Below, in pieces: positions 1 to 64,000 of a stretch of DNA of 64,000 nt. The stretch covers positions 30,151 through 94,150 of IMG/VR virus record IMGVR_UViG_3300008954_000023, one strand, 5' to 3'. The DNA comes from a virus. The stretch's first letter is position 1; every line of letters begins with the position of its first letter. The notes beneath the pieces are model-generated. The model was not told the DNA's origin, made no database searches, and was given only the letters and a program-made list of their open reading frames with translations. The position numbers and the translations under genes were made by a program.

Positions 1-3000
1 AGGTCGACTACGCGAAGTCCATCAGGAACATCCAGCCGATGTTCCAACGACGATGGATCGCCTACGAGCCTACGCTCAAGCTGGACCCTGCCCTCCATAC
101 TGGCGTCTTCGGGCACCACCAAAGCGGAAGCTCCGCCTTTACCGCAGCCGGAGCCGCCTCCGTCGTCGGCATCATCATCTCCGATCAGGAGATCCTCCTC
201 CGTGACGGCTCCCCTTCCTTGGATGCCGTAGGCACAGAGCTGACCATCTACTCCTCGGGTGGAGACCCAGGGAACATCGGCGACTACACCATTAATCGTA
301 TCAACAACGATACGACAGGGTACATCGTCTCGGCCTCTACACCCTTCCCTTCCCCGGAAGAGGAGGTGCTGACCACTGGTACGGACCTCGTGACCTTCCA
401 GCTCGAGGATGAGGTCTACGTCGCTGACACAGGCGTTGACTTCTCCGCCCTGGAAGTGCAGAAGGGCGACATCCTCAAGATCTCGCAGGGGTACTTCAAG
501 ATCACGGGAGTAGGAACGGCCGATGGCCTTCTCAATGAGAGGACACTGAAGCTCGAGTCCTCTCCCTCCAAGACAGGTTCCGGCAACAGCTACATCATCT
601 TCAAGGCCTTGCGGATTCTGGCTCGCAGGTCGGCGAAGCCCACCACGAACACTGTCTTCATTCCTGAGGATGAGGCAGATCTCTCCCTGTTCTCCTCCTC
701 GGAGTTTTCCGGTACAGGCACAGTTCAAGGCACGCTCGAAATCAGAGTCGAGAGCCGGCACATCTTCCCGTCACTTGTCGGCCAGGCCATCACCATCACG
801 TCTGGTGACGATGCTGGAACGACGTACACCATCGCCAGTCTGAACGAGGCACAGAACGGCTACTACGTCAGCACCGAGTTCTCGACGACGGAGTTCCCCC
901 AGACAGTCACGTACACCATCCCCCTGGTCTCGGACATCTCCAGCCGACTTCTCATCCTGGATGGCCGAGCCTACGAAATCACAGCCGCATACCTCGATGA
1001 GACTGGTATCTCCGTAGAGGATGGAGGCTTTGGACCGGTATGGGTCATCACTCTCAAGGAAACAGCCGCACCTTCAAGCCGTGAAGGCATGGGATGGCGC
1101 ATTCCTGCCGTCATCGAGTCTTCAGAGCATGAAGACCTGGAGGCAGAAGGTGTTTCCGCTGGAGACCTTCTGGTCTTGGACGTCCGTCGGGAGGACAACA
1201 GCACTATTGGCCGGCTGAAGTGCCTCGTTCTCGGCGCTGCAGGGACCAAGATCGCCTTTGACCTTGGGCTGTCATCGTTGGATGCTGGAGAGAATGGGGC
1301 CATCCCAAACTCCGAGCTCCTGGAGCTCTCCGAAGCTCTTCGCGTTGCATCTGTGGTCGTAGACGAGTTCGACGAGGGTGAGCTGGTCATCGCGCTGATG
1401 GCGGCTGAGATCGAGTCGTACTTGCAGAGTAGGGAGTTCCAGTCCTCGATCTACAACCTCCCTCTCAACCCGTCTTCCTCGGTGAGTGTGGGACCTTTCA
1501 CGGTCCGGTTCCGTGTCCGTCACATCATAAGGAACTGCCGTATTCCGGTAGATCCTTCTCTGTCTTCAGTCCCGGTCCTCATTGAGTACATCGACGAGCC
1601 TGTGGTCGGAGAGGATGAAGATGGACAGATCATCCATGTTGCGAAGGATGGTACGCAGACCGTCCTTGACCGTGAGCCGTTGGAGCTGATCGAGAACCGT
1701 GACTTCACAGTTGCGGCCGATGAGAACCTTACTGGGACGAACCTGGAGACTACGGCAGACTCGGGACTTCTCACCATCCCTGGCGGGGATCTCATCGATA
1801 GGGATGTTCGTGTTGGTGACTTCATCGACATCAAGTCGGGCTTCGATCAGAGGCGGTACATCATCCTGTCGGTGGTGGACTCAGAGACAATAGACGCCAT
1901 CTCCGAGGACCGTGAGGTCCCGGGCACGACGGCCACAGGCCTGAGCTACACCCTCGTCCGCCGGACCCCGGGGAACTTCGTCCGCTTCGTGTCCGGGATG
2001 TTCACAGCAGCTCTCCCAGCTCCGGAGCGACTGTGGGCGCAGGTCAGCTTGTACGACAACTCTGAGCTCATCGAAGACAACTTCGGTGTCATGGTCGGGG
2101 TGACTCGAGAGCAGCTCGACGAGTACGGAAGTAGTCAGATCTCGTACAAGGGTGCTGTGACCGGCCTCATGTACGCCTGGACCAGTGGACCTACGGTTCG
2201 CAACGTGTCCATCGGTAGTCACATCCTGGTTGGTCTTCCTGTGACAGAGGTGGCAGGCCAGATCGTACAGATCGATGACACCTACGACACGGAGAACGGT
2301 GTTGGTCGGGTGCTGATCGAAGATCATGATCCACAGGGCAACAGCACTGGCCTGGTCAGGATTTACTACTACAACACCGCCGATGACGACACACTCAACG
2401 AGTTCGCCGGCCTGGCCACGAACCCGCTGACGGGCGCGACATACGACATCCTCGACATCGTTTCGGCCTTTGCTCCTTTGTCGAAGGGGGTGGTGGTTGC
2501 CGACTACCTGACGGAGCCGAAGTGGTGGGCCACGAACAGTACAGGAGCCTCAGAGCTTCGGAAGTACCACACCTGGCAGGTCCGACTCGATGCGGCACAG
2601 GTGGACTCCCGAGACATCCCTCTCATCCATGACTTCGTTTTCGGGATTCGGCCCATCTACACAGAGCCGGAAGTCGTTCTCGTCTTGTACCTGACGGATG
2701 ACATCACCATCGAAGATGAGCTCGGTCTCGAAGGAGACCTTCTCCTCGCTGATGACATCGGGCAGTCCATCGAAGCTACGAGGATGACGGACTCCTACAA
2801 TGGGAGCTCACTCACTCACCGTCTGTTCGACCACCCGTCCCTCAACACACGGACCTTCTTCGAAGGCCGGGACCTGGTCACGACGGAGGGCTCTTCGACG
2901 GTGACTTCCGTTCGGGGAGGCTTCACCACGGATGGCACGCTCTCGGGAATCAATGAGTGGTTCGAGGATGACGTCGAAGTCCGTGGTCCCGCTATCGTGC

Positions 3001-4271
3001 GGGTGGGAGACATCCTCTTCATCCGTGAGGGCGTGAACCGTGGCCGGTACCGAGTCACGGCTGTGACCGACGACAACACTCTGGAGATTGAGCAGCTCAC
3101 AGGCTGGCCGCCGAGGTCGATCCCTACGGATCAGATCGCTGCCCTGACAGGGCAGGTCTTCCAGCTTCAGCGACAGGATACTGAGGACCTGGTCTCTGTG
3201 TCTGACGTGACGGTGGTGTCCTACGACGCGGCCACCGATACGACCCAGATCACGAGTCCGACGGCGAACTTCCGCTGGAACGGCTGTGCGGTCAACGACA
3301 CCCTCGTAGTCGAGGATGGCGCAGACTACGGCCTCCATGAGGTTTTGCAGGTCGGGTACATCGACGGCTTCGGCGACCTGCAGAGTTTGGATACCATTCT
3401 TACCATTGATGGCGAGCTCACCGAGGCTGGGAGCTTCTCCATCACTGTCCGTCGAGATCGTCTCCGGACAAATCCTCTTGTTTCCCGTACTGATGGAATC
3501 ACAACGGCGGCCTCTTCGTCCGTCGCACTGCCGTCAGGTGCGCTGTTGCTGGGACTGCAGTACGGGGATCTTCTCACGCCGCAGACCGGTGCCGATGCTG
3601 GCAAGGTCTTCAAGGTCATCGACGTTCCAGATGACACAACCATCTTCACGGACCAGGACTTCTCTGCCACGGAAGTCTCAGTTGAGTTCGAGGTCACACG
3701 CCCCTCACTCTTCGATGACTCTGGCACCTCGGACTCGGACGAGGAGCTCACGCCCTTCGCTCCAGAGGACAAGGTCACCTTCACAGTCCTGGAGCCTCTG
3801 ACCCAGCTCCTGGCCCTCACAGACCTGACCTTGACAGGAAACACCGCAGAGTCTCAGGCCACTGTCCTGCAGGGGACCGTGTCTGCTGGAGACAAGCTCA
3901 CTGTCCCGTTCACCTCTGAGAACTCGGGAGTCTTCGAAGTCACGGACGTCTCGGGCAACATCGCGACAGTGGAGCACTCATGGCACACCGATGAGGGCCC
4001 ATTCTCGGCCTCAGGCATCTTCCACACACTCGCAGCAGACTGGGAGGTCCACGGCATCATTGTGACCCTGGTGGGAGCTACAGCTGCCGCTATGACAGGG
4101 GCCGGGCTCACCCTCTTCGACTTCGCGAAGCCAGGGGATGTGCTCGAAGTCGATGGTGTGGGTACACTGGTGATCGCCGAGGTGACCTCGAACTTCGTCC
4201 TGACGTTCACGAAGCAGAGCGGAGTGAACCCGGCGACCAACTATACTGGTAGGCTGAAGCGGGAGGCGTGA
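1..4271 (+). CDS. Large virion structural protein (baseplate/tail), 5'-truncated
   Basis: Frame is open from the window edge (VDYAKSIRNIQPM...). Acidic, Thr/Val/Gly-rich, with repeated beta-rich modules (DLVT..., V.xGDxLxI..G...G.YxI..V). Adjacent to a tail-collar-like gene. Confidence 0.6.
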   Translation, partial: VDYAKSIRNIQPMFQRRWIAYEPTLKLDPALHTGVFGHHQSGSSAFTAAGAASVVGIIISDQEILLRDGSPSLDAVGTELTIYSSGGDPGNIGDYTINRINNDTTGYIVSASTPFPSPEEEVLTTGTDLVTFQLEDEVYVADTGVDFSALEVQKGDILKISQGYFKITGVGTADGLLNERTLKLESSPSKTGSGNSYIIFKALRILARRSAKPTTNTVFIPEDEADLSLFSSSEFSGTGTVQGTLEIRVESRHIFPSLVGQAITITSGDDAGTTYTIASLNEAQNGYYVSTEFSTTEFPQTVTYTIPLVSDISSRLLILDGRAYEITAAYLDETGISVEDGGFGPVWVITLKETAAPSSREGMGWRIPAVIESSEHEDLEAEGVSAGDLLVLDVRREDNSTIGRLKCLVLGAAGTKIAFDLGLSSLDAGENGAIPNSELLELSEALRVASVVVDEFDEGELVIALMAAEIESYLQSREFQSSIYNLPLNPSSSVSVGPFTVRFRVRHIIRNCRIPVDPSLSSVPVLIEYIDEPVVGEDEDGQIIHVAKDGTQTVLDREPLELIENRDFTVAADENLTGTNLETTADSGLLTIPGGDLIDRDVRVGDFIDIKSGFDQRRYIILSVVDSETIDAISEDREVPGTTATGLSYTLVRRTPGNFVRFVSGMFTAALPAPERLWAQVSLYDNSELIEDNFGVMVGVTREQLDEYGSSQISYKGAVTGLMYAWTSGPTVRNVSIGSHILVGLPVTEVAGQIVQIDDTYDTENGVGRVLIEDHDPQGNSTGLVRIYYYNTADDDTLNEFAGLATNPLTGATYDILDIVSAFAPLSKGVVVADYLTEPKWWATNSTGASELRKYHTWQVRLDAAQVDSRDIPLIHDFVFGIRPIYTEPEVVLVLYLTDDITIEDELGLEGDLLLADDIGQSIEATRMTDSYNGSSLTHRLFDHPSLNTRTFFEGRDLVTTEGSSTVTSVRGGFTTDGTLSGINEWFEDDVEVRGPAIVRVGDILFIREGVNRGRYRVTAVTDDNTLEIEQLTGWPPRSIPTDQIAALTGQVFQLQRQDTEDLVSVSDVTVVSYDAATDTTQITSPTANFRWNGCAVNDTLVVEDGADYGLHEVLQVGYIDGFGDLQSLDTILTIDGELTEAGSFSITVRRDRLRTNPLVSRTDGITTAASSSVALPSGALLLGLQYGDLLTPQTGADAGKVFKVIDVPDDTTIFTDQDFSATEVSVEFEVTRPSLFDDSGTSDSDEELTPFAPEDKVTFTVLEPLTQLLALTDLTLTGNTAESQATVLQGTVSAGDKLTVPFTSENSGVFEVTDVSGNIATVEHSWHTDEGPFSASGIFHTLAADWEVHGIIVTLVGATAAAMTGAGLTLFDFAKPGDVLEVDGVGTLVIAEVTSNFVLTFTKQSGVNPATNYTGRLKREA

Positions 4272-4477
4272 TGCTCCAGCGAGTCAAGAAGCGGCTTGGG
4301 TTCAAGGATAAGGCCAAGATCTTTGACCGCCTCCGTGTCACGGGAGGCGGCGAGAAGCCGGGTTACAGAGGGATCCGGATGTCTGACGGCTCACAGGTGC
4401 CGCTGGAGACGATCATGACGCAGTTCGGTGTAGATCGTGAACGGGCCCTGAAGATCCAGAAGAGGATGACCAGGTGA
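4268..4477 (+). CDS. Hypothetical protein (69 aa)
   Basis: GTGA overlaps with both neighbours (translational coupling). Confidence 0.6.
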   Translation: MMLQRVKKRLGFKDKAKIFDRLRVTGGGEKPGYRGIRMSDGSQVPLETIMTQFGVDRERALKIQKRMTR

Positions 4478-5100
4478 TTGGATTCCTGCGAAGGCTGGCC
4501 CCTCTGCGGTGGTGGCAGCACGCCCTGAAGCACAACCCCGAGATCCGGGGACATCTGCGCCTGGAGATGCGGGAGCGCGGGAAGCTCGTGGGTGTCCGCG
4601 AGGGTGACAATATTTGGACCCTCACGGGCCGGGAGTTCATCGCTGAGCTCATTGCCATCAAGGCCACCAACCCCTCCAGGACCACCTTCCGTGATGACCG
4701 TGTCGGCTACATCGGCCTCGGTTCCGGATCTCAGAGCGAGGTCTCGAACATCGAGAGCCTGGTGGACCCGGTCCCTTACAAGACGAACCTGTTCCTGGCG
4801 GCCCTCAACGCGCCGGCCACCTTCCCGACGTCGGGAAGCACGACGACGAACACTGTGGCCCGCTTCATGCGGGAGTTCAGCACGAGCGAGATCTCTCTCG
4901 GCTACAACGTGGTGTTGACCGAGGCCGGCCTCTTCACGGACGGGAATCCCGATGATGACTGGAACATCGACCCGGACGACTTCCCTGTGAGCTGGAATGA
5001 TGCCGCGGGCCGTGCTCCCATGGCCTACAAGACGTTTGAGCCCATCACGAAGACGACGCAGTTCAACCTGCGCGCCGTGTGGGATGTGAGGGTCGTGTGA
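4474..5100 (+). CDS. Tail collar/baseplate-associated structural protein
   Basis: Pattern 'LTGREFIA...YIGLGSG...LTEAGLF...MAYKTFEPITKT...WDV' resembles phage tail-collar/fibre attachment proteins. Confidence 0.55.
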   Translation: MIGFLRRLAPLRWWQHALKHNPEIRGHLRLEMRERGKLVGVREGDNIWTLTGREFIAELIAIKATNPSRTTFRDDRVGYIGLGSGSQSEVSNIESLVDPVPYKTNLFLAALNAPATFPTSGSTTTNTVARFMREFSTSEISLGYNVVLTEAGLFTDGNPDDDWNIDPDDFPVSWNDAAGRAPMAYKTFEPITKTTQFNLRAVWDVRVV

Positions 5101-8100
5101 CCTATCGCCGTCATCCCTTCCTTCAGGGCAACACCGCTTCGGCAGTGTTGAACCAGCCAGAGATTCGCGGAGCTGTCTCCAAGGACTCTGATGGCAACTT
5201 CGCTCTCCCGGCCCCGACAGCCTCCGAGCTGGTCATCGAGACGGAAGACGCGGCGACTTCCGGCGGGATCTCGGCGGTCTTCTCGTCTGCCACCGACACA
5301 TCTATCGAGTACGTCCTCTCGCAGATCAACACGACCCTCTCTGGCTACGCCACGGCCGTAGAGTACGAAGGCTGCATCGTCATCAGGAGTGTTGGTGTGG
5401 GCGGAGACGCCTACGTCCGTATCCTCCAGCCCATCTCTGGCTTCGAGGATGCTGCCTCGGTTCTCGGATTCCCTGTGCATCCGAACCCGACGGCGACCGT
5501 CACAGCCGGAGACGAGCTGGACACACCCGTGCGGCCGCTGCAGCAGAGCAACCCCGTCGGCACCAAGATGCTGGCTACCGGCGAGGATCGTGTCGGTCAT
5601 GCCTACAACCGCATCCTCCGTGTTCTCGCCTCGAACATGGACACGCTCCACAGCTGGTTGCGACGGTACATCGCCGTTCCGTTGATGGTGGAGATCGACG
5701 AGACTACGCACTCAGCCTACATCTCGAAGGATGCGACGACAGGAGACATCGAGCAGATCAACCTGGCTGCTGTAACGGCCATCACGCCGGACTCACTCGG
5801 CCGCTTCTTCATCGGAGGCTTGACTCGGGACTCCAGTCTGAGTGACATCGCGTCCATCATCGTGGTCACCGATCGTGACGACAACGAGCTACTGGCAGGT
5901 GACTCTGTCGTCCGCATCGGAGCCGTGACACGCGGTCAGCGAACGACGACGATGCCGACGTTCGCCGATGACTACGCGGCCGCAGGCACGCCGCTCCCGG
6001 ACACAACGGGGGTCTCCACCGACGGGTGGAACGCTCTTGGTGTGGAGAGGGTGAAGTCTACGATCTCCATCTCTGAGATTCGGCAGCGGACTGAGGTGGT
6101 GTGCACGGGTGCGACCTTCATCAGTGATGGAGTCGTCGCCGGCGACGTAGGCACCATCACGGGTGCCACAGTCTCCATGCCATTCAACCACAATGGTGCC
6201 TACGTCGTGGATGTCGTGGTCTCGGAAGAGATTCTCATTCTGCGGCCGTTCCCTGGCGGAGCGCATGTTCGGGAGCTCAACCCCGACGATTCGGGAGTCT
6301 TGGGCACTCTCACGGTTCGCTCCAGCGGGAACTTCGAGACGGACCTGTGGATCTCGTTCTCTCCCGCACTCCCTCGCTTCCCCGAGGATGGGAAGATCCG
6401 GCTGCGTCTCGGTTACCGTCAGGAGCTGGGAGCTCTGGACGATGACGACATCCTGCACTCCCTCCGGAACTCGGAGGAGGCGGATGGATGGACGCTCCTG
6501 AGCCTGTACCGTGCCCTCACCCTCGAGGGTGCGTACGCCGGCATGGGCAAGGGTGGAGGCTTCCAGGCGAGCATCACGCACAAGCCTGCAATCTTCGTAG
6601 GGAAGCAGGCGGATGGTCAAACCGCAGGGACGTCGGAGCGGAGCTCTTCCGACACGGCGACCCTCAACCTGGTCAACTTCCGCCTGACCATCGACGGGAA
6701 CACAGACAGGTTCTACCTCGAGGATGTTGGCAGGGTCATCTGGCTGAACGCTACAGGGCTTCTCGTCAACGAGCCCTGGACGGTCATCAAGCTCATCGAT
6801 GGTCGTACCGTAGAGCTGGCACCTCCGCTGCACAAGGTCGGCTCAGAGGCTACCTCAGGCGTCTTGAGTATCGACTCGTGGGAGCTCCGGGAGGAGGCCC
6901 GCAACGACCTTCAGTCTGTGCTGCAGGTGCTGTCGCCAGAGTACTTCAGCGAGTCCACCACACGGACACCGGGTCTTGGCTACGTCTTTGTTCGTGAGCA
7001 GCGTGACGAAGCCTCGACAGATGCCTCTATCCCTGGTCTCCTGTCCTATATGGACCTGGAGAAGATCCGGCTCCATCGAGATGGTACGAACATCACCATC
7101 TCTGTGTCGCCCAGTGTGTCGGGGGACACGGTCGAACTTCCGTTCGATCCTGAGGACAGTTCCAACTTCTTTGCTCAGAATGCGGATACCAAGACGTTTG
7201 GTCTGCATGGATCGTTGACTTTTTGCCGTATCCTTCATGGCGAGAGTGCCGGTTTCTACCGTGTACAGGAGCTTACCTCTGCCGGAGGATCAGGTACGAA
7301 TGCTGTAGTCCTTCGGACGCTGAAGGGAGCTACGCCGTCATTCGCTTCTGAGACGGACGTCTCGGTATCGTTCTACAACGCGCACTTCATGGTCGGAGCA
7401 CCCATCTCTGGTGGACCAGAGAGTCTGGTGTGGACCTATGCGGCCTTGTCGTTGTATGCCGATTCGATCGATAACGATGCGTCGAGCGGGTGGTGTGCTC
7501 GTTTGGCGTGGCGTGGTGTGGGTGGAGGCATCTACGCCCACGTTAACGACGCAGAGTTCGTAGCTTACGAAGCCGGGGATGCGGCGAATGGGCCTGCCAT
7601 TCAGCTCTACCTGCACGCCCCGGCGGATGGGATTGATGTCCGCATTATCGGGTCTGACACTGGGGATGATGAGCGTCGTCAAGGCTTTGGTCATCGTATC
7701 GGGGCATACACGAATCTTCACGATCTGAACATCAATGCTCCTGTGGCAGAAGGCTCGGAGTTTGGTGAGTCCTTCGGTCTCGGTGTTCATCAGTCTGGTA
7801 AGGATCCTGCACAAGTCATCACCAAGACCGATGGTGATTCTTCGGAGCAGCATGCCGATACCGGCTACTCACGACTCACACCCAGTGCAGCCCTTCTCCT
7901 CGGCCGCGCAGGTACTCCGACGACGGCAACTGACTGGGCTGACGGAGTTACGGGCCGCGGATCGGCGGCAGAGCTCCGAGGATCTGTTTGGATCTACTCT
8001 GACTTTGGCGCAGTGGAGACTGGCCGACCGGGTTGGAGTGGTGGTGGCCTGTTCGTCGAAGATGTCATCGGAGCGGGCCGGCATCTGTATCCGAGTCTGG

Positions 8101-10625
8101 GTATCTACAATCCCGAGGATTACCCGTACTACGGGGTAAGTCCGTTTGCAGGGTGGCAGCTTCCAACCCAGTTGGGCAGTCCCGGGCAGGTGCTCCCTGT
8201 CTCCGGATCTGATCTGACGGGAGAGTTGGAGCTTCCGGACTACGGCCTGTTCAACATGCCGCATGATGCGGTTCTTCGTATCGACGACATCAGCGCAGCA
8301 GGCCTGGATAAGCCGTATGCGCGCCTCATTGGCCATACGGTCTTGATTACCGATCACGATCCAGGCACCTACACTGATGTTCGGTACGTGATTCAGGCGG
8401 TTCGGCTTGTCAGTGTCAACGAGATTGTCTTCTCCTTGGCACGCGAGAGTACTACCCCTATCGTAGACCCCGGGAGCGTAGACTTCCGGATTTTGGGGAA
8501 TCGGTGGTGGTGGTCGTACATCGATATCGCCGACTATATGCACCTCGGAACGGCCGTCGAAACGGATGAGCGGTGGAAGCTCCCGACACTGTCCATCGGT
8601 CGTACGATGGACCAGTACCAGGACAAGAAGGATCTCACGTCCGGCAACATTCAGGCATCAGAAGGCCAGCACTCGATTCCAGAGCTCAACCCCTCACAGG
8701 CGGGTGCAGGTATCGGGGATACGCAGGCCCTGACCTCCATGACCACGTTCTACGCCCTCTCTGGAATGGGTGGAGGATCGTGGGACCCTTCGAAGACTAC
8801 GTCGGCAGATGTAGGAGCTCCAGGAGAGGTGTACTTCACCCAGGAATGGGGCGCAGATAATCGAGAAGCCTGTAAGCCCTTCCCCAACATGGGAATCGTT
8901 GCCTCGACAGAGCGGGACGCTACAGCTCTCGATTCGGCCTATCTGTCTGTGAGCAACCCCGGTTCTCTGCTCGCAGGGGACTGGACGCTGGAGCACGTGT
9001 CTCAGGGGACCGGGAACGGAGTGGTAGCACACTACCATCGACGGCTGGGCGGGGCGCTTCGCGTCATTACCCACGCTTCAAACACTGGCTCTGAGACTGA
9101 CTCGATCCGCCTCTGGCGGAGGCCGTTCAGGGGCTCGAGTTCACTTATCTACGGTTTCCGTGTTCGTGTCATCTATGAGATGAGTAGTACGGAGGCTCCA
9201 GGCTTTACAGCCGCCATCCGACGAGAGGACGGCACAGTTCTGGCTTCGACCTCAGTGTCTGGGACAGACCAGCTGGTAGAGCTGGATTGGACTGTCAGCA
9301 AGTACGACCTTGAAGAGGCTCGAAGGACTGAGTTCTTTGGAAGTATCTTCAGCGGCGAAGGTCTCTACCTCACTATCGATATCGATGTGGAAGCTGGTGC
9401 GGGCCAGATCTGGTACTTCCATTCGATTCGTGTCGAATCGCTTACGCGCGCAGCCCGGGTCCATGCTCCTCTGGTCGTAGCAGGACCCATCACCTCGACA
9501 GGTCTACGGTATAGCAGTCCGGTCAAAGGCTACTGCACACGAGGCCCTTCGGATTCACAGTTCCTACATCCGGCTCCCTACGGCCGGAATGAAGCGAATG
9601 ACGGGGATGGGTGGACCTCAGGTACTGGTCGAGCCTACGGGCATCAGGAGGGTCACGGTGTGGGCTCCTGGTATGACGAGTTCGATACTGTGTGGCGTCA
9701 GCCGGTGTTCCGTAGCTCAGATGTCTTCCGCGTAGGGATTCACAGTGCCGCGGTTCGCGGGGCCTATCCATACTTCGATCCGCTGTACTACGCGCAGGCG
9801 AGTGCTCGTGTGACGGCGGCGGGTGGAGATGTAGACTCCACGTACATGCAGCTTCCAGGTCGGACTGGTTTTCTGATCCCGTTCGATCCTCCGCATGGCG
9901 CTCGGATCTCCACACTGGACGTGGCCGTCAGCTCCCTTCCTCGGTGGGATCCAGATCACGTCACCAAGCCGCTGTTCTGGGGGAACTGGCACTCTTACCC
10001 GACGCAGTTGGGGGCCGGAGCCTTCGAGACAGACGTCTCGGTCTGGAAGTCCGCCTCTAACTGGGATGATGCGGCAGGTGTGAAGGTTGTTCTTTGGCGC
10101 TACAACACCCTCCCGACTCACTCGTCCATGCCGCTCCACAGCGCAGAACGGACACAGGCCACAAATGTCGGGTTCGCGGAAGCAATCCTCTCACAGACGA
10201 TTCCCTTCACCGATGACGATCTTCCAGATGTAGGAGATCATGTTGGTACAGGGACCGGAGCCACCCTTCTATCGGAGGCATCCTTCGTCCGGAACTGGGA
10301 CCTCACCAAAATCGTAGAGGAAGAGGGCGGAGGTGTTCAGCTTCTTACCGTGGATCGTCGACAGTACTCCTACTTCTTGACGATCGAGTTCTGGATCGGC
10401 CCCCGACCTCGATCTCTGGCGAACTACTCCTACGGTGATGACGATGATCTGAACCAGCAGAACACAGATCACGAGGACTCCATTACTCAGGCATGGTTCG
10501 TCCCGACAATCACGCCTGACTTCCCACTGTCGACGGTGGGAATGCGAACTCCGCCTGTAGTGAAGTTCCGCGGTGCACGCCTCGGCTACGTCACTGACAG
10601 AGCCTCGCATGGTGGATGGTCATGA
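5097..10625 (+). CDS. Very large virion protein (putative tail fibre/baseplate), about 1840 aa
   Basis: Long ORF; GTG start at 5097 overlaps the upstream TGA. Beta-rich, Gly/Thr/Asp-rich; shares the G.VAGD.......N.G.Y.V..V module with ORF 1-4271. Confidence 0.6.
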   Translation: MTYRRHPFLQGNTASAVLNQPEIRGAVSKDSDGNFALPAPTASELVIETEDAATSGGISAVFSSATDTSIEYVLSQINTTLSGYATAVEYEGCIVIRSVGVGGDAYVRILQPISGFEDAASVLGFPVHPNPTATVTAGDELDTPVRPLQQSNPVGTKMLATGEDRVGHAYNRILRVLASNMDTLHSWLRRYIAVPLMVEIDETTHSAYISKDATTGDIEQINLAAVTAITPDSLGRFFIGGLTRDSSLSDIASIIVVTDRDDNELLAGDSVVRIGAVTRGQRTTTMPTFADDYAAAGTPLPDTTGVSTDGWNALGVERVKSTISISEIRQRTEVVCTGATFISDGVVAGDVGTITGATVSMPFNHNGAYVVDVVVSEEILILRPFPGGAHVRELNPDDSGVLGTLTVRSSGNFETDLWISFSPALPRFPEDGKIRLRLGYRQELGALDDDDILHSLRNSEEADGWTLLSLYRALTLEGAYAGMGKGGGFQASITHKPAIFVGKQADGQTAGTSERSSSDTATLNLVNFRLTIDGNTDRFYLEDVGRVIWLNATGLLVNEPWTVIKLIDGRTVELAPPLHKVGSEATSGVLSIDSWELREEARNDLQSVLQVLSPEYFSESTTRTPGLGYVFVREQRDEASTDASIPGLLSYMDLEKIRLHRDGTNITISVSPSVSGDTVELPFDPEDSSNFFAQNADTKTFGLHGSLTFCRILHGESAGFYRVQELTSAGGSGTNAVVLRTLKGATPSFASETDVSVSFYNAHFMVGAPISGGPESLVWTYAALSLYADSIDNDASSGWCARLAWRGVGGGIYAHVNDAEFVAYEAGDAANGPAIQLYLHAPADGIDVRIIGSDTGDDERRQGFGHRIGAYTNLHDLNINAPVAEGSEFGESFGLGVHQSGKDPAQVITKTDGDSSEQHADTGYSRLTPSAALLLGRAGTPTTATDWADGVTGRGSAAELRGSVWIYSDFGAVETGRPGWSGGGLFVEDVIGAGRHLYPSLGIYNPEDYPYYGVSPFAGWQLPTQLGSPGQVLPVSGSDLTGELELPDYGLFNMPHDAVLRIDDISAAGLDKPYARLIGHTVLITDHDPGTYTDVRYVIQAVRLVSVNEIVFSLARESTTPIVDPGSVDFRILGNRWWWSYIDIADYMHLGTAVETDERWKLPTLSIGRTMDQYQDKKDLTSGNIQASEGQHSIPELNPSQAGAGIGDTQALTSMTTFYALSGMGGGSWDPSKTTSADVGAPGEVYFTQEWGADNREACKPFPNMGIVASTERDATALDSAYLSVSNPGSLLAGDWTLEHVSQGTGNGVVAHYHRRLGGALRVITHASNTGSETDSIRLWRRPFRGSSSLIYGFRVRVIYEMSSTEAPGFTAAIRREDGTVLASTSVSGTDQLVELDWTVSKYDLEEARRTEFFGSIFSGEGLYLTIDIDVEAGAGQIWYFHSIRVESLTRAARVHAPLVVAGPITSTGLRYSSPVKGYCTRGPSDSQFLHPAPYGRNEANDGDGWTSGTGRAYGHQEGHGVGSWYDEFDTVWRQPVFRSSDVFRVGIHSAAVRGAYPYFDPLYYAQASARVTAAGGDVDSTYMQLPGRTGFLIPFDPPHGARISTLDVAVSSLPRWDPDHVTKPLFWGNWHSYPTQLGAGAFETDVSVWKSASNWDDAAGVKVVLWRYNTLPTHSSMPLHSAERTQATNVGFAEAILSQTIPFTDDDLPDVGDHVGTGTGATLLSEASFVRNWDLTKIVEEEGGGVQLLTVDRRQYSYFLTIEFWIGPRPRSLANYSYGDDDDLNQQNTDHEDSITQAWFVPTITPDFPLSTVGMRTPPVVKFRGARLGYVTDRASHGGWS

Positions 10626-10831
10626 GTGCCCTCAAGCGGGTCAACCCTCGCTTGAGAAAGGGACTCTCTGAGCATGCTGTACGGCTACTTCTGAAAGAAC
10701 CCGCCCCAAAACGGCCAGTCCTTACGGTGAAGAAGCGCATCGAAGTACCTGAAGACGTTCTGCTTCAGGCCACTCAGTCACAGCTTCGCCGTAGGCTTCA
10801 AGGCGCGAAGAAGTCACGACGTAGGGGCTAA
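10622..10831 (+). CDS. Small basic hypothetical protein
   Basis: ATGA overlap with the upstream stop; ends just before a hairpin. Confidence 0.5.
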   Translation: MSALKRVNPRLRKGLSEHAVRLLLKEPAPKRPVLTVKKRIEVPEDVLLQATQSQLRRRLQGAKKSRRRG

Positions 10832-10872
10832 AGTAGAAACCCCGTATAGCTGTTGCTACACGGGATTCCTAC
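10828..10872 (-). terminator. Hairpin terminator of the - strand replication operon
   Basis: On the - strand, GTAGGAATCCCGTGTAGC-AACA-GCTATACGGGGTTTCTAC forms an 18-bp stem (three G.U pairs) followed by TTTAGC; it lies between convergent genes. Confidence 0.7.
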
Positions 10873-11044
10873 TACAGAGCGATCCGAAGGAGTTGGCCCA
10901 CGAGGCCGGGGACGTCGAGGTAGACACCGAGGTGAAGACCGAGTTCGTCTTCGGCCCACCCCAGGAGCTCCTCGCGCGTCATCGCGAGGAGCTTCTCTTC
11001 ATCTACCTCGAGGACGGTAGGGCCGGGAGAGTCCCCGTCCCCGA

Positions 11045-12115
11045 CTACCCCTCCAGCAGGTCCTCGATGTTCTCGAGGGCGTCATCCTCCTCGAAGACCT
11101 GGGTGTTGAGGAGCTCCACCAGGCCGGCAGCGATGGCCTCCTGCCGGGTGTTCATGCTCTCGACGATGGACGTCAGAGCCTCCACGGCACCCTGCAGCTC
11201 GATGAGCGCCTTGCCGCGCTTGTTCGCAGCGGTCTGCATCTTCTTCTGCCGAGTGGACAGATCGTCGGCGATGCCTCCGATAGTGTCCAGGCGCTCCAGC
11301 ACGGGGGTGAGGTCCACCTCGGCCGGCGCAGGGGTAGCAGCAGGGGCAGCAGGAGCGGCTGCCGCAGCGGGCTTGCGCTTCCGGCGGCGACGAGTCGCCG
11401 GAGCCGGTTCTTCGGCCGGCGCAGCCGGGGTCTCATCTGCGGGTGGCGTCTCCGTCGAGGTCTCGGCTGGAGTCTCCGCCGGAGTCTCCGCCTTCGGCTT
11501 CGGCTTGGCACGCCGCTTCCGGCGGGTCTTCGGCTTCGGCGGGTCTTCGGCCGCGGTCTCGGCTGGCGTCTCCGGCTCGGCCGGCGTCTCGGGTTCGGCG
11601 GGCGGGGCCTCGTCCTTGGAGGTCTCCGGCTTCCGCTTCCGCACGCGCCGCTTCCGGGCCTTTGGCTTCGGCTCCTCCGGGGCATCGCCGTTCTCGGCAG
11701 CGGGTGCATCCGGTTCGTTCTCGATGACGACGATGAGCTCCTTGACCTCGTCGTCGTCCATGTCCTCGATGTCCGGCCAGCGCTCCTGGAGGACGTTGAT
11801 GAAGTCAGCGGCCCCCAACGAGAAGGCGGCGCGGTTGTTCTCCACCAGCTTGGCGGCGATGGCCAGCTTTCGGAGGAGGGGTCGTTTTGCAGGCATGCGT
11901 ACAGGCTCCACAGGGAGTTTGGGGTTTGGGTTGGGCAGGAGCGCACCGGCTCCGAACTGCATCATGATGCGAAGCCTTGCGGCTTCAGTGCCGGGCTCTG
12001 CCGACTCGAAGAGTTCACAGTCGTCGTCCGTGACAATCATGAACTCGGTCACTCGCTTGCACTTCTTCAGCTTCTCACAGCCGATGCAAGTGTGTGTCTG
12101 ATCAGACCATGTCAT
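11045..12115 (-). CDS. Hypothetical protein: N-terminal Cys motif, PAET repeats, basic patches, C-terminal coiled coil
   Basis: CIGC...C N-terminus; PAEPET/PAET repeats alternating with KPK.RRKRR blocks; strong GC3 bias on this strand. Confidence 0.75.
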   Translation of the reverse strand: MTWSDQTHTCIGCEKLKKCKRVTEFMIVTDDDCELFESAEPGTEAARLRIMMQFGAGALLPNPNPKLPVEPVRMPAKRPLLRKLAIAAKLVENNRAAFSLGAADFINVLQERWPDIEDMDDDEVKELIVVIENEPDAPAAENGDAPEEPKPKARKRRVRKRKPETSKDEAPPAEPETPAEPETPAETAAEDPPKPKTRRKRRAKPKPKAETPAETPAETSTETPPADETPAAPAEEPAPATRRRRKRKPAAAAAPAAPAATPAPAEVDLTPVLERLDTIGGIADDLSTRQKKMQTAANKRGKALIELQGAVEALTSIVESMNTRQEAIAAGLVELLNTQVFEEDDALENIEDLLEG

Positions 12116-12413
12116 TCTTGAACCCCCGCCAACAGCGCGTCACGATCACATCCGGGCATCCGAAGGTCGTGCACTTTCCATCGCAGCCAGGAAGCTGGGA
12201 CAGAAGCCGGCGACGGTTCTGATCTATATGTCTCTCCATAAGGATACGCCACTTTTCCAGTGGTCCTTCCGGTATATCCTCTTCTTCCTCCAGGATCCGA
12301 ATCAAGGTCTCTCGGTCGAGGTCTGCTCCGACGTTGCCGAGACCCGCGTCACGGCAGAGCTGCCGTAGTTCGGTCTGGTTCATACGACTAAGGATGTCGC
12401 TCATTCTGGCCAA
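12102..12413 (-). CDS. Hypothetical protein (SAP/Rho-N-like helix plus Cys cluster)
   Basis: 'MNQTELRQLCRDAGL' helix; CDGKC...CP.....C; overlaps neighbours in the operon. Confidence 0.6.
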   Translation of the reverse strand: MARMSDILSRMNQTELRQLCRDAGLGNVGADLDRETLIRILEEEEDIPEGPLEKWRILMERHIDQNRRRLLSQLPGCDGKCTTFGCPDVIVTRCWRGFKNDMV

Positions 12414-12943
12414 TACCCCTCGGGAATGCCATAGGTGCGTGGGTCTTCTTCCTCGAGGAAGATCGTCACTCCGACCTGGTCCTCATTGGCTACTACGACT
12501 TTCGCCCCGTCATCTCCCCAGAACAAAGAGTCGTCGATTCCTACCGCTTCAGCCACAGCGTCCGTGACTAACTTCTTACGGTTAGGGCTATCGAGTATCT
12601 TATACGGGTTTTTCGCCTTCCTTTGCCCGGCCTTGGCTCCGCGTTTCCACTTCTGGAGCCACCCCGCCACCAGTAGCTTCTCTGGCGGGAACCAGAACGT
12701 CAGGCCGATGCTGTAGATCATGCCGGGCTTGTGGCCAGCGGAGAATCGCATGATTTTTGCCATGTTCTCAGAAACCAGCTCTTGAGCCATGAGCCGTTTG
12801 TACTGCTCTGCCTCGTCGGAGTAGCCGATGACCTGGATACGCTTGAACCCACCCCCTCGCTTCGGACGCATCGAATGTTTGATGATCCGAATCTTGTTGT
12901 CCGAAGGGGGGAGTTTTGGGTAGTGGAGGTGGATACTTCTCAC
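12401..12943 (-). CDS. RusA-like Holliday junction resolvase
   Basis: DSPNRKKLVTDAVAEAVGIDDS matches the RusA DxDNxxKxxxDAL...DD motif. Confidence 0.7.
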   Translation of the reverse strand: MRSIHLHYPKLPPSDNKIRIIKHSMRPKRGGGFKRIQVIGYSDEAEQYKRLMAQELVSENMAKIMRFSAGHKPGMIYSIGLTFWFPPEKLLVAGWLQKWKRGAKAGQRKAKNPYKILDSPNRKKLVTDAVAEAVGIDDSLFWGDDGAKVVVANEDQVGVTIFLEEEDPRTYGIPEGYWPE

Positions 12944-13512
12944 TTCCGCTTATAGGCGCGAGTGCCTCTCCCGCGACTCATGCTCTCGCCGCGACGATTG
13001 CCCTCAATCTCCATCTTCTTCGCCTCGTAGAGGCGAGAGACGAAGGCTGTGTCGCGGGATGCTGCCTTAGCGATACCCTCCAGCAGCTCGACCACGACTC
13101 GTGCCTCGATGTAGGCCGTGTTCTGCTGGATGTAGCGGTCATCGACGAGGGTGTTGTCAGCCTTCTGCGGCGCGTTCCCGGTCTTCGTCTTCCGAACAGC
13201 GGCTTTGACGTAGGCCAACTTCTCCTTCGCAGTCTCGAGTGCTGCGCGTCCCATCACCAGCTGCTCGTTCACGTAGTCGGCGTGAACGATCAACAGGTTG
13301 TGGTAGGTCGTGATGTCGCCCATCTGTAACGAAGCCAGGTTCGACGGGATGCGGCCGTCGAACAGCCTCCCATCGTCCCATCGTGCAGGCTCCGCATTGA
13401 GCCCCAGCCCCTTCGCTGCGATGGAGTTGATGGCGTTCGCCTCTGCTTGGTCGTACCGATCCAATCCCTCATCGATGGGGACTGAGTAGTCCGCACGAGT
13501 GTCTCGGCTCAT
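12940..13512 (-). CDS. UvsY-like recombination mediator (coiled coil)
   Basis: Helical '...VDDRY...LLEGIAKA..R....VSR' pattern; lies beside recA and the Cas4-like gene; start at an ATGA overlap. Confidence 0.4.
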   Translation of the reverse strand: MSRDTRADYSVPIDEGLDRYDQAEANAINSIAAKGLGLNAEPARWDDGRLFDGRIPSNLASLQMGDITTYHNLLIVHADYVNEQLVMGRAALETAKEKLAYVKAAVRKTKTGNAPQKADNTLVDDRYIQQNTAYIEARVVVELLEGIAKAASRDTAFVSRLYEAKKMEIEGNRRGESMSRGRGTRAYKRK

Positions 13513-14399
13513 GCTTTCCTCTGGAATGCTCGAAGGCCCCGCTCCGCCAGGGATTGGGGACAGTTCTTGTTGTAGGGACACTGACGGCACTCGCCAGGAG
13601 TCGCGTCAGCAACAGGAGCCTGCTCGTCTTCCACAGCCTCCTTGACCTGCTTCCCCTTGAGTCTCCACCAGCCTTTGTAGACTGACGGATCGTAGGGGAC
13701 TACCAGCTCCTTGATGGGATGCGGGTGTAGCTTATACACGTACAGATATACCATGAACGGAAGATCCAACCCGGTCGAATACAGTCCGCCAGCCTGGATT
13801 CTGTGATCCTTCGGAGGTGTCAGCCGTACGTTGTTCCACATCGACTCACCGGCCGATTTGATCTCGATTCCAGCACGTACCCAGGGGAACTCCAGGACAC
13901 CGTCCGTGTTTCCTTGGATAAGCCCGCTTTCCATGCTCACTCGTGCTTCTGCCTCGAACCGGGCGGACTTTAAGGGTGCATACGTGGGGTCTTCCGTCGC
14001 CCCCTGCAGCCCATCTTGAAGCTGCACATGGAGAGAATGCCCAATCCCGAAGGTGAGTAGCTCTGCCATGGTGTTCTTCTTGGGTTCCCGATTCTTCTCG
14101 CCAGTGACGTCGTAGTACAGCGCGAGGGTGCACTTATTCGCACTCGATGGATGGATGACTCCTTGCTTCCTCGGAAGCGGAGTGAGTACCTCACCCCAGC
14201 CGTCACACTTGGGGCAGTCCATAGAAGTCTGCTCAGCGACCAGCCGGTGGTATTCCTTCCGTGAGGGCCGCCGGCGTGAGCGGGTCTCCATCCATTCCTT
14301 GATCCACTTCCGGATGGTCAAGGCCTTCATGACAGCTTCGACTTCAGACTCTGAAGCTGCTGCGAGGTCAGCTCGCGTAAGGATTGGGGTTAATCGCAC
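13509..14399 (-). CDS. Cas4-like PD-(D/E)xK exonuclease with Fe-S cluster
   Basis: HPSSANKC, GHSLH, GNTDG..IEIKS, Q...Y and C-terminal CRQCPYNKNC. Confidence 0.85.
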   Translation of the reverse strand: MRLTPILTRADLAAASESEVEAVMKALTIRKWIKEWMETRSRRRPSRKEYHRLVAEQTSMDCPKCDGWGEVLTPLPRKQGVIHPSSANKCTLALYYDVTGEKNREPKKNTMAELLTFGIGHSLHVQLQDGLQGATEDPTYAPLKSARFEAEARVSMESGLIQGNTDGVLEFPWVRAGIEIKSAGESMWNNVRLTPPKDHRIQAGGLYSTGLDLPFMVYLYVYKLHPHPIKELVVPYDPSVYKGWWRLKGKQVKEAVEDEQAPVADATPGECRQCPYNKNCPQSLAERGLRAFQRKA

Positions 14400-14845
14400 C
14401 TATCCTCCTTGTACAGTTCCAGGAGCTCCAGGAACCAGTCGTTTGAGATGACACGGTACTGCTTCCGCAGGTCGTCCTCGAAGGAGACTGTCAGTACCGG
14501 GATTTCGCCGTCTTCTGCCTCACCGGCGACCTTCTGCAGGTCCGCGAGTTTGAGCACGAAGCTCTTGGCCTTGGTCGTCTTGTTCTCGTCACGGAGGATG
14601 CCCTTGATCCGGACGTCCGCCTTCTCGTCACCAGCACCGGAGTTCGAGGTCACCCTTCCAGCAACCTTCTTGGCATTGTGCTTCTCCTGCCGAGTAGCGC
14701 GGCCGCGGGTCGTCCTCGACTTCCCACGAACATGCTTCTTGGCAGGCTCGACTTCCCATCGCTTCCAGACCTTGTTGCACTTTCGGCAGTAGAGGAGCTT
14801 CCAGGTCTGTTGTACGAGCGCCTGTATACAGGTTGGACAGTTCAC
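14390..14845 (-). CDS. Hjc-like PD-(D/E)xK Holliday junction resolvase with N-terminal Zn ribbon
   Basis: CPTC/CRKC; QE...A...G....SGAG.EKADV....ENKTT. GTG start overlaps the recA stop. Confidence 0.7.
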   Translation of the reverse strand: MNCPTCIQALVQQTWKLLYCRKCNKVWKRWEVEPAKKHVRGKSRTTRGRATRQEKHNAKKVAGRVTSNSGAGDEKADVRIKGILRDENKTTKAKSFVLKLADLQKVAGEAEDGEIPVLTVSFEDDLRKQYRVISNDWFLELLELYKEDRCD

Positions 14846-16005
14846 AGTCGACAACGAACCCCAGAGGCTTTGTAGATCCTCGCCTCCATTTCTTTGAGGA
14901 GGTCTGCCTTCAGCAACCATTCGCCGGCCTTGTCCTCTCCCTGGCCCATACGCTCATCCGTCTCGGCCACGGCGTACCAGCTACCAGACTTGACGATGAG
15001 TCCATGCTGCACACCCAGGCGAACAGCCAGCGCGGCCCGGTTGAAGCTCATGTCCTTCCAGTAGTAGTTGTACTTTCCTTTCCCTCCTTCGTGTCCTCCG
15101 GCCTTCTGCTTGAGGATCTCCCATTTCATCTCCTTACCGATGTGGACCTTCTTGGAGGTCTTCACGGCACCGATGCGGGTGAGGTTCAGGGTGACGAAGC
15201 GGCCATGCTTCAGGGCCCACCCACCGCTCTCCTTCGTCATCGGAGAGTACGGCGTGGCCCGCTGCATGTTGTCTCGAACCTGGTTCACGCCCAGGAAGGC
15301 CGTGAGATTGGGATTCCCGGCTGTATCAGGTGAGAAGGCCGAACAGAGCTTCCCCATGAGCCGGGTGTTGAGGCTCGCAGCTCCGCCGACCCGGGCATTG
15401 TCCGTGAGGTCCTTGTCTTCCTCTGCCTGAGGAAGGATGGATCCGAAGGAATCCAGAGCGACGATGTCGAACTCACCGGAGCGGACCAGGTCGATGGCGA
15501 TGTCGAAGCATTCCTCTGCCGAGGTTGGCGGAACCACCAGGAACTCGCCGATGCCTGTCGTTCTCCACTCGAGGTCTTCAGGTGTGACTTCGATCCCCAG
15601 GTACTCACACTCTTCGACGTAGGCGTCAACTTCTAGACCAGACATCGGCACCCGCACGCCGCAACCATGAGCCTGCGTCTTGTCGTACGCAAGCTCAGTT
15701 CCGATCACGGCGATGGCAGCATCTTCGCCTCGCTGTTCCTGACAGATGCGGATGGCCTGGTTGATGAGCCAGTTCTTCCCACTTCCGGGCTTCCCTGTGA
15801 TGATTGACATCCCTCCACCAGGGAAGCCGCCGTTCATGGCGAGATCGAGCTCGATGAGGCCCGTAGGGAGGCGACGAAGCGCCCAGGCCATGGTGTAGTC
15901 CTCGCCTCGGAACACCTTGCCTGGGTACCGTTTCTGGAGGTCGGCAACGAGAGCCTTCCGTCGGTCCTGGGACGACAGTGCCTCCTTCTTCTTCCTACCG
16001 GCCAC
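14842..16005 (-). CDS. recA: RecA/UvsX recombinase
   Basis: PTGLIELDLAMNGGFP, Walker A GKPGSGKN, IVALDS, VGGAA, NQVR, SGGWALKH, KSGSWY; GGAGG RBS before GTG at 16005. Confidence 0.95.
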   Translation of the reverse strand: MAGRKKKEALSSQDRRKALVADLQKRYPGKVFRGEDYTMAWALRRLPTGLIELDLAMNGGFPGGGMSIITGKPGSGKNWLINQAIRICQEQRGEDAAIAVIGTELAYDKTQAHGCGVRVPMSGLEVDAYVEECEYLGIEVTPEDLEWRTTGIGEFLVVPPTSAEECFDIAIDLVRSGEFDIVALDSFGSILPQAEEDKDLTDNARVGGAASLNTRLMGKLCSAFSPDTAGNPNLTAFLGVNQVRDNMQRATPYSPMTKESGGWALKHGRFVTLNLTRIGAVKTSKKVHIGKEMKWEILKQKAGGHEGGKGKYNYYWKDMSFNRAALAVRLGVQHGLIVKSGSWYAVAETDERMGQGEDKAGEWLLKADLLKEMEARIYKASGVRCRL

Positions 16006-16168
16006 GCGGCTTCCTCCGAGGCTCGAACGGCTCCGTGCCGCAGCGGGCACAGTTCGGGGTGTGGCCCTTCCAGTTCACGTTCGTACCTCCGCAGCCGGGG
16101 CACGCCTTGTTCTGGCTGGCCGTCTTGTTGTGATTGGGATCGATCTGGACCCCATACTTCTCCATCAT
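15995..16168 (-). CDS. Small Zn-ribbon protein (57 aa)
   Basis: MMEKYGV...KTAS..CPGCG...CARCG; GGAG RBS. Confidence 0.65.
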   Translation of the reverse strand: MMEKYGVQIDPNHNKTASQNKACPGCGGTNVNWKGHTPNCARCGTEPFEPRRKPRGR

Positions 16169-16169
16169 G

Positions 16170-16457
16170 TCAGCTCCCGTCGGGAATGATGATTGTGCGA
16201 AGTTCCTCGCGGAACTTCCGCGATGTCCTGGCCGACACTCTGATCGTCGGCACACCTTGTTCGCTTGTGGTCGGTGTCCGAGCCCGCAAGACATGCGGGG
16301 TGAGGTGCAGGAACCCTGTGATCCTAACCTCTCCTTGGCCTCGGATCTCTTCCTTCATCACCTCTACGGCCTTGTTCCAAACGAGCCGGACGACTCGTTC
16401 GGGAAGGCCTGTCTTCCGGCTCACCTTCTTGATGATCCGGCTCGAGGTGAGGATCAC
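16170..16457 (-). CDS. HU/IHF-like DNA-binding protein
   Basis: 'IIKKVSRKTGL...EEIRGQGEVRITGF' matches the HU fold pattern. Confidence 0.75.
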   Translation of the reverse strand: MILTSSRIIKKVSRKTGLPERVVRLVWNKAVEVMKEEIRGQGEVRITGFLHLTPHVLRARTPTTSEQGVPTIRVSARTSRKFREELRTIIIPDGS

Positions 16458-17407
16458 GCCTTCGCCCCGTCCCAGTTGTACCCTGTGTCCATGTCGATCT
16501 CGATGGCTACTCTCATCGGGAACGGGTTCTCCATGTTGGCCCTGATTCGACGTTCTGCGACGGCGATGTACTCTGGATGGTCAGGAACTTCGAACATCAG
16601 TTCGTCATGAACCTGTAGGAGCATCCGTGCCCCGCAAGCGCGAAGCTCCGGATCTCGCTCGCAACGGAGCATGGCCTCATTGACGATATCGGCACCTCCT
16701 CCCTGCGGGATGACGTTTGGAGCTTGCCGCTCTGCCTGAGAACGCAGCATGCCGTCGTTGGAGTTGATGTCCGGAAGCCGACGAGGATGTCCGCGAAGGG
16801 TGTAGACCACCTCTTCGTCGCGACACTTGTCCTTCGTGTCCTCGATCCACCGACCCACGCCTGGGTAGATGTTCCAGAGATAGTCGTCGATGAGCTTCTC
16901 GGCCTCGGGACACCGCTCTCGCATACGTCCCCACTTGTTCCGCTCCTTGATGATCTTCAGCCCAAGCTGGAGTCCCAGCTTCAAGGCTCCGATGCCGTAG
17001 ACAATGCCGAAGCCGGTCGCCTTGAGCTTGCTTCGCTGCTCGACGAGTGCCTTCTGCTCCTCCGTAGGGTTCTTCGCCTTCTTGGCTGCGAGGGCGATGT
17101 CGTAGGTGATCCCTGACTCGATTGCTCCGATCTCTGAGGCGATTGCAACCGTCTGACAGTGGATGTCCCGACCGAGCTTGATGGCTTCGATCATTCCCTC
17201 ATCACGAGAGTGATGGGCGATCATCCGCATCTCCAGATTGCGATAGTCCGCGACCTTGAGAATCATTGGGTAGTCGTCAGGAAGGTACGGTAGCTGTACA
17301 TCTACGACCTCAGGCAAACACAGCGAATGATCTACATCACCCCATAGGCCTGCGATGAAGATGGCCCGAAGCCGATGGCCCCAATCTCCTCGAGAGGGGA
17401 TGTTTTG
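16454..17407 (-). CDS. polA: DNA polymerase family A, exon 2 (polymerase domain)
   Basis: QNIP, motif A ADYRNLEMR, motif B RSKLKATGFGIVYG, motif C QVHDEL. Confidence 0.93.
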   Translation of the reverse strand, partial: QNIPSRGDWGHRLRAIFIAGLWGDVDHSLCLPEVVDVQLPYLPDDYPMILKVADYRNLEMRMIAHHSRDEGMIEAIKLGRDIHCQTVAIASEIGAIESGITYDIALAAKKAKNPTEEQKALVEQRSKLKATGFGIVYGIGALKLGLQLGLKIIKERNKWGRMRERCPEAEKLIDDYLWNIYPGVGRWIEDTKDKCRDEEVVYTLRGHPRRLPDINSNDGMLRSQAERQAPNVIPQGGGADIVNEAMLRCERDPELRACGARMLLQVHDELMFEVPDHPEYIAVAERRIRANMENPFPMRVAIEIDMDTGYNWDGAKA

Positions 17408-18334
17408 CCTTGATGTTACAGGATAGCCGCTTTTGCTACCCTTCCTTGAGTCTCCCCAAGGAGCAGACCATATCATCATCACCTTTTGGCAATGTCCCGC
17501 GCTTCGACCTCGCTCGAGGTCTACTTGCTTACGCAATGGTCGTTGAACCTTCACCACATAGGAGTCTTGTACAGCATGGATGCCGGAGAGATTCTCCGAG
17601 CGTGTGCAAAGATTTGCACTGCTACAGGCTTCGGAATGCGCCAGATCTTGTTCTTGTCTGATGCGCGGCTGTTGTTCTTCCCCGTACTTCCGGGGCGAGC
17701 CGTTCCGAAATAGCGCTCTGCCCATGCCAGGATGAACCCTGGTTGAGAGCTGAGTTCTGGTCCGAGGGACATAGTGACCTTGTACGACCCCCGTGTGTTG
17801 TCCTTTCGTAGGACAGCACAGCCATCGTCCAGGTACCACATCCCTATGTCTCTGTCCGACAACAGACTCACTGCGTCGAAGCATGTGAGTTGCTGGTGTG
17901 CGGCTGTGATAAGAGGATGGACTTTTGATGTAGCGGTCCAGATCGGCTTGGCATTCGAGAAGGTTTGATCCGAAGATCGATCCCGTCGATGTACCGAGCC
18001 TTGGAGTTCTGTCGGTAGAAGCGTTTTCTGCTTCCACCGGACCCACTCTTCGTGGACCGAACTCCATACGATCTTGCTGTTCTTGCACTCTGGATGCCTC
18101 CAGAAGTGCCCGTCTCCGAGCCGCGCGTTGACAACGGCTTCGGTCAGACTCCCGTAGGTGCTTGGCTGCTGATTGCCCATTTCCACATCCCCAATGGGAT
18201 AGATATCCCAAAAGGCATGTTTCATACCACCACTTTTTTGCCCGTCGCGCTTGCCGTTTCCAGCTACGCTGTGGGGTGGTGGTCTTTCGGGTGTTCCAGC
18301 AGTTCACGGGATTTTACAACCTCCATTAGTTCCA
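17408..18334 (-). mobile_element. Group I intron (927 nt) in polA
   Basis: Splicing restores PNL|QNIP. The exon end CAACCUU pairs with the guide GAGGUUG, with a U.G pair at the 5' splice site; the intron ends in G. Core elements GAACUGCUGGAA, AAUCAGCAG, GUUCAACGACCAU and GAUAUGGUCUG are present. Confidence 0.9.
17551..18225 (-). CDS. Intron-encoded LAGLIDADG homing endonuclease
   Basis: RLGDGH and MWYLDDG motifs; lies inside the intron. Confidence 0.85.
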   Translation of the reverse strand: MKHAFWDIYPIGDVEMGNQQPSTYGSLTEAVVNARLGDGHFWRHPECKNSKIVWSSVHEEWVRWKQKTLLPTELQGSVHRRDRSSDQTFSNAKPIWTATSKVHPLITAAHQQLTCFDAVSLLSDRDIGMWYLDDGCAVLRKDNTRGSYKVTMSLGPELSSQPGFILAWAERYFGTARPGSTGKNNSRASDKNKIWRIPKPVAVQIFAHARRISPASMLYKTPMW

Positions 18335-19861
18335 AAGGTTGGGATTTCGACTGGCCAGCCGCCATGTACGAGTGCCATGGGACAGGAGGCTGGTATGGAC
18401 GCGGTCGTTCGCATCCGCCTTCTGCGGCAAGCTGATGAGGTAGTCGCCGTAGAGCTTCGAGAGCTTCCGGTGCTTCATCAGCTCCACTGCCAGAGGCTCA
18501 CCACGGTCCGAGAAGTACTCAAGCACGTCCTTGTCCGTACTCGGCTGCTTCACGCCTGAAGATCCACCCTTGGTCATCTTGAAGGGCTTGTTCCCGAGGA
18601 TGTCCTTGTACGTGCCGTCGGGCTGCTCGACGTAGAAGTACTCCCTTAGGTGCTTCGTGCTCTTGGGGTTGAACTCCAGACTGCCCGTGATGCGAACAAT
18701 CTCTCGTTCAAGGTCTGCCAAGTCCTTGGCCATCGCCTCGGCGTACTCGTAGCACTGGCCGACATCGATCTTGACCCCACGACGTTCCATGAGCCACAAA
18801 GTCTTGATGAACGGAACCCGTACTTTCTCCGAGTGCTCCAAGAGTGTGACAGGGACATCCTCTCCAGCATCCACACCCTCGGTGATCATGTCTTCGAGGT
18901 CGAGCTTGTCGCGGAGGTCATCGACCAGGGCATACGAAGCCCAGGCGTCCAGACTCGCGTAGTCCATCACCCGCGTCCGAAGGTACTCCACCGGATCGCC
19001 AGTGAGGCCCATCAGGTCCATCAGCAGTTCCCACGTGACTTCGTGAGCTTCGCGAAGCAGAGCTTGATCTTCGAGGACAGAGACCCAGCCGGTCCGGACC
19101 TTGTGATTCCGAATGGGCTCTCCACCCAGAAGCTGGATGTAGTCGGAGATGTACCCTTTTGGCCCGTAGGTCTTCGTGGCCTGTCCGTGTTTCCGGGCGA
19201 TGGCCAGGACCTGTCGTGCCTTCAGAGCAAGCCCAGCCCTCAGAGAGAGATCGAGTTTCTTCAGATCCTTGATGAGATCCTCTGCCCCATGTACGGCTCC
19301 CAGACGGATCAGTACTTTTTTGGCCAGTTCATCGGCCAAAGCCGGATTGTGGCCGGTGTCCTTCAACTCCAGGATGTCGTGGACTTCGCACATGAGCTTG
19401 ACCTGTGCGTCCATGTTGCCTGGGTCTCCGAAGACCTCCTTGAAGGAGGTCATCGTCAGGCCGAGATGATCGTAGGCCGTCTCCTTCAGACCGTGACGAC
19501 CCTGCCGGTTCTCGTCGTAGAGGTGGTCCTGATCGATAGAGTCCTGGATGTGCCCCTGAATCCAGATGTCGTGGTTCATCGTCAGGTGCATGTCGTACTT
19601 CGCATTCGACATACGCTTCTCGACGTCAGGACTCTCAAGCACCTCTGCGAAGTACGGCAGCAGCCGGACAGGAGCACAGATGCGAGACTCGTCGCACGCG
19701 AAGGAGAAGAACCTGACTCGATCGTTGAGAAGGTCGAGACCTGTGGTCTCGGTGTCGTAGCCGCAGACTCCCTTCTCCATGTAGTGGGAGTTCCAAAGGA
19801 CGGCTTCTGCGACAGTGTTGATGTACGTCGGGAAAGGTGTCCTCACAATGGTAAAGGACAT
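18335..19861 (-). CDS. polA: DNA polymerase family A, exon 1 (3'-5' exonuclease and thumb)
   Basis: DTETTG (ExoI), NAKYD, YASLDA, MERRGVKID, FNPKS, TRTWRLASRNPNL; GGAGG RBS. Confidence 0.93.
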
Positions 19862-19878
19862 TGATCCTCCAGTATGAT

Positions 19879-19901
19879 GAGGGGCCCAAAACGGGCCCCT
19901 C
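19879..19901. other. Perfect 9-bp GC hairpin between the ssb-like gene and polA
   Basis: GAGGGGCCC-AAAAC-GGGCCCCTC; no U-tract on the - strand. Confidence 0.55.
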
Positions 19902-19927
19902 TTGATGTAGCGCGGCCGTAGCCGGGC

Positions 19928-21259
19928 CTACTCCCGGCGACGCCGACGGCGACGACCCGTCTTCCGGGCCGGCTTCCGGCTTGCGGTCTCCTGCCGCTCT
20001 GCCCGCTCCTGCGGCTCCTCGTCGCTGCGAGGTGCACCGCCACTGCTTCCACCGCGGTAGTTGCGGTAGCGGCCGCCAGAGGGCGACGAGAAGCTGTGGT
20101 TGGTGAAGTCTCGCGGCACGTCGACGTTGAGCTTCCGGGAGTGGAAGGCGTGGTCACGCGGCTTGTGGATGCTGTTGAAGTCCCACTGCGAGGTGATGGC
20201 CTTCCGGATGCCGTTCTCCTCCGTCCACACATAGTTGCCGTCGTCGTCCTCGCACGGAACCATGTTGTCGTCGTCCTCTTCGTCCTCCTCCCAGTCGATG
20301 AGGCTGCTCCCATCGGCGAGCTCGAACTCGGTGACCGGGATGACCTCCTTCACGACGATGTGCGTCCCCGTGCTCTCGCCCTCCTTCTTGACGAAGGCCA
20401 CGACCTCGAAGGCCGAGAGGGCCTCGGGCTCGTCGCAGTCGCTGCAGGCCGACTCGAAGTCGGGGAAGCCGGTGTGTCCGCAGTGGGAGCAGGTCTGCCG
20501 TTCATCGCGGAACTTCGACACCTCCGACGCCTTCATGTCATCGAGGTCTGCGCTGCTGAGCACCTCGCTCTCGCACTCCTCACAGACGAAGCACACAGGC
20601 GTCAGATCACCACCGCAGCGGCAGAACTTCGCAGCCTCGTCGGCGATGCGCGCGAGGTCGTCGCGGTGGTTGGCCCCGACCTCGAGGTACTTCTTCTTGA
20701 AGAGGGCGACCTCCTTCTGCTCCAGCTTGTTGCCGATGCCCTCCCTGATCTCTCGGATCTCGCGAGGCGTCTCCACGACCTGCAGGGAGCGGATCGGATC
20801 ACCCCGACGCGCGGTCTCCGTGTCTCGCTCGTACCGCTTCACACGGCCATCCCGGTCGAGAACCTCCTTCTTCGCGTACAGGGCCAGGTGGAGGATGTTG
20901 AAGCTGAAGTTGTCGTTGAGACCGACACGACGATCCCCGCGGTCCTTCGCGAAGCACGGCAGGCAGTCCACTTCGCCGTAGTCCAGTGCACAGCGATCCG
21001 AGTAGAACGACCCGGCTCCCTTGGGGGCGAGACGCATCTTGTGCATCTTGCAGGTGTGGAAGTAGAACTTGTCCTTGCTGTCGTCCGGGGCCGGGTAGTC
21101 CCCGTCGGTCAGCAGGATCGGGGTGAGCTCGTCCCGGGGGATGTTGAAGCGGTCCTTCCAGTTGCCGCGCCATCCGCCTCCGCCCTTTCCCTTTCGAGAC
21201 CTTCTTCCCCGTAGCGTGGACTGTCGCAGTCCGACCTTGCGGCCTTCTGAGCTACTCAT
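19928..21259 (-). CDS. Putative ssDNA-binding protein with Zn-finger insertions
   Basis: Lies between primase and polA; C...CLPC plus several CxxC pairs; KKEGE.TGT motif; acidic and Gly/Arg-rich tail; very high GC3 (probably highly expressed). Confidence 0.45.
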   Translation of the reverse strand: MSSSEGRKVGLRQSTLRGRRSRKGKGGGGWRGNWKDRFNIPRDELTPILLTDGDYPAPDDSKDKFYFHTCKMHKMRLAPKGAGSFYSDRCALDYGEVDCLPCFAKDRGDRRVGLNDNFSFNILHLALYAKKEVLDRDGRVKRYERDTETARRGDPIRSLQVVETPREIREIREGIGNKLEQKEVALFKKKYLEVGANHRDDLARIADEAAKFCRCGGDLTPVCFVCEECESEVLSSADLDDMKASEVSKFRDERQTCSHCGHTGFPDFESACSDCDEPEALSAFEVVAFVKKEGESTGTHIVVKEVIPVTEFELADGSSLIDWEEDEEDDDNMVPCEDDDGNYVWTEENGIRKAITSQWDFNSIHKPRDHAFHSRKLNVDVPRDFTNHSFSSPSGGRYRNYRGGSSGGAPRSDEEPQERAERQETASRKPARKTGRRRRRRRE

Positions 21260-22331
21260 TCGATCGTCTCCATTGACGTAGAGTGTATGGATTGTTGGTT
21301 GATTCGTAGAGCTCGTCTCCAGTCAGCGCATCTGGCTGGACCCCTACGAAACGATAAGGATACCGGGCTACCAGCACCCTTAAAGCTCTGAGCTTATGGC
21401 CTATTCTAACCGTTCCTTTACGACCGGGCTCGTCGTCGTCCAGACACAAAATGACCGTACAGCCGATTCTTTCGAGAAACGTCTGCTGAGCCACACTCAG
21501 ACTTGTGCCCATGAGCGCACAGGTGTTCTCGAAGCCGTGCTGGACCATCCAGAGACACGCTTTGTATCCTTCCGTCAGGTACAGAACACCGCCCGATCCC
21601 CCGTAAAGCCGGTCATAGATTCGGTCCCATCGCCACAAGTAGTCCTTGTTGCTGAAATGGTACCCGGGGAACCCCATGTCGCGGAGCTCCTTCTCGTAGA
21701 CCCTGTACTTTCCTCCCCTCCCATGATCCGGCTTTCCCGCAAATCCTGCGAGAGTGCCATACAGATCTCGGATGGGGTAGATCACACGGCCACGCGCGAT
21801 GTCGTAGCCGATGTCGTGGTCCCGAAGCACATCCTCATCGAACCCCTCATACAGTAGAGATTCGGGAGCGAACTCGAAGAGGCCCAGGACTTTCTCTGGG
21901 AGTGGGTACGAGGTCTCGAACAGCTTCGCAGAACGACTACCAGGCTTCTTCCTCTCGGTCGGTACGAGATGGGGCTTCAATCTTTGAAGAGTACTCTTCA
22001 CGTACTCTTGAGATCTTCCGAGCTTCTTCAGGAGGGAGCCGAGGCCTCCGCCTCCGCAACCTGCGAAGCAGTTCCACTGCCCTGTGGCAGCATTGAAGGA
22101 GAAGGATGGCTTAGATTTCCCCCGTTCCTCGCCGTGAATGGGACAGAAACCAATCCAGTTTGAGCCGCCGCTCGGTCTTAGACCCTCGATGTAGCGATGG
22201 GCCAGTTCGAGAGCGGCACTATTCCCAGAGCCCGGGAGGGAGCCTCGTCGGGCTTCTTTCCCTCTTTCCCTTCTTGCGGTGGCTCTTTCCTCCGCCTCCT
22301 CCGCTGTTCGTATTCTCCTCTTTCGAGTCAT
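21252..22331 (-). CDS. dnaG: DNA primase (CHC2 Zn finger plus TOPRIM)
   Basis: CPIHGE...PSFSFN....WNCFAGC; TEGY; ALMGTSLS..Q; CLDDDEPG. Confidence 0.92.
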   Translation of the reverse strand: MTRKRRIRTAEEAEERATARRERGKEARRGSLPGSGNSAALELAHRYIEGLRPSGGSNWIGFCPIHGEERGKSKPSFSFNAATGQWNCFAGCGGGGLGSLLKKLGRSQEYVKSTLQRLKPHLVPTERKKPGSRSAKLFETSYPLPEKVLGLFEFAPESLLYEGFDEDVLRDHDIGYDIARGRVIYPIRDLYGTLAGFAGKPDHGRGGKYRVYEKELRDMGFPGYHFSNKDYLWRWDRIYDRLYGGSGGVLYLTEGYKACLWMVQHGFENTCALMGTSLSVAQQTFLERIGCTVILCLDDDEPGRKGTVRIGHKLRALRVLVARYPYRFVGVQPDALTGDELYESTNNPYTLRQWRRSNE

Positions 22332-24888
22332 CGACCTTGTTGTCCTTCAGGAATGCCTCCACGTTTGCGTTCTCCATCCTCAGCGAGAAGTCTGCGCCAG
22401 GCCATGCGTTGACGATCATCGGATTCAACAGCGCATCCCGAACTCCGGGGAAGACCAGGAGTAGTGCTGGCTTACCAGTCACAGGGTCTCTACCCTTGAA
22501 GATGCGGATGACCAGGTCAGCATCCTGTCCGATGGCATCTGCAAAGGCCAGCTCTCCCAGGTCATCACCACGGCCCTTGGCGGCTCCGCGGTTTGCCTGA
22601 GTGGTTCCGATTACTGGAACGGAGAGCTGCTGGCCCATGTTTTTCAGGTCCGCACTGATGTTCGAGATCTGCTTCCAATCCCGGCTCGTCACCCGTGTTC
22701 GGCCATCGCGCATCAGGTAGAACCCGTCCACGAGGATGAGGTCTGGCTCGAACTTCTCTGCCTCTGCCATGATGACGTCGACCGTCGCGCCTTTCCTCCC
22801 CTTGAGATTCTTGTCGCTCAGGAAGCTCATTGCAGCCTGACGCTTGGTGTCCGGGTTGATCTCCTTGTCCCAGTGCTCGAACGAGTCGAGCATGTCGAAG
22901 TAATGCTCCCGATTGATGTCGCTCAGAGTCCCTGTCTTGATCTCGTGGTAGTCAAGACCTGCCAGGATGGAAGCAACTCGACGGGCCATCTGCTTGTCTG
23001 ACATCTCCTTCGAGTAGATGAGTACCCGTCGTCCGTTGAGGTAAGCATCTGCGCATATGGCAAGGGCCAGCCAGGTGTTGTGGACTACGAAGCCTTCAAC
23101 AACGAAGTTTGGATCCTGTCCGTCCTCAATGATCAGATCCCAGCACTCCCTCTTCCCAATAGGGGTGATGTCCTTGATCTGCTCCCACATCAAGTCCTGA
23201 GCTGCGATCTTCCGTAGCGGTTCAGAGTCCCATGCGTTCGCGATCTTCTTCAGCAGACGACGACTGATCTTCCCTGTCCGTCTAAAGAGCTTGCTTCGAT
23301 CCAGATAGGATTGGCCCATCTTTGGCCATTCCTTTGTACCTTTCTCACGAAGGATGAGGGACATCAGCTCTTCGGAGTATGGCACTCCATCTACGTTCCG
23401 TTTGGTGGCTCGTGGCTCTGCCAGCTTCTCCAGCCCTTCTCTCTTCCTGGGACACTTCACATATGGGAGCATCTCACGTGCCAGAGCCTGATGCGGACCC
23501 AGCCCGTAGGCTGAGACAGACCATTGTCCGCTATGGCTATTGGAGGCAAACGAGAGTTGCGCAGCAGTGCCCAGCCTCTTGAGCAGGTGATGGATTCCTC
23601 GAGCCAGCTTCTCACTGGCTGTGTACCATGCCACTTTGTAGGGCTTCTTTGTCCATACGGTCCCGTCGGTATCGAGGAGGCCTGCCAGGAAGGCTGCTAC
23701 GGATGCCGGGCTGGAGGTGAAGATCCACTCAGGGACTTCCTTATCCACGGCCTTCTTGCCGTGGATACCCATACTTCGAAGTGCTCGAAGTGCGTGGTTG
23801 GTCCCAGGAACCTCAGAGATGATCCGGTACTCATGAGCGCGATACGCCGCAACAACTTTGCAGCGATACAGCTCCCGACAGATCCGGTCTACCTCATCGA
23901 CGATCTCTGTATCGACGTTCGTGAACTGAAGCTCATTGCGGGTGTAGTTCCCATCACCAATCAATGCCCCGATGACCCATGCCTCTTCCGGATGGTCAAT
24001 GACCCACTCCCACTCTGGAACTGCTCGGGTCGTAGCGATCCAGTCTCCTACCTCCAGGTTGCAAATCCTCTCGTAGACATCCTCAAAGGATCCTTCAGGA
24101 ACCATGAAGAGATGTTCGGTGCTGGTCTCCACGACATGCCCGGACATCGTAGTGACCCGGACACACTCCTTGTCTCCACTCGGAACCTTTCTTGCCTGTG
24201 CCCAGCGGAGCTTCTCCGTGCTCTTGGTGTAGGACGCCACTTCGTTGTGGTCGGCCAGTTCTTCAATAGGGACGAGATGTCCGGACGGGACCATGATCTT
24301 TTGTCCCGCCACGACGCACTTCATAGATTTCGGACGAGCGTAGATGACGATGAAGTCCTCGGGGTGCATCCCTCCTGTGCCTCTGTTGAGAGGGGCCCAG
24401 GGGAAAGGGAGACCGGTGATCCCCCCGGTCTCCATCATCGTCGTGTAGTCGCCCTTCAGCAGCGGAGCCGCACTGGCCATCAGAAGGTGGTTGCTCTTCC
24501 CGCCTGAGACGTTGAGATCCTTCAGACGAGGAAGCAGTGCCTGCAGCACCAGACTCGGATCGAGGCCATCAAGAAGGAGCTTCTCTGTCTCGTCGAGAGC
24601 ATCCTTCATACCGGCAGTCAGGCGACGGTCTTCCAGCTCTGTAATGAGCGAGTCGACCGAGTCTCGGCTCGTGACCGGCTTGAAGTTGCCGAACCTGCGG
24701 CAGACTTTCCCGAAGTCCGGGACCTCTCCCAGATGCTGCGGATGGTTGAAGTGCTCGTGCATCCACTGGAAGATCTCTCGAGCCTCCCCCGTAAGGAAAA
24801 GGTCCGGGGTCACTCCGCGTTGCCGTATCTGCGTAAAGCTACCAGATCGGATGATGGCAGACAGGAGTGCCAGCTCAGGATTGGCCAT
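22219..24888 (-). CDS. dnaB: DnaB-like replicative helicase with intein
   Basis: TGLPFPW, ARPKSMK|T Walker A, YSKEMS, LILVDG, QANR, ADAIGQDADLV. Confidence 0.93.
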   Translation of the reverse strand: MANPELALLSAIIRSGSFTQIRQRGVTPDLFLTGEAREIFQWMHEHFNHPQHLGEVPDFGKVCRRFGNFKPVTSRDSVDSLITELEDRRLTAGMKDALDETEKLLLDGLDPSLVLQALLPRLKDLNVSGGKSNHLLMASAAPLLKGDYTTMMETGGITGLPFPWAPLNRGTGGMHPEDFIVIYARPKSMKCVVAGQKIMVPSGHLVPIEELADHNEVASYTKSTEKLRWAQARKVPSGDKECVRVTTMSGHVVETSTEHLFMVPEGSFEDVYERICNLEVGDWIATTRAVPEWEWVIDHPEEAWVIGALIGDGNYTRNELQFTNVDTEIVDEVDRICRELYRCKVVAAYRAHEYRIISEVPGTNHALRALRSMGIHGKKAVDKEVPEWIFTSSPASVAAFLAGLLDTDGTVWTKKPYKVAWYTASEKLARGIHHLLKRLGTAAQLSFASNSHSGQWSVSAYGLGPHQALAREMLPYVKCPRKREGLEKLAEPRATKRNVDGVPYSEELMSLILREKGTKEWPKMGQSYLDRSKLFRRTGKISRRLLKKIANAWDSEPLRKIAAQDLMWEQIKDITPIGKRECWDLIIEDGQDPNFVVEGFVVHNTWLALAICADAYLNGRRVLIYSKEMSDKQMARRVASILAGLDYHEIKTGTLSDINREHYFDMLDSFEHWDKEINPDTKRQAAMSFLSDKNLKGRKGATVDVIMAEAEKFEPDLILVDGFYLMRDGRTRVTSRDWKQISNISADLKNMGQQLSVPVIGTTQANRGAAKGRGDDLGELAFADAIGQDADLVIRIFKGRDPVTGKPALLLVFPGVRDALLNPMIVNAWPGADFSLRMENANVEAFLKDNKVDDSKEENTNSGGGGGKSHRKKGKRERSPTRLPPGLWE
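23077..24318 (-). mobile_element. Intein (414 aa, LAGLIDADG) in the DnaB Walker A
   Basis: CVVAG...VVHN|T; IGALIGDG and FLAGLLDTDG. Confidence 0.93.
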
Positions 24889-25199
24889 CAGAGCTCCGGG
24901 TCGTCATCGTCGAGGGTGACCGTCTCATCGTCATCGTCGACGAGAGGTTCCTCTTCGCGTGTGCCTCCCGCACTTAACCCGATCGTAGCCATCAGGTCGC
25001 TCACCAGCTGGTCTGTCCCGCGTTTGAACACTTCCCACACATCGTCCTTGACAGTAACGATGGTCTCCTGTTTCGACGCAATCAGATGCTCTTCGTCACC
25101 GTTCGAGAAGTAGATGTTGGAGGTGAGGATGGCCACCCTTTGTGGGATGACCAACTCCACCTTCAACACGTCGTGCCGGATGCTCACCCAGACACCCAC
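24888..25199 (-). CDS. Hypothetical protein, acidic C-terminus
   Basis: Coupled ORF in the operon. Confidence 0.6.
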   Translation of the reverse strand: MGVWVSIRHDVLKVELVIPQRVAILTSNIYFSNGDEEHLIASKQETIVTVKDDVWEVFKRGTDQLVSDLMATIGLSAGGTREEEPLVDDDDETVTLDDDDPEL

Positions 25200-25522
25200 T
25201 CCTCGAAGAGTGTCCGAGCCTTCTCGAAGACGTCGGGCAAGTTCTCTTCTGCGACGGCGGCGGCTGCTGCCAACGCGTCAGAGACGGCCTCTTCATCCTG
25301 GGCACAGGTCAGAGCGACGGAGACGTGCGCGCCGTAGCCCTTCCCGTAGTTGTTGTCCTTCATGTCCATCGATGCCGTCACACGGGCTTCCGTCCCGTTG
25401 AGCATCAAGGCACGAAGTGGATCGATCGTCGGCATCTTCACCTCCTGGGTGTGTTGGCCGTGGTAGGTCTTGACCTCGCCGTCGTTGACGAGGGTGATTG
25501 TCAGTGTGACCGCTGCTTTCAC
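25184..25522 (-). CDS. Hypothetical protein
   Basis: GTGA-coupled ORF with good codon bias. Confidence 0.65.
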   Translation of the reverse strand: MKAAVTLTITLVNDGEVKTYHGQHTQEVKMPTIDPLRALMLNGTEARVTASMDMKDNNYGKGYGAHVSVALTCAQDEEAVSDALAAAAAVAEENLPDVFEKARTLFEEWVSG

Positions 25523-25932
25523 TTGAATCTCACCGAGGCCGCCCGCTGCTTGGTTCGGACGAACTCCTTGTACACCGCCTCAAGCTCTGCCGGAAGACGG
25601 AGGATCTGATGTGCGGCTGCGGTGTACTGCAGCACTCCCATTCGGATCAGAAGGTCGACGTCGCCCCGGGCCTGGGCCTCTTCCAGCAGACCTTCGAGGT
25701 CGACTTCGGCCTGCAGCTTGGAGGTGCTCACAGTGATCATGATGGGGCCGAGCTCGTGCTTCCCTGGTCCCAGCTTCCGAGCCGCTTCCTTGGCCGCCTT
25801 CTCTGCCTTTGGAAGCTCAACCTCGAGATCTCTGTACGCCTCCCACAGCTCTGGCTCTGCCTCGCCAATGGCGGCTTGAAGCTCCTCCATGTCCTCTCGA
25901 ATGGTCTGAAGGGCTGCGAGCGGGTCAGCCAT
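25519..25932 (-). CDS. Hypothetical protein
   Basis: Coupled ORF with AGGAG-type RBS. Confidence 0.65.
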   Translation of the reverse strand: MADPLAALQTIREDMEELQAAIGEAEPELWEAYRDLEVELPKAEKAAKEAARKLGPGKHELGPIMITVSTSKLQAEVDLEGLLEEAQARGDVDLLIRMGVLQYTAAAHQILRLPAELEAVYKEFVRTKQRAASVRFK

Positions 25933-26692
25933 CGTCGCTCAGGAGCAGGGACTCGCCATGCACCTTGTGGCCCAGCTCCTCCACCAGGGAGAGGGCGTAC
26001 CGTAGGTCTTCCATGATGGCGTAGGTGACCCCTCGCTTCTTCTTGATCTGCGCAGCATCTCCTTTCCGAAGCGCGTAGCTCGGATCGAGTAGAGCCATCA
26101 TCGGGTAGCGAACAGCCACGCCTGTGGGAGGAGAGGGGACAGAGATGTCGAAGATCCTGCCGCGCTTATGGGTAATCGGCACCATCTTGCCGACCAGGGC
26201 ACTCGCTGCCGTCTTTCCTGTGGCGATGATGAGCTTCGGGTCCACCGCATAGATGGCTCGCTGGAGCCGTTCCCTGCACGCCTTCACTTCATTCCTCGAA
26301 GGCGACCTGTTGTCCTCTGGGAAGCACATCACGATATTCGTCCAGTAGATGTACTCGTCGAGCAGGTCTCTGGCGGCATCGAAGTATTCGGCCTCGTTCT
26401 CGATCTCCCTGATCGACTCAACGACCTCTCGGTCGGGCCACACATTGAGAATGAGATCCATGAGGAGCTCTCCGGCGGGCCCTCGGAAGGACTCTCCCAT
26501 CCCATCTCCAATAGATCCCGGAGCCTGACCGATCACCATTAGCGAAGCCGAGGCACTTCCACTGCCGAAGACGATCTGGTTTCGGTTGGCACAGAGCGAA
26601 GGACACTTCTGACAGTCCCGGTACTCGTCTCGCAGGCTCACCAAGGCCGGGAGCCCGACAGACGGAGCGAAATGGGCGAGGGCGGAGCTCAT
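25925..26692 (-). CDS. Uracil-DNA glycosylase family 4-like (Fe-S)
   Basis: CQKC..L...R.QIVFGSG, IGQAPG, FRGPAG, TNIVMCFP..NRSP...VKAC; motif B appears as DPSY. Confidence 0.85.
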   Translation of the reverse strand: MSSALAHFAPSVGLPALVSLRDEYRDCQKCPSLCANRNQIVFGSGSASASLMVIGQAPGSIGDGMGESFRGPAGELLMDLILNVWPDREVVESIREIENEAEYFDAARDLLDEYIYWTNIVMCFPEDNRSPSRNEVKACRERLQRAIYAVDPKLIIATGKTAASALVGKMVPITHKRGRIFDISVPSPPTGVAVRYPMMALLDPSYALRKGDAAQIKKKRGVTYAIMEDLRYALSLVEELGHKVHGESLLLSDDG

Positions 26693-27135
26693 CGAGTTGG
26701 GTCGATGTTGACGAAGTGCCCAGCGGTCCAGCGGTTGGTAGGCTCGTTGCGTACTCGTGTCCCAGGCGGTGGCCGAAGGATGGGTGACTCACGGGCCGGC
26801 TTCTCTGCTCGACGAGGCGGCTTCTCGATGCACGTCTTGTAGAGTCCGCAGATGCTCTCGTTCCGCCTCAGGTCAAGGAAGATGTCCGCGTTGACGGGCA
26901 AATCCGTAGGACCGGCCATCGGCGGGATGGGGATGGGGTGGATGTTCGTCTTGATGGTCCCCTTGTCAGGGACGTGCTGCACGATGAGCTCCAAGGCATC
27001 CACCAGCTCAACGCACGCACCTTCCCGGAAGTTCTTCCGCTGCCGCTTGAAGTCTCCCTTCGCTTTCCCGATGTAGTAGTACGCGCCCACGCGCACACCG
27101 ATCAGGTCTTCCATGTAGTTCTCGTTCTTCTCCAT
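26689..27135 (-). CDS. Hypothetical protein
   Basis: ORF with GAAGGGAG RBS; stop overlaps the UDG start. Confidence 0.6.
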   Translation of the reverse strand: MEKNENYMEDLIGVRVGAYYYIGKAKGDFKRQRKNFREGACVELVDALELIVQHVPDKGTIKTNIHPIPIPPMAGPTDLPVNADIFLDLRRNESICGLYKTCIEKPPRRAEKPARESPILRPPPGTRVRNEPTNRWTAGHFVNIDPTR

Positions 27136-28499
27136 CGGTCTCCCTTCTCCGGCCACTTGTGTTGCCGGCACCATGCGAGAACCGAGTAGGTAAGTCCTCG
27201 GCTCTGGTTGGTATTGCTGTCCATGAACAGGTCGATGACAGGATCCTTCTTCCCTGTCATGGGCCTAAGAATCCTGCCTGCGGCCTGAATCCACTCTGTA
27301 GCTGCGTGGTTGTCCGCCCCTATGGGCGAGGCCATCACCAATGCACTCAGAGCCTTCCGGTTGTATGCCTCCTTCCCCAGATGAACCGTAGTGGCCGTCA
27401 CCTCGGCCAGGTTCAGCTGCCGAAGTCGCTCCTCGGCTCCCTGCTCTCGCTGGATGTGCCCCACACCCACACCATGCTCTCGCAGCATCCTGACTAAGAG
27501 ATCAAGATGCTCACGGATATGACTGAGCAGGTAGACCTTGTGCCCCTCTTTGAGGCGCTTTCGTATCTGTCCGACGATCTGCGTGTTCCGACGCGACATC
27601 TCGCCGAGCCGGCTTCGAAGTCGTGAGACATTGGGTTGACCCAGACAGTCCAGGATCTCAGGATCGTCTGTGAGGTCTATCCCTGTCTCCCACACCCACA
27701 CTTCAGGGATGAGGGCATCTTCGGCAGGATCGTCGTAGACCACAGGGCCGATGTGAGCTGTCACGATGCCCTCGCATCGGTCCCTACGCTTCAAGGTCGC
27801 CGTTAGACCGAGTCGTCGCCCACTGGTGACGTTGCTCCCTACGCAGAACCACTTCGCAGCTTGGTGATGCACCTCATCGAAGATGATGAGCCCAAAGCGA
27901 CGAGCGAAGCCCGGAGGCAGGGCCCCAGCCTGAGCCCTCTTCGCCAAGGTCTGAATGGTGCACAGCACAACCCCGCACTTCCAGTCCATCTTGTCCTTGT
28001 CGATCCAGCCGACCTTCCCTCGATAGTCGAACCACTCTCGAAGCTCGATGGTCCAGTTCTCCAGGTGGGCGGCCTGTGCGGACACCACAAGGGTCGGACC
28101 AGGTGTCTCGCACGAGAGTCTCCAGCCCATGATGGTCTTCCCTCGGCCTGTGTCCAGACGGAGAGTGAGATCCTCATCCCATGCGACCATCGCTGCCCAG
28201 GCCGGGATCTGGTGCTGGAGTAGTGTGAAACCGGCCTTCGGTTTCATGTCTACCGGTGCGAACCGCTGCGGTCGAAGATCTACGAGCTCGACCTTCATCT
28301 GCTCGATAATCTCGGCTCTTACGGAGTTCCTCGGCACTTCCAGGTGGTGTTTGTGCTCTACCAGAAGTACTCGATCTTCTCCTTGGAAGTCAGGGAAGGT
28401 CAGCATCCTCTGGAGAGGAGCCCGCCCGAAAGCTGACTTCGGGAGGTAAAGGTCGTTCCCGATGTAGGCCTTGTCAGATTCCAGGCGGGCCAGCCTCAT
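27102..28499 (-). CDS. Superfamily II DExH helicase
   Basis: DTGRGKT, IIFDEVHH, GLTAT, QAAGRILR; ATG at 28499 overlaps the upstream stop. Confidence 0.88.
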   Translation of the reverse strand: MRLARLESDKAYIGNDLYLPKSAFGRAPLQRMLTFPDFQGEDRVLLVEHKHHLEVPRNSVRAEIIEQMKVELVDLRPQRFAPVDMKPKAGFTLLQHQIPAWAAMVAWDEDLTLRLDTGRGKTIMGWRLSCETPGPTLVVSAQAAHLENWTIELREWFDYRGKVGWIDKDKMDWKCGVVLCTIQTLAKRAQAGALPPGFARRFGLIIFDEVHHQAAKWFCVGSNVTSGRRLGLTATLKRRDRCEGIVTAHIGPVVYDDPAEDALIPEVWVWETGIDLTDDPEILDCLGQPNVSRLRSRLGEMSRRNTQIVGQIRKRLKEGHKVYLLSHIREHLDLLVRMLREHGVGVGHIQREQGAEERLRQLNLAEVTATTVHLGKEAYNRKALSALVMASPIGADNHAATEWIQAAGRILRPMTGKKDPVIDLFMDSNTNQSRGLTYSVLAWCRQHKWPEKGDRWRRTRTTWKT

Positions 28500-28966
28500 T
28501 CCTCTTGTGCCCTCTTCTTTCCTCGCCGGATCGCAGCAGCGAGGGGGTCGGGGTAGGCCACGCGCGGAATGCTGTCGACGGCATACTGCGCCTCCTTCAG
28601 TCCTGCGCCGACGGAGGAGAGTCCTGCGTTGATGGCCAGTGCCCCGAAGAAGGACACATCCTCGCCGTGGTCTACTTCCTCTAAGGCCGTAGACGTCGTG
28701 TGTCTTCTCGCAGGGAGTTGCCGGCCACTTGTTGTCCGGGACGACCCTCGATTCCCTCGATTGGGCCGATTCGTGGTCTTCTGCGTCCGCTGCCGCTCTG
28801 CAGCCTTCCTCCGATCCCGTTGGGCCGTCAGGACCTTGCATCCGCGCCGCACAGGGCATGCGAGGCAGTCCGGATGATCTTCTTCGTACTCATCCCCGAA
28901 GCACGGGGGCTTCTCCTGTCTGGTGGTGGTAGTTCTGTTGCTTCCGAAGCGCTCGTCATAGCTCAA
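28496..28966 (-). CDS. Hypothetical Cys-cluster protein, first gene of the replication operon
   Basis: TTG start after GGAGGG; CFGDEY....DCLAC....C. The 5' part of the listed 523-aa ORF is antisense shadow. Confidence 0.7.
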   Translation of the reverse strand: MSYDERFGSNRTTTTRQEKPPCFGDEYEEDHPDCLACPVRRGCKVLTAQRDRRKAAERQRTQKTTNRPNRGNRGSSRTTSGRQLPARRHTTSTALEEVDHGEDVSFFGALAINAGLSSVGAGLKEAQYAVDSIPRVAYPDPLAAAIRRGKKRAQEE

Positions 28967-28996
28967 CGCTAAAGCCCTCCTTTGGTTGGCAGCGCG

Positions 28997-29002
28997 CTTA
29001 TG
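28997..29002 (-). promoter_or_regulatory. CATAAG motif (putative phage promoter)
   Basis: Same hexamer in intergenic DNA upstream of - strand units at 35411, 35436, 53061, 56842 and 57404. Confidence 0.55.
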
Positions 29003-29044
29003 ACGGAGTTGCGGACGATATGTTAGGTTCAACACGAGGTGCCC

Positions 29045-30076
29045 ATGCCTGTTCTCGACTTCGCTGACGATCACGGCCAGAGCCTGATGACTGCCCTGGG
29101 AGCTCCGCCGGAGTTCCTCAAGACGGCCGCCTGGGTGGAGCCCGCCGAGGCCTTGGACCGCGACTTCGCTCTCATCCTGCGAGATCCCAAGAGCGGAGAG
29201 GAGGTACGCAAGTACGCTTCTCACGATGCCGGGAACACCGCGGTCTCGATGTTCTACCTGACGCAGGCTCAGGGGTTCCTGGGCGCGGCCGCGCTCAAGA
29301 CCGCTGCTGTGAACCTTCGCCACTCGGCCGCCTACCAAGGCGTACCCATCCCTGATGAAGTTTCGAAGCTCGCGTCGCTCGAGCTCATCTCCAACAAGGA
29401 CGTCATCGATGAGCGACGGGTCTACCACCGGCCCCCTCGGCGCTCTGTGACTTCGCCTGTGGCGGCGAAGCTGGCCGGCTTCAACCTTTTGTCTTCGGCG
29501 AAGGAGAAGTGGCCGGATCTCCAGCCGCACGAGAAGCGGGCCATGGCCCTTCGGATCTCGAAGACGGCCGAGTTCATCCCGACCATGCAGGTTCCGCGAC
29601 ACATTCACAGGTACACAGGTACCCAGCTCAGTGAGAAGTTCGCCTCTCACATGAAGCGACGACTCGACTACGTCCGAGGGGAGGAGCTGCGAACGGAGTA
29701 CCAGCGCCTCGCCAAGGTCGCCTCTGCGCTTCATCCCGATGAGGTCGCCCGTCTCGTCTTCCAGCTCGATGCGAATGCGGGGCTGCGGTGGCGGGGTGGT
29801 GATCGCTACGGCGAGAAGCTCGCGGACCCCTACCTGTGCGTCTACGATGCTCCGCCGAAGGAGGCGGAGTGGAGCTGGACTTCGGGCGCGGACTACACGA
29901 ATGCGACCCAGCTGGAGATGCTCGCAGCGAATCCAGAGGCCAGAGAGATCTTCACGTCCACCTTCACCGATGAGCTGTGGCAGAAGTTCAAGGCAGGCCC
30001 GGTGGAGACCTTCACGAGCCAGCCGGAGCACAGCCAGCGCCTGATGGCTCGGATGGCCAACCGGCACGACGGGTAG
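29045..30076 (+). CDS. Putative head-associated protein, K-x-A rich
   Basis: GAGGT RBS; KTAA twice, KLAS, KLAG, KTAE, KFAS, KVAS; upstream of the portal. Confidence 0.65.
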   Translation: MPVLDFADDHGQSLMTALGAPPEFLKTAAWVEPAEALDRDFALILRDPKSGEEVRKYASHDAGNTAVSMFYLTQAQGFLGAAALKTAAVNLRHSAAYQGVPIPDEVSKLASLELISNKDVIDERRVYHRPPRRSVTSPVAAKLAGFNLLSSAKEKWPDLQPHEKRAMALRISKTAEFIPTMQVPRHIHRYTGTQLSEKFASHMKRRLDYVRGEELRTEYQRLAKVASALHPDEVARLVFQLDANAGLRWRGGDRYGEKLADPYLCVYDAPPKEAEWSWTSGADYTNATQLEMLAANPEAREIFTSTFTDELWQKFKAGPVETFTSQPEHSQRLMARMANRHDG

Positions 30077-30081
30077 TCAGT

Positions 30082-31614
30082 ATGGCCACCCCCCTCCCAG
30101 AGCTGCTGGGAGATGAGCAGGCTCATCCGCTTGCTCTCTTCGCAGGACTCTCACGCCGCTACGGCATGAGCTGGGTGGAGTGGTCTGCCTCTACGCTCCG
30201 CATCTCACTGGAACAGCTGCTTGTAGGGAGTGGGCAGGAGCTCGTAGAGATCAACCTCCATAAGGCCCTTGCCGCCGCCGCCCTCTCGAACTCTGATGGG
30301 TTCTGGAGGGACTGGCCGACGTTCCACTTCCTCTGCAATCCCCTCAACAACAACATCCCGAACCCTTCGGCGCATCAGGATCTGACTGTTGCTCAGATGA
30401 TGGTTGCGGTAGATATCGCCATATCCTTGCGGAAGCTCCTGAAGAAAGTGCACCAAAACCCCTCATTCTCCGAGGAGGTTGCACGGTACGTGGCTGCGCA
30501 GGCACTGACCCAGGGCGTGTGGTACCTTCCGGGTGCGCTTGCCTTCGCAGCTCAGTTCGCAGAAGGACGGAACTACAAGTGCAAGGATTGTGGCAACGAA
30601 GCTGAGATCATCTTCGATGACGCGACCTGTGACGTCTGCACTGAACGGTGGGACGCTACGAGTTTGGGATCGTGGAAGCCGAACCCGGACCTGGTGAAGA
30701 AGTGGGGTAAAAACCTACGATTCTTTTCCAAGAACCCGACGGATCGGGTCGAAGCGCGGCTGGAACAGGTACTCGGCAACCCGACCATCGTGCTTCGTGA
30801 GAGCCAGACAGATCGCTGTGTGGCACACATCCTCGTAGCTCTACAGTATGTCGGGTACCGGCGAGAGCAGTACAAGGTTCAGACTTCGAAGATGCTTCCT
30901 GAGGCTGAGAAGGTGGCCTTCTTCTCTCCTCGTCGGATGGGCCAGCAGGTGAAGTGGATGGGTCAGCAGATGGCCTCTCCCAAGAAGTGGCCTGAGAACA
31001 TCCGCAAGGGCTTCAAGGCGACGACGAATATGGGTGGGGACATCCACACCACTACCTCTGCGGGAGGACGGGAGCGCATCTTCAAAGGCTCCAAGAACGA
31101 TCTCAAAGAGCGGGTACAGGAGCACGCAACGGGAACGGGTGATCGGGACGCGCTCGAGTTCCTTCGGGGGAAGAAGAAGGGCAAGCACAAGTACACCGCC
31201 GACTTCCACACTGGAACCCGTCTACGGGACAAGGCCCGCCGTGCAGGACTCCTCTCCAACGTGGCGAAGTACGAAGGACCAGACAAGGTCCGGAAGACCT
31301 TCAACACTCTCAACCGTGCCCGCCCAGGCACCATGGCCGTAGCGGCCCCTCTTACAGCCGTCAGTGCTCGGGAGAACCTGAAGAAGGAAGACCCCCACAC
31401 CGGAAGGCAGCGGTCTAAGCTCGAGCGGGCAGGGAGAGCTGTAGGCGGGGCTGCTGCAGATGTTGCCGGTATGCGGGTGGGTATGACGGCAGGCATGCTT
31501 GCCTCGATGGCAGGAGAGTCCGCAGGAGGCGCAGCGGGACGAGGTGTTAGCGGTACAGGGAAGGCTGTGAAGTCTGGGGTTGAGAAGTTCAGGGCCCGCA
31601 AGAAGGCTGAGTGA
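30082..31614 (+). CDS. Hypothetical virion protein: globular Zn-ribbon N-domain plus basic Gly/Ala-rich C-domain
   Basis: CKDC/CDVC; abrupt composition change after EKVA. Confidence 0.65.
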   Translation: MATPLPELLGDEQAHPLALFAGLSRRYGMSWVEWSASTLRISLEQLLVGSGQELVEINLHKALAAAALSNSDGFWRDWPTFHFLCNPLNNNIPNPSAHQDLTVAQMMVAVDIAISLRKLLKKVHQNPSFSEEVARYVAAQALTQGVWYLPGALAFAAQFAEGRNYKCKDCGNEAEIIFDDATCDVCTERWDATSLGSWKPNPDLVKKWGKNLRFFSKNPTDRVEARLEQVLGNPTIVLRESQTDRCVAHILVALQYVGYRREQYKVQTSKMLPEAEKVAFFSPRRMGQQVKWMGQQMASPKKWPENIRKGFKATTNMGGDIHTTTSAGGRERIFKGSKNDLKERVQEHATGTGDRDALEFLRGKKKGKHKYTADFHTGTRLRDKARRAGLLSNVAKYEGPDKVRKTFNTLNRARPGTMAVAAPLTAVSARENLKKEDPHTGRQRSKLERAGRAVGGAAADVAGMRVGMTAGMLASMAGESAGGAAGRGVSGTGKAVKSGVEKFRARKKAE

Positions 31615-33665
31615 TGGGTACGCATTTCCTCTCCGGAGCACAGCAGAACCGCTACAACCAGCGGCCCTCAACCAACTTCCTTGGCTCTCGTGGCTTTGGG
31701 ATTCGCTACCCATCCCCCTTCTTCGATGTCGCGCAGCAGTTCCTTCCCGAGAACGTACATCAGCTTCAAATCTGGTGTCGCTTCTACTTCCTGACGAACC
31801 CAGTGGTGAACGTCGGCTGCAGGAAGATGTCGGAGTACTCGGTCACGCCCATCATCTGGCAGACCGAGGATGAGCAGGTCCTCCGGCTCTACAAGGATGT
31901 GGAGCGTAGGCTCCGGTTCCGGCAGTTCCAGGTCGAGACAGGTCTCGACTACAACGTCTACGGCAACTCCTTCACCTCAGTCCTCTTCGGACTGGAGAAG
32001 TACCTGGGCTGCCGCAAGTGCGACATGCAGTTCCGTGCCCGTACCAACCGCAGCCTCTACAAGTGGCGGTCAGGCCGCTTCCATCTTCGTTGTACCAGCT
32101 GCCGGTATGTCGGCCCGGCCAAGCAGCACGATTACTACCCTCGAAGCGTTCGCCGTATCCGAATCGTCAGGTGGAATCCTGAGAACATCGACATCAAGCA
32201 CAACGATGTCACCGGGGCCAACAGGTACTACTACCGCCTGCCTCGTCGTATCCGGAATGACATCAAGCTCGGGGACAGGGAGACCATCGAAACGCTTCCG
32301 GCTCCGTTCCTGGAGGCCGCCCGTCGAGGGAAGGCGCTTCTCTTCAAGGATGGGAGCATCTTCCATCTGAAGCGTCCCACTGTGGCCACCAAGGACATGG
32401 GCTGGGGATCGCCCCTCATTTACCCACTCCTCAAGGATGCGTTCTACCTTCAGGTCCTGAAGAAGGCACAGGAAGCTCTGATGATGGAGCATACGGTGCC
32501 CCTTCGGATGATCTTCCCCGGCCCCTCCACAGGCGGGAACGACAAGCCGTACAGTGCCTACAACCTGGGAGCGTGGAAGTCGAAGATCGATGCCGAGATC
32601 AATGTCTGGCGGCGTGACCCGAACTACATCCCCATCCTGCCGGTCAACATGGGGTACCAGCAGCTTGGCGGCACAGCCAAGGCTCTCATCCTCCATCACG
32701 AGTTCCGCCTCTTCGCCGAGCAGATGCTCAGCGGTATGGGGATCCCGCCAGAGTTCGTCATGGGCGGTCTGCAGTGGTCGGCTTCGAACACAGCTCTGCG
32801 CGGCCTGGAGAACACCTTCCTCGGCTACAACGAGGATCGCTACGGCCTGATGGACTGGGTGGTGGAGAAGCTCTCCTCCCATATGCAGTGGCCCAAGGTG
32901 CCGTTCGCCTTCGGCAAGTTCAAGATGGCCGACGACCTGCAGCGGTCGATGTTCCTCTTCCAGCTCAACCAGGCACAGAAGATCTCCGACCGACGTCTCC
33001 TCGAAGATATCGGGGAAGACTTCGACCTCGAGAACAAGAGGATGGGCGAGGAGCTCAACAAGCAGATCGACACGCAGCGGAAGATGCAGCTCGCGGCCGC
33101 AGACGTGCAGGGCGCAGCACAGCTCCGGACAGGGAGGTACCAGGCCAAGGTCCAGGAGCTCCAGATGGCCGCACAGATGCGTGCCCAGATGGAAGCTCAG
33201 ATGGCACAGCAGCAGGGCGCTGGGGGCGCTCCTGGGCAGGAACAGCAGCCGCAGCAGGGACAAGAGGCCCAACCCCAGCAAGGCCAGGAGCAGGGCCAGG
33301 AGCAGCCTGCTGGAGCCTCCGAAGGCTCTGTGAATGCCGAGAATGCTCAGGCTCCGAACGAGTCGGCCGTGCCTACGGCCATGGCCGGGATGGAGTCTCC
33401 CATCAATGCGGGCCAGCAAGGCGGCTTCGACCTCACCTATGTGGCACAGCGCGCAGCTTCGTACCTGCGGCAGGTGAAGGAAGAGGGCGGGGAGCAGGCG
33501 ATGTATCAGGAGATGCAGCGCATGCAGATGGAAAACCCCAACCTGTATCGCCTCGTTGTTCAGCTCATGAACGATCAAGGCGCGAACACCGATCCCATGA
33601 ACGCGAATCAGATGCCGCAGCCTTCGCAGCGTGCGCAACGGCGTGATCCTGCACGGCAAACTTGA
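31611..33665 (+). CDS. Portal protein (putative) with Zn-ribbon insertion and Gln-rich tail
   Basis: DYNVYGNSF, IFHLK, WGSPLIYP, helical C-half with GIPPEFV; CRKC...CTSC insertion; size and context fit a portal. Confidence 0.7.
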   Translation: MMGTHFLSGAQQNRYNQRPSTNFLGSRGFGIRYPSPFFDVAQQFLPENVHQLQIWCRFYFLTNPVVNVGCRKMSEYSVTPIIWQTEDEQVLRLYKDVERRLRFRQFQVETGLDYNVYGNSFTSVLFGLEKYLGCRKCDMQFRARTNRSLYKWRSGRFHLRCTSCRYVGPAKQHDYYPRSVRRIRIVRWNPENIDIKHNDVTGANRYYYRLPRRIRNDIKLGDRETIETLPAPFLEAARRGKALLFKDGSIFHLKRPTVATKDMGWGSPLIYPLLKDAFYLQVLKKAQEALMMEHTVPLRMIFPGPSTGGNDKPYSAYNLGAWKSKIDAEINVWRRDPNYIPILPVNMGYQQLGGTAKALILHHEFRLFAEQMLSGMGIPPEFVMGGLQWSASNTALRGLENTFLGYNEDRYGLMDWVVEKLSSHMQWPKVPFAFGKFKMADDLQRSMFLFQLNQAQKISDRRLLEDIGEDFDLENKRMGEELNKQIDTQRKMQLAAADVQGAAQLRTGRYQAKVQELQMAAQMRAQMEAQMAQQQGAGGAPGQEQQPQQGQEAQPQQGQEQGQEQPAGASEGSVNAENAQAPNESAVPTAMAGMESPINAGQQGGFDLTYVAQRAASYLRQVKEEGGEQAMYQEMQRMQMENPNLYRLVVQLMNDQGANTDPMNANQMPQPSQRAQRRDPARQT

Positions 33666-33672
33666 GAGAACC

Positions 33673-34614
33673 ATGCACTACAAGTCTGCGGAATACATCT
33701 ACGACCTGTACGAGAAGGTGGCAGGACGGGCATACCTCAAGAACCTGCGCCGGCTCGCGCGTCGAGGAGATATCGCAGCCATAGAGCGTGAAGTTGCCCG
33801 ACTTCATGCGGCCGGGAAGCTCAAGATCTCTCCACAAGGAACTCAGATCCAGCACCTCGGACACGGAGCTGAAGGCGTGGGGACGTTGGTTGTAGGAGCT
33901 AAGGATGCGCCCGGCAAGGTGACTGTGCGGAAAGCGTATGATCGTGGCTCTGCACTCTATGACAAGGAGTTGATCGGAGAGAAGCACAACATGCTTCGCC
34001 GTGCCAAAAACCATCCCCACGTGGCCAAGGTACACAGCAGCAAGATCCGGAAGGGGAGGGGCGGGACTCCCTACACGATCAACGAGTACGTTCCGGGTCG
34101 GTCGGGTGTACCTCATCCTCCTCCCCCTGGTAATACGGGTCTGAACTCTTCCATGCCTGTTTCCTGGAGAGAAGGGGCCAACCTGAGAGGCAACGTACTG
34201 GGTATGGGCCAGAAGAAGCTCTTGGGCGATGTGGCACTCAATCCTTCGAATGTGAGGACCACTCCTGCAGGGAAGACCAAGATCATCGATTTTCTTCCTA
34301 CGACTCGGACTCAGACTGCAGAGGCTACTACAGGGCAGACCCCTAAAATGAAGCGCATGCGGAAGTTCATGGGGGCCGGAGACCTGACAGTAGACCCCCA
34401 CGGTCCGACAGGGGCTGTGGGGGCAGCTCAACAGGCCTACATCGCTCGATTACAGGCGAATCCTGCGGCTCTTGCCCGCGCAGGCAAGGTCCAAGCTCCT
34501 GCTCAGATAGAGCAGTTCCGGCACCAGTACAGCCGGAAGCCCCAACCCTCGGACTTTGGACCTACTGGGGCTTTGCGGAAGGCTGATCGTGTCCGGACCC
34601 TACGCGGTCTGTAG
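33673..34614 (+). CDS. Protein kinase-like fold protein
   Basis: LGHGAEG Gly-loop, VRK, HPHVAKVH, NEYVPG, GDVALNPSNV, IIDF. Confidence 0.65.
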   Translation: MHYKSAEYIYDLYEKVAGRAYLKNLRRLARRGDIAAIEREVARLHAAGKLKISPQGTQIQHLGHGAEGVGTLVVGAKDAPGKVTVRKAYDRGSALYDKELIGEKHNMLRRAKNHPHVAKVHSSKIRKGRGGTPYTINEYVPGRSGVPHPPPPGNTGLNSSMPVSWREGANLRGNVLGMGQKKLLGDVALNPSNVRTTPAGKTKIIDFLPTTRTQTAEATTGQTPKMKRMRKFMGAGDLTVDPHGPTGAVGAAQQAYIARLQANPAALARAGKVQAPAQIEQFRHQYSRKPQPSDFGPTGALRKADRVRTLRGL

Positions 34615-34783
34615 AGGTCATCTCCCAGGGGAACGAGAAGCTGGGAGCGAAGGTGCCCCTTACATCTCGAATGAGCCTCTTGTCGTCTACGCTCAGGCTC
34701 TCGTAGTCCTTGCGGGTTCGAAGAGTAGTTGCGAAGTCCATCCATCGCCGCTGATCGTCAGTCATGAGTTCATGGTTGATCAT
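34562..34783 (-). CDS. Small hypothetical protein
   Basis: AGGAG RBS then MINHEL...; its 3' end overlaps the convergent kinase gene. Confidence 0.45.
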   Translation of the reverse strand: MINHELMTDDQRRWMDFATTLRTRKDYESLSVDDKRLIRDVRGTFAPSFSFPWEMTSTDRVGSGHDQPSAKPQ

Positions 34784-35159
34784 GGGATCTCCTTGTAGGG
34801 AAAGGCACTGCGAGGACCAGGGCGGAGAGCTCCAGTCCGCAGTCTTCGCATGAACCATCGGTCCAGTAGGGAAGCACGCGCAGCTCTGAGCTGCAGACCG
34901 TGCATAGCCAGAGGAACTCTGGCACTTCTTCATCGAGGAAGCGTCGTAGGACCGGGCACCGGCCGCAATCCACACGATTGCAGTAGGGAGCCCCTCCATC
35001 CCACTTCAGGATGGGACAGAAGACCACGCTCAGATCGGCCGATGCTCCGGGACCGTCAAGCTCGATGTGGCCTGCCTCAGGAGGGAACGTCTTTGCCCTC
35101 CTCAGCCTCTCCAGAGGACTTGGCCCCCTCGGCGGGTGTCTACCCCTCCTCCGGCTCAT
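34770..35159 (-). CDS. Cys-rich (Zn-finger) hypothetical protein
   Basis: CP...CNRVDCGRC...CTVC...CEDC. Confidence 0.6.
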   Translation of the reverse strand: MSRRRGRHPPRGPSPLERLRRAKTFPPEAGHIELDGPGASADLSVVFCPILKWDGGAPYCNRVDCGRCPVLRRFLDEEVPEFLWLCTVCSSELRVLPYWTDGSCEDCGLELSALVLAVPFPTRRSHDQP

Positions 35160-35262
35160 CCTCTTCCTCGAGCCGTTTCAGCTCGCTGTTCCCGTAGTCG
35201 CGCGTGAAGCTAAGAGCTCCGCTTACGAACGACAGTACGAGCAGCCATTGAAACGGCGTCAC
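35140..35262 (-). CDS. 40-aa small membrane-anchored peptide (not in the ORF track)
   Basis: AAGGAGG RBS, GTG start; MTPFQWLLVLSFVSGALSFTRDYGNSELKRLEEEDEPEEG. Confidence 0.4.
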   Translation of the reverse strand: MTPFQWLLVLSFVSGALSFTRDYGNSELKRLEEEDEPEEG

Positions 35263-35466
35263 GCTGTGCCTCCTTCACCGAGGTAGTCACAGGGTTGTCT
35301 GGCACAGTGGGTCCTTCCACCAGATGTAGCATGAGGCGAGAGAAGACCTCTCCCCATGCAGGCGTCAGCATGCCCCTTGCGGGACTCAGTTTACGGCTCA
35401 GAACGTCCTCCTTATGGGTTTGGACCGTTACTGCCCTTATGGCGGAAACCGCGATACCTTAGAGCA

Positions 35467-38400
35467 ATGGCGAAGCTCGACACCCGCGCACTCTTTGAGA
35501 GCATCAAGACCCGGACCACGGCAGAGATCCGTCAGCAGTTCCCCTTCGAAGGCCGTACTCGCCGCCTCGAGCTCGTAGACATCAAGGTCGAAGATCAGGC
35601 CAGGCTCCCAGCAGATCTGCATCACACAGACAACATCGAGGCCCAGGCTCATGCGAAGGCCAAGGGCCGTACCTGGGGCGTTCCTGTCCGGGCCACGCTC
35701 CGGCTCGTAGACAAGTCCACAGGGAAGCCCGTAGATCAACAGTCCTTGGTCATCCTCCGCCTTCCGAAGATCACGAGCCGCTACAGCTACATCATCGCCG
35801 GACAGGAACGGCAGCACGACAGCCTCTTCCGCTCCAAGCCGCGACCGTACCACCGCATCGCCAACAACGGAGACATCCAGGCCCGGTGGAACCTCGCCCG
35901 AGGCCTGGGCTTCGACATCACCTACGAGCCGAAGAAGGGTCGGTTCCTCATGCGCTTCGGGACCTCGAACGTCCCGATGCACCCCATCCTTCAGGCTCTC
36001 GGAGTCTCTGATGCCAAGATGCGGCAGACATGGGGTGAGGCCGTCTTTGCTGCGAACCAACGGGCCGGAAGGAGGGAGCGGGATGTCACCAAGGCGTTCA
36101 CGGCCCTTCGTCTCATGCCTCCAGGACAGAAGCGGGCCACGCATGAGCAGAAGGTGGCCCTTCTGCGGAAGTACTTCACCGAGGAGACGGAGGTGTGGCC
36201 GGATGCCATGAAGTCCGTCTTCGGCAAGGAGTACTCCAACGTCAACGGCGAGAACCTTCTCCTCTCCTCGAAGCGGCTCCTGAAGATTCAGAAGGGCCGC
36301 TCCAAGGACGCGCCGCCGATTGATGAGCGCCCTGATGATCGCCAGTCTCTGTCGACGAAGTACCTCGCGACCACAGAGGACTTCATCATCGAGTCCATCC
36401 GGAAGCAGTCTCGTGACCTGCGGCGAAAGGTGCTCTCGAAGATCGACCGCGAGGACGCCCGCATCTCGGACATCATCTCGGCCAGCCTCTTCAACAAGGT
36501 TGTGCATGGCGTCTTCGACCACGCCCAGCGGCCTGATCAGACCAACCCGCTCCAGTTCCTCTCCGGTCACATGCGGACCACCATTCGAGGTGCGGCCTTC
36601 GGCGGTGTCGGCTCCACGCGCGTGAATCTGGACAAAGACAAGCAGATCAACCCCACCCATCTGGGGTTTCTTGATCCTATCCAGACCCCAGAGTGCTGGC
36701 CGGGGCATGCCGAAGTCTTCACGAAGGAGGGCTGGATCCGCTGGGACCAGACCGCAAACGATACGGAGTTCCTGTGCCGCCAAGAGGGGAAGACCTTCTT
36801 CCAGGCGGCGGTCCGGGTTCACAGGGGCCCCTACTCCGGAGACCTCTACTGCCTCGAGCATGGCAAGATCTCCTATGAGGTGACTCCCAATCACCGGATG
36901 TGGGTTGACACCGTGAGCGGTCCCTCATCTTGGCGATTCTCGACTGCGAGCCGGGTGCACGGCAAAACGCGCCGTTTCGACACAGGACACAGTCCCGCCG
37001 AAGGAGAACTTCGCGAGTTCACTCTCCCTGTTGTGCCGGGGAACAACTCCTCAAAGAATGTTGAAGAGCCCATCGACATCGAAGATTGGGCAGAGTTCAT
37101 GGGCTGGTTCCTGTCCGAAGGTACGGTTCATTACCGAGAAGACAAAAGCCGCTACAACGTACGCATCGCTCAAGTCGCATGGAAGAATCTGGCGGAGTAC
37201 GAAGCGATCGAAGCCCTTCTGGATCGGTTGCCTTTCAACTGGCATTGGGATGGAGAAGGGAAGAGCTTCGGCATCTCGACCAAGCAACTTGCGCACTACC
37301 TCCGGCAGTTCGGAAAAGCTCACGAGAAGTTCATCCCAGACTACTTCTTCGATGCCACTACGGAAGCGCGAGAGGCCTTGTTGGAGGCTCTTCTTCTTGG
37401 AGACGGCCGTATTGGTTCCGTTCGTAAGGACGGCCGCTCTTACGAGCAGCAGGTCTACACGACTACCAGTCCTCAACTGGCCATAGACGTAGAACGTCTG
37501 GCAGTCTCGCTCGGCTACCCGACCAAGATCTCCCGCTATGAGGACAACCGCGAAGATCGGTATCTCGACGTCTATGAGGTACGACTCCTGCAGCATCGCT
37601 ATCGTACGGCCACCCCACGCCACCCCAACTACCCTTCGAGATACCACAGGAAGAAGTACTCAGGGCAAGTCTACTGCGCGACTGTTCCAGGAGGCCTCCT
37701 TTACTGCCGGATGCCCGGAAAGGTAGGATTCTGGTCAGGGAACTCCGATGAAACGGGTATCGCCCTGCATCTCCCTCTCGGAGTCCAGCTCACACCAGCC
37801 AAGCAGCAGAAGGGCAAGTCCCGCGTCTCGCCAGGCCACGAACTGAACACCAAGGTCTACGACCGGAAGAAGAAGGACTGGGTCCTGGCCACCCCTGCCG
37901 ATCTCGAGCGGGAGAACGTCGCATATCCGGACCAGGTGAAGTGGACGAACGGCCGCCCCACACCAGTCTCCCGGGATGTGGTCTGCTACGACTCGGAGCG
38001 GGGTACGTCTTCTCGCCCCTGGGCACAGGTCCGTTACATCCTCCCTTCCTCGAAGGCTCTGCTCTCTTTTTCTGCGAACCTCATCCCGTTCCTGGGTAGC
38101 AACTCCGGGAACAGGACCATGACCGGCTCCAAGATGCAGGAGCAGGCAGTCGCACTCAAAGATCGAGAGGCCCCGCTTGTTCAGACGAAGACCGATGGCA
38201 AGATGACTTTCGAGTCAGCCCTCGGTACGACCTCCTCTCATCGGTCTCCGGTGGCAGGAACGATCACACGGGTGACGAAGGATGCTATCTTTATCCGTCC
38301 ATCCTCAGGAGGAAAGGCAGTAAAAGTACCCATCTACAACCACTTCCCTCTCAACGGGAAGAAGGGGATGATTCACGCAGAGCCTGTGGTGAAGAAGGGC

Positions 38401-41400
38401 CAGAAGGTGAAGGAGGGAGATCTCCTCGCAGATACGTCGTTTACGAAGGGCGGCACCCTGGCCATGGGGAAAAACCTCCGGACGGCCTACATCCCATGGA
38501 AGGGGCTGACATTCGAGGACTCAGTGGTCATTTCTGAGTCGGCATCGAAGAAGCTCACATCCTCACATTTGCATAAGGAGTCGGTGACGTTCTATACCGG
38601 CATGCTTGGTGGGAAGCCGGGCTCCAAGGCAAAGTGGGTGGACTACGCTTTGCCGGAGCGTACGACTGCTGACAAGCTCGCGAAGCTCGATGATGCGGGC
38701 ATCGTAAATGTCGGCACGAAGGTGGTGGACGGTGACGTCCTCATCGCCGTCTTGTCGCCTTCGCAGCAGACCAAAGAGGATGCGATTCTCAAGAGCATCC
38801 ATCGGTCTCTGGTTCGCGACTACCGCGACCGCTCCGTTGTCTGGCACCATGACTATCCAGGCACGGTGGTCAAGGTCACTCGTGCCGGGAAGAAGGTCAC
38901 TGTCCATGTGAAGACCGAAGAGCCTATGACCATCGGCGACAAGCTCGCAGGTCGCTACGGGAACAAGGGTGTGGTCGGGCGCGTGGTTCCAGACAAGGAG
39001 ATGCCACGAACGAAGGATGGCAAGCCGCTGGACGTTTTGTTCAATCCTGCCACAGTCGTCTCTCGGATGAACCTTGGTCAGGTGTTGGAGACTGCTGCAA
39101 GCAAGATCGCGCGGAAGACTGGCAAGCCTTTCGTGGTCGAGAACTTCGCAGCGGGTGTGGACCATACTCAGCAGGTCAAGGATGCTCTGAAGAAGCACGG
39201 CCTCTCAGACACCGAAGAGGTCATCGATCCTGCGACAGGGAAGCCCATCGGGCAAGTACTGACGGGTGAGCAGTACATCATGAAGCTCCACCACATGGTG
39301 GATAAAGCCATGACTGCGCGTTCTTACGGGACTTACACCTCCTCCGGCGCAGCCCCTGCAGGCTCTGGCATTCCTGGTGGTGGCCAGAAGATGGATGCCT
39401 TGGCGACCTATGCCCTCCTCGCACACGGAGCGAAGCACAACCTCCGAGACGCTCAGACCATCAAGTCCGATGGTGACCAGGAAGAGGTGTGGGATGCCGT
39501 GATGCTCGGCCGTCCATTGCCTCCGCCGAAGCCGACGCGAGGCATGACCAACATGCTCTCGTACATGCGGGCGATGGGTATCGATACCGAGAAGAAGGGC
39601 AACAACTACGTCATCTCCCCGCTCACGGATAAGCAGGCTCTCGCCATCTCCAATGGCGAGATCAAGATGCCCCACAAGGCGCTGTACGCGAAGGGCGCAC
39701 GCACTCTCGAAGAGGCACGCGGTCTCTTTGATCCACGAGTCACGGGCGGAATGGATGGCCCTTACTGGGGACACATCAAGCTGCAAGAGCGCATGCCGAA
39801 CCCGATGTTCCAGGGAGCTATCCAATCCCTGCTTGGCATCACGGACAGGCAGTACAAAGAGCTCGTAGGTCCGAAGCTCCAGAAGGACGGCTCCTCTGGT
39901 TTCGACGTCATCAACCAGCGGCTCGGGGCCATCAACGTAGACCGCGAGCTGGCAGCTACTCAGGCTCAGCTCCCGAAGCTCACGGAGTCCAAGCTCAACA
40001 AGGCTCGGAAGAAGGTCAAGTACCTTCAAGCCTTGAAGAAGCTGAAGGTCTCTCCGGTGGATGCGTACACCAGCAAGGTTGTACCTGTCATTCCGCCGAC
40101 GATGAGGAAGATCTCCATCGGTCTGGATGGGAAGCAGATCCTCGATGACCTCAACGGCCTGTACCTCTCAGTCGGCCAGGCCAATGCCGCGTTGAAGAAC
40201 GCAGACCCTTCGACTCCGAGGTCAGAGCTTCAGAAGTCAAAGGCCCACCTGTACCAGGCCACCGCGGGGCTGCGGATGACGGGTACTTCCATCGGCGGCC
40301 GCCACCACCGCGGACTGATGGAGAGGCTCATCGGCAAGGTGCAGGGCGTAGGCCAGCCGAAGCACTCCCTGTTCCAGTCGGGAGTCCTCGGTAGGCGACA
40401 GGATCTCTCCGGCCGCTCGGTCATCATCCCTGAGCCAGACATGGGCCTCGACGAGGTCGGTATTCCCATCCCCATGGCGATGGAGATGTATCGCCCCTTC
40501 GTCGTCCGAGAGCTCGTACGGGAGGGAACGGCCCCTCTTGATGCCGACAAGCTCATCGACAAGAACGATCCTCGGACCCTTCACGCCTTGAAGCGTGCAG
40601 TGGCAGATCGTCCCGTACTGATGAAGCGTGACCCTGCCCTGCACAAGTTCTCTGTCATGGGGTTCAAGCCGAAGCTCGTGAGCGGGAAGTCCATCCAGAT
40701 CCATCCGCTCGTCACGGGCGGCTTCAACGCGGACTTCGACGGCGACAAGATGGGCCTCTTCGTACCGGCCTCTGAAGAGGCAAAGGACGAGGCCCAGAAG
40801 CTCCTGCCCTCGAAGAACCTGTTCAGCCCGACCCACTTCGGACTGATGCCGACCCCCTCACAGGACTCCCTCCACGGGATCTACCTGTCCACGAAGTGGG
40901 GCCGTCCTGTCACAGTACCGAAGGGAACCACCCGGCAGCAGGCCGTTACCATGCTGCGGAAGGGCGAGCTCAAGCCCTCGGACGTCATCACCATCGACGG
41001 CAAGAAGACCACGCCTGGCCGTCTTGAGCTTGCTTCCAGACTCCCGCCCGCCATGCGAGATGATGCGCGGCTCTTGTACGACAAGAACTTCAAGCTCGAC
41101 AAGAAAGGGATGAAGGCATTCCTCACGGATGTGGCTCGGAAGCATCCGAAGCAGTTCGGCGTGGCCGTCAATGCCTGGAAGGACCAGGGGAATCGGGTCT
41201 CCTTCACTGCCGGAGCTTCGTTCTCCCTCAACGACTTCCACGATGGGAAGAGGGCCCGGGATCGCATCCTCGCCAAGTACAAGCGCAAGGAGGCAGAGAT
41301 CCGGTCCTCCCGGAAGTCTCGTCGTCAGAAGGACAAGGCCATCGTCGCGCTCTATGCCAAGGCTCAGGCGGAACTCAAGGCTGCTGGCATGGAGATGTAC

Positions 41401-44004
41401 GGCAAGAGCAAGAACCGTGTCTACGAGTGGGCACAGTCCGGCGGCCGTGGTGGTTGGAACCAGTTTGGCCAGATGGTCTTCGGCCCGATGCTCGTCACCG
41501 ATCCGGAGAAGCGTCCAGTCCCTGTCCCGCTCACGAAGTCTTACGGCGAGGGTCTTCCCATCTCGCAGTACATGGCCGCGATGCACGGAGCCCGAAAGGG
41601 AACCCTGGACCGCGCAGCAGGTACGCGAGACCCTGGTGCCCTGACTAAGGACATCATCAACACCGTCATCGACTACAAGGTCTCGGCCGAGGACTGCGGC
41701 TCTACGCGTGGCACGAAGATGCCAACCGCGAGCGTGGACACGGCGGACAGGTACCTCATCACCCCGGTCAAGTTGAAGGATGGCACGACCATTCAGGCAG
41801 GCACGCTTCTGACCTCGCCACTCCTGACCCGGATGCGGAACTCTGGAGTCAAGGAGGCACACGTCCGTTCACCCTTGCACTGCAAGATGTCGAAGGGGAT
41901 CTGCCAGCACTGCCTCGGCCTCTCCGAGCGAGGGAAGCATCACGATGTAGGTACCAACGTGGGGGTCATCTCTGGCCACGCGCTGGGAGAACCGGTCACA
42001 CAGCTCACCATGCGGTGCAACGCTGCAGGGAACTTGGTCCGTATACGCGCCGGGGAGGACATCTTTACCTGCTCTCTGGAGCAGCTCTGGCAGTCCATTC
42101 CCGGTACGGTTCGCGTGGATGACGACCCCGGACATACGCGAATCGAGACGAAGGCAACGCCAGGTTTGGAGGTATGGGACCAGACCGGGTGGACGAGGAT
42201 TCGTACGATCCAGAGACATCAGCAGGATGACGAGATGTACATCTCTCGTACATCATCGGGACGTGCCTTCGTATCGCAGGGGAACCATCCGAACTGGGCC
42301 CGCCAGAACGCTCCTGCGTGTACCTCTTGCGGGTGTGAAGAGCCTCACAAGTTCAACAGCCGGCACCAGCGCAGAGGCGAGGACATGGTCACGCTCCGAT
42401 GCGTGGAGTGCGACCATCGTTTCACGGTCCGGAAGGGTGAGTACGAGCGGGGCCAGGAGCGGGTGGTCTACACAGAGAATCTCCAGGGCCTGCTGATCGG
42501 AGTCTCGGAGGCGCCCAAAGACACCGTGCCTTTCGAGCTTCCGATGCCTCCGTACCTGATGGGTATGTGGCTCGCAGAAGGGTGCTTCCGCCATGAGAAG
42601 AACAAGACTCTCCGACTGGAAGAGGGAACGCAGCGACGGGTCAAGCGTAGTCACACGAACTACCGGAAGCTCCACTCACTGATCATTACTCAGAAGCCTG
42701 GAGTGATTCACGACCAGATCCTCCAGGAGCTCGATGAAGCGGGCATCTCGTACCATGTCTCTGGCAAGAACATCATCTTTGGAGATGTAGAGCTTTGCCA
42801 GCGACTATGGGGCTGCGGAAGCAAGGCATCTGAGAAGCAGCTTCCTCCCGGATTCCTTGCGATGTCGAAGGAATCCATCATGGAGTTTTTGGCGGGATAC
42901 TACGACGGAGACGGTACTTGCGACCCAGGTGAGACACGCTTCTCTTTCGACACTACGAGCTGGACTCTCGCGTCTCAGGTTGCAGAGCTTGTACGCGCGA
43001 TAGACGGAGTGGCGAGTCTCTACAAAACCCCGTGGAGAGGTACCTCTCAGAACCAAGGCTACCGCGTCAATGCAGCCCTCTATGAGCCTTTGCCGTCTGT
43101 GAAGGGCCACCCGCTTCGGACAAGCCTCAACTCTGAGTTCGACGATTACGAACAGGTATCTGCCGTGCAAGAGGTTGAATACGGAGGGGGCTTCGTGTAC
43201 GACATCGCTACAGAGACGAGGGCTTTCTCGTCGAACGGGGTTCGCACTCACAACACCTTCCATACCGGTGGATCGGTCGGCAACGATGGTGTCGTGGATG
43301 CCTTCCAGCGGGTGAAGCAGCTCTTCTTTGTTCCGAAGAGGCTTCCAGGATCTGCGGCCTTGGCGACGGTCTCCGGCCAGGTGTCCCTGGTCCGACAGAA
43401 TCCTCTCGGAGGCTACGACGTTGTCATCGAAGGGAAGACGCACCGTGTCATCGAAGGGAAGGTGCTGCCGAGCATCCGAAAGGGTGTGCATGTCAAGAAG
43501 GGTGATCCACTCTCCTCCGGCTCCATCAATCCGCATGAGCTCCTGCAGCAGACCAGGAGCATGGGGCGGGTTCGTGACTACCTGACTACTGAGGTTTCCA
43601 AGGCGTATGGCGGGTCCGTACGTCGTCGGCATGTGGAGACGGTGGTGAGGGCCATGACGAACCTCACCATGGTCAACTCTGCTCCACCAGACTCCGGCCT
43701 GATGCGCGGCCAGCTCACGCCCTTGTCACGCGTGAAGGCGTACAACGAGGAGGCCAAGGCCGAGGGGAAGCCGACCATCCTTCATACGCCTCAGCTCCGT
43801 CCCATGACGGAGATGCCATTGGCAGGTAAGGAAGACTGGATGGCGCGGTTGAACTACCGTCGCCTGAAGGAGACGTACCAGGAAGGTGCAGCACAGGGCT
43901 GGGCCTCGGACATTCACGGAGATCATCCGATTCCTGGTCTGGCTCATGGTGCGGAGTTCGGGCTGAAGCCCTATGAGCCTCCGAAGGTTCCCGGGAGACG
44001 GTGA
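35467..44004 (+). CDS. rpoBC: Single-polypeptide DNA-directed RNA polymerase (beta-beta' fusion) with two inteins
   Basis: Beta motifs: HLGFLDPIQTPE, NRTMTGSKMQEQA, FEDS, GDKLAGRYGNKGVV, SRMNLGQ, KLHH, GGQK. Beta' motifs: WGHIKL, LGRRQDLSGRSVI, KRDPALH, FNADFDGD, HGARKG, GEPVTQLTMR|TFHTGG, RHVET. Confidence 0.96.
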   Translation: MAKLDTRALFESIKTRTTAEIRQQFPFEGRTRRLELVDIKVEDQARLPADLHHTDNIEAQAHAKAKGRTWGVPVRATLRLVDKSTGKPVDQQSLVILRLPKITSRYSYIIAGQERQHDSLFRSKPRPYHRIANNGDIQARWNLARGLGFDITYEPKKGRFLMRFGTSNVPMHPILQALGVSDAKMRQTWGEAVFAANQRAGRRERDVTKAFTALRLMPPGQKRATHEQKVALLRKYFTEETEVWPDAMKSVFGKEYSNVNGENLLLSSKRLLKIQKGRSKDAPPIDERPDDRQSLSTKYLATTEDFIIESIRKQSRDLRRKVLSKIDREDARISDIISASLFNKVVHGVFDHAQRPDQTNPLQFLSGHMRTTIRGAAFGGVGSTRVNLDKDKQINPTHLGFLDPIQTPECWPGHAEVFTKEGWIRWDQTANDTEFLCRQEGKTFFQAAVRVHRGPYSGDLYCLEHGKISYEVTPNHRMWVDTVSGPSSWRFSTASRVHGKTRRFDTGHSPAEGELREFTLPVVPGNNSSKNVEEPIDIEDWAEFMGWFLSEGTVHYREDKSRYNVRIAQVAWKNLAEYEAIEALLDRLPFNWHWDGEGKSFGISTKQLAHYLRQFGKAHEKFIPDYFFDATTEAREALLEALLLGDGRIGSVRKDGRSYEQQVYTTTSPQLAIDVERLAVSLGYPTKISRYEDNREDRYLDVYEVRLLQHRYRTATPRHPNYPSRYHRKKYSGQVYCATVPGGLLYCRMPGKVGFWSGNSDETGIALHLPLGVQLTPAKQQKGKSRVSPGHELNTKVYDRKKKDWVLATPADLERENVAYPDQVKWTNGRPTPVSRDVVCYDSERGTSSRPWAQVRYILPSSKALLSFSANLIPFLGSNSGNRTMTGSKMQEQAVALKDREAPLVQTKTDGKMTFESALGTTSSHRSPVAGTITRVTKDAIFIRPSSGGKAVKVPIYNHFPLNGKKGMIHAEPVVKKGQKVKEGDLLADTSFTKGGTLAMGKNLRTAYIPWKGLTFEDSVVISESASKKLTSSHLHKESVTFYTGMLGGKPGSKAKWVDYALPERTTADKLAKLDDAGIVNVGTKVVDGDVLIAVLSPSQQTKEDAILKSIHRSLVRDYRDRSVVWHHDYPGTVVKVTRAGKKVTVHVKTEEPMTIGDKLAGRYGNKGVVGRVVPDKEMPRTKDGKPLDVLFNPATVVSRMNLGQVLETAASKIARKTGKPFVVENFAAGVDHTQQVKDALKKHGLSDTEEVIDPATGKPIGQVLTGEQYIMKLHHMVDKAMTARSYGTYTSSGAAPAGSGIPGGGQKMDALATYALLAHGAKHNLRDAQTIKSDGDQEEVWDAVMLGRPLPPPKPTRGMTNMLSYMRAMGIDTEKKGNNYVISPLTDKQALAISNGEIKMPHKALYAKGARTLEEARGLFDPRVTGGMDGPYWGHIKLQERMPNPMFQGAIQSLLGITDRQYKELVGPKLQKDGSSGFDVINQRLGAINVDRELAATQAQLPKLTESKLNKARKKVKYLQALKKLKVSPVDAYTSKVVPVIPPTMRKISIGLDGKQILDDLNGLYLSVGQANAALKNADPSTPRSELQKSKAHLYQATAGLRMTGTSIGGRHHRGLMERLIGKVQGVGQPKHSLFQSGVLGRRQDLSGRSVIIPEPDMGLDEVGIPIPMAMEMYRPFVVRELVREGTAPLDADKLIDKNDPRTLHALKRAVADRPVLMKRDPALHKFSVMGFKPKLVSGKSIQIHPLVTGGFNADFDGDKMGLFVPASEEAKDEAQKLLPSKNLFSPTHFGLMPTPSQDSLHGIYLSTKWGRPVTVPKGTTRQQAVTMLRKGELKPSDVITIDGKKTTPGRLELASRLPPAMRDDARLLYDKNFKLDKKGMKAFLTDVARKHPKQFGVAVNAWKDQGNRVSFTAGASFSLNDFHDGKRARDRILAKYKRKEAEIRSSRKSRRQKDKAIVALYAKAQAELKAAGMEMYGKSKNRVYEWAQSGGRGGWNQFGQMVFGPMLVTDPEKRPVPVPLTKSYGEGLPISQYMAAMHGARKGTLDRAAGTRDPGALTKDIINTVIDYKVSAEDCGSTRGTKMPTASVDTADRYLITPVKLKDGTTIQAGTLLTSPLLTRMRNSGVKEAHVRSPLHCKMSKGICQHCLGLSERGKHHDVGTNVGVISGHALGEPVTQLTMRCNAAGNLVRIRAGEDIFTCSLEQLWQSIPGTVRVDDDPGHTRIETKATPGLEVWDQTGWTRIRTIQRHQQDDEMYISRTSSGRAFVSQGNHPNWARQNAPACTSCGCEEPHKFNSRHQRRGEDMVTLRCVECDHRFTVRKGEYERGQERVVYTENLQGLLIGVSEAPKDTVPFELPMPPYLMGMWLAEGCFRHEKNKTLRLEEGTQRRVKRSHTNYRKLHSLIITQKPGVIHDQILQELDEAGISYHVSGKNIIFGDVELCQRLWGCGSKASEKQLPPGFLAMSKESIMEFLAGYYDGDGTCDPGETRFSFDTTSWTLASQVAELVRAIDGVASLYKTPWRGTSQNQGYRVNAALYEPLPSVKGHPLRTSLNSEFDDYEQVSAVQEVEYGGGFVYDIATETRAFSSNGVRTHNTFHTGGSVGNDGVVDAFQRVKQLFFVPKRLPGSAALATVSGQVSLVRQNPLGGYDVVIEGKTHRVIEGKVLPSIRKGVHVKKGDPLSSGSINPHELLQQTRSMGRVRDYLTTEVSKAYGGSVRRRHVETVVRAMTNLTMVNSAPPDSGLMRGQLTPLSRVKAYNEEAKAEGKPTILHTPQLRPMTEMPLAGKEDWMARLNYRRLKETYQEGAAQGWASDIHGDHPIPGLAHGAEFGLKPYEPPKVPGRR
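36694..37743 (+). mobile_element. Intein 1 (350 aa, LAGLIDADG) in the RNAP beta TPE motif
   Basis: TPE|CWPG...VTPNH...FMGWFLSEG...LLLGDG...VYCATV...WSGN|S. Confidence 0.9.
42016..43254 (+). mobile_element. Intein 2 (413 aa, LAGLIDADG) in the RNAP beta' trigger loop
   Basis: LTMR|CNAAG...MGMWLAEG...FLAGYYDGDG...VYDI...RTHN|TFH. Confidence 0.92.
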
Positions 44005-44843
44005 TGTTGAAGCAGGGCAGGCATTTCACAGCCGAAGAGTTCGACCAGATGGTTGGAAGTCTTCGTGATCTTCGGAAGAAGCGGCAGGCGAAGGCCCACA
44101 GGCAGGTGCAGAAGTACGAGGCGAAGTCTACGGCCCGACGCGCGGGCGGCGTAGATGCTGCCACCGCAGAGAAGATGGATCGTGCACAAGCGCGATTGCG
44201 CGGCCGTGCGGAGTTTGTGAGTGGAGTGGGCAAAGAGCAACAAGCCCCGGCCAATATCCCCGAGCAATACCGTGAACAGGCCAAGAAGGACATCGCCAAG
44301 CAAACAAGACAGGGGTACAGGGGTCTGCTCGGGCGTGGCAAGGATTCCCCTCTGGTACGTCGCCATATCCCCGAAAACCCGGCCGCAGTCAAAGCTCGGA
44401 AGGCTGAGGAGCTTCGCGGGAAGCTAAAGACTCACTTCGCAGATCAGCATGCTGCTGAAGCGAAGGCCCAGCAGGACTTCGTCGACAAGGCCAAAGCCCG
44501 TCAGGTTGGTGGTACCCAATCCGCAGCTTCTGCGTCGAAGCCTCCTACGGTATCGGCCCCTACGCCGAAGCCTGAGACTCCCACGCCGAAGCCCGACGCT
44601 TCCACCACTTCTGGAGGGGGTAGCTCTACTTCGACTCCAGATGCTGCCAAGCCCAAGCCTCCTCCGAAGACCCCGTCGAAGGGCCTGCTCGGAGGTATGA
44701 AGCCCGGGACGAAGCGCGGTCTTCTGATTGGAGGCGGCGTGGCGACAGGTCTGGCAGGTCTGGCGGCCATCCGTTCTGCCACAGCACCAAAGACTCCGCC
44801 GCCTCCGAAGATGGCAGGTTTGGCGGCACTGATCTGGAAGTAG
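44001..44843 (+). CDS. Basic, Pro-rich protein with C-terminal Gly/Ala hydrophobic helix (putative internal virion protein)
   Basis: Coupled to the RNAP stop; GLLIGGGVATGLAGLAAI; terminal KMAG. Confidence 0.55.
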   Translation: MMLKQGRHFTAEEFDQMVGSLRDLRKKRQAKAHRQVQKYEAKSTARRAGGVDAATAEKMDRAQARLRGRAEFVSGVGKEQQAPANIPEQYREQAKKDIAKQTRQGYRGLLGRGKDSPLVRRHIPENPAAVKARKAEELRGKLKTHFADQHAAEAKAQQDFVDKAKARQVGGTQSAASASKPPTVSAPTPKPETPTPKPDASTTSGGGSSTSTPDAAKPKPPPKTPSKGLLGGMKPGTKRGLLIGGGVATGLAGLAAIRSATAPKTPPPPKMAGLAALIWK

Positions 44844-44846
44844 GCC

Positions 44847-46130
44847 ATGCGTCGTCGGTTCCCGCCTCATCGTGGTCGAGGACGAGGCGGCTACGCGGAC
44901 GTCCGCATCCTTGCTGCGCGCATCCTCGCAGTGAACCCGATGCTCTGGACGTGCCACCTCCGTACAGAGATCGGCGAACGGGACTTCCCTGACGTTCCTC
45001 TGGGCTCTCCCTACCTCCATCCTGCAGATGGGGAAGGCTTCCTCATCATGCCGGAGCCCGGAGCTGCGGTGTGGATGGCAGAGCCCTCGGAAGGCAACAC
45101 CAGGCCATTCATCGTGGCCTTCCGTTCCTACTTCAGCAAAGAGCCTGGTTCCGAGTCGAACCCGACACAGCTCAATGCCCGGATGAACCGTCCCAGGTTC
45201 AATCTTGGTGACATGGGCATCATTGGAAGGAACCGTAACGGCATCAAGGTTCGACGCGGCGGCGTCACGGAGGTTCTGGCCTCTCCTCTCTCTCGAAGGA
45301 TCTACTCAGCCCGTGGCCACATCATCCACGACATCTGTCAGAACTGGAAGCTGGACACTCTCGGCGGCTCCATACGATGGCTCGTGGCCCGAGAGGAGAA
45401 GGATCCTGAAGGGAAGCAGGGCACCCTCTTTGACCTGAAGGCCAAGGAGTACGCGAACCATAAGGGCCATGTCGTCCGTGCACGTCTTGGCGGACAGATC
45501 GTTGTCGGCTCCGAAGGTGATGCTGACGGAGGTGCCGGAGAGGCGGGTCCGGCTCCGGCTTCTTCAGAGCTCGTAGACACCCCTGTTCTCTACCTCCAGT
45601 TCTACGAGGACGGTGACAAGGCTGAGGATGATCTCTCACCGTCTGGTGCAGTGCTGGCAGACAAGGACGGGAACATTGAGCTGGCCTTCAAGGGGAAAGT
45701 CCGCATCGAGGTTCGCGGTGCGACAAATGCCACGCTTGAGCTCTCTCCCGGAGCTGTGAAGGTCGAGGCAGATGCGCAGGTCGACGTTGAGGCCCCGACC
45801 ATCAACTCGACTGCGACCGTCAAGGCGACAACGACTGCACCGGTCATTGAGGCCACAGCAGCTACGTCTGCCACTATCGCTGCTCCCACGGTTTCTCTTG
45901 TTGCTGGATCCTCTGCTATGACAGTGACAGAGGCCGGAGTGGCTGTCGGAGAGGGAAACGGCGGAGGGGCTCTGGTGGACAATGGCTATAGCCAGATGCT
46001 CTCCGCAGCTCTGGGAGAGATCGTCTTGATCGGCACGGCTGCAGGGCAGTCCACTACCGCCATCCAGGCTCTGATCTCTGCTGTGAATGCGGGGACGTTC
46101 ACGAGCTCGAAGTTCAAGACAGATATGTGA
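44847..46130 (+). CDS. Baseplate hub/spike (gp5/gpV-like) protein
   Basis: N-terminal OB-like 'MPEPGAAVWM'; C-terminal A/T/V-rich beta-helix repeats (V.VEAP.I...AT). Confidence 0.6.
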   Translation: MRRRFPPHRGRGRGGYADVRILAARILAVNPMLWTCHLRTEIGERDFPDVPLGSPYLHPADGEGFLIMPEPGAAVWMAEPSEGNTRPFIVAFRSYFSKEPGSESNPTQLNARMNRPRFNLGDMGIIGRNRNGIKVRRGGVTEVLASPLSRRIYSARGHIIHDICQNWKLDTLGGSIRWLVAREEKDPEGKQGTLFDLKAKEYANHKGHVVRARLGGQIVVGSEGDADGGAGEAGPAPASSELVDTPVLYLQFYEDGDKAEDDLSPSGAVLADKDGNIELAFKGKVRIEVRGATNATLELSPGAVKVEADAQVDVEAPTINSTATVKATTTAPVIEATAATSATIAAPTVSLVAGSSAMTVTEAGVAVGEGNGGGALVDNGYSQMLSAALGEIVLIGTAAGQSTTAIQALISAVNAGTFTSSKFKTDM

Positions 46131-46198
46131 CCATGGCCCGCGGGAGCGGGCAGCAACGGGTGTTATTCTTAGCGATGCACCCAACAGGAGCAGCCGGG

Positions 46199-46819
46199 AT
46201 GTCCATCGCCACGCATGAGCCTCTCTTCCTCCGCGAGTACACCGTCCATGACCTGTTCGAAGGGGAGAAGCGGGCCTCACTCGTCAAGATGCCCGACGAT
46301 GAGAAGAAGTGGCCGCCGTTCATCCTCTCCTCCCTTCAGCGGGAGTTCCCCTTCCTCGCTGAGTACGACCTCGAGATCGTCCTCGACCGTGTGGAGCCAG
46401 AGGCAGGGGCTGCTCTCGGCTACGTCCAGGTTCGGAACCGCACCCGTGCGCGGCCGCAGGACGTGGGAGCTTTCGGCAACATCATCCGTATCCCCATCAT
46501 CATCCAGGACCGGCGGCTTCAGAAGTTTCTGGTCTTCGAGACGGGAGGCCAGACCTACCCCATGACTGAGGAGCGGGTGAAGCAGGCAATGATCGATCCA
46601 GGCATCTTCGACACCACCGTCGGCAAGACCCCAGGCTCCCCAAGCATCGTCGACCAGCTCTTCCCGCCGTACCAGCAGCGGCAGGGCTTCGGCCGGGTGG
46701 TGGAGCCTGCAGCAGGAGGGATCTCGAAGGTCTCCGCGGCGCCTCTGGAGGACGGCGGCCACACGACGAAGACGGCCTCCTCCTCGATTCGTGCGCGTTT
46801 GCGGCTGGTCGCTCGTTGA
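46199..46819 (+). CDS. Hypothetical virion protein
   Basis: AGGAG RBS; EKRAS, KTAS; high GC3. Confidence 0.65.
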   Translation: MSIATHEPLFLREYTVHDLFEGEKRASLVKMPDDEKKWPPFILSSLQREFPFLAEYDLEIVLDRVEPEAGAALGYVQVRNRTRARPQDVGAFGNIIRIPIIIQDRRLQKFLVFETGGQTYPMTEERVKQAMIDPGIFDTTVGKTPGSPSIVDQLFPPYQQRQGFGRVVEPAAGGISKVSAAPLEDGGHTTKTASSSIRARLRLVAR

Positions 46820-47706
46820 TGGACCTTCTTGTCCTACAGGCATTCACCAAGGCGGCTGCAGAGAGCGAGCGAAGACGTCGCATAGCTCGTAGTACAGCCA
46901 TAGGAGCCGCAACAGGTGCAAGCGTCGGAATGGCGTGGCCCTTTGCGGCTATGTACTTGTCGCGAGGGCTTGGTGTACCGAGCTTCCGTCAAGTTCCTGC
47001 AACGACGCTTGCGGGTGCTGGCATTGGCCGTCTGGCGGCGACTCTAAGGAAAGAAGCGAAGCGTGACTTCCATCCCGTAAAGGTGGAGGCTCCGAAGAAG
47101 AAGAGGAAGAAGTTCCCCTTCCAAGGCTTCGTTGACTTCCAAGGTTTGAAGATCGACATCGAGAACAAGAAGGGCTCTTACAGAGAAGGCAAGTCACCCG
47201 AAGGGAAGAAGTGGCGAACCTACATGCACTGTGCGTACGGAGAGATTCGAGGCACAGAGGGCTCGGATGGCGACAAGCTCGATGTCTATGTGGGTGATAA
47301 CCACGACTCTCCGCTCGTAGTCGTCATCCACCAGCAGGATCCGAAGACCAAGAAGTACGATGAAGACAAGGTCATGATCGGCTTTGACACTGTCGCTACG
47401 GCTATCAAAGCCTACAAGCGTCAGTACGATCGTCCAGGGTTCTACCAGTCACACACTACGATGCAGATGGGCCGCTTCTGGCGATGGGTCCATGACCGTT
47501 CGAAGCACGGTAAGAAGGTGGCGAGTCGTGAGCGTAGGGGACGGATGAGTCGCGAGCTGCGCGATCCCCGTCTGTATTCAAACCTTCGAGGGGCGATGGC
47601 TCTGGAGTCTGCCAAGAAGAGGGTTGCTGCGCACAAGGGACTGGCCAAAGGTGATGGAACTATTCGCTCAGCAGTCAGGAAGGGTCTTCTACGAGAACGA
47701 CGCTAA
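46816..47706 (+). CDS. Protein with inorganic pyrophosphatase-like domain
   Basis: IDIENKKGSYREG...W...M..AYGEIRGTEGSDGDKLDVYVG...DEDKVMIGF, typical of phage/polyvalent-protein InPase domains. Confidence 0.8.
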   Translation: MMDLLVLQAFTKAAAESERRRRIARSTAIGAATGASVGMAWPFAAMYLSRGLGVPSFRQVPATTLAGAGIGRLAATLRKEAKRDFHPVKVEAPKKKRKKFPFQGFVDFQGLKIDIENKKGSYREGKSPEGKKWRTYMHCAYGEIRGTEGSDGDKLDVYVGDNHDSPLVVVIHQQDPKTKKYDEDKVMIGFDTVATAIKAYKRQYDRPGFYQSHTTMQMGRFWRWVHDRSKHGKKVASRERRGRMSRELRDPRLYSNLRGAMALESAKKRVAAHKGLAKGDGTIRSAVRKGLLRERR

Positions 47707-47848
47707 GGAATAGCAAGAAAAGCTATGGTTCTTGCTCTGGCCACTGGCTCTGAAGCGTGTAGATGAGGTACGCTTAGGGCAGTGGAGTCGTCTATGGTAC
47801 GCGGTGTGTAGCTGAGAAGCGTTATACTCGGGCCAGGAGAACCTTCAA

Positions 47849-49603
47849 ATGCCTTCCCTTCATCAGTCTGGTCCCTCGAAAGAGGCTCGTTGGCGGAACA
47901 CGCCCATGTCGCTTCAGGAGCGGGATGCCTGGGAGAGGCAGCTCAAGGCGGCCCAGGAGAAGAAGCACGAGGCGAAGAAGCTCAAAGGCACTCGCCTCGC
48001 CCACGGAATGAGGGCCATGCAGAACAGCTTTCAATCGCAGACCCCGAAGGCCCGGCTGACTCGTCGGCTTGGCCTGGGTGTGGTGAAGAAGGGCTCTCTC
48101 TGTGAGGCCATCGCCGGGACCATCAATCGCTCGGACTTCGCCCGCATCGACGTGGTCTACGAGGAGAGTCCTGCAGTTCAGCAGCTCCTGCCGAAGTCGG
48201 CGGGGGTGATGACTGCGTTGCGGGGCCTGACCTCGCAGCCTGTGACGACTGGCGAAGAGGTGCTCGAGCGGTCGCTGAAGCTCGCCTCCCGTCCGCAGTT
48301 CGATGTCATCCAGCTTCGCGTGGACGGCTACGGCTACATCCTGAAGCACTCGGCAGCTCCGAAGGGTGTGAAGCCTCAGGAGCGGAAGGTGTCCAAGGAG
48401 GCGGCGCAGAAGGCCCTCCCCCAGGAGATGGTCAACACTGCAGATCAGCAGGGTGTGGCAACCGTCACGGAGGTTCAGGCTGCTCCCGACCCGATGCAGG
48501 AGCAGCCCCAGGCTGTGACGCAGTTCGGCATGTACAAGGTGACGGAGGCCACAGGCGGGCAGCTCGTCGGCTTCGTCATCCCGCAGCTCTTCGATCCGGT
48601 GCAAGGTGTTCCGGTACAGCAAGGCCTCTTCTTCACGGGCGGCCAGTACGCTCTCGCTCCGCAGTTCCAGGGCGTCCTCACGGGCGTGAGCCACAATCTT
48701 CCGGAGAGCGGAGAGCCTCGAGGTCTCGGCATCTTCTACCACACCGACGGCAAGGGTCTCCTGGCCACGGTGCCCTACACCATCATCTCCAAGGTGACGG
48801 CAGAGGGTGTGCCGTACTACGCGGCGCAGACGCAGACGGGTGATGAGGTTCAGGTCAAGATCTCTCAGGAGATCGTGCGGCCGCTTGCGGCGACTCCGGG
48901 TGAGATCATCATCCCGGCCAACTTCAAGTGGCTCGCCCTCGACAACGAGGTGCAGCTCATCGGGCCGGAGGCGGACCCGATGGCGGCACAGAAGGCGGCG
49001 TCGGTCGGCACCCTGTGTGAGATCCGTGCCTGGAGGCACGAGCTGGGGGCGGGTGGCGGTGTGGACCTGCAGGGACCGGTGTTCTCGAAGCTCGGTTCCG
49101 GGACGCACACCTGGGCGGATGGCCTGTTCTACCTGGCTGCAGCCGGGATGCCACAGAACCTGGCCCTGGCCTGCATCGACAAGGCGGCTTCGTCGGGACA
49201 GGTCGTGAAGATGTACGGCCTGGCCCCACTGACAGATCACGACGACATGCTGAAGGATGCGGCCGCAGAAGCAGTGGCAGACTTCAAGCGTCTCGATCTG
49301 CCAGAGCGGCCACTTCTGCTGAAGGAGGCCCTCGCCATCGAGAGCACCAAGGAGGCTCGTGCTCTGGTCGGTACCAATGCTGTAGACCATCTCCTGGCCC
49401 TGAACTTCATCAACCCGGAGAACGTGGAGACCTTCGTCGAGTACCTGCCTGAGCTTGAGGACACTGCGTCCAAGCTGGCCCAGCTCACTTTCGCCGTGCA
49501 GCTCGGTCTCCAGAGTGTACCGAAGACGGCAGCCATCCATGCCATGCGGTCGCTCGATGCTGTCATCGCTTCGCTGAAGGCTCTGCGTCAGTACAAGGTG
49601 TGA
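47849..49603 (+). CDS. Hypothetical virion protein, K-x-A rich
   Basis: AGGAG RBS; high GC3; KLAS, KAAS twice, KEAL, KTAA. Confidence 0.7.
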   Translation: MPSLHQSGPSKEARWRNTPMSLQERDAWERQLKAAQEKKHEAKKLKGTRLAHGMRAMQNSFQSQTPKARLTRRLGLGVVKKGSLCEAIAGTINRSDFARIDVVYEESPAVQQLLPKSAGVMTALRGLTSQPVTTGEEVLERSLKLASRPQFDVIQLRVDGYGYILKHSAAPKGVKPQERKVSKEAAQKALPQEMVNTADQQGVATVTEVQAAPDPMQEQPQAVTQFGMYKVTEATGGQLVGFVIPQLFDPVQGVPVQQGLFFTGGQYALAPQFQGVLTGVSHNLPESGEPRGLGIFYHTDGKGLLATVPYTIISKVTAEGVPYYAAQTQTGDEVQVKISQEIVRPLAATPGEIIIPANFKWLALDNEVQLIGPEADPMAAQKAASVGTLCEIRAWRHELGAGGGVDLQGPVFSKLGSGTHTWADGLFYLAAAGMPQNLALACIDKAASSGQVVKMYGLAPLTDHDDMLKDAAAEAVADFKRLDLPERPLLLKEALAIESTKEARALVGTNAVDHLLALNFINPENVETFVEYLPELEDTASKLAQLTFAVQLGLQSVPKTAAIHAMRSLDAVIASLKALRQYKV

Positions 49604-50463
49604 TGCGGCACCCCGCGCAGTTCTTCGTTCACTTCCTCTGGCTCTCCCTCGTAGAGCCTTCTTTGAAGGAAGTGAACAAGGTCCTTGACCGGTTCGGCCT
49701 TGCGGGTCTGACAGAGGGCCAGTACGGCCACATCCTCGAAGACCTGCCGACTACTCCTGACGACTTTCAGCCTGTGAACTCACGGCACCGGCCCACGATG
49801 GCATGGCTAAAGAAGGTCGGCATCCGTTCGTTGGTTCGAGCAGACAAGGTCGCGCAAGAGATGAAGGTGGCTATCCTCGGCCATCCTCCTACGCGGGAGA
49901 AGGTCGAGCAGCTCCTCATCGGCAATGTCTCTCCTCGGGAGGTCTCGTACCGTCTGCAACGGATCGGGACGCACGTCTCAGATGCCGCTGTAGCGGAGTT
50001 CCGTCACTACTTCTGGGACACGCGAGAGATGGGCATCGCCGATTGGGCCGCGTACTTTGCTGAGGACCGGCAAGGGCGTACCCACATCTTGATGAGCCCC
50101 TACATGGCAGCACTTCGGGGAGGGCCTGACCTGGCCCTGTATCGGGCAGGAATCAAGACCAAGCTCGACACGAAGAAGATCATGGAGGGGGTCATGCGAG
50201 AGCTATGGCACACCTTCCAGGAGACCTGTACGCTTCCGCTCTCGCAGCGGAAGGTCGAGATGCTGGGAACCCTCTCTCGGAACATTGCTCGTGCGGACGA
50301 GCGGTTGAAGGCCAGTGATACGGCACTGCAGGAGATCCTGCAGCAGTTCGAGAAGTTCAAGGTCATCGCGGACGATGAAGAGATCGTCACTCTTGCCGAG
50401 CTTGCTCCTACAGGTACGGTGAGTGATAAGAGTAGGGAACAGATCGTCTCGCGTCAGGGGTGA
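49600..50463 (+). CDS. Hypothetical protein (helical)
   Basis: GTGA-coupled ORF of 287 aa. Confidence 0.65.
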   Translation: MMRHPAQFFVHFLWLSLVEPSLKEVNKVLDRFGLAGLTEGQYGHILEDLPTTPDDFQPVNSRHRPTMAWLKKVGIRSLVRADKVAQEMKVAILGHPPTREKVEQLLIGNVSPREVSYRLQRIGTHVSDAAVAEFRHYFWDTREMGIADWAAYFAEDRQGRTHILMSPYMAALRGGPDLALYRAGIKTKLDTKKIMEGVMRELWHTFQETCTLPLSQRKVEMLGTLSRNIARADERLKASDTALQEILQQFEKFKVIADDEEIVTLAELAPTGTVSDKSREQIVSRQG

Positions 50464-50466
50464 GGA

Positions 50467-50919
50467 ATGGTACCGCAGGGCATGATTCGTACGAGCGACG
50501 GAGTGCTCACCCAGGCTCCGGCATGGGCGATGGAGTTTCACCGCAAGGACTACCTGCGGGAGGCCTACGATGCGCAGTCGCAGCTCGCCACAGAGCCGCC
50601 GCCGCAGCGTCTGGAGTTCCGTGGCGACAACATCCAGGCCGATGTCGTGCTCAAGGGCGAGCACGATGTCATCTTCCAGATCTACATCGGCACCAAGGAT
50701 GCGCCTGCGCCTCTCCTTCCCGATGTCGAGGTGGTGATGTTCCGCGTGATCCTGGATCACTTCGGTACTACGGATCGCTTCGAGGGTGATGAGGTGTCGG
50801 AGCTTCGAAGCTACGCCGTGAAGGCGAAGGGCCTGCGAGGTATTCCCACCTACAGGGAGGAGTTCCACGTCGCCGGATTCCTCCACCTCCTCGATGCCAC
50901 CATCGGCGAGCTGGAGTAG
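50467..50919 (+). CDS. Hypothetical protein
   Basis: ORF with good codon bias. Confidence 0.65.
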   Translation: MVPQGMIRTSDGVLTQAPAWAMEFHRKDYLREAYDAQSQLATEPPPQRLEFRGDNIQADVVLKGEHDVIFQIYIGTKDAPAPLLPDVEVVMFRVILDHFGTTDRFEGDEVSELRSYAVKAKGLRGIPTYREEFHVAGFLHLLDATIGELE

Positions 50920-50922
50920 ACC

Positions 50923-51318
50923 ATGGCCATGATCGTCAAGTCCTTTGCCACGGTGAAGGAGGTCAGGGACTTCATGGCCGAGAACAATCTCGGCAAGGAA
51001 GACATCCTCTCCTTCGACACCAACGCCTCAGGGTTCATCGACATCCTTTTCGATGATGGGTCCATCTCGGACTACGCCTCTGGCACCAACGAGACGCATA
51101 CCGTCGGCGACGGGTACCGTGTTCGCCATCTCCAGTTGTGGGCGAGTGGTGGTGCAGGCTCTGCCACCATCTTTGGCGGAGACACCATCACCATCCCTGA
51201 CGGCGCGCGGATTCCGCTCGACTTCCACGGAGCACTGATCGGTGATGGAACGGCCGCGTCGAACATTGTGGTAGGCGCGAACACCTACTACTACATCGAC
51301 TGGTACGATCGCTCATAG
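50923..51318 (+). CDS. Hypothetical protein (beta-rich, possibly structural)
   Basis: GGAG RBS; good codon bias. Confidence 0.65.
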   Translation: MAMIVKSFATVKEVRDFMAENNLGKEDILSFDTNASGFIDILFDDGSISDYASGTNETHTVGDGYRVRHLQLWASGGAGSATIFGGDTITIPDGARIPLDFHGALIGDGTAASNIVVGANTYYYIDWYDRS

Positions 51319-51969
51319 TCACCGCCTGAAGGCCCTACGCCCTCGACCTCCGGTCTTCGCGTCGTCTCTGCGAAGGACAGTCCGGCAAGCCTTCTGCCGG
51401 TGGAACTCGCAAGCACCGTACTCGGCAATGGCTGCACGATGCTCCTTCGTGCCGTAGCCCATGTTTCGGTCCCAGCCGTATTGGCCCCACCGCTTGTGAG
51501 CACGGAGCATGACTTCGTCCCTTCGTAGCTTTGCGAGGATGCTGGCGGCCGCTACAAGCCAGTACTTGCTGTCTGCTCTGGGGATTGCCACTTCTGGACC
51601 CAGTCCTCCGACCTTGGTCTTCCCATCTGTGATCAGGAGCATGTCTGGTTGTAGGGACTCTACAGCCGCAAGGACTGCCCTTTTTTGTGCTTCGTGTAGC
51701 GCTCTTCCATGTCCCAGCTCATTGATGTCACGAACGGAGGCAAGGCCAAATCCGACCTCTCCTTCATTCTCCACCAAATAGGAGATCAGAGATGGTTCCA
51801 GTCGCTCTCTCTCCGGCCGAGTGGTCTTCTTTGAGTCCCTCACTTCCGCAATAGGCCAGAAGGTTGTCAACTGGTTGAACGGAATCTCCAGAGTCATCGC
51901 GACGGCCGTGACGCAGAATGGCCCTGCGAGGGCCCCGGTGCCGACCTCGTCCAGCCCAACGTAAATCAC
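51319..51969 (-). CDS. rnhB: Ribonuclease HII
   Basis: GLDEVGTGALAGP, DSKK, DG, AD.KY..VAAASILAK, GYGTKEH, HR. Confidence 0.93.
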   Translation of the reverse strand: MIYVGLDEVGTGALAGPFCVTAVAMTLEIPFNQLTTFWPIAEVRDSKKTTRPERERLEPSLISYLVENEGEVGFGLASVRDINELGHGRALHEAQKRAVLAAVESLQPDMLLITDGKTKVGGLGPEVAIPRADSKYWLVAAASILAKLRRDEVMLRAHKRWGQYGWDRNMGYGTKEHRAAIAEYGACEFHRQKACRTVLRRDDAKTGGRGRRAFRR

Positions 51970-52315
51970 CTGTCACCTCATAAGGATTGATGTCTTTTCT
52001 GGGTCCCAAACCCTTCAAGAGGATGAGAGCCTTAAAAGAAGTGCCCTTCCATTCACTTCTCTGGTACTTGCAGTCGTTGATGCTCGCCCACTCCTTGAGC
52101 TGAGCCCTCAACGATCGCACTTCCTCCTTTAGCCAGGGGCGGAGGAGCGTGATTGTGAAGACCCACTGTAGCGGGTCATCACGCTCCCCCAGCCTGTAGC
52201 TGTAGATGTCGTGGTCGAGTGCCCAGTTCACGGTCTGAATGAACTGAGCGACCCAGACCAGGCTCTCAGGTTCGGGCTTCTCGCTGTGTCCGTCCACTCT
52301 GCTCGACCGGGTCAA
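51764..52315 (-). CDS. Hypothetical protein
   Basis: Fills the gap before rnhB; its 3' end overlaps rnhB by about 200 nt. Confidence 0.45.
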   Translation of the reverse strand: MTRSSRVDGHSEKPEPESLVWVAQFIQTVNWALDHDIYSYRLGERDDPLQWVFTITLLRPWLKEEVRSLRAQLKEWASINDCKYQRSEWKGTSFKALILLKGLGPRKDINPYEVTGDLRWAGRGRHRGPRRAILRHGRRDDSGDSVQPVDNLLAYCGSEGLKEDHSAGERATGTISDLLFGGE

Positions 52316-53033
52316 GGAGGGCGAAGGGTCGCCGCTTCTTCTTTTGTAGGGTGTAGCCCGCAGAGCTTCCCAGGGGGAATGCAGAGAAGAGGTCAGCGAC
52401 GGTGTTCACCATCTTGGGGAGAGCGATGGAGAACTCCCGCTTCCGGATCAGGATGTCATCGTGCCTCGGCGGGTAGACGAATGCCTTGACCGCCTCGTAT
52501 GCTATCTTGCCGCCCTTCTTGACAGGCAACCGGATGATGATGTGTGGCATCATCCACACGTCACCCTCTCGGCCGAAGTCGAGACCGACGCCCCATCCCA
52601 CTACGCGACACCGGGCCTTGTCCACGGTGATGGGCGGACGCCGCGGGGCCGGAACGAGCGGGGAGCTCCACACTCCGTCATAGGGCAGGACCTGGCCCCG
52701 CTCCATGACCTGCGGCTTCGCCGGGTCCGGATCGTAGATGTTGAGCTCGGACCCGTTGATCGGGACGCGCTCGAGGATTTCCTGGATGCGAGCGAGATCA
52801 TCTTCATCGGACCCGGGAGCCCACGACTCGCCCACGATGGACGAGTAGAAGTTGATGTCGTTGCCCAGGAAGTCCATCCGGAGGAGGCGGTGTTCTGGGA
52901 TGGTGACCTCTTCGCCTCCTTTGGTGGTGGTGAGTTCTTCGGGCTGGTAGAGGACTTCCAGCCCGATGCCTGCGACGAGCGAAAGTCGTCGGCGGGGAGT
53001 TTGCATGTTGGGTGTCTCCAGACCCGGCACCAT
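52266..53033 (-). CDS. Hypothetical protein
   Basis: 255-aa ORF, high GC3, downstream of a CATAAG motif. Confidence 0.7.
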   Translation of the reverse strand: MVPGLETPNMQTPRRRLSLVAGIGLEVLYQPEELTTTKGGEEVTIPEHRLLRMDFLGNDINFYSSIVGESWAPGSDEDDLARIQEILERVPINGSELNIYDPDPAKPQVMERGQVLPYDGVWSSPLVPAPRRPPITVDKARCRVVGWGVGLDFGREGDVWMMPHIIIRLPVKKGGKIAYEAVKAFVYPPRHDDILIRKREFSIALPKMVNTVADLFSAFPLGSSAGYTLQKKKRRPFALLDPVEQSGRTQREART

Positions 53034-53077
53034 GGATTAGGTGTTTACCGGGCTATTCTCCTTATGGCAGGGAAAGG

Positions 53078-56000
53078 ATGGGCATTTACGACGAGGATCC
53101 TGACGTTCTGGAGTACTCCATTGAAGGGTGGAACTCCCTTGAGTACCGGGAGCCGTGGGATCACGAACCACCGATTCCTGCCGTAGAGGATTGGGAGGTA
53201 GAGCGACACTTGCGGGAGCAGAGGCTCCGCTACGCCCTCACCCCGTCGCAGTTCACGGAAGAGACTGTGCTCATGCCCAACGCGAAGACGCGGGCATTGG
53301 AGGCGTTTTCCTTCGCAGATCGTCCTTACCTGAGGAAGGTCTACAATACGCAGTCCAATCGTGTCCTTCTCATGGCCGGACGGCAGGTGGAGAAGTGTGT
53401 TCATGAAGATGAAGTAGTAGTCGACTCTTTCGGCAAGCCGACCCCTATCAAAGACCTGTTGGTCGGCGATATACTTGTGTGCTTGGCTACCGAGGAAACG
53501 TCCCCGAATGTTGAGCGAGGGTCGGGATCTCGGATGACCACGTCAAAGATTACGTGGAAGTCTCGCAAGCGTAAGAAGCCTTGCCGCGAGATCCGGACGA
53601 GACAGGGCCATCGCTCTCGTATGGCTACGACACATCCTGTTCGGGTGTGGAACGGGTGGAAGGCTGCTGGAGATCTCGAAATAGGAGATCGAATCGCAGT
53701 GGTTCGTAGGGCAGGGGTGTTCAGCAGCTGCGATTACGACGTGTCTTCCTCTCGGGTACGGCTCACCGCCTACATGATTGGAGATGGCGGGTGCAACCCC
53801 AAAGACGTGACCTTCACGAACGAGACCTTTGAGGTCCTTGACGATTTCGACGATGCTCTTGTTGATGAAGGGATGTCGTACACCTTCTCACCCAAGAAGG
53901 ATTCAAACACGACCTGCTTCCGTCTCCCTCGCTATCGAGCAGAGAAGCTCCGTGGATGGCTGGAAGAGGATGGTCTTTTGGGGACGGACTCCTACTCGAA
54001 GTTCCTTCCTGATTGGGTATTTCGTCTTTCGCGAGAGCAGACGTCTCTGTTCCTGAACAGGCTTTGGTCTACAGACGGGCACGTCAAGTGCAACACCGAC
54101 ACGAAGTGGTCCATCGAGTACTGCTCTATGTCGGAGAGGCTGGTCAGGCAGGTTCAGGCATTGCTGTGGAAGCTTGGCATCCCTTCCAGGATCAGAGAGA
54201 ACTGGCCTTCGATCTATAAGAAGCGCGGTGAGAAGGTTCTTGCTTATATCCTCCGTATCGAGACTCAAGAAGGTGTACGTTCGTTCGTTCGTGACATCGG
54301 TGCGCTTGGAAAGATCGAGCGGCAAGAGCTTGACCCCTGGGAGACCAACAACAATCGAGACACGTTGCCGTTGGAGGTGAACGAGTTCATACGGGAGATC
54401 TACGATGAGGTCTCACCGAAGAAGGGAGACCGAACCCTTCAGTCCGCAGGACTTCGCCGTAGCCCTAAGTACTGCCTGACCCGGAAGAAGCTGCTCGCGT
54501 ATGTCGAGTTTTTCGAAGGAGACCCTCGATACTCACCCTCGAAAGTTCGGCTCCTGAAGGAGCACGTGAGTTCTGACATTTACTGGGACGAGGTGGAGTC
54601 TATCAACGAGATGGGGGAGCAGTGGTGCTACGACCTGACGGTTGATCGTCATCACAACTTCGTCGCAGGCGGGATTGTCACGCACAACAGCACCTCTCTC
54701 GGTAATCGGATGCTGGCTCTATGCTGCCTCATCCCGCATTTCCGTGCACTGTACGTCTCCCCGTCTTCAACACAGACCAAGGAGTTCTCGAACCGGCGGT
54801 TGCGTGAAGTCTTGATGACCTCGCCGCGACTGAGGACGTGGTTCCCGCAGCATCTCACGGACAATGTCTTTGAGAAGCGAGCCATCAACCGGAGTGGAAT
54901 CACACTCCGGTATGCGTTCCTCAACGCAGATCGCTGCCGGGGACTCTCTGCAGATAGTGTCATCCTCGACGAGTTCCAGGATCTCCTTCTCGACACTATT
55001 CCGGTCATCGAGGAGGCTGCGTCCCACTCCGCCTTCAAGTACTTCATCTACGCAGGAACTCCGAAGTCGCTCGACAACCCGATCGAGCACTACTGGTCCA
55101 CCTTCTCGACTCGCAACGAATGGGCAGTCCCCTGTGAGCGGCACGGCACTCCTAAGGTTCCGGGCTCCTGGCACTGGAACATCCTGGGTGAGAGGAACAT
55201 CTCCAAGGCCGGACCGGTCTGTGACCGCTGCGGCGGTCCCATCTTCCCCAACCATCCGAAAGCACAATGGGTCCGTACCGGTAACCCCGACCCCAACCTC
55301 ACGGTCTTTGAGGGTTTCCGCATCCCGCAGCTCATGGTCCCCTGGATCAGCTGGAAGGAGCTGTGGACCAAGTACACGGACTACCCACGTGCACAGTTCT
55401 TTAACGAGTGCCTGGGCCAGTCCTTCGATTCAGGACAGCGCCCTCTCACTCAGGACGACATCAGGCAAAACTGTGATTCCTCAATCACCCTCACTCCCGA
55501 AGGGGTGGCCGACATCCGTCGACGGATGGCGGGGGTTCAGCTCTATGGCGGCATCGACTGGGGCCAGGGCTCGACGAACTCGTACACGGTGTTCTTCGTA
55601 GGCGGGTACCTCAACAACAAGTTCACCATCTTCTTCTGCCATCGCTTCGTTGGAGCGGAATCCGAACCGCGCACCCAGCTCAAGAAGATCTGCAGGATCA
55701 TCGAGACCTTCAACCTTGCCCGCGTCTGTGTTGACCATGGTGGAGGCTTCTGGCCAAACGGTGAGCTTCTTCGTCGCTATGGCTCCAATCGCATCGTACG
55801 GGTGCAGTACCTCACGCCGAATGTCTTCATGCGTTGGGATGAGGCTCTTGGGCGGTACATCATCCACCGCTCCGAAGTCATGTCGGCGATGTTCAATGCC
55901 ATCAAGCGCGGCTCGGTCGTAAGGTTCCCTGCCTGGAAGTACTTCAAGTCTCCTTTCGCAGCAGACATGCTCTCCATCTTCTCGGAGTACTCCGAGAAGA

Positions 56001-56161
56001 TGCACATGACGCAGTACAAGAAGTCGGCCAACAACACCGACGACTCCTTCCATGCGTTCCTCTACTGCTTCCTCTCTTCGATGATTGACATCCCTCGGCC
56101 CGATGTCTTCATCCCTTCTCAGGCTGTGGACCGTATGCTTGAAGCTCGTGAAGAGTATTGA
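53078..56161 (+). CDS. terL: Terminase large subunit (lambda gpA-like) with intein
   Basis: FSFADRPYL, GRQVEK|S Walker A, RGLSAD.VILDEFQD Walker B, GTPK, Zn ribbon, FFNECLG, GIDWG, DDSFHA. Confidence 0.9.
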   Translation: MGIYDEDPDVLEYSIEGWNSLEYREPWDHEPPIPAVEDWEVERHLREQRLRYALTPSQFTEETVLMPNAKTRALEAFSFADRPYLRKVYNTQSNRVLLMAGRQVEKCVHEDEVVVDSFGKPTPIKDLLVGDILVCLATEETSPNVERGSGSRMTTSKITWKSRKRKKPCREIRTRQGHRSRMATTHPVRVWNGWKAAGDLEIGDRIAVVRRAGVFSSCDYDVSSSRVRLTAYMIGDGGCNPKDVTFTNETFEVLDDFDDALVDEGMSYTFSPKKDSNTTCFRLPRYRAEKLRGWLEEDGLLGTDSYSKFLPDWVFRLSREQTSLFLNRLWSTDGHVKCNTDTKWSIEYCSMSERLVRQVQALLWKLGIPSRIRENWPSIYKKRGEKVLAYILRIETQEGVRSFVRDIGALGKIERQELDPWETNNNRDTLPLEVNEFIREIYDEVSPKKGDRTLQSAGLRRSPKYCLTRKKLLAYVEFFEGDPRYSPSKVRLLKEHVSSDIYWDEVESINEMGEQWCYDLTVDRHHNFVAGGIVTHNSTSLGNRMLALCCLIPHFRALYVSPSSTQTKEFSNRRLREVLMTSPRLRTWFPQHLTDNVFEKRAINRSGITLRYAFLNADRCRGLSADSVILDEFQDLLLDTIPVIEEAASHSAFKYFIYAGTPKSLDNPIEHYWSTFSTRNEWAVPCERHGTPKVPGSWHWNILGERNISKAGPVCDRCGGPIFPNHPKAQWVRTGNPDPNLTVFEGFRIPQLMVPWISWKELWTKYTDYPRAQFFNECLGQSFDSGQRPLTQDDIRQNCDSSITLTPEGVADIRRRMAGVQLYGGIDWGQGSTNSYTVFFVGGYLNNKFTIFFCHRFVGAESEPRTQLKKICRIIETFNLARVCVDHGGGFWPNGELLRRYGSNRIVRVQYLTPNVFMRWDEALGRYIIHRSEVMSAMFNAIKRGSVVRFPAWKYFKSPFAADMLSIFSEYSEKMHMTQYKKSANNTDDSFHAFLYCFLSSMIDIPRPDVFIPSQAVDRMLEAREEY
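53396..54688 (+). mobile_element. Intein (431 aa, LAGLIDADG) in the terminase Walker A
   Basis: EK|CVHED...TTHP...AYMIGDG...LWSTDG...CYDLTV...VTHN|S. Confidence 0.93.
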
Positions 56162-56208
56162 GAGCTAAGAAGGATTGTAGGTAAAGAGGCTAAAACTTCA
56201 ACCAAGAG

Positions 56209-56247
56209 CAGAGCGGGCCACCTCCACAAGGGAGGGGCCGCGCTCTG
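56209..56247. terminator. Hairpin between convergent terL and the 56264-56767 gene
   Basis: CAGAGCG-GGCC-a-CCTCC/ACAAG/GGAGG-GGCC-g-CGCTCTG; T-rich TTTTAGC run downstream on the - strand. Confidence 0.55.
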
Positions 56248-56263
56248 TCGAGAAGGGATGCGG

Positions 56264-56767
56264 CTACGCCGCCATCGTCAGGATCTGCTTGGCCATCGCC
56301 ATCGCCGCGCGGTCGCTCAGGGGATCCTTGCCCTGGGCCTTCCGCTGGCTCTGCAGCGTGTCGATCACGTCGGCGAGGTCCTTCTTGGCGGCGTTGGCAG
56401 CGGCCTCTGCCAGGGCCAACTTTCGGTTCTCCTTCGCTAGATCCCCGGCGAAGTTCTCTCCGAGGGTGACCGAGGCGGGCTGCTGAACTCCTCCGAGGGT
56501 CCGGGCCGTCACGATCTGGGTGACGACCTCTGAGGAAGCCGAAGCACATGCGGCCGCCAGCCCGGTCAGGCCGATGATGGCGCCGCTGGTCAGGGCCAAC
56601 GTGGGGTCGATCGAGACCCCGAAGGTGGCCTCGGCCACCTTGTTGACGACAGTGCTGGTGGCGCCACCGGCGGCGGCGGCGGTGACCGTCGTACGGATTG
56701 GGTTTTCGTAGTATTCAACGGCGATACGATCGCATACGCCGATGTTCGGAAGCGTGGCACGACTCAT
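56264..56767 (-). CDS. Hypothetical membrane-associated/coiled-coil protein
   Basis: GGAGG RBS; hydrophobic Ala/Gly segments then a coiled coil. Confidence 0.7.
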   Translation of the reverse strand: MSRATLPNIGVCDRIAVEYYENPIRTTVTAAAAGGATSTVVNKVAEATFGVSIDPTLALTSGAIIGLTGLAAACASASSEVVTQIVTARTLGGVQQPASVTLGENFAGDLAKENRKLALAEAAANAAKKDLADVIDTLQSQRKAQGKDPLSDRAAMAMAKQILTMAA

Positions 56768-56902
56768 GTCGAGCCTCCAGTTGTGGTTGGGTTGTCGGGT
56801 GCATCCAGGGCCAAACAGCTGGCGTTCCTGGGCGCAAAAGTCTTATGCCCGAAAGGACCGGCTCTTTTAGCCTCAGTCCTTCCCTTCCATGGGCAGACCT
56901 GC

Positions 56903-57361
56903 TCAGTCCGTCTCAGACTCATCCGAGGCGAGAACGAAGGTTCCGAATGCCTCTGCCATGGCCATCATGGCGGGAGCAGCAGTGGCCATCGCGACCTCGA
57001 GCGCTTCCAGCCGCTCGTCCTGCGCCTCCATCCGATCCACTTGAAGGCCGATGACCTCCGCCATCTCGGCCTTCAGAGCCTCCACAGCCTTCGCCATCTC
57101 AGCCCGAGAAGGTGACGTCTCCGGTCCCCGCGCCACGAGGGTTTCGAGGTTGGTGAGCCGCGCTTCGATGCGGCTATAGACTGTACCCTGCGCCTTTGCA
57201 GGCCTCTCGGACCTCTGCGGAGCGCGTGTTGCCTCTCGGGCAGAGGGCTGCGTCCGAGAGGCGGGGGCGGGGGCGGAAGCGGGAGGCTTCGCCGGCCGCC
57301 GCAGGGACAGCTGGTGAAGGCGCGAAGTGAGCGCCTCCGCAACTGAGGTCTGGTGATTCAT
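56903..57361 (-). CDS. Hypothetical coiled-coil protein
   Basis: AAGGAG RBS; CATAAG upstream. Confidence 0.7.
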   Translation of the reverse strand: MNHQTSVAEALTSRLHQLSLRRPAKPPASAPAPASRTQPSAREATRAPQRSERPAKAQGTVYSRIEARLTNLETLVARGPETSPSRAEMAKAVEALKAEMAEVIGLQVDRMEAQDERLEALEVAMATAAPAMMAMAEAFGTFVLASDESETD

Positions 57362-57427
57362 AGTGCTCCTTTGGACAGCAACATCGGTTTGCCGACCAAA
57401 GCACTTATGACTGGAATCCCTACGATT

Positions 57428-58141
57428 TCATGCAGTCCTCTGGAACCTTCCCATCATCCCCGTCAGCTCGTCATGAATGGAACGAGGCGTGTTTGTGGGA
57501 GGTTGCAGGTGAGGGTCCCGAATCACACCGTACATCTCGGTGTAGCAGAGGGCTGACACTCGGAGTCGGCGTCGTCCTTCCACAAGAGTGCGGTGAACCT
57601 TCTGCACTCGAAGCGAGGTTTCGTAGTCCTCTCTTGTTGCCACATGCGCCACTTGAGCGATGCACAACTTCATGAGGAGTACCCAGGCCCGTCCATCTTC
57701 CACGGCCTCGGCCATGATGTGGAAGCTCTCTTCCGTCAGGCTCATGAAGATCTCAGCCCATGCTTCAAGCTCTTCAAGGCTGAAGCTCGTCCTACCAAGA
57801 GTCTGAGCAGCACTCTCATGTAGCTGTCGTGCGGTCGTAGCTGTGAGGTTCAGCGGTGTGACTCGGGCGTCCAGGATGCGAAGCACCACCTCCATCTCTG
57901 CCTGGAGCTTCCGTACCTGAGCTCGGAGTTCCAGGATCTCCTTCCGGCTCCCCCGTGTACGAGGCGTGTGAGATGTCCTGTCGCGTCGAAGCTCCTCCAC
58001 CTCCAGCGGGCGGTACATGATCCGTCGCCCGTACTTCACCTTCGTCAATAGGCCGTCGCTGGCATAGCGGGCGACGGTGCGAGCGCAGCACTGTAGGTGT
58101 CGTGCGGCCTCTTGGGCAGTCATGAGGTTGTCTACGCTCAA
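57428..58141 (-). CDS. Helix-turn-helix (excisionase/MerR-like) DNA-binding protein
   Basis: LMTAQEAARHLQC.ARTVARYA..GLL...K.GRR..Y...EVE, then a coiled coil; AGGAGG RBS. Confidence 0.8.
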   Translation of the reverse strand: MSVDNLMTAQEAARHLQCCARTVARYASDGLLTKVKYGRRIMYRPLEVEELRRDRTSHTPRTRGSRKEILELRAQVRKLQAEMEVVLRILDARVTPLNLTATTARQLHESAAQTLGRTSFSLEELEAWAEIFMSLTEESFHIMAEAVEDGRAWVLLMKLCIAQVAHVATREDYETSLRVQKVHRTLVEGRRRLRVSALCYTEMYGVIRDPHLQPPTNTPRSIHDELTGMMGRFQRTA

Positions 58142-58186
58142 TGTGCCTCCTGGCTGTTAGAGGTATAGTCCTATGGAGAGGACACC

Positions 58187-59071
58187 ATGGTCTCCGATAG
58201 CGATCTCCGAAGCCTGGCTCGTGGAGCGACTACCCGATTCCTTGACGGAGGCGGGGACTTCACGACGTGTGTGGCGAAGGTCGCATCGGCCTCTTCTCAC
58301 ACTCTAACCGCGGAGCATATCCGTCGGGTGTGTGAGATGGCGTACCATGATGCCTTCGAGCGGGAGTGGCAGAAGCAGGCAGGCGGGAGCCGGCTGGTGT
58401 CCTTCGACCCGCCCTGTGCGAAGGAAGCTGCCCGGCTGTGCAATGCAGAGAAGGTTGCGGCCGCGCGAGTCCGGGCCACGACCGTGACTGGGCATCCGAC
58501 CATGGACAAGATCGCGATGGCAGAGATCCCGCACGTCCCTCTTCCGCCGCCCATCACGAACGCCTTCACCTCTGCCATGCGCTCCTCGCCTGTAGATCGG
58601 GAGCTCGGAGTCCGGGAGGCTCTTCACACCCTGAAGACTGCGGCCCAGGATCTCAATGAGGCGATCTCGCAGGTCGAGATCGAGATCGGCTCCGCCAAGT
58701 CGGCGGAGCTCTACGCCCACACTGCTCTGGGTCGTCAGGCTCGTCAGGCATGCCTGGACGGAGCGACTCCAGGCCAGGCCCTCGCGGTATGTGAGCACTT
58801 CCTGAAGGAGGCGGAAGGTGTTCCCGCTGACATCGCTGTGGATGTGCTGGCACACCTGGCAAGGGACATGATGACGGGCAACGTCTTCCCGGAGCCTGTG
58901 AAGCTCGCGGCCCCTCCGAACCCTCGTCACCCTCTGAACCGTCTGGTCGTGAAGGCGGCCCACATCCGTTTCGGACGACTGCAGCGGGAGATCGCTCTTG
59001 GTGATCTCCGTGCGGATCGTCAACGGCTGGAGAAGGAGCTGGGCAGTGAGCTCTACCAGCTCGGAGCGTGA
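58187..59071 (+). CDS. Putative head-associated protein, K-x-A rich
   Basis: KVAS, KQAG, EKVAA, DKIA, KTAA, KLAA. Confidence 0.7.
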   Translation: MVSDSDLRSLARGATTRFLDGGGDFTTCVAKVASASSHTLTAEHIRRVCEMAYHDAFEREWQKQAGGSRLVSFDPPCAKEAARLCNAEKVAAARVRATTVTGHPTMDKIAMAEIPHVPLPPPITNAFTSAMRSSPVDRELGVREALHTLKTAAQDLNEAISQVEIEIGSAKSAELYAHTALGRQARQACLDGATPGQALAVCEHFLKEAEGVPADIAVDVLAHLARDMMTGNVFPEPVKLAAPPNPRHPLNRLVVKAAHIRFGRLQREIALGDLRADRQRLEKELGSELYQLGA

Positions 59072-59075
59072 GCGC

Positions 59076-59348
59076 ATGCAGCGGTTCCGGAAGCTCGCGC
59101 TTCTGGGAGCGGCCAAGGCTGTAGCCAAAGGAACGGCCAATGTGGCCGCGAAGGCTACAGGTGTTGGAGCGCGGACGACTTGGCGCACTGCCCAGAGAGT
59201 GTCCTCCGGCGAGAACCTCATGCCCAAATCCCGGGCCATAGGTCTCGTAGGTCTTGGCGGGGTTACTACCGTAGGCGGTGTGCGGACAGTTCGTGAAAAC
59301 GCAAGAGCAGCTCGAGCAAGCTCAGAAGCTCCGTGGAAGGCACAATGA
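59076..59348 (+). CDS. Small basic Gly/Ala-rich protein
   Basis: GGAG RBS; MQRFRKLA leader; stop overlaps the next ATG. Confidence 0.55.
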   Translation: MQRFRKLALLGAAKAVAKGTANVAAKATGVGARTTWRTAQRVSSGENLMPKSRAIGLVGLGGVTTVGGVRTVRENARAARASSEAPWKAQ

Positions 59349-60475
59349 CCATCTCCATCTACACCGACTCTGACCTCTCTGCCGAGGATGTCCTGGAGCT
59401 GGAGGACTTCGACGGAATGCTCCACGAGGGATCGAAGCGTGCGTCCTTCGGACGAGTCGGAAGGATGGCTCGCAATGCGACGGAGAACACGGCTGCCCAA
59501 CTCATTGCCGGCACTCTCGGAACTGCTACCGTGGTCGGCGGTAAGGCCATGTACGACAAGGCCACATATGGGCGTGACCTGCGGGCCATCACCGATGTCT
59601 ACCCGCACTTGAAGAAGTACCCCGAGAAGGAGCTTCGCCTCGCTTACAGCTCGCTGCGGAACCTGAACCCGCAGTTCGCCAAGGATCCTCTGGTAGGAGG
59701 TACCCTCCTTGGGCAGCTCCTCCGGCAGCGGGATCCGCTCAACCCCAAGGCACTCCGTCTCGACCCGGGGATGGCTTCCGACCTGGTCCGCAATCGTCGT
59801 GACACCCGGGGTGGAATCGACGAGATGGTCCCTGCGGCCTTCCAAGCAGGGATGCAGGGTGCGATGGATTACGAGGGCGTCCTCGGTGACCGTGCCTTCA
59901 AGCGGGAGATGGCCGCGGCGGATCGGTCCTTCAAGCGTGAGACGCAGACCGGCGATCACCGCTTCAAGCGGGAACTGCAGACCGGAGACCAGACCTTCCG
60001 TCATGATGAGGCCCTGAAGGATCGCACGCTTCGGACCTCACAGTCTGCGGCTGATCGAGCTCAGCGTGGGAAGCATCACACCGAGCAGATCGAAGCACGA
60101 CGCGGTGAAGAGCGGCGGCGGACCTCTCGAGAGCGGTCGAAGGGTGTTCGTGAGCGGATCGAACGGCTCACGGCCGAAGCCACACGTCGCAAGCACGACA
60201 AGACGCTACAGCAGCAGAAGGACGATGCTGCGATGGGGCGTGAGCAGTACAAGGTCCTGAACAATCCGCTGTCACGCAAGAGTCGGAGGGCGCAGCGCAG
60301 GCGGGGGCTTCTGGCAGCGTACTCGGCCGAGCCTTCGCAGTCATCTACAGCGGATTACTCGGTGCGTGGTCTGGCTCGTGGTGTGGGTTCTCGGATTGAC
60401 TCCTCGACCGGTTCGGGCCCTGATTCGGACCCGAGCACTCGTCGCGGATACCATCACCCAGGATCTCGGAAGTAG
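59345..60475 (+). CDS. Hypothetical virion protein with 11-aa repeats
   Basis: Acidic leader ending SKRAS, hydrophobic helix, DRxFKRE repeats. Confidence 0.65.
   Translation: MTISIYTDSDLSAEDVLELEDFDGMLHEGSKRASFGRVGRMARNATENTAAQLIAGTLGTATVVGGKAMYDKATYGRDLRAITDVYPHLKKYPEKELRLAYSSLRNLNPQFAKDPLVGGTLLGQLLRQRDPLNPKALRLDPGMASDLVRNRRDTRGGIDEMVPAAFQAGMQGAMDYEGVLGDRAFKREMAAADRSFKRETQTGDHRFKRELQTGDQTFRHDEALKDRTLRTSQSAADRAQRGKHHTEQIEARRGEERRRTSRERSKGVRERIERLTAEATRRKHDKTLQQQKDDAAMGREQYKVLNNPLSRKSRRAQRRRGLLAAYSAEPSQSSTADYSVRGLARGVGSRIDSSTGSGPDSDPSTRRGYHHPGSRK
59888..60085 (+). repeat. Degenerate 33-nt/11-aa tandem repeat (about 6 units)
   Basis: DRAFKREMAAA/DRSFKRETQTG/DHRFKRELQTG/DQTFRHDEALK/DRTLRTSQSAA/DRAQRGKHHTE. 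Confidence 0.75.
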
Positions 60476-60481
60476 GTCTGT

Positions 60482-63400
60482 ATGGAGAAGCGGTTCGATC
60501 TTTCGGGCACAGGACCGGGTGGATTTCCTCTCATCCATTTGGTGGAGCCGGGATCCGCCTATGGCTTGAACCAGACGTCAGGCCTTACGAAGACTGCTTC
60601 TGGCGAACATCTCTCTCCTGTCATCGAACTTCTTGAGGCCATCCAGCCGCAGCCGGATCGTCTCTACCTGGTGAACTCTGCCCTCGGTGCAGGGGAGTAT
60701 GTCGGCTTCAATCTCCGAGGTGACTGGTTCACCGAGGCAGGACTGAAGCACACGCCTCCGGGATGGGACTCCATCCCTGTGTGGGACATCGATGCGCGTC
60801 GTCGCGCGGCCATCGTGCCGGAAGATGTGCCCGGCTACGGCCCAATGTGCTGGGGCTACCCCACGTTCTACAACGCACATCGGTTCCGGCACCATCGCAA
60901 CAATGATCCGAACCGGGCCTACGGCTACATCCTCGGAGCGTTCTACGACGACCGGATGCACCGGGTTGTACTGGTCTCGGAGCTCATCAAGGACCTTTGC
61001 GTCAAGCACGGTGCGCTCAACATCTATGAGCGCATCGCCCGTGGTGACTTTGTCGATACCAGCATGGGCTGCTTCCCTGCGGGAGCGATGGTCAGTCTCT
61101 ACTCAGGAGAGCGAAAGGCCATCGAGACCGTGGAGGTGGGTGAGTATGTCCTGACCCATACAGGGAGCAGAGGGCGAGTCAGGGCTCTTGATAGTCATGT
61201 GCATGAGGGGCTGTACACGATCAAGGTTTCTGGTGTTGGTTCCATGGAGGTGACGGAGGAGCATCCGTTCTTCGTGATTCCGGTCGAGCAGATCAGGTGT
61301 GAAGTTCCAAAGACGCACAACTACGGCCGACAGCAGAGGGCGTGTGTCTCCTCCCTGAAAGACTTGAAGAAGGGCTGCCAGGGTTGTCCGGTGGAGCCAG
61401 CGTACGATCCTGTCTGGAAGAAGGCACAGGACCTGGACGTCGGCGATTTCGCACTCTCTCCGGCTCCTTCAGAGGTTGTGGAGAGGTTGACGGCGAAGCA
61501 GGCCAGGATCCTCGGATACTACGCCTCCGAGGGGAACATCTGCTGGTACTACCCGAAGAAGGGCGGGAAGCGTCAGCTCGACCGGAAGTACCCGGGTGGA
61601 GTGTGCTTCACGATCAACCACGATGAGGTTGATCTTCTGGAAGACATCGAGGAGCTCTGCTGCGCCTTGGACCTTCCTGAGCCGTCGGTGGCGTGGAGGG
61701 AGGGGACGTCCACGTTCAGTATTGCTGTCTACCAACGGAAGTTCGCAGAGTTTTGCCTCGCGATGTGCGGGAAGTACTCTTTGGCGAAGCGGCTGGCTCC
61801 GGAGCTGATGCTCGCTCCGCCTGACGTCCAGAAGGAGTTCTTGGGGGCGTATCTGAACGGCGATGGCGGTTGTCTTCGAGGGCAGGCATACATCTCGACA
61901 GGTAATGAGCAGCTCGCGTACCAGTTGCAGATGATGATGATCCGGTGTGGTATCGCTACCAGCCTCAATGTCATCAATCACAAAGGAACGACCAGCTCTC
62001 TGACAGACAAGGATACCGTCGAGTACCAGATTTGGCTTGGTGTGCTTGGAGGATACCGGCTTCAAGATTACTCTTCGCATCCTCTGAGGAAGCCGAAGAA
62101 GGTTCTTAGCCAGAGGTGGACGTGGGTCGGTCCTGATGGGACGCCCTATGTGGCAAGTCCCGTTGTAGAGGCGTCGTACGACCCGGAGTGGGTGGGAGAG
62201 GTTTACAACTTCTCTGTGGACGACGACGAGAGCTACTGCATTTCAGGTGTGGCGGTTCATAACTCGAGAGTCCCCGACGATGAGTGCTCCATCTGTGGCC
62301 ACCTGGCTCGGACGCCTGCCCAGTACTGCCGTCATGTTCAACGAGGAGCGGTGGCCCCGTACGGGATGGGGAAGCTCCTTGCAGATGGCCGAAGGTGTGG
62401 GGTCTACAACCACCATCCCTTGTTCTTCGATGATTCCTTCGTGTTCATTGGCGCGGAACGGTCCGCGAAGGTGATGGACAACGTCACCCCACTCCTCCGT
62501 GGAACGAGAACGTACACCTCTCAGGTCTACATCCCTCCTCGTCGTATGCGTCGCCGCCGTGTTGCTTCGGCAGACTCCAAAGCAGCTTCACTACTCGGAC
62601 AAGAGACGGGAGATGAGCAGCGGGAGAAGGATGTCGAGCTCGGTCAGGCTCTGGTCCGTGCGGCGAACCCTCCTGCGATGGGAGCGCACACAGGTTCCCT
62701 TGGCGACAAGATCTCGAAGCTCCTGTCTGTCATCCCGACCCTGAACGAGAAGCAGGACATGGCCCTGCAGCATGTGACGGAACGCATGCGTAGACAGGAA
62801 GCGATTCGTGAAGGATCCATGGAGAAGTCAGAGCTCCAGTTCTGGGAGCAGCGACAACTACATCAGCTCCGCCAGAAGGGAGTCTCGAAGGAAGACGTCT
62901 CTCAGATGCAGGCTGTGGTTCAGCGACAGATGCGCTTCGCCTTTGGTGGTCCGCGTCGGGGTGCACTCAAGAAGGCGTCCTTGATGCACGCGAAGTGGGC
63001 AGAGCATCTGAAGCGCATCCCTGTGCCTTCCCAGTCCCAGCTCGCACTCGTGGCTGAGCATGCGGCTCGACTTCCCCAGCTCCCGCCGAGTCTCCTCGAC
63101 TTCATCTCCGAGGACTTGAAGCCTCGTTGCTCTGTTCTGGCAGAGATGGGTGTAGTTCTTCAACCTGAAGAGTTCGCATACGCTGCGGCACCTTCAATGC
63201 TTGAAGGCTTGACGACAACCCGTCGAGCCGCGTTTCTCAATACGCCGTTGCCGCCTGCGCCGATCTGCCCATCGTACACTCCGATGCCTCGGCCCGGGAT
63301 AGCCGGTATTTGCCGCAGAACTCGGCGAAGGATCCTCTCCAAGGATCTTTTGGGCCTGCGCTCGCTGGCCCCGCGGCATGTAGGGCTCCGTCTCGTGATG

Positions 63401-63622
63401 GCTCGCCCACGACGACAGATCCGCTCGGATGTGTTGCCTCCTGAGGATGTGACCTTGAAGCGGGCATCCTTGCTCTACAATGATTATCGTCTTGGCCTTC
63501 TGGCACAGCCTCCGGCATGGAGCTATGGCTTTGATCGTCCGGGGGAGAAAGTCTCGTCAGTAGAAGAGCTCTCATCCCTACTTCTTCGACTTGCACACTG
63601 GCCCTCCTTCCCAATAGGATAG
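60482..63622 (+). CDS. Prohead (capsid maturation) protease-like protein with intein
   Basis: NLRGDWF, FRHH.N, DTSMG|S.V..DECSICGH.A.....YCRH, FFDDSFVFIGAE: the His and SMG pattern of phage head proteases with a Zn knuckle. Confidence 0.7.
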   Translation: MEKRFDLSGTGPGGFPLIHLVEPGSAYGLNQTSGLTKTASGEHLSPVIELLEAIQPQPDRLYLVNSALGAGEYVGFNLRGDWFTEAGLKHTPPGWDSIPVWDIDARRRAAIVPEDVPGYGPMCWGYPTFYNAHRFRHHRNNDPNRAYGYILGAFYDDRMHRVVLVSELIKDLCVKHGALNIYERIARGDFVDTSMGCFPAGAMVSLYSGERKAIETVEVGEYVLTHTGSRGRVRALDSHVHEGLYTIKVSGVGSMEVTEEHPFFVIPVEQIRCEVPKTHNYGRQQRACVSSLKDLKKGCQGCPVEPAYDPVWKKAQDLDVGDFALSPAPSEVVERLTAKQARILGYYASEGNICWYYPKKGGKRQLDRKYPGGVCFTINHDEVDLLEDIEELCCALDLPEPSVAWREGTSTFSIAVYQRKFAEFCLAMCGKYSLAKRLAPELMLAPPDVQKEFLGAYLNGDGGCLRGQAYISTGNEQLAYQLQMMMIRCGIATSLNVINHKGTTSSLTDKDTVEYQIWLGVLGGYRLQDYSSHPLRKPKKVLSQRWTWVGPDGTPYVASPVVEASYDPEWVGEVYNFSVDDDESYCISGVAVHNSRVPDDECSICGHLARTPAQYCRHVQRGAVAPYGMGKLLADGRRCGVYNHHPLFFDDSFVFIGAERSAKVMDNVTPLLRGTRTYTSQVYIPPRRMRRRRVASADSKAASLLGQETGDEQREKDVELGQALVRAANPPAMGAHTGSLGDKISKLLSVIPTLNEKQDMALQHVTERMRRQEAIREGSMEKSELQFWEQRQLHQLRQKGVSKEDVSQMQAVVQRQMRFAFGGPRRGALKKASLMHAKWAEHLKRIPVPSQSQLALVAEHAARLPQLPPSLLDFISEDLKPRCSVLAEMGVVLQPEEFAYAAAPSMLEGLTTTRRAAFLNTPLPPAPICPSYTPMPRPGIAGICRRTRRRILSKDLLGLRSLAPRHVGLRLVMARPRRQIRSDVLPPEDVTLKRASLLYNDYRLGLLAQPPAWSYGFDRPGEKVSSVEELSSLLLRLAHWPSFPIG
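61070..62263 (+). mobile_element. Intein (398 aa, LAGLIDADG) beside the putative protease catalytic Ser
   Basis: SMG|CFPAG...VTEEHPF...LGYYASEG...FLGAYLNGDG...VYNFSV...AVHN|S. Confidence 0.93.
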
Positions 63623-63683
63623 GATCCGTCAGAGCCCCTTGAACTTGGGCTCCCCACAGAGTCCTGCCGTCTCCGGAGACCTC

Positions 63684-64000
63684 ATGTCCGCTCTGCTCGC
63701 CCAGCTCGCCTCCCAGGGCATCACCGCCGAGGACCTCAACAAGGCCGCCAGCGTTCGCCTCTTCGAGAAGGTGGCTGCGGCCGAGGGCATCGACCTCAAC
63801 TCCATGACCGAGCAGGCGCAGGACGCCATGTTCGCGCAGTTCGAGAATGACATCCTCCCGGAGATGGTCGGCGACAAGACCGCGTCTGCCCCGACCCAGG
63901 GCGGTATGCCCAGCATGGATGACATCGACCCTGCGAAGCTCGCGTCCGCCATCGGCGCGCTGTCCGACGACGACAAGTTCGGCCTCTTCGAGCAGCAGGC
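63684..64000 (+). CDS. Scaffold-like head protein, 3'-truncated (not in the ORF track)
   Basis: GGAG RBS; MSALLAQLASQGITAEDLNKAASVRLFEKVAAAEG...DKTAS...AKLAS; acidic, helical, extreme GC3; follows the protease. Confidence 0.65.
   Translation, partial: MSALLAQLASQGITAEDLNKAASVRLFEKVAAAEGIDLNSMTEQAQDAMFAQFENDILPEMVGDKTASAPTQGGMPSMDDIDPAKLASAIGALSDDDKFGLFEQQ

What the first reader, a model, noticed from the sequence alone, without database searches (positions are those of the whole stretch)
35467..44004. Fused, reduced beta-beta' RNA polymerase encoded among virion genes
Seen: one ORF carries the beta motifs then the beta' motifs (junction near 39600; NADFDGD at 40726). After removing the inteins it is about 2080 aa, versus about 2750 aa for E. 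coli beta plus beta'. The beta' N-terminal Zn-binding domain is deleted (GLFDPRVTGGMDGPYWGHIKL, no Cys), while the second Zn site (EDCG...HC...ICQHC) is kept. Beta GGQRFGEME appears as GGQKMDALA. No alpha, omega or sigma gene was recognised in the window. Motifs look closer to cellular enzymes than the split phiKZ-type or highly diverged crAss-type RNAPs. Inference: a possibly alpha/sigma-independent enzyme, perhaps virion-packaged given its position between the portal and spike genes.
Basis: partly seen in the sequence, partly recalled or inferred. Interest (0 to 1): 0.8.

Follow-up and report, generated by a model that had tools for sequence, protein, structure and literature searches.

The report
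Single-chain phage RNA polymerase with inteins
An uncultured large phage encodes both catalytic subunits of a bacterial-type RNA polymerase as one protein interrupted by two self-splicing inteins; it belongs to a widespread, barely described phage family that carries its own sigma factor and probably ships the enzyme inside the virus particle.

Summary
Window 35467-44004 (+) is one open frame of 2,845 aa. It reads beta, then beta-prime, with two LAGLIDADG inteins (aa 447-796 and 2221-2633 of P0001). The spliced product is 2,082 aa. The junction (~39,590-39,650), NADFDGD (40726), the missing beta-prime N-terminal zinc ribbon and the retained second zinc site are all confirmed.

It is not a one-off:
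- 18 of 18 IMG/VR relatives have one continuous frame.
- At least 463 protein clusters (50% identity) match across the same junction.
- Gene order is conserved: portal, RNAP, then a probable central spike.
- In a beta-prime tree the family sits outside 19 bacteria from 10 or more phyla, as sister to Salmonella phage Arash and Vibrio phage D69.

Published virion mass spectrometry of Arash found its RNAP to be the most abundant particle protein.

The "sigma-independent" inference is not supported. The contig encodes a sigma70-family protein about 16 kb upstream of the window. It is conserved in 5 of 5 complete relatives and is predicted to dock on the clamp helices (ipSAE 0.68, best control 0.00). 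No alpha gene occurs in any complete relative, so independence from alpha stays open.

This scan has already found the same family on other DNA. I rate it a new variant of a known but uncharacterised kind.

The parts
35467..44004 (+). Precursor ORF of the single-chain beta/beta-prime RNA polymerase: 2,845 aa from M38 of P0001, 2,082 aa after splicing
35467..36693 (+). Extein 1: the N-terminal part of beta, up to GFLDPIQTPE
36694..37743 (+). Intein 1 (350 aa; Cys1, block B TPNH, LAGLIDADG motifs, ends GN with +1 Ser). It is inserted in the beta motif IQTPE|SDETG.
   Evidence: It is 70% identical to inteins at the same site in P0006, P0007 and P0032.
37744..42015 (+). Extein 2: the rest of beta (FEDSVV, GDKLAGRYGNKG), the fusion junction, and beta-prime up to the trigger loop
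39577..39672 (+). Beta/beta-prime junction. The beta C-terminal homology ends at GIDTEKK. A 17-aa linker follows, then the beta-prime N-terminal homology starts at SNGEIKMP.
   Evidence: A junction-spanning query finds 463 clusters at E<=1e-10.
39721..39783 (+). Site of the deleted beta-prime N-terminal zinc ribbon (GLFDPRVTGGMDGPYWGHIKL, no Cys)
   Evidence: The deletion is shared by the family, Arash and Vibrio phage D69.
40135..40260 (+). Beta-prime clamp helices (aa 1594-1635), the predicted docking site of the phage sigma-like factor
40726..40746 (+). Catalytic NADFDGD motif
41689..41913 (+). Retained second zinc site (C2114, C2176, C2183, C2186)
42016..43254 (+). Intein 2 (413 aa; Cys1, two LAGLIDADG motifs, a CxxC...CxxC insert, ends HN with +1 Thr). 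It splits the trigger loop at QLTMR|TFHTGG.
43255..44004 (+). Extein 3: the beta-prime C-terminal part
31611..33665 (+). Portal protein gene, upstream neighbour conserved across the family
   Evidence: 30-32% identical to the Arash gp204 portal and its D69 homologue, E 1e-85. It lies upstream of the RNAP in every related locus that reaches that far.
44847..46130 (+). Conserved gene that directly follows the RNAP in relatives; a probable baseplate central spike
   Evidence: The profile gives only weak hits (E 0.07-0.4), nearly all to the T4 gp5 beta-helix or VgrG. The AF2 model was poor.

Best explanation
The ORF encodes the catalytic core of a bacterial-type multisubunit RNA polymerase as one polypeptide: beta joined through a 17-aa linker to beta-prime.

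Two LAGLIDADG inteins must splice out before the enzyme can work, because they interrupt a conserved beta active-site-proximal motif (TPE|S) and the trigger loop.

The mature 2,082-aa core pairs with a phage-encoded sigma70-family factor. That gene lies on the same contig, outside the window. The factor is predicted to dock on the retained beta-prime clamp helices and to give promoter specificity.

The phage encodes no alpha. The covalent beta/beta-prime link may take over part of alpha's assembly role.

The gene sits in a conserved portal, RNAP, spike block and is the only RNAP gene in complete relatives. The enzyme is therefore probably packaged in the capsid, ejected with the DNA for early transcription, and also made anew later.

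Shown here: the architecture, the inteins, family membership, synteny, the presence of sigma and the absence of alpha genes.

Inferred: activity, sigma pairing, independence from alpha and virion packaging.
For: Architecture and catalytic motifs:
- Pfam beta and beta-prime domains lie in order in one frame.
- NADFDGD, GDKLAGRYGNKG, FEDS, the bridge helix GARKG and the trigger loop MR|TFH are intact.

The fusion is a family trait:
- 18 of 18 IMG/VR relatives have one frame of 2,068-2,829 aa.
- More than 120 clusters (90% identity) are 42-67% identical.
- 463 representative clusters at E<=1e-10 match across the junction, and 105 of the top 150 are at least 1,950 aa.

Phage origin, not cellular:
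- The record is an IMG/VR virus contig with portal, TerL and Arash-like structural genes.
- In the beta-prime tree the bacteria form one side (SH-aLRT 99) and the family plus Arash/D69 form a clade (99).
- The best 80 matches in GTDB genomes are ordinary rpoC at 28-32% identity.

Inteins:
- Both have canonical ends and LAGLIDADG motifs.
- Homologous inteins sit at the same sites in relatives, and some relatives carry mini-inteins.

Sigma:
- The contig protein P0122 is a homologue of Arash gp10 (E 5e-14).
- Its family profile hits PDB sigma factors (E 4e-9).
- Its AF2 model (pLDDT 85.5) matches sigmaS, sigmaA and sigma32 (probability 1.0).
- One copy is present in 5 of 5 complete relatives.
- Predicted complex with RNAP aa 1413-1890: ipSAE 0.68, best of 3 controls 0.00. 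The mark was reached by 58 of 80 solved complexes and 2 of 110 mismatched pairs. The runs share at least 63% of contacts, and the partner pLDDT is at least 73. The interface is RNAP 1594-1635 (clamp helices) against sigma 50-103. Sigma on clamp helices is a textbook pair, so this pass may reflect likeness to solved holoenzymes.

No alpha and a single RNAP:
- 0 of 5 complete relatives match PF01000 or PF01193, while 14 of 14 control genomes do.
- Each complete relative has one RNAP gene.

Packaging:
- In Arash virion mass spectrometry gp206 has the most spectra (3,516) and gp216 has 1,210.
- Sigma gp10 is also present in those particles (PMC10585845).
Against: - No experiment exists on this phage or on any fully fused member.
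- The Arash preparation listed 116 proteins, including ribonucleotide reductases. The authors themselves allow carry-over of abundant intracellular proteins.
- Arash is only about 30% identical to this enzyme.
- Intein 1 ends in GN rather than HN, and no TxxH block was found in intein 2. Splicing competence is assumed, not shown.
- The sigma residues that contact the clamp helices in E. coli (R275, E295) are not conserved, so the docking prediction rests on fold likeness.
- The contig is about 50% complete.
- Host alpha and omega could still be recruited.
Confidence: 0.7

Rival explanations
1. The enzyme is an ordinary non-virion phage RNAP, made after infection for middle and late genes. Its position next to the portal is only a matter of gene order, and its detection in Arash particles is carry-over.
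For: The Arash virion list has 116 proteins, including ribonucleotide reductases and ligases, and the authors raise contamination themselves. No N-terminal targeting or cleavage tag is evident on the RNAP. The sigma gene and the RNAP gene sit in operons that look late and structural.
Against: gp206 is the single most abundant protein by spectra in Arash particles, ahead of the capsid protein. Each complete genome has only one RNAP gene. If the phage does not use the host RNAP, something must transcribe its early genes. The portal, RNAP, spike order is conserved in all related loci that extend far enough.
Confidence: 0.22
2. The single chain is not self-sufficient. It assembles with the host alpha dimer, and perhaps omega, as bacterial core does. 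The fusion is neutral, as in Helicobacter.
For: Cellular rpoBC fusions (the Helicobacter locus L098 has one 2,908-codon frame) still use alpha. The beta and beta-prime conserved regions are bacterial-like at about 30% identity.
Against: No alpha or alpha-like gene is found in five complete relatives. A packaged enzyme would have to carry host alpha or find it after ejection. phiKZ nvRNAP shows that phage multisubunit RNAPs can work without alpha and omega (PMC8287921).
Confidence: 0.3
3. The phage sigma-like factor redirects the host RNAP, like T4 gp55 or SPO1 gp28, and the phage RNAP initiates without sigma.
For: Many phages encode sigma factors for the host core. The E. coli sigma-contact residues on the clamp helices are changed. 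The beta-prime zinc ribbon is lost and the flap tip is shortened.
Against: The sigma-like gene co-occurs with this RNAP in 5 of 5 complete genomes and is found in Arash virions together with the RNAP. The clamp-helix coiled coil is retained. The predicted docking reaches the mark: ipSAE 0.68 against a best control of 0.00. That mark was reached by 58 of 80 solved complexes and 2 of 110 mismatched pairs.
Confidence: 0.15
4. It is a cellular rpoBC gene from a bacterial contig, or a recent host capture.
For: About 30% identity to bacterial beta-prime, and strong scores for the Pfam cellular models.
Against: The record is an IMG/VR virus record with portal, terminase and Arash-like virion genes. 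The protein lies outside a clade of 19 bacteria. No family member appeared among the matches in GTDB genomes.
Confidence: 0.01

Closest known systems
RNA polymerase of Salmonella phage Arash (gp206 + gp216, OQ632216; PMC10585845) and of Vibrio phages D69, D148 and D181
   Same: It has a homologous beta/beta-prime junction fusion and lacks the beta-prime zinc ribbon. The portal lies immediately upstream. A homologous sigma70-like gene sits among the structural genes. There is no alpha gene and only one RNAP per genome. It is the sister clade in the tree.
   Different: Arash and D69 are split again inside beta-prime, at about P0001 aa 1886-1889, into a 1,525-aa and a 606-aa protein. Up to 4.7 kb of other genes lies between the two. 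Here the whole enzyme is one chain and carries two inteins. Identity is only about 24-34%. The paper calls gp206 simply 'beta subunit'.
mReC, the multimeric-RNAP-encoding Caudovirales (Weinheimer & Aylward 2020, PMC7481178)
   Same: These are uncultured large tailed phages from metagenomes and IMG/VR. They carry beta and beta-prime that cellular HMMs can recognise and that branch outside cellular clades.
   Different: The parts of Supplementary Data 2 that I read list separate beta (about 1,000-1,400 aa) and beta-prime (about 900-1,300 aa) genes. The word 'fused' is used only for crAssphage. The MCP and TerL Pfam families reported for mReC (PF07068, PF03237) are not detected on this contig. 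Whether the two groups are sisters was not tested.
phiKZ / AR9 jumbo-phage multisubunit RNAPs
   Same: They are phage-encoded two-barrel RNAPs without alpha or omega, and one set is virion-packaged (PMC7598289, PMC8287921).
   Different: Their beta and beta-prime are each split into two or more proteins. Each genome has two paralogous sets. They have no sigma70-family factor; gp68 and gp226 take that place. They are much more diverged. Here there is one gene, one set and a recognisable sigma.
Cellular rpoBC fusions (Helicobacter, Wolbachia)
   Same: They show the same beta to beta-prime order in one polypeptide (L098, 2,908 codons).
   Different: They are cellular and about 2,900 aa long. They keep the N-terminal beta-prime region. 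They nest within Campylobacterota in the tree, so the fusion arose independently.
crAss-like phage gp66 and YonO single-chain two-barrel RNAPs; the P23-45 tape-measure-fused virion RNAP (PMC10770324)
   Same: They are single-polypeptide RNAPs, and in some cases virion-delivered.
   Different: They are so diverged that cellular HMMs fail, and they do not depend on sigma70. The present enzyme scores E 1e-64 against Pfam Rpb2_6.

Membership tests
Bacterial-type multisubunit RNAP catalytic core (beta/beta-prime) | Beta double-psi barrel with catalytic lysines (GDKxxxRxGNKG) and the ED motif | tested here: met
   GDKLAGRYGNKG at aa 1194-1205 and FEDSVV at 1053-1058. Pfam Rpb2_6 scores E 1.7e-64.
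Bacterial-type multisubunit RNAP catalytic core (beta/beta-prime) | Beta-prime NADFDGD Mg-binding loop, bridge helix and trigger loop | tested here: met
   NADFDGD at aa 1791. GARKG bridge helix at 2078. The trigger loop QLTMR|TFHTGG is restored once intein 2 is removed.
Bacterial-type multisubunit RNAP catalytic core (beta/beta-prime) | Beta-prime N-terminal zinc-binding domain (four Cys) | tested here: not met
   Deleted in the window, the family, Arash and D69.
Bacterial-type multisubunit RNAP catalytic core (beta/beta-prime) | Assembly with an alpha dimer and omega | not testable with these tools
   No alpha gene is found on the contig or in five complete relatives. Use of host alpha is unknown.
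Bacterial-type multisubunit RNAP catalytic core (beta/beta-prime) | Initiation through a sigma70-family factor bound to the clamp helices | tested here: inconclusive
   A sigma70-family gene is present. Predicted docking scores ipSAE 0.68 against a best control of 0.00; the mark was reached by 58 of 80 solved complexes and 2 of 110 mismatched pairs. This is a model, and it may reflect likeness to solved holoenzymes.
Arash-type portal-adjacent phage RNAP | Homologous beta/beta-prime junction fusion without the zinc ribbon | tested here: met
Arash-type portal-adjacent phage RNAP | Portal gene immediately upstream | tested here: met
Arash-type portal-adjacent phage RNAP | Second split inside beta-prime (beta+beta-prime-N and beta-prime-C as two genes) | tested here: not met
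   The frame is continuous through aa 1885-1889 (TTPGR), here and in 18 of 18 IMG/VR relatives.
Arash-type portal-adjacent phage RNAP | Presence in purified virions | not testable with these tools
   Shown only for Arash (PMC10585845).
mReC (Weinheimer & Aylward 2020) | Separate beta and beta-prime genes; MCP in PF07068; TerL in PF03237 | tested here: not met
   The gene here is fused. There is no PF07068 or PF03237 match on the contig, which is about 50% complete.
phiKZ/AR9-type jumbo-phage RNAP | Beta and beta-prime each split; two sets (virion and non-virion); no sigma70-family factor | tested here: not met
   One gene and one set per complete genome, with a sigma70-like factor present.
LAGLIDADG inteins | N-terminal Cys; C-terminal Asn followed by Ser, Thr or Cys; endonuclease motifs; insertion at a conserved site | tested here: met
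   Both inteins meet these features. Pfam LAGLIDADG_3 matches. Homologous inteins sit at the same sites in relatives. Two departures: intein 1 has Gly, not His, in the penultimate position, and no TxxH block was found in intein 2.

The most novel reading that the evidence does not exclude
The family is a self-sufficient two-component bacterial-type transcription machine. One spliced polypeptide plus one small sigma would need no alpha or omega, because the covalent beta/beta-prime link replaces the alpha assembly platform. The enzyme would be delivered ready-made by the virion, making the phage independent of host RNAP from the first minute.
Probability: 0.3. Interest if true: 0.75.

Novelty: new variant of a known kind. 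Interest (0 to 1): 0.55.

Why it matters
- **A minimal bacterial-type RNAP.** If the spliced single chain plus its sigma is active without alpha and omega, it would be the simplest known sigma-dependent bacterial-type RNAP. It would give a direct test of what the alpha dimer is needed for, and a compact two-gene transcription module for cell-free or synthetic systems.
- **A new kind of virion RNAP.** Packaging would add a third type of virion RNAP beside the N4 and phiKZ types, in a phage lineage that is abundant in metagenomes (at least 463 clusters at 50% identity).
- **An intein record.** Inteins sit in at least eight conserved sites across the family, which makes it a rich natural record of intein homing into an essential enzyme.

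Tried and rejected
- **Nucleotide search of phage genomes:** megablast of 20 kb found nothing.
- **Neighbour annotation:** Pfam and PHROGs gave no hits for most neighbours.
- **Downstream genes versus Arash:** hhalign of genes G, H, J and K against Arash gp217-gp222 gave only weak colinear hints (J to gp218, probability 11%; K to gp219, probability 17%). I claim no orthology.
- **Fold of gene G:** the AF2 model was too poor to search with (pLDDT 46). The 'spike' label rests on weak profile hits only.
- **Site-heterogeneous tree:** the LG+C20 run did not finish in two attempts. A 'careful' LG+G4 run also did not finish. Only quick LG+G4 trees with SH-aLRT support are reported, and they have no archaeal or eukaryotic outgroup.
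- **Genome scan with a five-sequence alignment:** The three-sequence alignment worked.
- **Rifampicin prediction:** Q513, D516 and R529 are kept, while S531T, L533R and I572A differ. The H526 position is ambiguous in the alignment, so I make no call.
- **mReC membership:** rejected as stated above. The relationship between the two groups was left untested.
- **Literature:** searches for a description of the fully fused form found none. The library is incomplete.
Full report
**1. Observation**

A single + strand frame runs from 35356 to 44004. The 111 nt before ATG 35467 have non-coding composition (GC3 0.49, against 0.72-0.80 in the exteins). All relatives begin at the equivalent of M38.

Pfam finds RNA_pol_Rpb2_6 (aa 968-1328, E 1.7e-64), then Rpb1_2 (E 3.6e-31), Rpb1_5 (E 6.8e-16) and LAGLIDADG_3. 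Every motif coordinate quoted in the finding was reproduced.

Two inteins are delimited precisely:
- Intein 1: aa 447-796 (nt 36694-37743), C...GN|S, inside the beta motif IQTPE|SDETG.
- Intein 2: aa 2221-2633 (nt 42016-43254), C...HN|T, inside the trigger loop QLTMR|TFHTGG.

The spliced product from M38 is 2,082 aa. Salmonella beta plus beta-prime is 2,749 aa.

**2. Anatomy against a bacterial enzyme**

BLASTP of the spliced protein against Salmonella RpoB and RpoC aligns the following, in spliced numbering:

| Spliced residues | Salmonella residues |
|---|---|
| 62-193 | beta 84-228 |
| 335-791 | beta 491-938 |
| 792-1025 | beta 1048-1338 |
| 1124-1839 | beta-prime 177-939 |
| 1840-2055 | beta-prime 1128-1346 |

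Much of the 'reduction' is the absence of the E. coli lineage-specific insertions SI1, SI2 and SI3.

Genuine losses are the beta-prime N-terminal zinc ribbon, part of the region that follows it, and a shortened flap tip.

At the junction the beta C-terminal homology ends at GIDTEKK (aa 1408-1414). The beta-prime homology resumes at SNGEIKMP (aa 1432). A 17-aa linker replaces the first 30 or so beta-prime residues.

The catalytic elements are intact:
- GDKLAGRYGNKG
- FEDS
- NADFDGD
- the bridge helix
- the trigger-loop residues M, R and H
- the second zinc site

The four cysteines of that second zinc site are at least 90% conserved in a 32-member alignment.

The clamp-helix coiled coil is kept at full length. 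However, the E. coli residues that contact sigma70 (R275, E295) are replaced.

**3. It is a family trait, not a curiosity**

- A search of 5.8 billion proteins returned more than 120 clusters of 2,040-2,120 aa (longer where inteins are present). They are 42-67% identical over the inter-intein region and come from contigs of up to about 200 kb.
- All 18 IMG/VR loci recovered have one continuous RNAP frame of 2,068-2,829 aa.
- A 141-aa query spanning the junction (window 39373-39795) found 747 representative clusters (50% identity) at E<=1e-3 and 463 at E<=1e-10.
- All top 150 of those match in one stretch across the junction.
- Of those 150, 105 are at least 1,950 aa.

Large insertions occur at eight or more sites in the family: P0001 positions 446, 1068, 1197, 1235, 1370, 1797 (directly after NADFDGD), 2220 and 2636.

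The two inteins here are 70% and 59% identical to inteins at the same sites in relatives. Some relatives carry mini-inteins. This is the usual picture of intein homing and decay.

**4. Context**

The window is part of a 94,150-bp IMG/VR virus record that CheckV estimates as about 50% complete.

Window 31611-33665 is a homologue of the Arash portal gp204 (30% identity, E 1e-85).

Gene order is conserved in all related loci that extend far enough: A, B, portal, a variable stretch, RNAP, then G, H, J and K. G normally starts within about 100 nt of the RNAP stop codon. Its profile gives only weak hits (E 0.07-0.4), but 12 of 15 are to the T4 gp5 beta-helix or to VgrG spikes. 'Between portal and spike' is therefore plausible but not proven.

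TerL (53012-56161) and the homologue of Arash gp222 (60482-63622) also carry inteins.

Upstream of the window, several contig genes are homologous to and colinear with Arash gp6, gp8, gp10, gp13 and gp14. Apart from gp10 these are annotated as virion structural proteins, or as the cell-wall hydrolase/structural protein gp8.

**5. Relatives and phylogeny**

The closest cultured relatives are Salmonella phage Arash and Vibrio phages D69, D148 and D181.

In Arash, gp206 (1,525 aa) is itself beta fused to the N-terminal part of beta-prime. gp216 (606 aa) is the rest. The break falls at about P0001 aa 1886-1889, which is not at either intein site.

In a beta-prime tree (LG+G4, quick search, SH-aLRT), 19 bacteria from at least 10 phyla form one side (support 99). 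The fully fused family plus Arash/D69 form a clade (99), with Arash/D69 as sister to the fused group. The topology is the same when the longest branches are removed.

Helicobacter, whose rpoBC is also fused, groups with Campylobacter inside the bacteria. That fusion is therefore independent.

A scan of GTDB species genomes returned only ordinary rpoC at 28-32% identity.

Limits of this analysis: no archaeal or eukaryotic outgroup, and the site-heterogeneous and careful runs did not finish.

**6. Sigma, alpha and copy number**

The window has no sigma gene. The contig does, at G000:C1:14095-14919 (274 aa, P0122).
- It is 29% identical to Arash gp10 (E 5e-14).
- It has 18 metagenomic homologues, most carrying Sigma70_r3.
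- The family profile hits PDB sigma factors (best E 4e-9; 58 of the 60 chains listed are sigma factors).
- The AF2 model (pLDDT 85.5) aligns over its whole length with sigmaS, sigmaA, sigma32 and sigmaB (Foldseek probability 1.0).

Each of three complete or near-complete family genomes (177-202 kb), plus Arash and D69, shows:
- exactly one such sigma-like gene;
- one RNAP gene;
- no match to the alpha families PF01000 or PF01193, which were found in 14 of 14 control genomes.

A complex prediction of the sigma-like protein with RNAP aa 1413-1890 gave ipSAE 0.68, against 0.00 for the best of three controls. That mark was reached by 58 of 80 solved complexes and 2 of 110 mismatched pairs. The runs share at least 63% of contacts, and the partner pLDDT is at least 73. 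The interface is RNAP 1594-1635 (the clamp helices) against sigma residues 50-103.

Sigma2 on the clamp helices is a textbook interface. The pass therefore shows likeness to solved holoenzymes. It does not show that this pair binds.

**7. Virion packaging**

The Arash paper reports gp206 as the protein with the most spectra in purified particles (3,516). gp216 had 1,210 and sigma gp10 had 467. The authors caution that abundant intracellular enzymes may be carried over (PMC10585845).

Packaging here is an inference. It rests on that homologue, on the conserved position of the gene in the head/tail block, and on there being a single RNAP per genome.

**8. Comparison with the literature**

- **mReC** (PMC7481178): the parts of Supplementary Data 2 that I read list separate beta and beta-prime genes only. 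The paper mentions fusion only for crAssphage. The MCP and TerL Pfam families it reports are absent from this contig.
- **phiKZ/AR9 enzymes:** they are split into four or five proteins, come in two sets and lack a sigma70-family factor. They do show that phage multisubunit RNAPs can dispense with alpha and omega (PMC8287921).

I found no paper that describes the fully fused, sigma-associated, portal-adjacent form.

Other agents of this scan have reported the same family several times on other DNA, with the same reading.

**9. Verdict**

Independence from sigma is contradicted. Independence from alpha is open.

I class it as a new variant (all-in-one chain with two inteins) of a known but uncharacterised kind, the Arash-type phage RNAP.

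Noticed in passing
window 53012-56161 (+): The large terminase is 1,049 aa because it carries an intein with a LAGLIDADG endonuclease (Intein_splicing at aa 179-559). The terminase homology to Arash gp1 and phrog_675 lies in aa 560-1021.
   Followed up: partly
window 60482-63622 (+): A homologue of the Arash structural protein gp222 is interrupted by a Hint/LAGLIDADG intein of about 400 aa (aa ~193-595).
   Followed up: partly
G000:C1:14095-14919 (16 kb upstream of the window start): A sigma70-family factor gene is embedded among homologues of Arash virion proteins. It is conserved as a single copy in all complete relatives examined.
   Followed up: yes
window 46816-47706 (+): A 296-aa protein carries a polyvalent-protein-type inorganic pyrophosphatase (InPase, PF18823, E 9e-39). 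It lies three genes downstream of the RNAP and is absent from most related loci at this position.
   Followed up: no
L011, L012 and L017 (portal genes of relatives): In three relatives the portal homology is broken by insertions of about 1.3 kb, which suggests inteins in the portal gene as well.
   Followed up: no
window 44001-44843 (+): A 280-codon frame overlaps the RNAP stop codon (GTGATG). It has weak coding statistics and no homologue in any related locus. It sits where relatives go straight from the RNAP to gene G.
   Followed up: partly
window 51319-51969 (-): An RNase HII gene (PF01351, E 2e-28) lies on the opposite strand, between the head/tail block and the terminase.
   Followed up: no
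window 42016-43254, inside intein 2: Intein 2 carries a CxxC...CxxC zinc-ribbon-like insert (CTSCGC...CVECDH) ahead of its LAGLIDADG core.
   Followed up: no
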